Shown here piece by piece: positions 1-64,000 of a DNA stretch of 64,000 nucleotides. Each line of letters begins with the position of its first letter. The first letter of the stretch is position 1. The position numbers and the translations under genes were made by a program. The DNA is taken from contig NC_068998.1 of the NCBI RefSeq assembly GCF_001194135.2, positions 2,050,658 to 2,114,657 of the forward strand. Reading direction: 5' to 3'. Under the pieces are notes generated by a model, which was given only the letters and a program-made list of their open reading frames with translations, was not told the origin of the DNA and did no database searches. Origin of the DNA: Octopus bimaculoides. Taxonomy: Eukaryota.

Positions 1-49
1 AGATAAATAACCTTCGAGCAGATAGTCAGCAGCGCCGCCTGGCTAAGGC

Positions 50-110
50 TTGGCTACTCTGCATTGACAAGGGGCAACACCCTGAAACTAGTCTAGTCTG
101 CAGATGCCAA
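50..110 (+). ncRNA. Candidate extended type I hammerhead ribozyme (U3-A8 core variant)
   Basis: Stem I TCTGCA(58-63)/TGCAGA(99-104), extended by TTGGC(50-54)/GCCAA(106-110) across an internal loop; core TTGACAA (64-70); stem II GGGG/CCCT with CAACA loop (71-83); GAAA (84-87); stem III ACTA/TAGT; GTC triplet 96-98. Paired by eye. Confidence 0.6.
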
Positions 111-275
111 ACCAGCAGGGGGACACTGCTGACCTCCCCTGTTCGAAGGTTATAAAGGACACAGGTTTCGTGTGTCACATAGCTAGCTAGAGGCGATGGC
201 TTCTTGGAGCTAATTCACGGCAGCTTTCGTCCTAATTTTGGGACTGCCATGTTGGCTTGGCGATAACTATTAATT

Positions 276-307
<32 letters not shown>

Positions 308-313
308 CACATA

Positions 314-360
314 CAATGGCTGATGACTAGCATCGGGCTTGAAACTCAAGTGTACCAATG
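314..360 (+). ncRNA. Candidate degenerate type I hammerhead ribozyme
   Basis: CTGATGA 320-326, weak stem II AGC/GCT, GAAAC 341-345, GTA triplet 352-354, stem I CAATGG(314-319)/CCAATG(355-360) with one mismatch. Confidence 0.45.
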
Positions 361-578
361 AATTTGAATATACCACCGGCATTGCCCAAATGACCTGAAC
401 TCAGGGAATACCTGATAAGCCGCCCATACCTGGATACCACTCACTCAACAAGAACTCCCTACTTGAATGGACCATAATACCACAAGACTTGACTTAAAAA
501 GGAATTAGATAATCCTATCAGGCGGTGCTGTTAAGTTAGACATGACCTGGAACAATCTTTGGTTGAAACATATCTAAG

Positions 579-626
<48 letters not shown>

Positions 627-927
627 TAAAATGAGGATTGAAATAGAATCGGGTACTTGAGAAGGTATGTACTAGGTGGGGGTTGGGTAATCTCTGTGGT
701 TCTGGCCTACGGTTGGTATCAGATACGATATTCTGGTTGTGTACACAGAGAAAAACCAATCCTATGAGTATTTAGAGCCTAGGGGCTGGTCCAAATCACG
801 CGTTACTTTGAATAGTACATCGTTGGTATACTCTAGGGTGTCCGACAAGTCATAAATCCCCTTGGTGCATTATAATCAAATGAGAGCTGTCCATTGTATT
901 TGATTATATACACACATATATATATAT

Positions 928-1086
928 ATGATGAGCTTCTTTTGGCTTTTGTCAACCAAATCCACTCCCATGGCTTTGGTTGGCCCAAGACCATTGTAGG
1001 AGACACTCAACCAAGGTGCCACACAGTAGGACTGAACTTGGAACCATGTGGTTGGGAAGCAAACTTCTTGCCACACCTGTGCCTGT
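928..1086 (-). mobile_element. tRNA-headed SINE family A, 5' half
   Basis: Similar to the copies at about 2160-2310, 23205-23365, 52815-52970 and 62025-62165; A/B-box-like head on the minus strand. Confidence 0.75.
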
Positions 1087-1925
1087 AATTGAACATGTAT
1101 ATATATTAGTTGTTGTGTGGGTGGCTTAGAATAGAAATGTGCAGTTGTGATTGTGAGTGCATATTTGTACATGCAGTCATGATTGTGTGTGTGTGTGTGT
1201 GTGTGTGCATTAAAGTCTGCTTAAGATATGTATGCGTGCACACGATTGTGTGTGTGTGTGTGTGTGTGTGTAAGCAAATGAGACGGGGAGGAGCTGGTGA
1301 ATGTAAACAGTGATAATGAAACATGTGGAGGGGTGGAGGGAGAGGTTGGAGGTTGCTGGTAACATGGAGATACAGAGATTAGTCTGTCAGCTGCTGTGTA
1401 TCACATGACCAAATGGAAAGCGTAAATGATACATTTCTTGTGGTTAAGAGACACGAAACCCTAAACCAATTATTTTAGGTGATTAATTTCTTTTGTAGTA
1501 GATGTGAGCCGTGATTGAGAACGTGGAGTCTCATGCGAATACTTCCTTTCCTGTTTGCTTTGTTAATTATATATCCATCTTACAAGGATATATAAAAGAA
1601 AGAAACAAAACAATAAAACTAAAACTACTGACCTATCCCATACCTACCTACCTACCAAAAAGGACACACCTAAATATCCACACCTGCTTACAAAATTCTA
1701 AAGAATAACACTGCCCCAAATTCAATAAAAATTTCTCCAAAGCACCTCTCCTTAACAATCTACCCTAAAACCTAATTACTGCTCCACTCAAACCTACTGA
1801 CTGAAACTTTGAGGTTACTGTCGATAATATTCATCATCATCATCATCATCATCATCATGTAATGGATACTTCTATCCCTTAGACAGTTATTTTAACCTCT
1901 AACTCAGCAAACCTTATATATAGTT

Positions 1926-2310
1926 TTTATTCTTTTCTTCTTTTACTTGTTTCAGTCATTTGACTGCGGCCATGTTGGAGCACTGCTTTAGTCAAACAAA
2001 TTGCATATTCTTTGTAAGCCTAGTACTTATTCTATCGTTCTCTTTTTGCCAAACCACTAAGTTACGAGGACATAAACACACCAGCATTGGTTGTCAAGCG
2101 ATGGTGGGGGCACAAACACAGACGCACACACAAATATAGACATAAATTATATATATATTACGATGGGCTTCTTCTAGTTTCCGTTTATCAAATTCACTCA
2201 CAAGTCTTTGGTCAGCCCAAGGCTATAATAAAAGACAGTTACCCAAGGTCCCACGCAGTTGGACTGAACCTGGAACCATGTTGTTAGGAAGCAAGTTTCT
2301 TACCACACAC
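1926..2310 (-). mobile_element. SINE family A, full-length (tRNA head - internal microsatellite - 3' half)
   Basis: Same bipartite layout as 23205-23600, 28340-28665 and 51075-51450; 3' half carries CAGCATGGCCGCAGTCAAATGACTGAAAC-like sequence. Confidence 0.8.
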
Positions 2311-2321
2311 ACATACAACCA

Positions 2322-2375
<54 letters not shown>

Positions 2376-3239
2376 NNNNNNNNNNACACCTGTGTGTATA
2401 TGCATACATAAATATATAGGTGTATGTGTGTATGTATATTCACTATGTATATTCACTTGTGCATACAGCCCCCCCCCACACACACACACACATAAATAGT
2501 TAAAAAATTAGGCTGATGAGGAGAGTGGAAAGCAGTTAAAGTAGTTTCGATTGTTATTGATGTGACTAAATCATTCTTCAATTGATGCTACAGACATGTC
2601 TGCTGCTGCTGCTACCGTATTACCATTGTTTGTCACGAGCGATGCTGAATTGTTCTGCTACAGAATTTATAGACTAATCTCTCTTATCAGGTTGTCTGCA
2701 AACTCTGCTAACATTGGCAGTTCTTCCATTGCACATCTGTTGTCACCCATCATCATTATCATCATCATCATCATCTGTCATCACTCAACGCTTCAAAACT
2801 GCAAGCTAATGTGGGAGCCTCTATATAGTAACTCAAATTTCCTAGAAATAGCAGTGAAATTACCCTAAAATTGTATCCTACGTCTTGGCCTTATAAAGCC
2901 TAAATTATTATTCTCCCCCCCCCCCTTGTTTTAGTTATTGAACTGCATTCATGCTGGGGCACCACCTTGATGGGTTCATTTAAAGAAAATTGACCCCAGT
3001 GCTTACATTTTAGGTCTGGAACTTATTTTATTGGTCCCTTTTACCAAACTGCTAAGTTATTGGGATGTAAACAAAGTAACACCAGACAATAAACACACAG
3101 GCACAATAATGTGATAGGTGTGGGGTTTGTTAATGGGAATCGTTAAAATGGGTGATTGAATGGGAGGGATTAAATAGGGAAAGATCCAATGCATGGCCAT
3201 CTCTTGTGACACATGCGGTGAGGCAAGAACAAAGTAAGA

Positions 3240-3535
3240 ACAGAGCGTGATCATTGCCAGTGCCACGTGACTGGCTCCCATGCCGGTGGCACGTAAAAGG
3301 CACCATTCAAGCATGGTCGATGCCCGTACTGCCTGACTGGCCCTCGTGCCAGCGGCACGTAAAAAGCACCCACTACATTCTCGGAGTGGTTGGCGCTAGG
3401 AAGGGCATCCAGCTGTAGAAACTTTGCCAGATCAGAGTGGAGCCCGGCACAGCCTCCGGACTCTCCAGACCTCAGTCAAATCATCCAACCCATGCCAGCA
3501 TGGAAAGCAGACGTTAAACGACGATGATGATGATG
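3240..3535 (+). mobile_element. RTE-LINE-derived 3' tail ending in (GAT)n
   Basis: Matches the 3' UTR of the RTE relic at 50345-51050, including its tandem units; ends CATGCCAGCATGGAAAG...CGTTAAACGACGATGATG. Related tails at about 5925-6020, 6820-7000, 20935-21200, 26905-27165, 40420-40610 and 44640-44860. Confidence 0.75.
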
Positions 3536-4714
3536 AATGTGAATAAATAAGAATTACATTTGACAGAGTATGGCTGAATGTTGAAGGGTTAATAAATATT
3601 AAAAAAATCCTTCACTTGATGTCTAATTAATCTTCAGTGATAGGCACATACGGCCATATATTTGAGGTGGGGAGTGGGAAGCATGGTTGATTACAGCACC
3701 CTAGCAGTTGGCTGTTATTTTATCACATTAACCCCAGTTGGGTGAAAGGCAAAGGTAACCTTGGTAGGATTTGAACTCGAAATGTAAAGAGCTAGAACTA
3801 ATACTGCCAGGCATTTTTTCTAATACTATACAATTCAATCCAGCAATTATAAAGAAAGGAGCAAATCAATTACATCAACCCCAGTATTCAACTGGTACTT
3901 ATGTTATCAACTCTAAAAGGATAAAAGGCAGAGTTGACCTTGGTAGAATTTGAACTCAGAGTGTAAAGAACTTGAGGAAATGCCAGTCAGCATTTTGGTC
4001 AGTGCGCTAACCATTTTGCCATTTCACCACCTTTTAATAATCATAATAATTTCTTAGCTTGGCATAACACCAGAAAGGAATCTCTGTTAAGTGGTTGGTG
4101 TGGTGTAGTGGAAGGTTGGACAGGATAGATAAGTAAACAGATCGATAGAGATAACAAGTGGATTATGTCGTAGTTATTTTGTGAATAGCAATGATTTCCC
4201 CCCCCCCCACTCCTCTTTTGATAAAGATAACTATGACAAACAAAAATGAATACCAAACACATAACTTATTATTCCTTTGATATTGTTTCACCAAACCATT
4301 GTTCTTTGACAACCACTTGCCATGTATATAGTCTGTATAGTCTCCTTGTCTGTCTGCCTGTCTCAAAACAATATCAAGTTTTGTTTGTCTGTAGCAGCAG
4401 GTCTCAAATCGCTTTGACTTCACGACAGGCACATATGAGATTGAATAAATAAAAAAAAATTTTTTAATCTAGAAATTACTGAGGAGCTTCTTCACGTGAA
4501 GTGTCCCTTTTAACAGGGACAAAACCCAGATTCTAAATGATGGATGATGATGGTATTCACAGATATATCTAAAGTCATTGGACAAAGAAAGCCTGAGAAC
4601 GCATAAGATGCCACTCAGAGGAACTGGAAAGTTGCCAAAGTAATAAGTTTGCAAAAGTGATGGGATGTGTGCTAATCTTTGGCCGAGATTAGCTTAGATG
4701 TACGCATGTGTGAA

Positions 4715-4960
4715 GATATGTGGCCTTGTGGTTAGGGTGTAGCATTTGCAGTTGTTTAATTGTGGGTTCAAAACCTGGACCAGCAGCATGTTGTGTTCTT
4801 GAGCAGAAGGCTACAGTCCACTCAGCTGTCAATGTGTAACCCTGTGATGGAATGGCCTTCCAAATCAGGGGAAATGTTGGCCAGTGGGGTGGCACCATTC
4901 GAATGCTAAAATGATGCAAAGCACATTGTAACCAGTGATAATCTGGTTGACTGCATGATA
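4715..4960 (+). mobile_element. tRNA-headed SINE family E (degenerate)
   Basis: A-box/B-box-like head (GTGGCCTTGTGGTTAG...GGGTTCAAAACC) followed by a CAGTCCACTCAGCTG body; related copy at about 44410-44590. Confidence 0.5.
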
Positions 4961-7191
4961 TATGTACACACACTCAGAGTCATGGCAGCTGTATAGTTAA
5001 AAGGTTCATTCCTCAACCATAGGGTCCCAGGTTCAGTCTCACTGCATGCCACCTTGTGTAAATGTCTTCTTTAAACCTGGTCTTTTGAGTGGTTTTAGTT
5101 GATAGAAACCTACCGTTTCTGTAGGTAGATGTGTGTATATATGGGTTGTGATAACATGGTCAATTATATGTGGTGAGTGTTTAGTAATTAATTTTGTAGA
5201 TAGATAAACCATACCTGTGTATATTTATATAAACCATGTCTTTGTATGTTATGTAAATTCTGTAGATCATGTCTATGCATATTTTATTATGTAAATAATG
5301 TGTATGTATGATCATTATATAAATCATATCTGTGTATATTTTCTTACATAAAACCGTGTGTGTGTGTGTGCATAGCTATTGTATAGCTCATGTCCTATCA
5401 AAATAAGATATTATTAACTGACCTCGGTTGCAGCCATAAAAGACAGTCTTGCATCTTTCTGATTATTTGTCTGGCCTAGAAAGATAAGTGATTCAGAGAA
5501 GGTTTGACAGAAAATATCCAGTTGCTTTGGGTTTTATTTTCTCCTCAACTTGCTCTAGGATGTTAAGCTTATCAGTTTTTCTGTTTAGTTACAACATATA
5601 AAAAGAGGATTACTTTTGTTGTGTAAGATTCTGTCTTTGATAAAGGAAGAACTCTGCTCAAGTAAGCACTTCTCATTCCTCATAACTTACCATCTTTTGT
5701 CAACTCATTTTTACATTGTCAATCGAACGTCCTATCTTCTTTCATTCCTAGTAAATACATTCTGTTTGTTGGTGCCAACAAACTAAATATGGCTTGTTCT
5801 AGGATCAAGGAGAAAGAAGCAGAAACCACTTGCTTTATTGATATTTCTATCCATTTCCACAGAAGCCAATATTGATAATGGGTCACCCCTAAAGTTTCAT
5901 TTTCACCATATATATATATTGGAGCCTAGTGCAGCCCAATGGCTTGACAGACCTCAGTCAAACCGTCCAACCCATGCCAGCATGGAAAATGGATGTTAAA
6001 CGATGATGATGATGATAATGATATATATCCCCAAATTCCTTGCATTGTCTTGTTCTGCAAGATTTTCACCAATGTTCCCATAGATTTTACCTATCTAGGT
6101 TGAACCAACACAAAGGACCACTCAGATTTTCCCCTATTTTGTACACCAGGTACGAATCACTAAGAACTTTCACTCTCTGAAATCTCTTGGTTTTCTGCTG
6201 AATTTATATATTTCTATATTCTCTTATCGATATATATGCTAAACATGACTTAATACCTTGTAACTACCTGTTTGTGTCTTATTCTGTTATACCCCCTCCA
6301 CACTCACACACAGCTTAAACAGACGATATATATATCGGAGTGAGGTGAACCTTATATCAGCAGTGGTTTGTATTTTGGCCTTCATGGGCCTTGTCAGTGG
6401 TGTGTACTTGCTTGTCACATGCCTAAACGAAATTTATCTGCTCCAATTTTTACCATTTTTAAAATACATTCTCCAGGTTGGAAAAAATGTTGGGTTAACA
6501 AAATTTGCCTGGAAAAGAGTGTAGTGGTTGTGGGAAAATGTGGGGCAACAAACCATTGTTCCTTTTGATGGTTGGATAGCTTCCTGTTGACCTAAATCTA
6601 TCCATTTATTGTCAGAAACTGTTCAAGTGTCTTTATTCTGACTCCCCTGAATGGGTTATCCACTTCTTAATCCTCTGCTTCTCCTGTGTATCCAGTATCA
6701 TACGCTGGACATATTTCCCTGACATTCATACATCATATTGATCCCCACCCTTTTTTTTTTTTGTGCAACCAGTAGAGTAACTTAGGATTTATGAAAGGAA
6801 AGCATTATATTACTCAGAATGGTGACATGTGAAAGGCAACCACTACACTCTTGGAGTAGTTGGCATTAGGAAGGGCATCCAGCCATGGAGCCTGGTACAG
6901 CTGCCCAGCTTGCCAATCCCAAACTATCTAACCCATACTAGCATAGAAAACAGACACTAAATGATGACGACGATGACGACAACGACAATGATGATGATGA
7001 TATAAAAGAAAGGCTAACGAAAAGCATGGATGTTAAGGACAAACTTATGAAAATGCTTTGGACAGGCAAAGGGTCAATCTGTCACTGTTACCAGAATAAC
7101 TCTTTTAATTCTTGTGTGTTTCTACTTTCAGTTATCAGAGACCCAGTGACAAGTTCTTACTCCTCTCAGTGATGTACATGCGTTGTTTGAC

Positions 7192-7365
7192 ATGAGCACG
7201 AAGGTGACAGAGGCTTCAACTGTTGACCTCTTAAACCGTCCAGAAATCCAGCTGGTGGCCACATCAATGGGTGGCACAGACAAAGGTCAACAACGAAGCC
7301 CTCCCCTGCCGAATTCTGTTGATGTGGAGGAACCATATCACCATGAACTTGCCATTAACAACAAG
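7192..7365 (+). CDS. SLC25A42: Mitochondrial coenzyme A transporter, coding exon 1 (MSTKV...INNK)
   Basis: ATG 7192 with upstream in-frame TGA at 7147; donor AAG|GTAAG at 7366; phase 0 joins exon 2 in frame. This N-terminal exon shows no recognisable homology, so it is the least certain. Confidence 0.7.
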
Positions 7366-7920
7366 GTAAGACATTCTTTTGTATTCTCTTAGCATTTTTC
7401 TTCTCTTGATAACCATCAACTTATGTTGTTGGTGTTGTTGTTGTTGTTTAGCATCAAGTCAAACCTAATCAAAAGCTTCCTAACCGAGATGACTCTGACT
7501 TCTAGAAGTGAATGTAGGACTGTATTAATTAATGTCGTTATCTTAAGAAAGAAGGGTATGATTTGAGGAAGATTTGGCTGCTATTTCCAGCAGGTCATAC
7601 AGCTGTAGAGACTCTTGCTGGTACTGATGGGGGTGATGATGATGATGATGATGGTGGTGGTAAGGACGCCTGTGATGCTGTGAATGACGATTGGTGATTG
7701 GTGATTCGTTGGTGATAATTGTGATGGTAATGTTCATTGATGGCATTGGTGGTAATGATGATGATGTTGGTGCTGGCAATGATGCTGGGGGTTACAGTGG
7801 TTAGATTATACCACAATTATCAACATTGTTTTGTCTTTACGGTGGGAATGGGTGACTTTGGTGTTTATGATGATGATGATGATGATGATGACTCTGAAAT
7901 CTAATGTTTTACTGTTTCAG

Positions 7921-8029
7921 ATATCGAACAAGAATAAAATTATTACATCATTGATTGCGGGTGCCTTGGCCGGGGCATTGGCCAAAACAGCTATTGCTCC
8001 CCTCGACAGGACGAAAATCAACTTCCAAA
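7921..8029 (+). CDS. SLC25A42: SLC25A42 coding exon 2 ([36 protein letters not shown])
   Basis: TTTCAG acceptor, GTACGT donor; first carrier signature PLDRTK. Confidence 0.93.
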
Positions 8030-8952
8030 GTACGTCTTTGAATCCTTTCTTCCTGGCCCTTCCCCTTCTAGTTTGTTTTTATGTTCAACAGTTTGATATT
8101 TCAAAATATATTTTGAGAACATAAAAGTTGAAGAGTTAAGGAAGATAGAAACCTGACCATTTTGATGTCCAGTTTTTCTACACTGGCAGGGGCTGGAGGG
8201 AGGCATTTGGTGGTGATTGTGTGTGTGTGTGTGTGTGTATATAGTGGGGCAGTGTTTCATGGCCAGGGTCACTTCCTGATGCCTACCTTTTTTAGGTCCT
8301 TTTATAACATGCAGTGTTTCTTCCAAATTGTCCTGAGATAGCATCCCTCATGAATGGGCTGCGTTAAAAATACAATAAATATTAGAAAGACAAAAATTTG
8401 TGCTACCAGTGGCCAGTGAGAGCCCCAGATGCATTTTGGCCTTTTTAGGCTTTTTTAATGGCACATACATACAACCAGCCATATACCCGAATGAAAATTT
8501 GTTGCCTCTGATATAGGAAAAAGGAATAAAACATTTACTGATGTTGCAAATAGCTGCTCTGCTGAATAAAAATCTGCTATTCACAACTGAGGCATTTTAA
8601 AATTAAAATAGCCATCTATGTATCATACTCAATGTATACACACTGTCATACCCAATGATTGGCATTACAATATCATCATAAACTGTATACATATTCTTGA
8701 GTGACTACTTTGTACGTTATTTTGCAATATATATATATATATATATATATATAGTTTTAGGGAAAATAACCAATTTTCAAGAACTCATCGATGAAAATCC
8801 ACTATCACATATAGAAAAATTAATAATTAAAAGCACAATAAATGAGTATAATATAAAGTAAAGTAAGACTCAATTTAATTTTAATTTTTTATAAATTGAT
8901 TTTAATTGAGTTTTTTACCTGTAATTTTGGATTTTGTCCCTAATATTATTAT

Positions 8953-8983
<31 letters not shown>

Positions 8984-9381
8984 AATAATAAAATGTAACA
9001 AAAGAAAGCGACCTTGATGTTAGAGAAATAGAGGATTGTTTATATATGTTACAATTTAGAACAAACAGTAAAAGGTTGTCATTATAGTACTCAGAGTTTT
9101 GAATGTCAGAGCTATGATACGTTCTTGTTGGCTGTCAATGGCAACAGACGCTATGAAAAAAAAACTGTTAAATAGAAGGGAAGTAACTCTAATAGGTGGA
9201 AAAAGAAAAAAGATAAAAAATATATGCAACCATATTCTCACAATACATAGACTTAAACCTCCTGCGTTCACGTCTACATACATACACACATACACACAAA
9301 CATAATTGTATGAACATACTCATTCATACACACATATCCACACACACACACACACACATGTAGATATACATACATACATAC

Positions 9382-9431
<50 letters not shown>

Positions 9432-9786
9432 ATACGCAACCACCTCCTCATATACACATATATTTAGACATTTATACGTATAAATATACGTGTATAAATA
9501 TACGTGTATATATATATGTATATATGATCATTTGCTCCTTTTGATACCAACCTACTCAATACCAATCACATTGATTTCACACCTCTTTAGCCTTGCCTAC
9601 ATCTCTCCCTTTCTGACTATTTAAATTTCAAAATTTCTTTGTATCAATAGCTGACATCATGTTTGTGTGTGATAACAAATTCATTTTTATTTCCTTTCAA
9701 ATAAGAACGTGTGTGTGTGTGTGTGTGTGTACAGGTGTGCAATTGTATTTTTGTTTGCATAATAATTGATTCTTATTCCCCAACAG

Positions 9787-9973
9787 GTAAGAACATAAGG
9801 TTCTCTGCCCGAGAAGCTGTCCGTTTCCTCTATTCCTGCTTCAAACATGAAGGTTTCCTGAGTTTGTGGCGTGGTAACACAGCCACAATGGCTCGGATCA
9901 TCCCTTACGCTTCCATGCAATATGCTGCCCACGAACAGTACAAACAGCTCCTAAATCGAGACAAGAGGAAACG
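9787..9973 (+). CDS. SLC25A42: SLC25A42 coding exon 3 ([16 protein letters not shown]...[26 protein letters not shown]...)
   Basis: CAACAG acceptor, GTAAGT donor, phases 1/2 fit the neighbours; WRGN motif typical of CoA carriers. Confidence 0.93.
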
Positions 9974-10703
9974 GTAAGTAATCACTAAGGTGAAGTTCTA
10001 ACAGTGGATGATCCCAGCATTCATCTTCGTGGGTTTAGGATTAAGGGCTATTCTCTACAATAATTCACCTAGAAACCTACTCCTGTATATAACAACTGTT
10101 TTATCGACCAATCAGAAAGACAAATCTTTTGTCAGTCCTAGCTGGGTCTTGAACACACTCGGTGATAACTTCCAAAGCCTAGTTTGATAAGTGACTTACA
10201 CACATTGTGTTGTGTTTACATACTGAAAATAAACTTAATAAAAACAAGTTGATCACTGATTGTGTCAGCAGTTTGTGTTCCATTTCTTGGCTACAAAATA
10301 CAGCTGTTATCTATGTGTTCCTCTGCCCAACTTATTAATATAATGGTGAATATCTTAAGTTATATTTATCTACTTTCATAATGGGAGACTGTAGAGATAA
10401 AAATCTATTTCTTTACACTTTTAGTCTATTCATATCTTGTCCTGAAGTGCAAAGTCAGTCACGAGTCCTCCACTAATGTCCTTTGTGTTTCACAGTTTAT
10501 ATAAACCCAAATTTACATCTCTGGTTAATGGACTTCATATTGGAGGATTCTGATGAACTTGCTTTAAAATCTGATCTTTCCACATGGGCCTGCCTAACAG
10601 CATATTTTTATTCACAGCTATTAACAGTTCCTTGTTTGTGATGTGTGTTCAATGTATGAGATGGACAAAAGATACCAACTCACATGCATTTATCTGAAGA
10701 TTA

Positions 10704-10748
<45 letters not shown>

Positions 10749-11124
10749 GAATTTGATCACATATAAAACACTTTTCCTTTTTTTCCCTTTCTTTTTTTCA
10801 AAATAAAACCTCAAAAAAAATCACCCCTAATCCTATATGTGAATTTGGACCAATATCATATACTTTAATGTATTAAAAACTGTTTTTCCCGACTATGTTC
10901 TGTTGAAATTGGAGTGCATCTAATATGGCCATGTGTCTCTTATACCTTCAGATATGGTAGTTTGTTGTTATTTTTTCAGCCTCGTTAATCTGTCCATACA
11001 AATATCTCCTTCTGTACTAAATGAGATTGCAATTAACAACACCCAAGATTAGCTAAACCATTTGGTGTGGCAGGAAACACACTCACACACACAAACACAC
11101 GTGCACACACAGTTTCTTATTTAG

Positions 11125-11495
11125 ACACAAGGCCTGCAATTTTTAGTTGATACCATCAACCTCAGTATGTGACTGGTATTTTAATTTATTGACCCACAAA
11201 GGATGAAAGGCAAAGAGCTAGAAGAATGGGAGCAAAGCATTTTCCCCAACATTCTATCAGCAGCAACAACAACAGAAATAATAATAATAATCCTTCCTAC
11301 TCTAGGCACCAGACCTGAAATCTTGGGGGAGGGAGTAAGTCGATTACATTGACCCCCAATGCTCAACTGGTACCTACTTTACTGGCCCAGAAAGGATGGA
11401 AGGCAAAGTCGACCCTGGTGGCATTTGAACTCAGAACATGAAGACAGACAAAATACCGCTAAGCATTTCAGCTGACTTGCTAACGACTCTGCCAG
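11125..11495 (-). mobile_element. Two partial SINE family B copies in SLC25A42 intron 3
   Basis: Reverse complement of the GCCTTTCATCCTTT..GGGTCGAT..AAGTACCAG core seen intact at 32730-32937. Confidence 0.7.
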
Positions 11496-11572
11496 GTTGC
11501 AGTATTAACAATAATGATGATGATGATGATGATGATGATTGTGGTAATGAATTTGTATATTGTATTTTTCAG

Positions 11573-11689
11573 ACATTTGACTCCTGGTAAACGATTTTTA
11601 GCTGGAGCTCTTGCTGGGATGACTGCAGTGGCCTTTACCTACCCCCTGGATATGGTCCGTGCTCGGATGGCAGTCACAGCGAGAGAAAG
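11573..11689 (+). CDS. SLC25A42: SLC25A42 coding exon 4 ([38 protein letters not shown])
   Basis: TTTTCAG acceptor, GTGAGT donor; second signature [11 protein letters not shown]. Not in the ORF track; translated by hand. Confidence 0.93.
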
Positions 11690-12009
11690 GTGAGTGCAAA
11701 CACTCTTCTATCCTCTTTCTTGTTTCAGTCATTGGACTGGCCATACTGGGGCACCACCTTAATATTTGGTGTGAATGTGTGTGTGTGTGTGTGTGTGTTT
11801 GTTTGCATGTTTATGTGATATCTCTATCTATTTCCTCTCTATCTATTTCTATCTCTCTCTCTCTCTCTGTCTATCTATCTATTTCTGTCTATCTATCTCT
11901 CTCTCTCTCTTTTTCTCTCTATCTATTTCTATCTCTATCTATCTACCTCTCTGTCTGTCCGTCTTCATGTATGTATATGTATTGAATTTTGAATCTTTCA
12001 TGACTGCAG

Positions 12010-12161
12010 GTATCACAACTTACCAGAAGTGGTTGTAAAAATTTACCGTGAAGAAGGTTTACGAACATTATATCGAGGATTTTCACCAACAATGCTGGGT
12101 AGCATACCGTATTCTGGGACTGGTTTCTTTACCTATGAGTCACTCAAGAAACTTCATGCTG
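12010..12161 (+). CDS. SLC25A42: SLC25A42 coding exon 5 ([50 protein letters not shown])
   Basis: TGCAG acceptor, GTAAGT donor, phases 2/1. Confidence 0.93.
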
Positions 12162-13279
12162 GTAAGTTCTTCAACCAACCATTTCTCTGGAGAAATGGCT
12201 TTGACAAATTCTTTGATTGCAATATTTCTGGATACAGTTGATGGATTGAAACAAGGAGTCTTGTGTTGTTTGCATGGATTGTTTTAGGGTTGGAGGTTTG
12301 TTGTTGGTGCTGGGGATGTGTTTCGGTAACAGAGGCATGACTTATTTGTGAAGCCTGTGTATTGATGGGGGTTGGGGTTGGGGTTGGGGGCATGTATCAG
12401 TGAATCTTGTATTTTTAATGTGACCCCCAATATTAATCTCATAAAATTCTCATTTTTAGTGACTGCTACCATTTCATAGTCAGTAGGGATGGTCACTGGA
12501 ATGTCTTTGATCATAGGTCTGATATATCAGGGTTGGTATAGTGTTAAATAATTCACAGTTTTGTTTCAAGGTTTGAAATTGTGACCATGTTAACAATGTC
12601 TTTGTTACAATTCCATGAAATAGTTGTGGGATCATGAGAGAAAGAAAGACAGAAAAAAAATTGTCATTTTGTATAGAGGCTGACATATTTTTTGTGGTGA
12701 GCCCTAAAATAGGTTTAATTAAAATTATACCTGTAACAAGGAGAAAAATTACTAGCCTTAAAAACTCAGGGTAAGAAATGCAAGGGAGATAATTCCATGA
12801 TCTAAATTGATTAAAAATTGGCTGCTAGCGAGGTTGTTTACTATGAATGGAGGGAGCCTGATCTTTGGTTAGTACAGATAACCTTATCAGATCTCATTAC
12901 CCAAACTAAACATACCTATATATACCAGACTTTAAAATGACTAAGAATATTGAGAAACCTATCAATTCCACCATATTTGAGAAATGTAGGATTCTAATAC
13001 AAATTCAAGTTTTAAGTGATGTTCAGTTGCTCTTTAGCTCTAGGTGTGCCTTGTTATTATTTTTTTTTTTGTGTACTTATGTAAGTATTTTTTTTCGTTT
13101 TTTTAAAGATAAGATGTGATGATTTGAAGATTTTCCTGCTATTTATAGCAAGTCAAATACACCACTTAAAAATTCGTTTGTTAACTTAGCCTCAATTGTT
13201 TCATTTAAAATGGGTTGTGAATGTCAATGTGTACACTCACACACTTTTATAACACACTTTTATAACATAAATACACAAA

Positions 13280-13315
<36 letters not shown>

Positions 13316-13538
13316 CGTGTGATACTTAGAAGTGATGTACTTTATCAGAATTTTTTGACTGGGTCCAGTAAAACAAACCACTCTGAATCTACCCTAGAGG
13401 ACTGGTGAGTTTTAATGGGTTGGGTCGTGTGTGTGCATACATGTACACACACACAAATGAAGTTTAAATTTTCTTCTTTTTATACCTGTGCCACACCTAG
13501 AATGCAATGTTGTATCTATTGTTGTTGTTTTATTGCAG

Positions 13539-13661
13539 AGTATGGGCCTGGTGTGGAACCTCAGCCAATTGAAAGATTATGTTTTGGGGCAATAGCTGGC
13601 CTCATCGCCCAGTCTGCATCGTATCCTTTAGATATAATTCGCAGGAGAATGCAAACTGCAG
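13539..13661 (+). CDS. SLC25A42: SLC25A42 coding exon 6 ([41 protein letters not shown])
   Basis: TTGCAG acceptor, GTATGC donor; third signature [18 protein letters not shown]. Confidence 0.93.
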
Positions 13662-14393
13662 GTATGCAATAGTTTCTCTTTTTGTTTATCTTATTGTTGT
13701 TCAGCTCCAAATAAGCTTTTCTTGATCAATCCTGATTGATCAAAGACCTTCAGGTAATGATCTATCTTTAATTAAAATATGATACCCCTTATATAATGTG
13801 TCTACATTACGTTGGGCGTATAGTTTGTGTTCCCTTTTAAGGTGATAGGCTATAATAACAGGGAGATTTGGCTGTTATTTTTAGCAGGTCAATCACATAG
13901 ATTGATAGTTATTCCTTTGTTGTTTTATGATCATGTGATAAATAACACAGAAGAGCAGTCAATTATTGACCCCTTCTTTCGTTGTATTTTTGCTTCCGGT
14001 CATTTCACTTTATTTTGCTTAGTATTGAGCAAGGCATTAATGTCTCAGCTTCGCATTTCCTTTTTAAAACTCAAAGGCTTCGTGCTTAGAGGGTCAGCCG
14101 TGGGGAATATCTGGTACAACCCTTGTCTCGTCCAGACTGAATTGTTCCTCGTCCACCACTACACAATCTTCCCCCTTCGTTAGTGTTCATCATTTTGTAG
14201 AAACATCAAAAGATTTGATACAAGTTAAACTATAATTATTCTATGTCTGCCAATATTTCCTGATATTAGCCATGGAGGTAAAAGTACATTACCCATCATA
14301 TGACAAGTAACACTCTAGTTTGTAATAATTCTCAGCAAAAGTAACTCTTTTCTGGAAAATGTAATTTATGCATTTTATATATTTTTGCATTAA

Positions 14394-14489
<96 letters not shown>

Positions 14490-14822
14490 TTTTTACTAAG
14501 TAGATAAAGTTATAGCATGTGATATTTGGATAAAATATCCTTTGGACAGAAAAAGTTGAAGGTTACCTGTGGTCCGATGGTGGGACATTTATCATGTTTA
14601 CAGGAGATGTAGGTTCAAGTCCCATTCACAGCTTTCGACTTTTTCTATCTTAAAGGCCTTTTTAACCTGATATTTACTTGCTATAATTTTACCTTGATCT
14701 GCTTTGAGTTCATCTGTTAAAAACAAATTATTGCACGTTCTCTTGTAGTTTCTAAATTTTTATGATGTAAGCAATATATATATATATATATATATTTTTT
14801 TTTTTTTGTTTGTTTATTGCAG

Positions 14823-15025
14823 GTGTAACTGGTCGTAGTCATGAATATACTACTATCTTAAATACTGCACGCACTGTGATAAAAGAAGAAGGCTTCCGAC
14901 GGGGGATGTTTAAGGGACTTAGTATGAACTGGATCAAAGGTCCGATTGCTGTTGGGATTAGTTTTACTACATTTGACATTTGTCAGAATTGGTTACGGAG
15001 AAAGGCAATGTTCCATGATGGATGA
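14823..15025 (+). CDS. SLC25A42: SLC25A42 last coding exon (GVTGRSHEY...[22 protein letters not shown]...HDG*)
   Basis: TTGCAG acceptor, TGA at 15023-15025; [22 protein letters not shown] is characteristic of SLC25A42. The seven exons sum to 1065 nt (354 aa + stop). Confidence 0.95.
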
Positions 15026-15342
15026 TTATTAACATTTCTAAAACTTCAAACTGCTTGACCACTAAATCGGTAGAGTCTCCGAACAGCAGATTAAATTGGG
15101 TTATTTTATTTTATTTTAATTTTAATTTTAATTTTTTTTTTTTTTGTAAATCTATTTGTATTACCTGTGAAAAACAACAACAATAACAGCAACAACATAT
15201 TCCATGTAGTCACAGTGTGAAAATATGGAATGAGATGTAACATGGAGTAATCTCAAAGAGGCTATCTCCTAATTTGGTGGTTTATGTATTTTGGATTTGG
15301 TATCCTACAAACCTACACCCTCTCTTCTCAGAACAGGTATTG

Positions 15343-15368
15343 AATAAAACAGCTATATAAACAATAAA
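15343..15368 (+). terminator. Candidate polyadenylation signals for SLC25A42
   Basis: AATAAA at 15343-15348 and 15363-15368, about 320 nt after the stop codon; usage unverified. Confidence 0.35.
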
Positions 15369-15845
15369 TGTGAGCCACCATCCCTCTTCCTCTTCCTCCT
15401 CCTCCCTTTCTTCCTCTTGATAACATTTTCAACAATTTTTAATTTATTTTGTATTTCAATTTGCTTTTAGCTTCATCACGTGACTTCTGTCATCTATTTC
15501 TCTCTAATACGGATGTATACATACATGTATGTATAAATACATCTCATGTATGTACACATACATGTATGCATGCATGTATACATACATATTTGTGTGTATT
15601 TATTGCATATTACGAAATGTATTTGTAACACACACACACACACACACAATCTGCATCCATGTATACGATTTTTTATTTTCATTTTGAAGTAGCATCAGTT
15701 ACAGAGGCATTCAAGAGCTGATGGTTTCTTACATTGTGCAGGAAAATCTCAACTCTTGCATCACTTTGTAACTTTTGCTAATTAAAAAATAAAAATAAAA
15801 AACATACTCGTGTTATGAGTTCTATTTATCCTGATTGTACAAGCC

Positions 15846-15861
15846 AGCCTGTGTGTGTGTG

Positions 15862-15917
<56 letters not shown>

Positions 15918-16120
15918 TATATATATATATAGATATATATATATATATAGATATATATATATAGATATATATATATAGATATATATATATAGATATATAT
16001 ATATAGATATATAGATATATATATATATATAGATATATATATATATATATAGATATATATATATAGATATATATATATATGTATATATATGTATATATAT
16101 ATGTGTGTGTATATATATAT
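15846..16120. repeat. (TG)n/(TA)n microsatellite with periodic ATAG interruptions
   Basis: Read directly from the sequence. Confidence 0.95.
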
Positions 16121-16406
16121 AGTGTATTTATTGCATAATACATTTTGTATGTCAGTCATGTTGTATAAGGCAAAGGAGATAATAGATGTATAACTAAATA
16201 TTGAGTGTACAAAACCTTTAGATATCCACCTGTAATTTTGTTTTACCTGACACAGGACATTACCAATCAAGCTCTACCCATGTCTAAAGTATATTGAGCC
16301 TTTTGACATTTTTGTATAGCAAATCAAGGTAATACAATACATTGTGTGTGTGTATGTACGTACGTACGTACCTACATACCTACCTACATACATACATACA
16401 TAAATA

Positions 16407-16900
16407 CATCAGGTCATTAAGAATGAAATGTCCAATTTTGAACTGAAAGTTTATTTTACTTTATCTCAATAAAAAGCAATGCAGTTAATCAAAGTATGCA
16501 CCTAAATTATCAACACAATTTTACCATTTTATCGGTAGCTTATTTATGCCAGCAGTAAAGAATTCTGGAGAGCAAGAGTTGATGAAATCGCGAAGGGCTG
16601 TTTTTGCATCGTCTTCAGATTTGAAGTTTTTTTCCTTGCAAAAGGTTGTCTAATGCCTAGAAAACGTGATAGTCAGTTGGTGCAAGGTCTGGTGAAGATG
16701 GTGGATGACAGAGTGCTTCCAAGTTCAGTTCCTCTGAATTATTGGTCTATCCATGGGTTCGCAAAAATTGATTTACAAGAGAAAACTCACAATATAATCA
16801 GACAACATGAATTACATTTCGCAAAGTGCTGTAACTCTTCAATGTCATAAAACAAAGAATTGTCAGGATAAAACATTAAAGTTAACGACTGTCAAACTTG
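16407..16900 (-). mobile_element. Mariner transposase relic (C-terminus and probable right TIR)
   Basis: Minus-strand translation HPPSSPDLAPTDYHVF*ALDNLLQGKK...FINSCSPEFFTAGINKLPIKW*NCVDNLGAYFD* matches the mariner YSPDLAPxDY region; stop at 16485-16487; TA at 16405-16406. Confidence 0.85.
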
Positions 16901-16936
16901 GTGCATAAGAAAATAGGACATTTTATTCTTAATAAC

Positions 16937-16984
<48 letters not shown>

Positions 16985-17529
16985 TGGTGTATTTATTACA
17001 CAGTTCACTCACACATGTATACACATATTTATTTTTGTGTATATTATATAATACATGATGTAAGGTAGATGTTATATATTTTCATTACATAAATGTAATG
17101 TCAGAGGTGAGTTCTTTGTGAACAGTGTTTGCAATTTGTCTTCAGTTACCGGTTGTACTGATTTCACTTCAGTTTTCTTCTTCCTTTGTGTTATTTATGC
17201 CATCAGAAAAGGCCTGAACACCACAACTCTAATCTCTTCAAGCTTAAAAGTCTTAGCAGAAGACCCATATCTACCTGGATGAAGCATTAATAACCTGTTC
17301 TTGCGCTTCCTTCCTCGGCGGCAGTCATAGCAAGATTCCTTCGGATATGGTTAGGAGTGCAAACCAGGCCTGGAATGGGATGTCATGTGTTTTATTGAGT
17401 ACGTTAATCATTTGGTTCAGTATTAAATAATTTTTCATGAATTTAAAAAACTTGTTTTTAAAATTTATTTTATTGTGTTGAGTCAAAAGTTTTGCAATAT
17501 TTTGGTAACTTATTTGCTTCATTCTTCAA

Positions 17530-17790
17530 GTTACAACAAAAGCATCCAAGCATCCAACAGTAGAGGCCGTCATGTGGTCAGTGTCTGAAGCCACTTTTGT
17601 GTCAGTTCTTTGATCCCATGCTGATACCATTTCTTATTCTTCAAGGTGAAGAACTCTTTCACTGAAACTTCTACCTAAAAGTCTTAGAAGTCCTATATCT
17701 CCGTGGATGAGGCAACAGTAACCAATTCCTTGGAGATAGTTACAGCAGGGTGCAACCGGAGGGCCTCTATTCAAAGGAATGCTTGGCTGT
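17530..17790 (-). mobile_element. Second, different mariner transposase relic
   Basis: Frameshifted minus-strand peptides NWLLLPHP and VKEFFTLKNKKWYQHGIKELTQKWLQTL resemble mariner C-termini. Confidence 0.65.
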
Positions 17791-19353
17791 TTTTGGTGTC
17801 ATTTGACAAATAAAGAAAATTAGTTACCAAAATATTGCAAAACCTTTCACTCAACTCAATATTGTTTTGTTAATGTAATTTTTGGTTTTTGGAGATATTT
17901 TTGAAATAAAAATGGTGAGCTGAGATAATTTAAAGGGGAACACGAATACAAAAGAGAAATCTTCCTTAAAGGACGAAGTGGAAAATCCATGAGAAGTAGT
18001 GGGAGAGGGGGAAGGATTGTAGGAGAGAAAGGGATGTCTGGTGAAAAGGTAGGACAAAGAATATCCAGAGAGAATATTCTGGAAAGCTAATGGTTTCCAA
18101 TAATTTTTCTCTCAGACCATCTTGGCTGGAATCAAATGCGACAGTTTTGAAAATTTAGTTGTTTGCCCATTTTTGTTGGAGCAAAAAAAGACAGGTACTC
18201 TTTTCTTTTTTTTTAATTATTATTGTTAAGTGTTTCATAATGAGGTAAGAGTGGAACCAGTTTGTCAGCCAAGCAGCCAGGGTGAATGAAACAGTCATGG
18301 CTTGTCACATACATTACAGTAACAGCCATACACAGATTTGAACCCTTGGTCAGCTGTACTAGTGTTAAATGCTTTAAAACAAGTGAGGAGCTCTTTCTTT
18401 CTCTCTCTTCACACATCATTCCTACAAGGGCTGGCAATCATGGACCTAACCTTTATGCCAATACCTGAAAATTCTTTGATTTTTCTTTGGCTAGATACAA
18501 TAATGGTTTTCCATTGCCTTCTGTTGTTTTATTTACACTTAACTCTGCTAGTCTCTTGTTCTTTTGAGCTTACCCATGAGGCATAGGGTGTGTTTAATCC
18601 TCACAGAGGGAGACAGGTTCATGTAGCAAAGGACATGTTTAACCTTCATGTAGGGAGACAGGTTCGTGTGGCATAGGGCATGTTTTACACACATGTGGGC
18701 CTGCATTAAACATCAAACATGCCGAGGGACAAGTTCTTTTCTGAATTCTGAATGCCTTAGGTACAAGACTGTCTTCTGCTATTTAACTTGTACTGGGACC
18801 CTTGAGAGCTATTACCACCCTGGGACCAGAGTAGTGTTGACTAAGGAATAACTCACTGCTTCCCAAAACTCCTGAACTCCTAAGCTGGAGCGTCATCATC
18901 AGATGCAGTTTAAAGTCTTATCCAATGTTGGACAAATGGATTAAATACTTGAATTGCTGTACCTCATCTCAATATCAACTTCAAACTGCACCAAGATCGG
19001 CTTTTATGTTCTATTTCTCTAGTTGTCAATATAAATACCTGTAATATAATGGGGTTGAGTTTAATTAAATACCATCTGTTGCTCTTTAGAAAATCTTTGC
19101 ATATGTTTCATCCAACTGGTTTCTTATCAAAGACAAACAGAACCCTGTTTAAGTTCAGGAATGGAAAGAAGGAGCTGGGGGACCCTTTTGCTGTAAGAAA
19201 CAACAAACACGTCTTTGAGATTTAAGGATTCTCCTTAAAAGACATTTAGATTTCCTTTATTATTTTCAAACATATATTATTACATTTATTGGTAAACAAA
19301 AACCACATTGAGTTAAAGGAGGTCTACAAGGAACCAATCAACGGTTCACTGTG

Positions 19354-19388
<35 letters not shown>

Positions 19389-19764
19389 TGTTTGATATTA
19401 GTGTGTATGTGTTGGTGTGTATATTTACACACAGGTATCTAATCTGCTACTTAAAGACTAAAGTCTAAGTGGGATGTTATTTTAAGGTTAAAAAGTGAGT
19501 TTAGATAAATTTAGCAAAACCCACTGAAATATATAAAAATATTATCTTTCAAAGAAGAACATGAAAAAGGTTGAGGTAATCTCTTGGTGGAGTAAGTTAT
19601 CGGTTGGGTTTCGACTGGAGAATCTAGGGGGCAGCACTTCATTGATGTCATTGAGAAATCAATGAATGTCATACAATCCCATTAGCTTACTCCACACAGT
19701 TTTCCTTTCTTATTCACTTTTAATTTTGTTGTTTGCATATTTCCAATGAAATCCATGGCCTTTG

Positions 19765-20045
19765 TTTCAATTAATTTTGAAAATAATAATGAATTTAGTA
19801 AAATAATTGTCATTTTTAACTTGGTGTTTAGAACATAACAACATGAAACTTTGATGGAAGGTTTTAATTTTAGATCACTTTAAATCTTTTGTTACCATAT
19901 TTCTAATAAAACACATGACTTTTCTTTCAATTAATTTTGAGAATAACACTGAATTTAGTAAAATAATGTATTTATTACTCTTGCATTTGGAACATAAATT
20001 AGCATGAAATTTTATTGAAAGATTTTAATTTAGATCCGTTTAAAA
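19765..20045. repeat. Two-unit tandem repeat, period 160 bp (probably internal to a DNA element)
   Basis: TTTCAATTAATTTTGA.AATAA...GAATTTAGTAAAATAAT...TTTTAATTT.AGATC occurs at 19765 and 19925. Confidence 0.8.
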
Positions 20046-21778
20046 TGGCAAGTTTGTGTCATAGAAGCTGCATCAATCTGAGATGGTATCAAAAGCATTG
20101 AAACATGTGACTGCATGTCTAATTCTTTTCATTAATACAGTAATTAGAAGCACTAAACAAAGTTCCTGGTAAACCAAATGTGTGATAGGGGTTCCATTCT
20201 TGATAACCACCATTTCACCTCACATTTTCTCATGTTTTTCTCTTAGAAATCTAAACATTTTTCTTGTCTAATAAGAATTTGTGAGTTCTACCAAAATTGT
20301 TGTCTTTGTTTTATTTCCTGATTTGAGTTATTTCACTTGAATTGCATCTTTAATTAATTAGGAAAAAGCATGAACAATACAACTTCCTGTTTTTCCTTTT
20401 TTAACACTTTATATGAAATGGTTATTTTTATTGACGGAGATGGTCGTTGAAATCGGCAGCTATGAAATAAATTCTGTATTTAAGTTCCTAATCCTACCCA
20501 AATCAGCTTTTCTGTTCGTCACTGCTGGAATGAATTAATAAACTGTGGTACCAGTAAACTGTTGAGGTTGATTTAATCATGTTCTTATTCTATTTTTATA
20601 CAGAATTGGTTTGAAAATAAGTTTCCAGTTAACTGGATCTCTAAGCAGATTCTGTCTGTACTTTGTTTCTTTTTTTTTTTTATCTTGTTTAGACTTTGAA
20701 TACACACACACACATACAGCACAATGGTGAGACATATTTTCATGGCAGATTGCAAACAACACTGTCTGCATGATGGTAGCATTTGTTTGCAATTAGATCG
20801 TGATGACAAGACAAGGAGATACAAACACATATGGCAGGCATCTTTCAGATAAGAAAGTGATTTTAAAAATTGCTTTAAGAATTTTGCAAAAAAACAAAAT
20901 TCTCTAATTTTATTCCCCCACTTCTCAATCATCAAAAATAGATTACTCTCCCCAGTTGGGGAGACTTTGTCTTGTCTTGCAAGTTATTTGGTGACCCCAC
21001 AGGTGCTGGTGCTACAGAAAATGCACCCAGTCCACTCTGTAAAGAGCCTGGCATTAGGAAGGGCATCCAGCCCTGGAAACCTGGCCAAAACAAGACAGCT
21101 GGAGCCTGGTGCAGCTCTCTGGCATGCCACCTCCTATCAAACTGTCCAACCCATACCAGCATGGAAAACTGGTGTCAAATGATGATGATGATGATGACAC
21201 TGATATCACCAAAGTAACCAGACACCACTCATCGTATGTTGTATTTATGCAGACACTTAACGCGATGGCCAAACTGGATGCTTCTTAGGTGGCACTGACA
21301 GGTGTCTGATATATGTATGTCTAACCATTCCTCCATTGTCTGGGCTTCACTGGAAACAGGTGTTATTTTGTTTTAATTACTTTCAGTCTTTGTTTTTATG
21401 TTTTTATGAAATATTTATGAGGCTTTCTTAACATCTCTTAGGTTTATTTCAATTACAGCTGGTATTTATCCTGTTGGAAAATGATTTACTGTTTCTTAAA
21501 TAATCTTTATGAGACTTGCTGGACATTTTTGTTAGGAGACATTATTCCACACACACACACACACACACACACACTAACATACAAACACACGCACTCTAAC
21601 ATACAAACATACAAAGACACACACAATCGTAATAATAATAATCATCATCAGTGGAGTTTGGGAACAGCTATCCTTTGAACTCCCACACAACATGGAGAAT
21701 GGAAAGAGGTTGAAGGAAAAATATGAAAAAGAAACTTTTGAAAAACCTCTTCTTTTTTTGCCAGAATCACAAACTCAT

Positions 21779-21816
<38 letters not shown>

Positions 21817-22895
21817 ACACACAAACATAGATAAGCACACATACACGCACACCAACACAGGTTGTCAAGTGGTGGTGGAAGGCAAGCACACAATATGTGC
21901 ACTTGTCCCCCCAGAACAAATGGTGTGCTTAGCTGTGGTAACAACTGCGACGGCATTGCCATGGAGAATGGTCAGTGATGCTCACTGCAGCAGCCACTCA
22001 ACTGGTTGATTTAAAAAAAAATTTTTATTAATGAATGAAGTCCCTTGACATGTTTGTTGTGCAGTGAGTTACATACACTCACTGTCTTATGTGTAGTGAT
22101 TAGCCCACTGGAAACTTGTGACCAGTGAGATGTAAAATGCTTTTGTCATAGGTTGATATAGTCTTACCGTTCCATTTGACACACACTGACCGTCTTGGGA
22201 TTGTGGTCCTTTGTTATGACTTCTCAACAACTCCCTGACTCTTTTCTTTCTTCCCCTTTCTCACCTCTTCCACCACCTTCACTACCTTTTCAGTCCTTAT
22301 ACTACCTTTACTTTGCATGGTCTGGTTATATGTGCATATATTCTTTATTTGCGGGATTTACAATGCTACTATTGATTCCATGCAGTAACATCACAATTAT
22401 TCAAGCATTACAACACTTAAAAATGTTGATAATTCATCTCCATTTTTTGGTTAAGCTTTATCCAAAATGGAGACAGACTAACAACATTTCCAAATGGAAT
22501 GCTTCGTAATTATGATATCGCATGAAACCAATGGTAGCATGGTAAATTGATTAATAAAGAATATGTTTATCTGCCAGATGTGGTGTTCAGTACATATACT
22601 CACTGTTTGCAACTAATACCTGTGTGTGTATGCATGTGTGTGTGTGTGTTTATATGTATATATATATATATATATCCATTGCACCTCTTTCTCCTAGTAC
22701 ACTAGCCTTCCTTCTGTGACTCCCTCCTCTACTACTGGTTCTCTGCTTCTAACCATTGCACTTCTTACACAAACAAACGAATGACCACAACACCAACAAT
22801 GGCTGCTATGCCATAACAGTATCGATTGCCGTCAGTTTTCAGTTACCTTCGAACTAAACACATCTCTCTTCCTTCTATCAAAACATCTCCCTCTT

Positions 22896-22929
<34 letters not shown>

Positions 22930-23204
22930 GTTCATTGGCTTAAAACATATCTCTGTTGCTCTCTCTCTTCTCTTTCTGATTAAAACAAAACAAAATGCAG
23001 CTTCAACTCAATAAAAATGTCTAAATGTGTTTTTTTATTTTAAAAAAATGAAAAAACAATAAATTTCAAAAAAATCAATAAAACTGTATATGTTGCTAAA
23101 GATGGAGTCTTTGGTTCTGTTTGTGCTGCTACATTTCAAAATGTGTGAAGAAGACTGCAGGTGAGCGGTACAGAATGAGAAATAAATGAAATAAATAGGC
23201 ACAG

Positions 23205-23600
23205 GTGTGGATGTCTGGTAAGAAGCTTTCTTCCCAACCACATGGTTCTGGGTTCAGTTCCACTGCATGGCACCTTGGGCAAGTGTCTTTTACTATAGCC
23301 ACGGGCCGACCAAAGCCTTGTGAGTGGATTTGGTGGATGGAAACTGAAATAAAGCCCATCGTGTATATATAAATGTATATATCTATGTGTGTCTGTGTTT
23401 GTCCCACCACTTGACAACTGGTGTCAGTACCAGTGTATTTACGTCCCTTGTAACTTAGCAGTCTGGCAAAAGAGACTGATAGAATAAGTACTAGGCTTTA
23501 AAAAAATAAGTCCTGGGGTTGATTTGTTCAACTAAAACCCTTCATGGCAGTGCTCCAGCATGGCTGCAGTCAAATGACTGAAACTGGTAAATGAATAAAA
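23205..23600 (+). mobile_element. SINE family A, full-length
   Basis: Head GGCACAGGTGTGG...GGTTCAGTTCC, internal TA/TG tract, 3' half ending GACTGAAAC...GAATAAAA. Confidence 0.8.
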
Positions 23601-23639
23601 TATGTCTTGGCCAGGTATTGAAACCTTGTCTCTAACAAA

Positions 23640-23850
23640 GGAACATCTACCATTACTTGATCTGCTAGAAATGGCAGCCAAATTTTCATCAAATAACAGT
23701 TTACCATGTTAGAAAATATAAAAGTACTTTGAGGAAAAGAGAGTTACATTGGAAAATAAAGAGTTACATCTGAGTAAAAAAACGGGAGGGCCACATCTGG
23801 AATCTCCTTGATCATAGGCCAGCTGAACCTGGGTCAAACAGAAATGCAAT
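23640..23850 (+). mobile_element. SINE family D (CTAGAAATAGCAGCCAAAT...GATCATAGG)
   Basis: Related copies at about 56940-57500 (-, interrupted), 57620-57810 and 59870-60050. Confidence 0.65.
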
Positions 23851-23950
23851 TCGAAGAAGATGGCTTCACTGACAAGTATTTGGTTGTTTAACTCTTCAAA
23901 CCTTCCATTACCATAGTTCTGTGGAAATTCAAAACAATATCAAGACATGC

Positions 23951-24017
23951 ATATGGTGTGGTGGTTAAAAGCACGGGTTACTAACCCCAAGATTCTGAGT
24001 TTGATTCCAAGCAGTGA

Positions 24018-24055
<38 letters not shown>

Positions 24056-24176
24056 TCGAAAAATACCTTAGGAATGAGAACACAGGCTCGAAATTTCCCC
24101 AAGACACCTGATGAAGGCTGGAGGGTATATCAGCCGAAGCGTTGTGTTAACAACAAACAAGATGAGGACAAATATC
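23951..24176 (+). mobile_element. tRNA-headed SINE-like element with (TAA)n and minimal hammerhead, copy A
   Basis: A-box-like TGGTGTGGTGG, B-box-like GAGTTTGATTCC, (TAA)n, then GACAC-CTGATGA-A-GGCTG/CAGCC-GAAGC-GTT-GTGTT (24103-24148); nearly identical to 34774-35046. Confidence 0.75.
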
Positions 24177-24549
24177 AAGATGTGTGTTGGAGAGATGTGT
24201 GTTCGGAATGATGGCAGCAATCCTTACTGATGCCAACAAAGAAAGGGACATGGAAATGTTATTAAGAGAGGAGAATGCATGGGGAGAATCAACTTGCCCA
24301 AGATGACCCAACAAAAAGACCAACCAATGAAGTTGACATCAATGCAATCAAAAGCAGAAAGACAAGGAGAGCAGCTGGGTTGTCAGGAATAGTTGGTGAG
24401 ATGTGCCCAGAAGTTTGCTTTCCAATGACAAGATTCTAGGTTCATATAGTTTGTAGTCTGTATCACATTTTATGCTATAGATAGATAGACAGATAGATAG
24501 ATACACATGCACTTGAAAGAGTAAACACACACATGCAAAACTCATATAT

Positions 24550-25025
24550 ACATATACATACATAGTAACACCTTCATCAGTCAGACTCTGTTGTGTTGCA
24601 TGCAATCTGTGGCATGGAGCTCCATCATGCTGAAAGATCTCACCTTCAACCAAGTCTGGTATCAAATTGTCCTTCAGCAGCTGGATGTATTTGGCACTAT
24701 TCAAGTTACCATTAATTTTAAACGATTTTCTTGAACCATCACTTTTTATGCATCCCCAAAACATCAGACTCTTACTCCCAAACTTCACTATTCTTGTCAT
24801 GTAACGTGGGTCATTTCACTTTCTAATAAGTGAGAATTTGTCAGAAGGCCTTCAGGAAAGCAAAATAACTCCTACCACAAAATATAATGATTAGGTATGG
24901 AAATGACCCCAACAGGGCCAATGTTTCATCTGTAAAAAACACAATGCAAAACGTCTACTTATAAGTTGACAATTAGTAGAAATTTACAATAGTTTAAAGT
25001 AGCCAAAGAGTTTTGCATGGTACTG
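24550..25025 (-). mobile_element. Tc1-like transposon relic (5' TIR plus DDE core)
   Basis: PRYMTRIVKFGSKSLMFWGCIKSDG...YIQLLKDNL...FQHDGAPCH is a Tc1 catalytic segment; terminal CAGTACCATGCAAAACTCTTTGG on the minus strand from 25025 with TA at 25026-25027. Confidence 0.85.
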
Positions 25026-25094
25026 TATATATGTATATATCTGCATATATTTTTTTGTAATCTATTAAATTACTGCATGCACAGTGGGATATTC

Positions 25095-25115
25095 CCATCA
25101 TCATCAGTGTAAAGA

Positions 25116-25165
<50 letters not shown>

Positions 25166-26804
25166 ATTGTCTAAAATACATTTGTGGCCTTCACTAGATA
25201 CAGATTAGTTTTACAAGCAATAACATGGCATCACCAATCTCCTTTGTTCTTATCTTAGCAATCATTCTCCAGTCTGAAGGTAAGCTTTCTAAGGATTCTT
25301 CATGTCTTTAAACCCTTTAAAATACATATTTAATTATTGTTAACGTTACTGTAGTCGTTGCTGTTGTTGATGTTATCATTATTATTATTATCATTATTTT
25401 AGCATGCTGGGCAAAATGCTTAGTGGCACTTTGTCCATCTTTATGTTCTGGGTTCAAATCCCACTGAGTTCAGTTTTACCTTTCATTCTTTCAGGGTCGA
25501 TAAAATAAGTACCAGTCATATACTGGAGCTGATGTAATTGACTTACCCAGTCTCCCAAAATCGCTGGCCTTGTGCTAAAATTTGAAACCATTATTATTAT
25601 TATTATTATTAGTAGTAGTAGTAGTAGTAGTAGTAATAGTAGTAAGGCAGCGAGATGGCAAAGTCGTTAGCACAATAGATGAAATGTTTAGCTGTATTTC
25701 GTCCGTTTTTGCATTCTGAGTTCAAATTCCACTGAGGTCGACTTTGCTTTTCATCCTTTCAGGGTCGATAAAGTAAGTACCAGTTGCATACTGGGTCGAT
25801 CTAATTGACTGGCCCCTTCTCCAAAATTTTGGGCCTTGTGCCTAGAGTAGAAAGGATTATTGTTGTTGTTGTTGTGTTCCTAATCTTTGCACAAAGACCA
25901 CAATTTAGGATAGAGGGGTTAGCTACTTCGACTGGCTGTCATGACTTGACTGGTTATTTGTTTGACCACAGAAAAGATAAAAGTCAAAATTGGTCTTGGC
26001 AAGAATTGAACTCAGAACATGTAAAGATCCAGAAAAAATTCCCCACGGTACTTTTTCTGCAAAAATCATGATTCTGTCAAATTCTTACCATTATTCAGAA
26101 CATTATTGCTGCCTCAAAGACAGGTCTTTAGACTTGCTTCTACCACTTACTGGCTTCTTTTAGAAATATTTTTTGTTTTCATGACTCAATGAGAAGACAA
26201 AGGGTAGCAACCACCTATGACTCGTTTGGAGTAAAGGGGAGATCTCTGAGGTTGGTGGGAAGGGGTGGAGGGAGAAGATTATCTTCAGATTATAGACCTG
26301 ACCTGAAGACGTCACTGGGGGTAGTGTTAAAGCAGATGTTAAATTACCACCACCACCACCACCACCACTGCTACTATCACCACCTTTATCAATGATGATG
26401 ATGATGATGACAATGACATTCCATTTCATTTGTTTTTGTTGTATTTTTCAGGGGACAAAATTCCCATTCCTAAATGTAAGTATTCCATCACTTTCTAAAA
26501 GATAACCATTTCCCCGTCAACAGACCCTTCTAGAATTCCCTGCTTCTCAAAACTCACCAACACCACTCCTGGCATACCTCCACACCCTTTCCTCATTATG
26601 ACTCTTTTAATTTTCTATCTTTCACTTGTTTCAGTCATTAGACCATTAACCAGACAAAATGCATTTCCTCTGTTGAAATTCTGCTGGGGTCAATAAATTA
26701 AGTACCAGTTATACACTGGGGTCAATGTAACTGACTAGTCCCCTCCACACAAATTTCAGGCCTTGTGTCTTAAGTAGAAAAGATTATTATTATTGTTATT
26801 ATTA

Positions 26805-26859
<55 letters not shown>

Positions 26860-28372
26860 GGTAATGAGTGCAGAATTGTCAGTATGCCGGGCAAAATGCT
26901 TAACGGCATTTTCTCTCTCTCCCAATTGAAGGGTCTTGTCCAGCAAGTTGCTTGGGGACCTAACTGCAACTGGTGCCATGTAAAAAGCACCCAGTACATT
27001 CTGTAAAGTGGTTGCTATTAGGAAGGGCATCCAGCTGTAGAAACCCTGCCAGAGCAGACAATGGAGCTCAGCACCGTCCTCTGATCTTTCAATTCTAAGC
27101 AAAACTGTTCAACCCATGCCAGCATGGAAAAAGAGATGTTAAACGATGATGATGATGATGATGATGACATTCCATTTCATTTGTCTTTCTTGTATTTTTC
27201 AGCGGACAAAATTCCCATTCCTAAATGTAAGTACTCCATCACTTTCTAAAAGATAACCATTTCCCCGTCAACAGACCCTTCTAGAATTCCCTGCTTCTCA
27301 AAACTCACCAACACCACTCCTGGCATACCTCCACACCCTTTCCTCGTTATGACTCTTTTAATTTTCTATCTTTTACTTGTTTCAGTCATTAGACTGTGGC
27401 CAGGCTGGGGCAGCACCACCTGGAACTATGAATTAACCCCACTATGTACACACACACACACAATAAACTTCTTTCAGTTTCCATTTATGAAATCCATTCA
27501 GCATGGAAAAAGGGATGTTAAACGATGATGATGATGATGATGATGATGATGGTGACATTTCATTTCATTTGTCTTTTTTTGTATTTTTCAGCGGACAAAA
27601 TTCCTATGCATAAATGTAAGTACTCCTCAACAGATCCTTCTAGAATTCCTTGCTTCTCAAAACTCACCAACACCACTCCCGGCATACCTCCACACCCTTT
27701 CCTCATTATGACTCTTTTAATTTTCTATCTTTTACTTCTTTCAGTCATTAGACTGCAGCCCATGCTGGGGCAGCACCACCTGGAACTATGAATCAACCCC
27801 ACTGTACACACACACACACACACACACAATAAACTTCTTTCAGTTTCTGCCTACCAAATCCACTCACATAGCTTTGGTCAGCCTGAGGCTGTAGTAGAAA
27901 ACACTTGCTCAAGGTGCCACCCAGTGGGACTGAACCCAGAACCAAGTGGTTGGGAATCATCATCAGTGTAAAGACCACACACACACACACACACACACTT
28001 CACTAGATACAGATTAGTTTTACAAGCAAAAACATGGCATCACCAATCTCCTTTGTTCTTATTTTAGCAATCATTCTCCAGTCTGAAGGTAAGCTTTCTA
28101 AGCATTCCTCATGTCTTTAAAAGAGATGTTAAATGATGATGATGATGACAATGACATTCCATTTTATTGTATTTTTCAGGGGACAATATTCCCATTCCTA
28201 AATGTAAGTATTCCATTACTTTCTAAAGGACTACCATTTCCCCGTCAACAGATCCTTCTAGAATTCCTTGCTTCTCAAAACTCACCAACACCACTCCTGG
28301 CATACCTCCACACCCTTTCTTTGTTATGACTCTTTTAATTTTTTATCTTTTACTTGTTTCAGTCATTAGACT
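25095..28372 (+). repeat. Local tandem segmental duplication
   Basis: About 240-bp unit at about 26395-26643, 27155-27395, 27545-27755 and 28135-28372; a second unit at about 25095-25310 and 27958-28120. Confidence 0.9.
25259..28209 (+). other. Array of six candidate symmetric micro-exons (2 x 21 nt, 4 x 24 nt)
   Basis: Polypyrimidine-AG and GTAAG(T/C) flank 25259-25279, 26452-26475, 27203-27226, 27592-27615, 28068-28088 and 28180-28203. No transcript evidence. Confidence 0.45.
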
Positions 28373-29405
28373 GCAGCCCCACTATTTATTTGCTTTTTTA
28401 AGCCTGGCACCTATTCCATTAGTCCCTTTTGCCAAACTGCTAAGTTACAGGGAGGTACACACACTAACACCAGTTGCTAAATGATCTTCGGGGACAAACA
28501 CACACATAACAAACTTCTTTCAGTTTCTGTGTACGAAATCCACTCACATGGCTTTGGTCAGCTTGAGGCTATAGCAGAAAACACTTGCTGAAGGTGCCAC
28601 ACAATGGGACTGAGCCCAGAACCATGTGGTTGGGAAGCCAGCTTCTTACCACACAGCTATGCCTGATCATAATACTATTACCTTCCTGCCTGATGATGAT
28701 GATGTAATTAGCTGCAGGGGAAGATGCGTCAGTGAAAATAGAGAGAAATCAGATTCATTTCAAACTTCTTTGCAGTATGGTTGTGCTTGATGAGTACAAA
28801 GCTGATGTTAAATATCAACTTCAGGAACATTCTGGAAAATATTGATCAAACACACAAACAAGAAATGGTAATCATACAATGTTTATTCTTCTCAAATTGT
28901 TTTTACTCTTTTGTCAGTGTTACAGTTCATGTGCTTCTCATGATCTTGCAGGAGTATCAACAAAATAATGGTATAAATTCTTATCAGAATATTCCGTTTT
29001 TCCCAGGCCTATACCAACATAAAAGTGCAAGCATGTATGTGTGCCTGGGCTAAATAAAATATTCTTTCTGGTTTAATTTGAAGAATTAATTTATAGGGAA
29101 AATTTAAAAAAAAAAAAAAAAGCGTAAGAATTAACTGGTTTCAACCTGTTATTTCCTCCTGGTTGTATTTTAGTCTGAAGCTATGTGGGTGGTGGGAGAT
29201 TCTTCAACAACAGCAATGGAAAGCTTGTTTTCCAATTTGGATAATTTCTGTTAGTGACATATATCGGTCAAATAACAGGTAATAATACTGTAAATTGAAT
29301 TTTAGATCTTATGAAGTTTACAGTCAATTTAAAACAACATCAGATACCTTGATATTGTACCTTTGTGGCCTTTTTTTTTCTGATTTAGTTTTTACAGGGC
29401 TTCAC

Positions 29406-29411
29406 TTTATT
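29406..29411 (-). terminator. Candidate polyadenylation signal for DCST2
   Basis: AATAAA on the minus strand about 160 nt past the stop codon; usage unverified. Confidence 0.3.
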
Positions 29412-29573
29412 ATCCTCTAAAAGACTGTAAATCAAGCGTATATTTCCATAACTTTAAATCATTCCACTGCAAATGATATTTCATTTTTTATCATCTTGTC
29501 TAAAATTATTAAAAAAATAGGAATAAAGGTATCATTTCCAGCTTCTATGTCTAGTTTAGCTGCTATGTCCATC

Positions 29574-31850
29574 TCATCTATACCTGTAATTACATCGGGT
29601 TCTCTCTTTTAAAGGTTTGTACTCCATCCTTATCAAGTCATAAGCTTTCTGCAGAAGTGTTTGAGATTTACGTCGTTGAAGACGGTTATTCCTTGCAATG
29701 TTTTCTTGTTCCATGGCAACTTTTGCCTGTAATTTCTTCTTATTTTGGTCAGATTGGTAAAAATTTTCAGCATCACACTCACTGGAGTCTCTTTCATCAC
29801 TCACATCAGACAAGTCAGCGTAATCAATTGGTTTCATACATACCGTACAAGTATTGTGGATATCATAGTAACAATCCAGACAATACACAGCCTTACAACT
29901 TTCATTCTCACAATGTTTGAAGTTCACTCTGTCACTAATTTTACCATCTGCACTGCATCCTAAACAATATTTGATTTCAAACCCCAGTATCTCAAGTAAT
30001 CGCCTAACTGGAGGACATCTTGCCGCTAGTTTACCTTTCCAGCTGATGTTTTTTGCATCCATAGAACTTCGATAATCAAGACGCATTTTCCGCCGTAGAA
30101 ACTTTTCCAGACTTCCCCGTTGTACCAAGAGATTAGAATAGAGCCATACTGCTCTTTCTTTGGCACGAACTGGATAAAATTCATCACAGACAATATGGCG
30201 TAGTCGTCGCCCGTAGCCTTCAAAAACGACTGATATTAGGCACAAGCCCATAATCATGCCGATGGTTTTGTATACTTCGTAATTGGGTTCAGTTGGATTA
30301 GGGAGACAAAGAGTAAGGTTTTTCACATCGTTGGTTGCCAAGGGACCAAAAATGGATATCAGAGATTTATACATGTCTGCATACGGCCCATTACCACTAA
30401 CATGTACTTGGACATGTGACAGTTCTTCGACGTCAACTTTCATTGAAAAACTCTTGCGCACTAGTTCCAGGATCCAGAAAAGGCCATAATCACAAAATAA
30501 ATGAAAAAGTATGGTGGAAGAAGTAATTAAAAAGAAAACAAAGCCTTTACAGAATTTTCGTTTCTCTTGACAAGTTAGCCTTAACGAAGTGGAACTAATA
30601 TAGTTTTGTTTCTCAGATCTCTTTAATGGAAGTAGTGTCTCTTTCGACTGCATCCCTTTAATGTAGTCAATATCATATAAATTTTTCGAAAGGTAGATAT
30701 TATCAAATTTATCTTTACTCAGGTATTTAATTCTATAACGATAAGCTTTTACAAACACAATAATTAGCATTAAGTCTGTGACAAATTTGATGAATTCCAA
30801 TTTTGTAAAATACATGCTCAGTTTTTCTTTGACTTCACGGAGCACATCTCTTTTCACTTGACTGTAACTTTTCGTCTGTTCCATAGACACTTGGTATTCG
30901 TAATCGATTTTTATTTTAAAGTAGAACATGTCATATAAATTCTGAATTGCCTTGCTAACTGGAGCGGCAAACGTTCGAAGCACAAGCTTCTTGAGTACTT
31001 CAGTAAGAGAACATAACATTTCGCCAATTCTTGCTAAGTGACATATACTTTTAAAAAAGGTTACAATATTGCACAATTTCACAAATTCGGGTAGCACCGT
31101 CCTAACACAATTAATACGAGCCAATCTAAAAGCCCTCGTGCATTTTCTAAAGGGGTCGAGCATCCTTTCATTGCAAACATTCACTATGTTGCCAAGCCAA
31201 GAAAAGATATTATTTATTGACGCAATTAGTTCTTCGATTCCTTTCTTCATTGACAGAAATGCTTGCTGTGCCATACGACTGTAGCGATTGATTGTATTCA
31301 CAAAATCTTCAATCCCACCGATAATCCCAGATAAAGGATTTAAAGCGATGGCTATAAGTCTCTCTGTTTGATTGTAGGCAACTTCTTGACCGCAGGTCAT
31401 TGCCTCAGTCATCACGACAATGTTGTTACTAAAATTGGCCACTGGTTGATTAAGAGTGAGCATGAAAGCATACAGAATTAGAAACGATCGACCTTTGCTT
31501 GTGAAAAACCCCGGGGCAGCCAAAAGGATCGTACAGCGAACTGCCACCGAGTATGGTAAAACTAAACAAAGCACAAAACCAGCGAAAAAACAAATTATGA
31601 TCGCTGTCCATAAGGTCGTTTCAACATGATAGATTAACACCAAATAAAGAAAAAGATTAACCATAGAACCAAACAGGAACCATAACGACAACGAGCAGAA
31701 CTGTTGATAGTAGCTACCTGGTTTTAAGTCCTCTTTTTTACGGATACAACATTCTTCATGTAACTTCACAGCTCTTCTCTTTGCCTTGGCAAGACGACGT
31801 AATGATATTTTCAGCTGAATGGCTTTCAGCGTTTTTTGCACAAACATCAT
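29574..31850 (-). CDS. DCST2: DC-STAMP domain-containing protein, DCST2/SPE-42-like, single coding exon, 758 aa
   Basis: Uninterrupted ORF with several hydrophobic helices; motifs VRCTILL..P.FF..KGR, CGQEVAYNQT, WL..I..VCN, DNIYL, DYGLFWILELVR, RLRHIVC..FYP.R.KER...LY; C-terminal YCLGC...C....C...YC..C......C.VC RING-like finger followed by D.ERDSSE. The DCST2 rather than DCST1 call rests on recalled motifs. Confidence 0.88.
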   Translation of the reverse strand: MMFVQKTLKAIQLKISLRRLAKAKRRAVKLHEECCIRKKEDLKPGSYYQQFCSLSLWFLFGSMVNLFLYLVLIYHVETTLWTAIIICFFAGFVLCLVLPYSVAVRCTILLAAPGFFTSKGRSFLILYAFMLTLNQPVANFSNNIVVMTEAMTCGQEVAYNQTERLIAIALNPLSGIIGGIEDFVNTINRYSRMAQQAFLSMKKGIEELIASINNIFSWLGNIVNVCNERMLDPFRKCTRAFRLARINCVRTVLPEFVKLCNIVTFFKSICHLARIGEMLCSLTEVLKKLVLRTFAAPVSKAIQNLYDMFYFKIKIDYEYQVSMEQTKSYSQVKRDVLREVKEKLSMYFTKLEFIKFVTDLMLIIVFVKAYRYRIKYLSKDKFDNIYLSKNLYDIDYIKGMQSKETLLPLKRSEKQNYISSTSLRLTCQEKRKFCKGFVFFLITSSTILFHLFCDYGLFWILELVRKSFSMKVDVEELSHVQVHVSGNGPYADMYKSLISIFGPLATNDVKNLTLCLPNPTEPNYEVYKTIGMIMGLCLISVVFEGYGRRLRHIVCDEFYPVRAKERAVWLYSNLLVQRGSLEKFLRRKMRLDYRSSMDAKNISWKGKLAARCPPVRRLLEILGFEIKYCLGCSADGKISDRVNFKHCENESCKAVYCLDCYYDIHNTCTVCMKPIDYADLSDVSDERDSSECDAENFYQSDQNKKKLQAKVAMEQENIARNNRLQRRKSQTLLQKAYDLIRMEYKPLKERTRCNYRYR

Positions 31851-32336
31851 ATTCCAAGAATAATCAGATATCAGTTTTAATCAACAGTAACTTGTAGATC
31901 ATTACACACAGCCTGGAGCCCTCCATGGAAAATAAGGATCAAAGGAACATGGATGTTATTCAATGAATTTGAGAAGCTTTTTGAAATGGGAATTGCATTG
32001 CCATTCTTTCTTTTATTTTTACCTGTTTAATGGCAAATTCACGGCAAGAACTGAAACATTTTTTAACGTTGTTCTTCTTACGATTATCTGTGTTGGTTTG
32101 CTTCTTGTTAATCCCAATATTTCGACACTGCTTCTGTTGGTTTTGTATTCCTGTTAAGTTTTCTTGCAAGCAAGGTTTTGAAAGGAATCGAAACAACGGA
32201 ATAGTTCTACAATTTGTACAGACACGTATGGCTAAATAATTAATAACCTATAAAACAATGGATTGAATAAGACAAATCGAACTATTGAGGCAAATTATTG
32301 ATTTCAGGCAACGCTTGAACGAAGAACAAATCTTAA

Positions 32337-32368
32337 CGGAAGTTACGTGACATGACGTCAAAGATGGC
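32337..32368. promoter_or_regulatory. Promoter motif cluster upstream of DCST2 (ETS CGGAAGT, CRE TGACGTCA, YY1-like AAGATGGC)
   Basis: CGGAAGT 32337-32343, TGACGTCA 32353-32360 and AAGATGGC 32361-32368 in a CpG-retaining patch about 500 bp upstream of the ATG. Confidence 0.55.
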
Positions 32369-32729
32369 TTCTGGCCACCAACGACATTTCTTTCATTTTC
32401 TCTTCTTTAAGAACAAAACAGAAATTAAAATCTCACGTACTCGTTTCACATTTTATATCATGGATTCATTTAAGAATTAATTTAACATGTTTATTTTCCA
32501 TTAATAGTACAGGTTATTGATTATGTGCTGTTAAACGCAATGGAACCATGATCCAGAAATGGGAGACTGATGCCTTTCAGATGAAGTCAAGCTTTTTATT
32601 TTACAATTTGTCTTAAAAATTGTTATACGTATGACTGGATTACAACATCAGTATTTTCTTTACTGAAAATAGAGAAGAAAAATGTGTGGAAATCGTCATC
32701 AACTCAATTTAATAATTAGAATTAGAATT

Positions 32730-32937
32730 AGCTGGCAGAATCGTTAGCACGCCGGGCGAAATGTATTTCGTCTGCCGTTACGTTCTGAGTTCAAATTCCG
32801 CCGAGGTCGACTTTGCCTTTCATCCTTTCGGGGTCGATTAAATAAGTACCATTTACGCACTGGGGTCGATGTAATCTACTTAATCTCTTTGTCTGTCCCC
32901 TCTATGTTTAGCCCCCTGTGGGCAATAAAGAAATAAA
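32730..32937 (+). mobile_element. SINE family B, CpG-intact copy
   Basis: tRNA-like head (AGCTGGCAGAATCG...GAGTTCAAATTCC), core GCCTTTCATCCTTTCGGGGTCGAT, A-rich tail; possible TSD ATAATTAGA at 32712-32720 and 32942-32950. Many decayed copies elsewhere (25.4-25.9, 36.1-36.3, 37.0-37.3, 61.5-61.8 kb). Confidence 0.85.
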
Positions 32938-34020
32938 TATTATAATTAGACTCTATAACAAAAGCATGATCGCCCGATCATGTAATCAGTATGCGTGCGC
33001 GAAACGACCGAAAGTTGTGGCGTACTAGTATCGAAAGATCGCCTTATATTTAATTAGCAACACCTGATTTTTAAAATTAGTTTTATGTCATAATAATTAT
33101 AAAAAAATTATTTTAGACAAACCAAGGCAATCATTAGCTGTAACCCCAATGTATCCCCTTGTTGTTGTAGTGGTAACGACTTGACACTTGTAGACGATGT
33201 TTCTAGTGAGGTAGATTCTGTTTAAAGGGCAGTTGGGTGTTTTGCTACAGTTATATGTTTTGATCATAGGAATCCTCCATTATTAGAGTTGGATTTGTCA
33301 GTGCTCCAGCATGGTCGCAGTCAAATGACTGAAACAAATGAAAGGATACTATTTTCTTCACTCCTACTCCCCTCCACTCACTACTCCCCCTACTTCCACT
33401 CCACTACTATCAGCCCCCCCCCTCCCCCCTGTTCTGTCTCTGGCTGACATTGAAACTTTTGAATTTCTCTTCTTGCAGCAATCCAACCTAAACTCAAATG
33501 TCCGAAAAACAAACCCAAAGTCAAGTACTGTCTGATGAACCCATGTACCATAGGACCACACAGTTTTTGCCCATTATATCCCGTTGCTACTTGTTAGTAA
33601 GTATAAACAACCAGCTTCATATTCTCTTTAATGAGTTGTTCCTTATTCACCCNNNNNNNNNNNNNNNNNNNNNNNNNNNNNNNNNNNNNNNNNNNNNNNN
33701 NNNNNNNNNNNNNNNNNNNNNNNNNNNNNNNNNNNNNNNNNNNNNNNNNNNNNNNNNNNNNNNNNNNNNNNNNNNNNNNNNNNNNNNNNNNNNNNNNNNN
33801 NNNNNNNNNNNNNNNNNNNNNNNNNNNNNNNNNNNNNNNNNNNNNNNNNNNNNNNNNNNNNNNNNNNNNNNNNNNNNNNNNNNNNNNNNNNNNNNNNNNN
33901 NNNNNNNNNNNNNNNNNNNNNNNNNNNNNNNNNNNNNNNNNNNNNNNNNNNNNNNNNNNNNNNNNNNNNNNNNNNNNNNNNNNNNNNNNNNNNNNNNNNN
34001 NNNNNNNNNNNNNNNNNNNN

Positions 34021-34052
<32 letters not shown>

Positions 34053-34066
34053 TACATACATATATA

Positions 34067-34104
<38 letters not shown>

Positions 34105-34676
34105 TATATGTAAGTGTGTGCATACATGCATTCCTTTATTGCAGTTCCTATTTATGTGGCGGCTGTTACTCAAAATGGTTCAACAGCAGAGGAAAAGAGG
34201 TGTTTTGCTCTCGGAGATAAAAAAGAAACCCAAGGAAATTCCTGAAAGCCAAAGAATTATGTCAGATTGGTACGAATGATATTTCTATGATTCATTTGAT
34301 ATCAAATATATACAGCTGTCTTAATAAATACACTGTTGCTATCTTGCAATCTAGTTGTTTTATCGTAATAATTTTTAATTCTTTTCACATGTAAGAAATT
34401 GCCCATGCTGGTGCTACATAGAAGGTACCTAGTACACCCTTTAATGTGAGTGGCATTAGGGAAGGCCTCCAGCCGTAGAAACTATGCCAAAACAGACAAC
34501 TGGAGCCTGGTGCAGCTCTCCAGCTTGTCCGGTCCTGTCAGACTGTCCAAGACTGGAAATGAGTAACACCATTTGTATGATGGTGATGCTTGTTTATGCC
34601 ATATGATGTCAGGACAAGGGCACACACACGCATACATATGAGAAGTATAGAGAAAATAACAAAGTACTGGGACCTA

Positions 34677-35068
<392 letters not shown>

Positions 35069-35339
35069 AATATCAAGACATTATTGGAGAGATACACTTG
35101 AGGACAGAGTTGGCTATTTTTAAATCCAGGAATATTGGATCCAGATTTAGACTGTAGTTATGTCCCTTGTATCATGAATCACAATTTTGCAGGGGAAGTA
35201 ACTCTGGTACTAACGATAGCTAGAGTAACAAGAAATAAAGCAATGAGTTAGCAGAATCGTTAGTGCGTCGAACAAACGATAAGATCGCATCTACAAGGAA
35301 AGGAATTCACATAAAATATGTGAGATACCATCTGTGGGA

Positions 35340-35990
35340 TCTTTTGCATGATTTTAGTGAGATATTTATTACCTGTTCAGACATGGAAGTGCCAACAGCC
35401 AAATCTGTTTATGATGTATGCAGGGGGACGAATCCATTCAGTGTCTGTACATTAGCGATCTGTGGGTTTGTGTTGAGCAGCTTCTGGTCTCATGTAACAC
35501 AGATGCGGCTGTCCGCCGAGTGTGTAGTGAAGATCGACTCACCAGCTTCTTTTGACAGAGTAGGGAGTCGGGTCTTTCTCTGCTTAGCGGTTGTAGTGAA
35601 AGAAACTGTGTGGTGGACCAGTCAGAAAGGTCTGAAGATTCCTATCTTACCAAACTCTCATCGGTTTCTTCAAATATCCTTTGAAGAGGGAGGTGATGCC
35701 TTCCATTGTGTTTATCGAAAGTTGGATGTGAGTGGCAAGACTGGAGAGGCTGAATGGATCTACTCTGAGTATGACTTTCGAAGTAGGAGGAAAGAAACTG
35801 GAAGATGGCACTTCCCATGCCTTGGTGCTGGCAGAGTATTCCGGGTCTTTTTGTGTGGGGTTTACCCTCAGTTACCCCGAGTGGACTACCCAGCTACTGG
35901 GGATTCGGTTTATTTATCTTTCTTATTTGTATTTTAATATCCTTTTGTTATATCCTTTAATGTTGTAGTGTTTTCCCTTTGTGTGTTGTA
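35340..35990 (+). mobile_element. L1/Tx1-like LINE ORF2 C-terminus and 3' UTR relic
   Basis: RLSAECVVKIDSPASFDRVGSRVFLCLAVVVKETVWWT and, in another frame, ARLERLNGSTLSM resemble the end of Tx1-type ORF2 (recalled); degenerate Cys/His knuckle upstream; pyrimidine-rich tail. Confidence 0.6.
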
Positions 35991-36039
35991 TCCCATCCTT
36001 TGATGTGGTCTTGAATGTCTTGGGCCAATGTAGACAAAG

Positions 36040-36090
<51 letters not shown>

Positions 36091-36324
36091 ACATTCTCAT
36101 GCTTAATATTATTATTATTTAAGGTGATGAGCTAACAGAATTGTTTGCACACCAAATGAAATACTTAGCATCGTTTCATCTGTCTTTACGTTCTGAGTTC
36201 AAATTCTGCCAGGGCCTTTCATCCTTTTGGGGTGGATAGGTTAAGTACCAGTGAAACATTGGGGTCGATATAATCGACTAGTCCCCTTCCCTGAAATTTC
36301 AGGCTTTTTGCGTATAGTAGAAAG

Positions 36325-36325
36325 A

Positions 36326-36358
<33 letters not shown>

Positions 36359-36720
36359 TGATGAAAGCTCCCAGCTTATCTGGCTGAGTATGATGGGGAG
36401 TGTCAGTTGTCCGCAACCAGCAGACTCAGGTGACACTTGTTTACTGGTCATGTTTCAAGAATCCTGCAAAGAATTCTTGCAGCTCCAAGCAATGCTGGTT
36501 TTTGTAGGTGTGCTACCTTCACACTTGCACCAATCTCTTTCAGCCATGTTGGTTGTTGAGTGCTGATACTTCCAAGCATGCCAACCACGTGAAATTTTTT
36601 TTTTAATGTTGTTTACATGAATTGTTAAAATCCTCGTCACCACTGTTATGATGTGGTGTTTTCTGCAGTTATAATGTGTGGCCACTTTTGTAACTGTAGC
36701 TGTTGTATCTACTCTAGTAA
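36325..36720 (-). mobile_element. R4/Dong-like (restriction-like endonuclease) LINE 3' end
   Basis: VVGMLGSISTQQPTWLKEIGASVKVAHLQKPALLGAARILCRILET* (stop 36448-36450) matches the RLE C-terminal QKxALLGTARILR motif; ends in (TAA)n. Confidence 0.8.
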
Positions 36721-37563
36721 CCATGATATTTTCTTGGTATCAGATACAGTGTATCTCTTCTATACCAGAATGGTAATACACCAAATTTGAACCGTCTTGA
36801 GTGTAAACCTGAACTCAACTATAACATGTAACTGACACTTAACTCCAACTGAGAACTCATACAATGACTCTACAACGACTGACACATGATTCTCTGTACT
36901 GGTTGATGTCATCTCACTTTATAGTGGCTGGGTCATACCACTTGTCCTGTGGAAGCAGTGTACCATTTCTAATCCAACAGATATTAAACTCAATGTTTTT
37001 ACGAATGAATTATGTTTCAGAAATTGTCAGCAATGTTCCAAAAACCTGAAGACAGTGAGCTGGCAGAATTGTTAGCAGAATTGTTAGCATGCCAGGCAAA
37101 ATGCTTCGTGGTATTTCGTCCGTCTTTATGTTCTGAGTTCAAGTTCCACTGAGGTTGCCTTTAATCCTTCTTGGGTCAATAAATTAAGTACCAGTTGAGC
37201 ATTGGGAGTTAATATAATTGACTTACCCACTCCTCTGAAATTGCTGGCTTTGCGCAAAAATTTGAAACCACTATTGCTAAAACTTAAAAGCTTGCAATGT
37301 TTAGAGTGGAACAATTTGCAACACCAAAGACGAAATGAGGTCAAGTAGTCAAACAGCTTTTCTGTTGAATTCCTGGACATTATTTTTCATAAAACTGAAG
37401 TGATTCTTAAAATAGATTAGCTCGTGACGATGTGGATTAACGATTATACGGGACATAATGTGTTCACAGACATGATGGTCATTCAAATGACGTAGGACAA
37501 TTTACTGAAAGTGGAAAGTGAAATTTCTTAGGTGAAACTTTTTTTTTTTTACATATTAATAAA

Positions 37564-37899
37564 GACTAGTTTGAAAGGTTTAAGAGTTGATTTGATAAGT
37601 TTGCACAACATTAAAATGGTTGGTGAAGTCCCCATTCTGGCACAGAGGCTGTTATTAATCATCTTTAGGGGTTGAAGGAAATTATTACTGAAGTTCATTC
37701 TACAGAACATGCATAGAATAGTGATGAAACTTGGCTTTTCTGGAAGACATGTCTTGTATGACATATTTGCCAGGAAGAAAAATTGGTTTCAGGCTTTAAA
37801 ACTTCTTGAACTAATCAAATACTTCTTGTGGGAGGAAATACAGCTGGTGACTTGAAATCAAAGTCGTTTCTTACCATTCACTCCCAAAATCCGAGAACT
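37564..37899 (+). mobile_element. Tigger/pogo transposase relic
   Basis: FERFK..LHNIKMVGE..., NSDETWLFWK, EEKLVSGFK, LLVGGNTAGDLK, HSQNPR, with stops and frameshifts. Confidence 0.85.
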
Positions 37900-38384
37900 G
37901 TTCTAAGTTTAATCAACCTAGTTTAATTGATTTTGCCTTTCATCCTTTTGGGGTTGATAAATGAAGTACCAGTTGGGCACTAGGGTCAATGTAATCAACT
38001 TACTCACTTCACATAAAATTGCTGGCTTTGTGCCAAGATTTGAAACCAATGTGTCTTTGGCCAAACTGTATCTATGACTTTACAGGTTTACACCAGCAGA
38101 AATTTTTCATCAAGTTCAGCAGGATATTCTGACAATGGCAAATGATGAGTGCTGTGGACTGAAAGAGAAATTCTCCCTATATTTTATTTTTTGAATCACA
38201 AGTACTTGATTTTTTTCTTTTCTTAAAGGGGAACATTACTATTTTATTCAAAATAAAATATTAATCTTTATCATCTTAAATCAAAAGGCAGAAAAACAGA
38301 GAGAGAGAGAGAGAGAGACTCTTTCTAGACAAAGATCAGTTGCAATGGGAGGAGTTGAATCTCATAAGAATGGAAAAACAAACA

Positions 38385-38891
38385 AACAACAAATGGGTTG
38401 TAGTTTATAATGAAACTGCAAATGCCACTGCAATGTTGAAATCATTGCCTCAGTGAGGTCAATTAAGTACATGATGAAGTACTCACTGAAAGGAAATGAC
38501 CAAGCTGCTTTTCAAAGAAACAATGATAATGAAATTAGTTAATATCTAATGGTTAGGTATATTGGACCATCTGAAGCAGTTGCATCCATTTTAGGATTTG
38601 CAATAATGAGACTGCAAGTTCATCTACCAGATGAACAAAGAATATTGCTCAGAAATTATGGGGGATATATATGGCTGTCAATGAATGACATATGAGAAGA
38701 ACATTGACAGAATTCTTTCCATTGTGCATCAATGATGACTTAGCAAAAATATTACTTTATGCCAAAGTAGTAACAAAGAATGGCAAAAAAGAGAGTGGGT
38801 GGGGGGAGAAGGAACTCTCGGTCATGTTTATATTGTCACACCAAAGGCAGAAGAACTGTATTATTTAAGTATTTTATTGCATGAAGTTCGA
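38385..38891 (+). mobile_element. Helitron RepHel relic
   Basis: NKWVVVYN, CHCNVEIIASVRSIKYMMKYSLKGND, RYIGPSEA, RLQVHLPDEQ, TLTEFF and LGHVYIVTP..EELYYLSILLHEVR match conserved Helitron Rep/post-Rep motifs. Confidence 0.88.
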
Positions 38892-39384
38892 AATAACATC
38901 AACATTTTCAACTTGGAGTGGTTGTCACCCAATGGGTCACAGTGGGTACATAAGACTATGCTCAATGTAATTGCCATATTTCCTGCAACAAACTCCCTAA
39001 TGTCTACCAATAGGGATCACTTGAATTGGTGAGGGAATTTCTGTGGAGTCTTGATTGTGGTCAATGTAGCAGTTAACAAACTCGAATACAGCGTTTCGAA
39101 AAGAAGAGACATCTTGTGTCTGTGAATGAGCGTCAACGGAGTCCCAAGAACAGCTTGAGAAAGCAGTTACTTCTCCCTCAAATCTACAACTGTCCTTTGA
39201 TTGTGAACCACGGGTTTTCTTTTATTTGTAAATATCGGTAGAAATTGGACTGACCTCACATGATCAGATATTGGACAGTCACAAAAGAAATGTCGTCAAT
39301 CAAATGTTTCCTTCGATCAGCTTCAAATGTGACTGACGTCATTTCAGTCTAAGCTGATTATAGACTCGACACCCGCATAGACAT

Positions 39385-39662
39385 CACCATCATCATCATC
39401 ATCATCATCATCATCATTGCTGTCGTCGTTGTCATCATCATCATCATTGTCTTCATTGCTTTTGTAATAGTCAACTACTACTACTACTACTACTACTGCT
39501 ACTGCTACTACTACTACTGCTGCTGCTGCTTTTGTTGCTGCTGCTTTTGCTGCTGCTACTGCTGCCAGCACCACCCATAGCCACCAGCAGCACCACCACT
39601 GTCACCGCTGCCACGTTTACCACTACCATCACCACTGCTGCTACTACTACTTCTGCTGCTGC
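39385..39662. repeat. Mosaic trinucleotide repeat (CAT)n-(CTA)n-(CTG)n-(CAC)n
   Basis: Read directly from the sequence. Confidence 0.9.
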
Positions 39663-40764
39663 TGTGCCAAAATCTATAACAGGATCTCTATCAGAAAGTT
39701 TTTCAAGAATGAACGCCACTTGTTTAGAAGCAGGATAAAGGATAAAATAAAGTTTATTTGGTAGTAGGAGAGAGAGAGAGAGAGAGAGAGAGAGTGAGAG
39801 AGAGAGAAAAAAAGAGAGGGGGGAGAGAAAGAGAGAGTTTTGTGAATGGTTGTTTCAAAGCACAGAATTGTGGAGGCGTTTTTGGAAGAAGACCACAGAC
39901 ACAAATGACTTGTTTATGATATTTTTTTTACCAAGAACTGTGTTGGCATGAATTTTTTTTTTTGTCAAAGAAAGCTTTAATTGTGTTGCAAGATTGACTT
40001 CAGTGAAAATAGTTCTACTATATTTGAGTGGAATGGCAAAACTGGAGCAACACTTTGAATAAGATTTTGATATCAGTGAGGGGAGGGGAGGGATATTAGG
40101 GAGAAAATATCTTCTTAAAGAAGACTTTGTGAGAATCAAGGTTTCTCTAATGTAGAATGGCCAACAGACTTGGTCATTCCAAGACTCTTTCATTTTCTTT
40201 TTCAAAATGCAGTCAGTTCTTTATTTATCAATCTATAACATAATGGTTAAGTGAGGGACAATGATTTATGGACTTGACAAGAGTGACAGATCAAAATTTT
40301 GTGAAATTGACAGGAATGATGAATTACGATTTGTAGACTTGACAAGAAAGGGTTGGATCGATGGTTTGTGGTCAGCTCTACCATCATGAAAATGTTGTTA
40401 CTTTGTTACTTGGAGCCTGTCTGAAATACCCAGGAAGTGACCAAACAGATCCTTAAGATGGGTGTCCAGCAATGAAAACCATACCAAAGGTAACACCGCA
40501 GCTCAACATGTGACTTGCCAGATTTTCTCAAACTGTTCTTTAACCGATGCCAGGGTGGAAAACGGACATTAAATGATGAAGATGATGATGACGACGATGA
40601 CAACGACAACTATGATACATCCTGTGCTCCCTACTATTTGCTTTCTATGAAGGAACACATAGTTCTGTGACATGTCAAAGAAGTCAGAAACTCCAAATAA
40701 GAACTGACTTGGAGATCAGCAACAACTAGTCTGACCTATTCTAATATGGAAAAGGGTCATGAAA

Positions 40765-40770
40765 CGATGA

Positions 40771-40804
<34 letters not shown>

Positions 40805-41035
40805 CATCGTCATGATGGTGATGACAACAATGTCTATGACAACAATGATGATGATGATTATGATAATGACAATAATGTCTATGACGATGATAATGATGTT
40901 CATGATGATGATGATGATGGTGATGGTGATGATGATGATGATGATGATGGTGTTGGTGTTAGTGATGATGGTGCTGACGACAATGACAATAACAACGACA
41001 GTGATGATGATGATGACAATGATGACAATAACGGC
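40765..41035. repeat. Degenerate (GAT/GAC/GGT)n trinucleotide tract
   Basis: Read directly; explains the poly-Met ORF. Confidence 0.9.
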
Positions 41036-42039
41036 AGTACTAGACAAAGATAACTTAAAACTAGGAAATTACCACTTGCAAATTCCAAATAAAAAAAAAG
41101 CCATTTCTCTGCAGTGAAGTGGAAGAGAAATAACAAGCAGGAAACGTCGATCCTTCTTCAGTTATTTCAATCCGTCAGTTTGTTCCTGTTGTCGCTGTTG
41201 TTGTATAGATTTGGTTGGCTCTGATCAAATTGATCAATAGTGGTGGGGGTGGGCAGGAGGTCAACTCAAAGATCCTAATTTCCCTGGTAAAGCCCGGCTG
41301 ATGACCTGATCCGGTCTGGCTTGGGCCGGATCACACAATTATTACATCAGACACAACTCCATTGTGTATGGCAGAAGAGGACAATCCAAGTCAAAGAGGC
41401 CAACACCTGGTAACTAACCCCATTGAATGTTTCGTATCTTTTATCAGTATACTGTGGCCATGCTGGGGTACCACTGCCTTGAAGAGTTTTTAGTCGAATG
41501 AGTGGACCCCAGAACTTTCTCTTTTAAGACTGGTACTTATTGCATCAGTTATTTTTTGTTGAACTGCTAAGTTACAGGGATGTAAACAAACCAACACTGG
41601 TTCTCATGTGTACAGTGGTTGGTAGAGGAAACACACAAACACACACACGCACACATGCACACACGCACACATACACTCACACACACACACGCACATATGT
41701 ACAATGGGCTTCTTTCAGTTTCCATCGAAACGTGTATTGTGAGATACAAATAAGATAACAATCTGTTTTCAAATACACAAACACTGATAGAACAGCAGAG
41801 ACAGGATAAAATGTCCATACAAAGTGGAAAAATATGTCAGAAACCAGCCATGAGTTCAAATTTACAGAAGACAAAAGATGAAGACAGGTGTAAGAACACC
41901 AAGCAGGTGTATTAGTTTAACGCTCAGGAAGAATGGAAAAGTGTTTTATGTTTTGAGCCTATGCTCTTCAACAGAAAGGATTAAGAGGTAAAACAATGGA
42001 GAGAGAATGGTTTATATACATCTGGTTATTTATCATAGG

Positions 42040-42300
42040 CTTACAACTGTTTCAGATATATTTTGAGTGCATTTAAGGTTCAATATTACCAACTGAGCAA
42101 CTGAAAATATGGGGAACCATTCTTAACTTACTCAGAGCTAATTGCTCATATTCATATGAGGCATATGGATGATCTGTCCAGACCAGCGGAGACTATGTCA
42201 TGCCATGGTAACTTCAATGTTGGGCAGTTCGGCCGTGAGCAAAACCTCTTCATTGGTAATATAGTTCTTCCATGAGATAAATGCAAATTTACTTCGATTT
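42040..42300 (-). mobile_element. RTE/BovB-like LINE C-terminal relic
   Basis: ISWKNYITNEEVLLTAELPNIEVTMA*HSLRWSGQIIHMP matches the RTE W.D.ITNEEVL..A.LPSI.....RLRW.GH..RMP motif. Confidence 0.8.
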
Positions 42301-42418
42301 GATAAATGGAAACAGCTGCAAATGGTTCTGAACTACAATTAAACTATGACCTTTTAATACCAATGATCAACTTCTCATTGTTATCTATTGCTCCATTTCT
42401 TTTCTTTTCTATACACAT

Positions 42419-42449
<31 letters not shown>

Positions 42450-43284
42450 AACATATATATATATATGTACATATATATGTATATTCATGTATATACACAC
42501 ATATATATATGTATATATATATGTATATATATGTGTGTGTGTGTCTGTGCTTTTGTTTATTTGCTTTCTTATTATTTTGACGTGGAGTTTTCAATAAAAC
42601 ATCAATAAAATAAAATATTTGAATAAAAAAATCATATTCTTTAAAAAATAGAAATAAAAATTAACAAGGAGTCATGAATGAGACAAAAAAATGTGGAGGA
42701 AATACAAAATTATAAAAAAAAACACAAAGAACTAAAACAAANNNNNNNNNNNNNNNNNNNNNNNNNNNNNNNNNNNNNNNNNNNNNNNNNNNNNNNNNNN
42801 NNNNNNNNNNNNNNNNNNNNNNNNNNNNNNNNNNNNNNNNNNNNNNNNNNNNNNNNNNNNNNNNNNNNNNNNNNNNNNNNNNNNNNNNNNNNNNNNNNNN
42901 NNNNNNNNNNNNNNNNNNNNNNNNNNNNNNNNNNNNNNNNNNNNNNNNNNNNNNNNNNNNNNNNNNNNNNNNNNNNNNNNNNNNNNNNNNNNNNNNNNNN
43001 NNNNNNNNNNNNNNNNNNNNNNNNNNNNNNNNNNNNNATATAATATATATATATATATATGATGATGATGATGATGATATATATATATATATATATATAT
43101 ATATGGTGAGTGGATTGATGGCAAAGAAAGAGAAATAAGTATTTCTTTTATTGAATATTCTACAAGTGAGTAGAACATTCCAGAATTTCAGTTGCTGATG
43201 GTAAATGGATAAATATAGTTTAATCAGTGTTTTATTCACTAAAACTTTATTCAATGGATCAACAGTTGATTGATGGGACAGCAA

Positions 43285-43690
43285 GGAATATGATGGAGAA
43301 GAAGAAGAAGAAGAAAGAGAAGAAAGAGGGAAAGAAGAAGAAAAAGAAGAAGAAGAAGAAGAAGAAGAAGAAGAAGAAGAAGAAGAAGAAGAAGAAGAAG
43401 AAGAAAAGAGAAAAGAGAAGCAAAAGACGAAAGCATAGAAAGAGGGAAAGAAGGTGAAGATGGTGAAGAAGGAGGGAAGGAGGAAGAAAAAGAAAGAAAA
43501 AAGGTGAACAAGAAAGGGAAAAGAAGAAGAAAAAGACAAAAAAAGGAAAAAGAAGAAGAAGAAGAAAGGGAAAAAGAAGGTAAAGAATAAGAAGAGGGAG
43601 GAGGAGGTGGGGAAGAGGAGGAAAAAGAATGATAAGAAGGTGAGGAAGAAAGAGAAAAAGAAGAAGAAGAAGGATTGTACGAAGACAGAC
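43285..43690. repeat. (GAA)n and GA-rich low-complexity tract
   Basis: Read directly from the sequence. Confidence 0.9.
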
Positions 43691-44013
43691 AATTGGTACG
43701 AAGAGGTTGCATGCTTAGAGACCAGCATTTTGCCTGAATAGCTTCTGTTGGGTTCCTTCCTCTTGTAGCAATGCTACTTAATTTTAAAAAGCTTTATGCT
43801 AGTATGGTTCATTATAAAACTTTGTGTCATCCTCCTCGGCCCAACAAAGCTTCTTCTTTCTTCTCCCGATTCAATGTTACTTCTGCTGATGATGGGTGAC
43901 ACAGGCAGATGTTAATAATTTGGTGAACTTTATTAGTGAAAAAATGTGCCATAATAACGATAAAGTATTTATCTGCTGATTCCATTTATTAAACAGATTC
44001 AATTGCTGGAGTT

Positions 44014-44062
<49 letters not shown>

Positions 44063-45299
44063 ATGATTTGAGACAACTTATCACTCTTTCATTGACTTCA
44101 TGATGAAGTAAAAAGAAAATAAAAGAAAATGTGGAAAAAGAAAATGGCCATTGTGATATAGATATCTCTTACAACAAGAAACTTTGTGAAATAGCTGTAA
44201 TCAGCAACATTGAAAACTAACGTTGGAGACTTAGTTTGCTCGAAGCTAACATCCCTTACAATGGCTGTCACCAAGATGAGTTAGAAAAAAAAAAAAAAAC
44301 GGAAGAATGATGGAAATTTCTAACATTGGTACCAAGGCCGCAGACTTTGAGAGAGGGTATGGTTAATTAAATAGACCCCAGTACATGACTGGTACACATG
44401 TGTATGGCCTAGTATGAGGGCGTTGCATTCATGATTGCAAGAATGTGTTTTTGATTCCAGCACTGGGCAATATGTTGTGCTCTCGAGCACAACGCCTTTG
44501 TTTCATGTTGCTTCAGTTTACTCAGCCGTGAAGAGGATCCCTGGGATAGACCAGTGTCTCGTTCAGAGGGGATGCTGTAATTTTTGGTCATCTATACAAC
44601 AACTTTGGTAGACAGAATCTGAAACAAACCTGTCTTGTGGCAGATCCCAGTGTCACGCAAATGGCCCCTGTGCTGGTGGTATGTAAAAGCACCCATTACA
44701 CTCTTGGAGTGGTTGGCGTTAGGAAGGGCATCCGGGACATTGAAAGCCATGCCAAATCAGACTGGAGTTTGGTGCAGCCTTCCAGTTTACCAGCCCTGGT
44801 CAAACTGTCCAACCCATGCCAGCATGGACAATGGACGTTAAACGATGATGATGATGATGCTGTGTGTATATGTGTGTTTGTGTGTGTGTGTGTACCCTTA
44901 CCTTGACATCATGTAAAGATTGTAAACAATTTTTTTTTTGCTTCAAACATCAAATTAATAAAGACAAAGAAATTTTACAGAATGCTTCATTATTTTTGCA
45001 ATTAATTGAAACAAAGGCAGTGCATTTTGGCAGAAAAAATGGTAACGAAAGCATTAAAGTGATCTAACTTAGTGTATTACTGGTACTTAATTGATACCAG
45101 TGGATTCTGGTTTGACTTGAATCAAGAACAAGCAGGCACTGAACAAAATTTCATTTACTACTGTTTCATAAAAACTGAATGATTTTTTACATAAAGAAAA
45201 AACAACAAAAACACTCAGGTTAATTGCTCAGTGATGCCATCAGCATGAAAATCAACAGTTAAGTAGGGGTGACGATATTTAATGCTGAGTGTACAAAAA

Positions 45300-46016
45300 A
45301 AAAAATCTAATTAGGAATACTAATGAGGTGAGTAGAAGAGAGAGGATTAGCTTAATGACTAATATTGTTTTAATTATAAAGGAGATTATTTTAAGGAGAA
45401 TGAAAAGGGAGAAGGAAGGAAGAAAGAAAGATAGTAAAGAAAAAAGGAAGAAATGAACAGAGAAAAAAGACTGAAAGATGGAAGGAACGAAAGAGAGATA
45501 AAAGAAGAAAAAATAATGAAAGAAAGAAAGAAAGAAAGAAATAAGTAGGAGAATAAGGATTAAGAAGGAATATTGTAGGAAGGAAATAATGAAAGAAGAA
45601 TAGATGAAATAGAAAAAGGAAAAGAACGAGACAAAGAAGGAAGAAAAAAAACGAATGAAAGATAAAGAGAAGAAAGGAAAAGGAATAAACGAGAGAGAGG
45701 GAGAGGGGGGGGGAGAGAGAGGATGAATAAGAGAAGGCAAAATGAAAGAGAGAAATAATGAAGAAAAAAGTGATGAAGAACAAATAAAAAAAGAAAAGGT
45801 ATTTTATGGAAAAGGAAGAAAGAAGGAATAAACGAACGAAAGAGAAAGAAAAAAGGAAAAAGTAAATGAAAGAGAGACAGAGAAGTCATGCTGAAGAAAG
45901 GAAATAATGAAGAAAGAGGCAGGGAAGAAGAAATAAAGAATGAAAGAATAGGTGTGATAAAGAAGAGAAAGAAAAAGGAACGAGCGAACGAAAGCGCGAA
46001 GAAAAATGAAGGGAAT

Positions 46017-46061
<45 letters not shown>

Positions 46062-46201
46062 NNNNNNNNNNNNNNNNNNNNNNNNNNNNNNNNNNNNNNN
46101 NNNNNNNNNNNNNNNNNNNNNNNNNNNNNNNNNNNNNNNNNNNNNNNNNNNNNNNNNNNNNNNNNNNNNNNNNNNNNNNNNNNNNNNNNNNNNNNNNNNN
46201 N

Positions 46202-46247
<46 letters not shown>

Positions 46248-47400
46248 GTATATATATATAAATGTATATATGTATATATATGTATATATATGTGTGAATG
46301 TGTGTGTATGTGTGTTCGTCTCATTTTTACCGTTTTACTCTCTCTCTCTCTCTTTCTTTTCTTGCTCTCTCTCTCTCTCACACATATACACTCACGCACG
46401 CGCGCACTCACTCACTGTCTTTCCTCTTCGTTTCATCCACTCCTTCACTTATCCATTTCCTCTTACTCTTTCACTACCATCTCTCTCCTCCCCTTCCTCC
46501 TCTTACTCAACAATCTGCATCCCTCGCCCTCTCTTTCTAAACCACTTCCACCCTCACCTTACATTTCTCTTTCTTTCTCTTCCCCGAACTTTATTTACTT
46601 CACACTTTTCCCCTCTCTCACATACACGGTATACCTCTCTCTCTTACTCTTTCTTGTCTTTCTGTCAACCACTTTCTCTCTTTCACATGCATATTACATG
46701 CTCTCTTATTCTTCCTTTCTGTCCATCCCTGTCTTCCTCTCTCACTTTCATGTTACATTCTCTCTTACCTTGTCTATTCCTCTACCCCCACTCTCATATT
46801 TGCCCTACACTTCCTTACGTTTTCCTTTCTTTCTCTCCATTATTCTTCCCCTCCCGTCTCTAATTCTTCCTTACCCTCACTCTTTCCGTCTATCGATCTT
46901 CCCCTCTCTTTCACATTTACATTATCCACTTTCTCTCTATCAATCTTCCCTCTCCCCTCCTCACATTCAGAATATTCTTTCTCTTTTTCTGTCTATACTT
47001 CTTCTCCCTCTCTCTTTTTCTTTTCTGTCTGTCCGTCATTACTCCTCTCCCTCTCTTACATACATACCACTCAGCTCTTAGCCTTACTCTCTCTCTCTCT
47101 CTCTTATAAATATATATATATATATATATATANNNNNNNNNNNNNNNNNNNNNNNNNNNNNNNNNNNNNNNNNNNNNNNNNNNNNNNNNNNNNNNNNNNN
47201 NNNNNNNNNNNNNNNNNNNNNNNNNNNNNNNNNNNNNNNNNNNNNNNNNNNNNNNNNTATATCGCTCTCCTCTCACTCTTCTGCATTCACACTGCTCACT
47301 CACTCTTCAGTCCATCTTTCACAATCACACTGCACCCCCCACTCATACTTCTTCATCACATTCCTCCTCTTCTCTCCCCCTCTCTCTATATATGATTCAC
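45300..47400. repeat. Purine-rich (about 45300-46061) then pyrimidine-rich (about 46320-47400) low-complexity domain
   Basis: Read directly; two N gaps inside. Confidence 0.85.
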
Positions 47401-48684
47401 TTCGTCTCGCACCTTCTCCAAATTCAGAACGTCCCTTTAAACTGGAAGGAACACAGCTTCAAACATTTCTAAGTCTGAGGAGAAAATTAAAAAAAAAAGG
47501 CCAAACCAATAACAACAACAGGAACAACTAAATTTAAAAACAGAAACCAAACTTTATCATTATTCCTCCCACTTCAAACATCTTTCTGAAATAATTAATT
47601 ACATGAGTGTTTGTTTTAATTAAGAAACTGGATTTCTTTCACAATACAAATTAAAACTAGCGAGGTAAGTGTAGTTTTTATTCAAGTTATTGTTGTCGTT
47701 TGAAGTCAATTATCATAGATTTCCGTGCATGTTTTATTTTTAAAAAATCAATCGATTGCATCACCTTTGACCCGCCACTTTTGCAATTTGTCCTTGTAAT
47801 GTTCTCTTGGCTGTCACCCTTGTGGCAAATAAATGATTTTAATAAAAGAAAAAAAAATCCTTGTTATTATTTTGGCAAGACCAGTGGCCGAGAAGTGAGG
47901 GAATCGTTTCAATGACGGTGTTTATTATATATCGATCCCCAACTTTGTAACCGCTCTCACAGTATGTTCTATAGTTTCGCTGTGGTGTGTGTGTGCGGGT
48001 GTATATACGCGTGTGTATGTATGTATATATATATATATATATAGATATAGATATAGATAGAGAGAGAGAGAGAGCAATATATGTGTGTGTGTTCACCTCA
48101 ATATGTTTTGGTCGTAGGCTTGTCATTACACCGCTGTACCAGTTTCAAAAACTCCACTTAACTTATATCTATAGTATGTATAACTTACATTCACGCACTC
48201 TCTCTCTCACACGCACGCACACTCACACTCATACGCACGCGCGCGTGTAAGTATGTCTGTCTTTATTTGTATACTTTTCCCAAGTTTTTTTCTTTGATTC
48301 ACGTTCTATAATTGTGTGGGTTCGTGTCACATTTTTTAAACAACGACTTTAAACTGTTTCCTTGTCTTTCTTATACGCACGTACACACCCACGCGCGCGC
48401 ATACATACAATACATACATACAAACATACAAGCGAGTGTTCCAGCATGGCCTTAGTCACAATAGTTAAAACAAAACTCAAATACGTTACCACGTGTGTCT
48501 ATGTATGTATGTACATATGTGTGTCTGTGTAAGTATATATATTATACATATATATGTATATATACACATATATATATGTCCATACACATTTTCTTGTGAT
48601 GACAATCGTTCTATAAGTGTCATAAATACACTCGTATAAAACACAACCTTCCATCCAGTAACCGCTCTTCAACATACACACACG

Positions 48685-48719
<35 letters not shown>

Positions 48720-48729
48720 NNNNNNNNNN

Positions 48730-48771
<42 letters not shown>

Positions 48772-49080
48772 ATGGTGTTCAAGTAACGCTCGCACATCGA
48801 ACGGTCATTGTCCGTTCTATTATTATCAGCCAGCAATGTCATGTCAACATTGGTTTCTCTTGTCTTTACTTCTTCGTATTTCTCTATTGTTTACAATGGT
48901 CACTCTACCTAGGATGCTGTTGAACACACACACACATGCATGTATATATTAACTCAGAGATTTAGCAGAAGCCACAGAGTGACTCAGGCGCCAAGAGTTT
49001 CGTGCGTTAGCACTTATGAAACTAGTTAGCGCCAAACGTCACCAAGCCTATATATATATATATATATAGGTAATCTTCAA

Positions 49081-49111
<31 letters not shown>

Positions 49112-49916
49112 CACTCACATATATGTATGTGAGTGTATGTATGTGTGTGTATGTATGTATATATGTGTGTGTATGTATGTATATATGTGTATGTGTTTAT
49201 GTATATAAATGTATGTATATATATAAATGTACGTATGTATATGTATATATATTTTTTATTATTTTTTTTTATTTATGTGTTTCAGCCAAGTGGCTGCGGT
49301 CATGCTGGTGCACCACCGTNNNNNNNNNNNNNNNNNNNNNNNNNNNNNNNNNNNNNNNNNNNNNNNNNNNNNNNNNNNNNNNNNNNNNNNNNNNNNNNNN
49401 NNNNNNNNNNNNNNNNNNNNNNNNNNNNNNNNNNNNNNNNNNNNNNNNNNNNNNNNNNNNNNNNNNNNNNNNNNNNNNNNNNNNNNNNNNNNNNNNNNNN
49501 NNNNNNNNNNNNNNNNNNNNNNNNNNNNNNNNNNNNNNNNNNNNNNNNNNNNNNNNNNNNNNNNNNNNNNNNNNNNNNNNNNNNNNNNNNNNNNNNNNNN
49601 NNNNNNNNNNNNNNNNNNNNNNNNNNNNNNNNNNNNNNNNNNNNNNNNNNNNNNNNNNNNNNNNNNNNNNNNNNNNNNNNNNNNNNNNNNNNNNNNNNNN
49701 NNNNNNNNNNNNNNNNNNNNNNNNNNNNNNNNNNNNNNNNNNNNNNNNNNNNNNNNNNNNNNNNNNNNNNNNNNNNNNNNNNNNNNNNNNNNNNNNNNNN
49801 NNNNNNNNNNNNNNNNNNNNNNNNNNNNNNNNNNNNNNNNNNNNNNNNNNNNNNNNNNNNNNNNNNNNNNNNNNNNNNNNNNNNNNNNNNNNNNNNNNNN
49901 NNNNNNNNNNNNNNNN

Positions 49917-50167
49917 CTCTCCCGCCTGCGCTCCAGGGAGTAGAGACCTAGTGCCTTCAGTCGCTCCCTGTAGTTCATCTGTTGGACTGTGGCGATCTTT
50001 TTTGTATAGTGCCGCTGAATTGCCTCGAGTTCTGCTGTCCGCTTAACACTGTGTCGTGACCACAACTGAGAGCAATAGTCTAGGCGGCTCAGAACAAATG
50101 TCTTCCATAGAATCAACATGACTTTTTGATCCCTTGTACGGAAAGTCCTCAGTATCCACCCCGCCAT
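49917..50167 (-). mobile_element. CR1/L2-group LINE post-RT relic
   Basis: GWILRTFRTRDQKVMLILWKTFVLSRLDYCSQLWS....LEAIQRHYTKKI.....NYRERLKALGLYSLERRRE; cut off by an N gap. Confidence 0.9.

Positions 50168-64000: not shown

Follow-up and report, generated by a model that had tools for sequence, protein, structure and literature searches.

Schistosomes are the textbook case of genes built from tiny, symmetric exons, a layout believed to increase the variety of the proteins they secrete where parasite and host meet. A 64,000-nt stretch of Octopus bimaculoides DNA (RefSeq assembly GCF_001194135.2, contig NC_068998.1, positions 2,050,658 to 2,114,657 of the forward strand; hereafter the window) raises the question of whether a gene of this kind is also carried by a cephalopod. 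An earlier note, made from the letters alone, had described six segments of 21 or 24 nt at 25259-28209 of the window as a tandem array of symmetric micro-exons from an unannotated gene resembling the schistosome micro-exon genes (MEGs). We compared the locus in O. bimaculoides, O. sinensis and O. vulgaris. Very probably, the segments belong to the exons of a single, genuine plus-strand gene that codes for a protein, is read in phase 1 and gives a product in three parts, a reading to which we assign a probability of about 0.88.

Gene model and annotation

The coordinates and lengths of the six segments, and the pyrimidine tract and AG in front of each, were as previously described, with GTAAGT following the 24-mers and GTAAGC following the 21-mers. 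Both peptide strings that had been read from the joined segments were reproduced; phases 0 and 1 are free of stop codons and phase 2 is not, and the RefSeq proteins identify the phase 1 reading as the true frame.

The gene turned out not to be unannotated. It is listed in RefSeq as LOC128249893 in O. bimaculoides, with the orthologue LOC118766410 in O. sinensis, both under the name "uncharacterized protein" and both as computational models, while at the O. vulgaris locus the gene is not called in the annotation. The product of LOC128249893, XP_052830423.1, which is labelled "isoform X1", maps base for base on the window (Table 1) and takes in the micro-exons B2, B3 and B4 and the two terminal exons. 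It starts at an intronic ATG (27124) and contains neither a signal peptide nor B1. The O. sinensis protein, XP_036365701.1, consists of an A-type signal peptide, 11 eight-residue units and a cysteine-rich C-terminus, and its units include exons S1-S5, which had been read from O. sinensis DNA. In the RefSeq model for O. bimaculoides, the start seems to be misplaced and the signal peptide left out.

No convincing first or last exon had been recognized from the letters alone, and both ends of the coding sequence have now been located (Table 1). The terminal exons were recovered by tblastn with the C-terminus of XP_036365701.1 (exon 6, E = 1.7e-19; last coding exon, E = 8e-14). Exon 6 is intact in O. 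sinensis and O. vulgaris and the last coding exon is intact in O. vulgaris; in the window, an assembly gap (33653-34020) lies inside the intron before the last coding exon. A DC-STAMP gene is nested in antisense orientation inside the last long intron of LOC128249893. Before these terminal exons were located, a candidate last exon at 28776-29052, with the acceptor ctttgcag, a 92-codon open reading frame in phase 1 and a TAA overlapping AATAAA, had been rejected on account of an 8-nt indel between O. bimaculoides and O. sinensis/O. vulgaris, and of a fourth octopod (Logan contig) in which the AG is lost and a 1-nt indel is present.

The seven-exon model for O. bimaculoides stays open and ends in frame at 345 nt. 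The best-supported candidate for the fullest product in the window has 114 aa and reads MASPISFVLILAIILQSE-GDKIPIPK-SDKIPIPK-SDKIPMHK-WDNIPIPK-SIQPKLKC...CSRR. The use of A1 and B1 in O. bimaculoides we infer from homology with the O. sinensis model, because isoform X1 starts at 27124 and is without both. Judging by length alone, a 93-aa model at 26392-28329 would correspond to 26392-26475, B2, B3 and 28180-28329, read in phase 0.

A protein search with the spliced peptide of O. bimaculoides gave nothing at E <= 10, and the RefSeq model came up in a second search, for which the O. sinensis and O. vulgaris peptides were used in each of the two open phases. Among 5.8 billion proteins there was no transcript-derived open reading frame with both the signal peptide and the modules, the sole match being the O. 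sinensis RefSeq model. Scans of 24.5-34.5 kb for Rfam families and tRNAs gave no matches.

Table 1. Coding exons, isoform X1 and predicted splice junctions of the locus, in window coordinates. A slash marks the point of joining.
Feature	Position	Strand	Sequence	Remarks
First coding exon, copy A1	25225-25279	+	ATG, 18 codons and 1 nt (MASPISFVLILAIILQSE/G), donor GTAAGC	
Micro-exon B1	26452-26475	+	24 nt, phase 1/1, (G)DKIPIPK	unit type as in XP_036365701.1; absent from isoform X1
Micro-exon B2	27203-27226	+	24 nt, phase 1/1, (S)DKIPIPK	donor junction in XP_052830423.1, exact mapping
Micro-exon B3	27592-27615	+	24 nt, phase 1/1, (S)DKIPMHK	both junctions in XP_052830423.1
First coding exon, copy A2	28034-28088	+	ATG, predicted signal peptide identical to A1, donor GTAAGC	skipped by isoform X1
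Micro-exon B4	28180-28203	+	24 nt, phase 1/1, (W or G)DNIPIPK	both junctions in XP_052830423.1
Exon 6	33479-33596	+	118 nt, SIQPKLKCPKNKPKVKYCLMNPCTIGPHSFCPLYPVATC(Y), acceptor ttcttgcag, donor GTAAGT	first part of 8-Cys domain
Last coding exon	34145-34220	+	76 nt including TAA stop, (Y)SYLCGGCYSKWFNSRGKEVFCSRR and stop	in XP_052830423.1
Isoform X1 (XP_052830423.1)	27124-27226, 27592-27615, 28180-28203, 33479-33596, 34145-34220			protein-to-window mapping
Predicted junction A to B1			CAGTCTGAAG/GGGACAAAATTCC	
Predicted junction A2 to B4			CAGTCTGAAG/GGGACAATATTCC	
Predicted junction B1 to B2			CATTCCTAAAT/CGGACAAAATTCCC	
Predicted junction B2 to B3			CATTCCTAAAT/CGGACAAAATTCCT	
Predicted junction B3 to B4			ATGCATAAAT/GGGACAATATT	
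Predicted junction B4 to exon 6			CATTCCTAAAT/CAATCCAACCTAAAC	
Junction B3 to 21-mer, were the latter an internal cassette			GCATAAAT/CAATCATTCTCC, also written ATGCATAAAT/CAATCATTCTCC	

Variation and copy number of the 24-nt exons

The description of the segments as symmetric micro-exons holds for the four of 24 nt, which have RefSeq junctions in two species, and fails for the two of 21 nt, which are the 3' ends of first exons. The pattern TGTATTTTTCAG-N24-GTAAGTA was found four times in the window, as compared to 0.00 times expected from shuffles. All 25 B units (4 in O. bimaculoides, 16 in O. sinensis and 5 in O. vulgaris) keep TGTATTTTTCAG, a length of exactly 24 nt and GTAAGTA, and those of O. 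bimaculoides and O. sinensis have zero mismatches to the pattern, with zero expected by chance. The splice signals, whose loss at the orthologous locus the earlier note had named among the results that would refute its reading, are preserved in the B units of both O. sinensis and O. vulgaris. Each exon encodes one module of eight residues with the consensus [S/G/W]DKIPIPK. Because all of them are 24 nt long and in phase 1/1, duplication, loss or skipping of any number of micro-exons leaves the frame intact.

Array sizes differ between species, as a comparison of copy number of the kind that had been suggested revealed: 4 B and 2 A units in O. bimaculoides as compared to 16 B and 9 A units in O. 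sinensis, where many units are identical, recent duplicates. Self-BLAST and fuzzy searches placed the A and B units solely at 25.2-28.4 kb of the 64-kb window, flanked by dispersed SINE-like repeats and microsatellites. A reading of the units themselves as dispersed repeats was ruled out, the duplication being local only.

As had been seen in the window, the flanks carry indels and the exons do not; neither an indel nor a phase-1 stop was present in any of the 25 B exons. The 24-mers, previously said to differ at up to 4 sites, differ at up to 5 (B3 versus B4). Diversity was 0.219 in the exon as compared to 0.058 and 0.084 in the flanking intron, a difference of about threefold, and no other 24-column window of the alignment varies as much as the exon. 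Divergence was higher in the exon than in the flank in 86 of 91 pairs, and amounted to 12-38% in the micro-exons versus about 6% in adjoining introns and nearby non-coding DNA. The hypervariability is not established as adaptive, because pN (0.22) is not higher than pS (0.31) in the micro-exons. With this relationship, and with an omega of 0.69 for the C-terminal exons (dN = 0.109, dS = 0.158, 10.8% nucleotide divergence), classical positive selection is not claimed.

In the mechanism that we propose, the signal peptide would be provided by the first coding exon, present as the tandem copies A1 and A2, with the coding sequence extending from 25225 to 34220. The linker is made up of [S/G/W]-D-K-I-P-I-P-K modules, one per 24-nt phase-1 micro-exon, and the C-terminal 8-Cys domain comes from two ordinary exons beyond the antisense DC-STAMP gene. 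In this reading the array expands and contracts as A and B units are duplicated locally, in tandem, among the SINE-like repeats and microsatellites, and exon skipping, together with alternative first exons, could produce linkers that differ in length and sequence. Two indirect hints of skipping are the use of 11 of 16 genomic micro-exons by the O. sinensis model and the label "isoform X1" on the O. bimaculoides protein. That isoform diversity does arise from this locus has, in our estimate, an even chance at best. We are more doubtful about the broader idea that an octopus MEG-like generator of diversity evolved independently, in which several first exons nested in one locus, all provided with an ATG, a signal peptide and a conserved region upstream, and skippable, hypervariable 24-nt exons would give graded or combinatorial secreted proteins sharing one 8-Cys effector, with rapid remodelling between species that pathogens, prey or mates might drive through diversifying pressure.

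A more modest interpretation accepts the gene and dispenses with the repertoire. The modules would then form a constitutively spliced, fast-drifting spacer or pro-region, the copy number would stutter neutrally through unequal crossing-over between flanking repeats, the internal A copies would be dead and there would be no functional set of isoforms. We take this to be a serious possibility, somewhat short of even odds. The pN of the micro-exons, about equal to or below pS, is in line with it, as are the omega of the C-terminal exons, which fits weak constraint, and the many identical, recently duplicated units in O. sinensis. The same is true of an internal A copy in O. vulgaris that is frameshifted and has lost its GT donor, of the skipping of internal A copies by the RefSeq models, and of one relative with a linker of merely 13 residues. 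However, pure neutrality does not predict micro-exons several times more divergent than their surroundings, and both the lack of indels and phase-1 stops in all exon copies and the O. sinensis model, which includes 11 of the 16 genomic micro-exons and omits five that have perfect splice sites, argue against it.

The duplicated first exon and the 21-nt segments

The 21-mers at 25259-25279 and 28068-28088 are the last 21 nt of A1 and A2, and were reclassified as the 3' ends of exons because an in-frame ATG precedes each of them, 34 nt upstream (25225 and 28034). An in-frame TAG is located 27 nt further upstream, and the ATG has an A at -3 and a G at +4. The encoded peptide, MASPISFVLILAIILQSE, has an 11-residue hydrophobic core (mean Kyte-Doolittle value of at most 3.4) and then residues that are small and polar, and 17 of the 18 residues in A1 match the N-terminus of XP_036365701.1. 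The leader resembles a signal peptide in these sequence features, and we infer that the product is secreted.

The A exon is nearly invariant in eight copies from three species. The signal exon has an omega of 0.32, with 2 of 54 nt differing, and changes more slowly than the mature region. The conserved A unit spans approximately 25189-25312, and A2 is 96.8% identical to A1 over 124 nt. O. sinensis and O. vulgaris also keep an A-B pair separated by a short intron, which is about 91 nt long in O. bimaculoides. A2 either serves as an alternative first exon, in which case splicing to B4 would yield a product of 90 aa, or is a silent duplicate.

It is improbable that the 21-nt segments serve as internal cassette micro-exons, entered through a TAG acceptor inside the A unit and adding SIILQSE in frame. 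Both an acceptor-like cttatcttag and the donor GTAAGC border the segment, 21 nt preserve phase 1 so that inclusion would give an open product of 121 aa, and the 21-mer is kept in all A copies, but this conservation is fully accounted for by the signal-peptide exon. The apparent AG falls inside signal-peptide codons, the pyrimidine tract being the codons for F-V/L-L-I-L, and neither RefSeq protein has an internal SIILQSE, as B joins B directly (K-W-D). A hydrophobic piece of signal peptide would also be odd in a linker rich in K, P and D.

We give hardly any credence to the notion that the units are not exons and that a locally duplicated repeat with chance splice-like signals misled the gene predictors: although the units sit within SINE-like repeats and microsatellites, and the copies, as duplicates, are not independent, the ATG and hydrophobic leader, the 4-16 exons of 24 nt and the 8-Cys domain make one open frame in three species, invariant splice blocks enclose 24 variable nucleotides, the C-terminal domain has hundreds of homologues and the rest of the 64-kb window is without such units.

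The C-terminal domain and comparison with known systems

The C-terminal domain of about 50 residues has the spacing C-x9-10-C-x4-C-x4-7-C-x7-C-x4-C-x2-C-x12-15-C with a C-G-G-C core. All eight cysteines are invariant in an alignment of 34 sequences headed by the O. bimaculoides domain, and the C-terminal exons are intact in the three species, with all eight cysteines kept. Whole-protein phmmer (HMMER) searches gave E-values of 5e-39 to 1e-6 for many proteins; the matches to the repeat region look compositional, and the credible ones belong to the 8-Cys domain family, for which HMMER recovered hundreds of homologues. The AF2 model built from the 34-sequence alignment has a pLDDT of 83.5. Pfam searches with the protein, its C-terminus and ten relatives identified no family that covers the domain; only Kunitz and HYR were matched in neighbouring parts of the relatives, and for the octopus protein there was no credible family, a yeast repeat being matched at its cut-off, no better than by chance, and two further matches falling below theirs. 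Searches of the PDB gave neither a sequence relative nor a fold match for the domain. The 8-Cys family is large and is without a Pfam entry or a solved structure.

Our own assumption that the domain resembles the snail carboxypeptidase inhibitor NvCI was not borne out. The NvCI-type metallocarboxypeptidase inhibitor (PDB 4a94 chain C) had an E-value of 6 in the profile search, which is not significant, single-sequence searches gave no match to it, and Foldseek against the PDB returned nothing with E < 3 or TM > 0.35, 4a94 not being among the 50 matches listed. The domain is probably the functional part of the protein, and it may be an inhibitor-like or binding module, because relatives have adjoining Kunitz and WAP-like domains.

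The closest comparison for the domain is with proteins of the tandem 8-Cys "CPxGxPxVxC...NYCGGC" type, which share it with the octopus protein, all eight cysteines being aligned. These relatives mostly have 2 to 12 copies, often together with Kunitz, WAP-like or HYR domains, whereas the octopus protein has a single copy, a longer C3-C4 loop and the micro-exon linker in front. One relative, known from a Logan contig, combines a signal peptide with a single domain and has no repeat modules.

Precursors of the conotoxin type have a conserved signal, a variable middle and a C-terminal disulphide-rich domain with a fixed cysteine framework and fast-changing residues between the cysteines. The octopus protein is similar in its conserved signal, variable middle and cysteine-rich C-terminus, but the conotoxin-type pro-region is not encoded by tandem micro-exons and the octopus protein is without an evident dibasic processing site. 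We know of no venom or gland expression for the octopus gene.

In MEGs, the coding region consists for the most part of very small symmetric exons, and such genes "appear to be restricted to platyhelminths" (PMC4350168, citing DeMarco et al. 2010). The comparison with MEGs is apt in layout, because of the signal-peptide-like start, the duplicated variable micro-exons and the large differences in copy number. Two further traits of MEGs are a product with a signal peptide that is secreted or membrane-anchored, and alternative splicing by exon skipping that yields a pool of protein variants. In both systems, an N-terminal signal-peptide exon, a predicted one in the octopus, is followed by a run of tiny symmetric exons, the number of which can change without a frameshift, micro-exons are duplicated in tandem, the signal peptide evolves more slowly than the mature region, transposable elements or repeats surround the units, and the product is small and predicted to be secreted. 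The earlier suggestion of a MEG-like gene stands in this sense, as an analogue and not as a member. The octopus gene belongs to another phylum and has no sequence similarity to schistosome MEGs; neither homology to a MEG family nor a credible Pfam family was found for the cephalopod protein. Its micro-exons account for 96 of 345 nt (28%) of the coding sequence in O. bimaculoides and 264 of 513 nt (51%) in O. sinensis, and make most of it, marginally, in O. sinensis only. They form a single family of 24 nt, in contrast to the MEG exons with their varied sizes, and, unlike in MEGs, the first exon is itself duplicated within the array and the protein ends in a conventional domain that is predicted to be folded.

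In Schistosoma VAL-6, a VAL domain is combined with a MEG-like exon array (PMC4350168), and this gene is similar to the octopus gene in that a block of tiny symmetric exons is joined to ordinary exons for a globular domain. The domains differ (SCP/VAL versus an 8-Cys domain of the NYCGGC type), the lineages are unrelated, and VAL-6 is placed in a group described as intracellular (PMC4350168). The octopus layout is apparently MEG-like by convergence and not homologous to that of the schistosome MEGs. An independent example from a cephalopod would make it a convergent solution rather than a flatworm oddity, here with an array that differs four-fold in size between congeners and splice sites that are invariant around hypervariable exons. 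The locus offers a tractable, free-living case, in at least three species with chromosome-scale genomes, for micro-exon recognition by the spliceosome and for the expansion of exon arrays.

Exon structure and gene models

The window was matched exactly to chromosome CM046618.1 of the O. bimaculoides assembly GCA_001194135.2. An earlier note on this DNA had described six short segments as 21- and 24-nt micro-exons of an unannotated gene. The two 21-nt segments (25259, 28068) and the four 24-nt segments (26452, 27203, 27592, 28180; hereafter B1 to B4) were recovered at these positions, all preceded by a pyrimidine tract plus AG and followed by GTAAGC in the 21-mers and GTAAGT in the 24-mers. Both peptide strings, in phases 0 and 1, were reproduced, with stops in phase 2, and the maximum difference between 24-mers was 5 positions, as compared to the 4 claimed. 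The pattern TGTATTTTTCAG-N24-GTAAGTA has four matches in the window, versus none expected by chance. Self-BLAST identified local duplicated units of two kinds, A and B, surrounded by dispersed SINE-like repeats and microsatellites, and no further units in the 64-kb window. There are no N runs inside the array; the final intron of the gene is interrupted by an assembly gap (see table).

The 21-nt segments are not micro-exons: a first coding exon is present in two tandem copies (A1, A2), and each segment is the 3′ end of one of them. An ATG, with A at -3 and G at +4, is located 34 nt upstream of each 21-mer (25225, 28034) in frame with phase 1, and an in-frame TAG another 27 nt upstream. The supposed acceptor AG falls within L-I-L-A codons and the pyrimidine tract consists of F-V-L-I-L codons, which places the 21-mers at the ends of A exons. 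The exon, from ATG to GAA G before the GTAAGC donor, translates to MASPISFVLILAIILQSE plus one base and reads as a typical hydrophobic leader.

The spliced peptide from O. bimaculoides had no match among 5.8 billion proteins. A second search, with the corresponding peptides from O. sinensis and O. vulgaris, matched XP_036365701.1, "uncharacterized protein LOC118766410 [Octopus sinensis]" (170 aa), which consists of MASPISFLLILAIILQSE, eleven 8-residue units (including ADKTPIHK, SDKTPIHK, SDQTPIHK ... SDEETIHI, SDEIPIHI, SGKTPIHK, WDEVPIPK) and SIKHKFKCPKDKPKVKYCLMNPCTVGQSSFCSLYPTATCYPYLCGGCYSKWFNSRKREVFCSRR. This protein establishes the frame as phase 1, one of the two open phases of the earlier note, with an A exon as the start, and exons read beforehand from O. 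sinensis DNA are exactly present in it. The O. sinensis gene spans 41.8 kb, with the DC-STAMP gene nested antisense, and contains nine A copies and 16 B micro-exons, all 16 with perfect splice blocks; the RefSeq model starts from the first A copy, takes in 11 B exons and skips every internal A copy.

The terminal exons 6 and 7, located by tblastn of the XP_036365701.1 C-terminus against the window, together with the A exon supply the first and last exons that had been missing. An exhaustive HMMER search also returned XP_052830423.1 (isoform X1, LOC128249893), an exact translation of 27124-27226 + 27592-27615 + 28180-28203 + 33479-33596 + 34145-34220. RefSeq thus uses the junctions of the earlier note for B2, B3 and B4, which supports these as real micro-exons, with B3 joined straight to B4, reading K-W-D. 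The gene is already annotated in two species, as uncharacterized. The start ATG of XP_052830423.1 is located inside a SINE/(GAT)n stretch in the intron upstream of B2, for which reason neither B1 nor the signal-peptide exon is part of the model; this start is probably mis-annotated. By homology with O. sinensis, A1+B1+B2+B3+B4+exon 6+exon 7 would be a better model (345 nt, 114 aa, closing in frame); a start at A2 instead is computed to give a 90-aa product. For a second model of 93 aa (26392-28329), the sole candidate composition that fits is B1 (extended)+B2+B3+B4 (read-through) in phase 0. O. vulgaris carries the gene in full (about 2628-21447 of the syntenic locus L003, minus strand), with the C-terminal exons intact and splice sites identical; the collection searched contains no gene call there.

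Features of the window
Feature	Position	Strand	Description
Transposase-like ORF remnant	24348-24800	-	Resembles Tc1/mariner type (...FQHDGAPCH...); no Pfam match at E < 0.01
A units	25189-25312 and 27998-28121		96.8% identity (self-BLAST)
B units			Four copies, ~250 bp each (self-BLAST)
DC-STAMP/DCST2-like gene	29574-31850	-	Single exon, 758 aa, Pfam DC_STAMP E = 7e-52
Exon 6	33479-33596	+	Acceptor ttcttgcag, donor GTAAGT
Assembly gap	33653-34020		Inside intron between the gene's last two exons
Exon 7 (last)	34145-34220	+	Acceptor ttattgcag, stop TAA
LINE-like ORF remnant	49259-50311	-	Resembles C-terminal part of LINE reverse transcriptase
Assembly gaps, eight others	2376-2385, 42742-43037, 46062-46201, 47133-47257, 48720-48729, 49320-49916, 50335-50344, 55361-55850		

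Variation among three Octopus species

Orthologues of the DC-STAMP gene, which in O. bimaculoides is antisense to the micro-exon gene and sits in the 5.3-kb intron that separates B4 from exon 6, led to the syntenic loci of O. sinensis (L002, later L006) and O. vulgaris (L003). The nesting is repeated in O. sinensis, the order and orientation are repeated in O. vulgaris, and A and B units have the same position and strand in both species. The array is duplicated in tandem along with the start exon, and a copy-number comparison, as suggested in the earlier note, showed a four-fold difference between congeners. In the copies compared across the three species, the A units are almost invariant over the stretch that begins at about -35 and includes the donor, with synonymous changes and one V/L difference in the exon, the latter fixed between species and common to all copies within one. 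A decaying internal A copy in O. vulgaris (ATG near 18917 of L003) has a 1-nt deletion and a donor changed from GT to AT.

The splice signals of the B units are constant while exon content changes. An alignment of 14 units, drawn from all three species, shows no variation in the acceptor block TTGTATTTTTCAG or in the donor GTAAGTA, splice dinucleotides included, and an exon that is always 24 nt long, with several indels in the flanks, in agreement with the earlier description. Pairwise diversity was 0.219 for the exon, as compared to 0.058 for the intron upstream and 0.084 for the one downstream, and the most variable 24-column window is the exon itself. Variable columns amounted to 14/24 in the exon versus 37/148 in the flanks (Fisher p = 0.0016, Mann-Whitney p = 3e-4; indicative only, since the copies are related), and in 86 of 91 pairs the exons had diverged more than the flanks. 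Among between-species pairs whose flanks were most similar, exons differed by 12.5-37.5% and flanks by 5.7-8.3%; the nearby non-coding baseline between species is ~6%.

Between O. bimaculoides and O. sinensis, the signal exon differs at 2/54 nt (omega 0.32) and the C-terminal exons at 21/195 nt (10.8%; dN 0.109, dS 0.158, omega 0.69), with all eight cysteines conserved. For the micro-exons in phase 1, pN (0.22) and pS (0.31) are both far above the intron value. Their hypervariability relative to introns is robust; pN does not exceed pS, and the values do not demonstrate positive selection of the classical kind. The hypervariability could stem from diversifying selection that opposes homogenisation of old paralogous exons during exchange of their flanks, from relaxed constraint together with slight constraint on the introns, or from a combination of the two.

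The initial dinucleotides of the B exons may reflect the splice partners actually used. In O. bimaculoides, the B exons directly 3′ of an A copy (B1, B4) start with GG, as does the final B exon of each of the three species (B4; 33272 in L006; 13266 in L003), giving Gly after an A exon and Trp after a B exon. Other B exons start with CG or CA and give Ser after a B exon, with the exception of one TG-initial exon (L006, 12360), which gives Leu and is skipped in the RefSeq model.

A reverse-transcriptase-like (LINE) insertion on the minus strand separates a B unit from the next A unit in O. vulgaris (L003, about 14800-17100) and O. sinensis (L002, about 15090-15900), with no counterpart in the O. 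bimaculoides array. The O. vulgaris insertion is long; that of O. sinensis is truncated and adjoins the region 5′ of the ATG of that A copy. The sole long ORF between B4 and the DC-STAMP gene (28776-29052, plus strand, 92 codons in phase 1, with a terminal TAA that overlaps AATAAA) was rejected as part of the gene. Its frame is not kept in other octopods, and it is therefore probably a chance ORF or the DC-STAMP 3′UTR read from the opposite strand.

The C-terminal eight-cysteine domain

No Pfam family was identified for XP_036365701.1 or its C-terminal domain. A HMMER search of 1.84 billion representatives showed that many proteins match residues ~106-170, often in 2 to 12 tandem stretches. 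The consensus of the extracted instances is a module of ~50 residues with eight cysteines, CPxGxPxVxC-xxxPC-xxAxC-xAxPxAxC-xxNYC-GGC-xAxFYxxxGxxVxC, carried among others by the search hits P0012-P0015, P0037, P0045, P0067 and P0142. It has no sequence relative in the PDB and looks like a widespread, uncurated domain family without a Pfam-A entry. The AF2 model (pLDDT 83.5) had no PDB fold match among the Foldseek matches listed; with a profile-search E of 6, this led us to reject kinship with the snail carboxypeptidase inhibitor NvCI. The module often has other domains as neighbours: it alternates with Kunitz domains in P0012, precedes a WAP-like segment in P0155 and occurs alongside HYR domains in P0018, which hints at a role in protease inhibition or extracellular binding. 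Among relatives with one domain, the closest (P0067/P0160, ~1.1-kb Logan contigs) consists of a signal peptide, followed by a linker of 13 residues and the domain. The lack of repeat modules in this relative suggests that the micro-exon array is an octopus-lineage expansion of the linker.

Comparison with schistosome micro-exon genes

The gene has three parts, the middle one being an array of 24-nt exons with codon phase 1 at both ends, so that any number of micro-exons is tolerated without a frameshift. The product is probably secreted. Exon skipping and alternative A copies as starts would yield linkers varying in length and sequence before one and the same eight-cysteine domain, a tentative reading to which we assign a probability of roughly 0.3 to 0.5. 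A search of the literature library retrieved no paper that mentions micro-exons together with octopus, or either of the LOC/protein identifiers.

The schistosome micro-exon genes (MEGs) encode products with a signal peptide and a faster-evolving mature region, generate pools of variants by alternative splicing and "appear to be restricted to platyhelminths" (PMC4350168). The octopus gene follows the same logic and has several of their features, and the MEG-like character proposed earlier holds for the phase-symmetric micro-exon array as an analogy of architecture. It does not extend to kinship: the genes are not homologous, the micro-exon fraction is lower (28-51%), and the octopus gene has micro-exons of one family only, with a conventional cysteine-rich domain at its end. 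Apparently, it represents a convergent MEG-type architecture, to which the closest analogue is VAL-6, a composite gene (PMC4350168).
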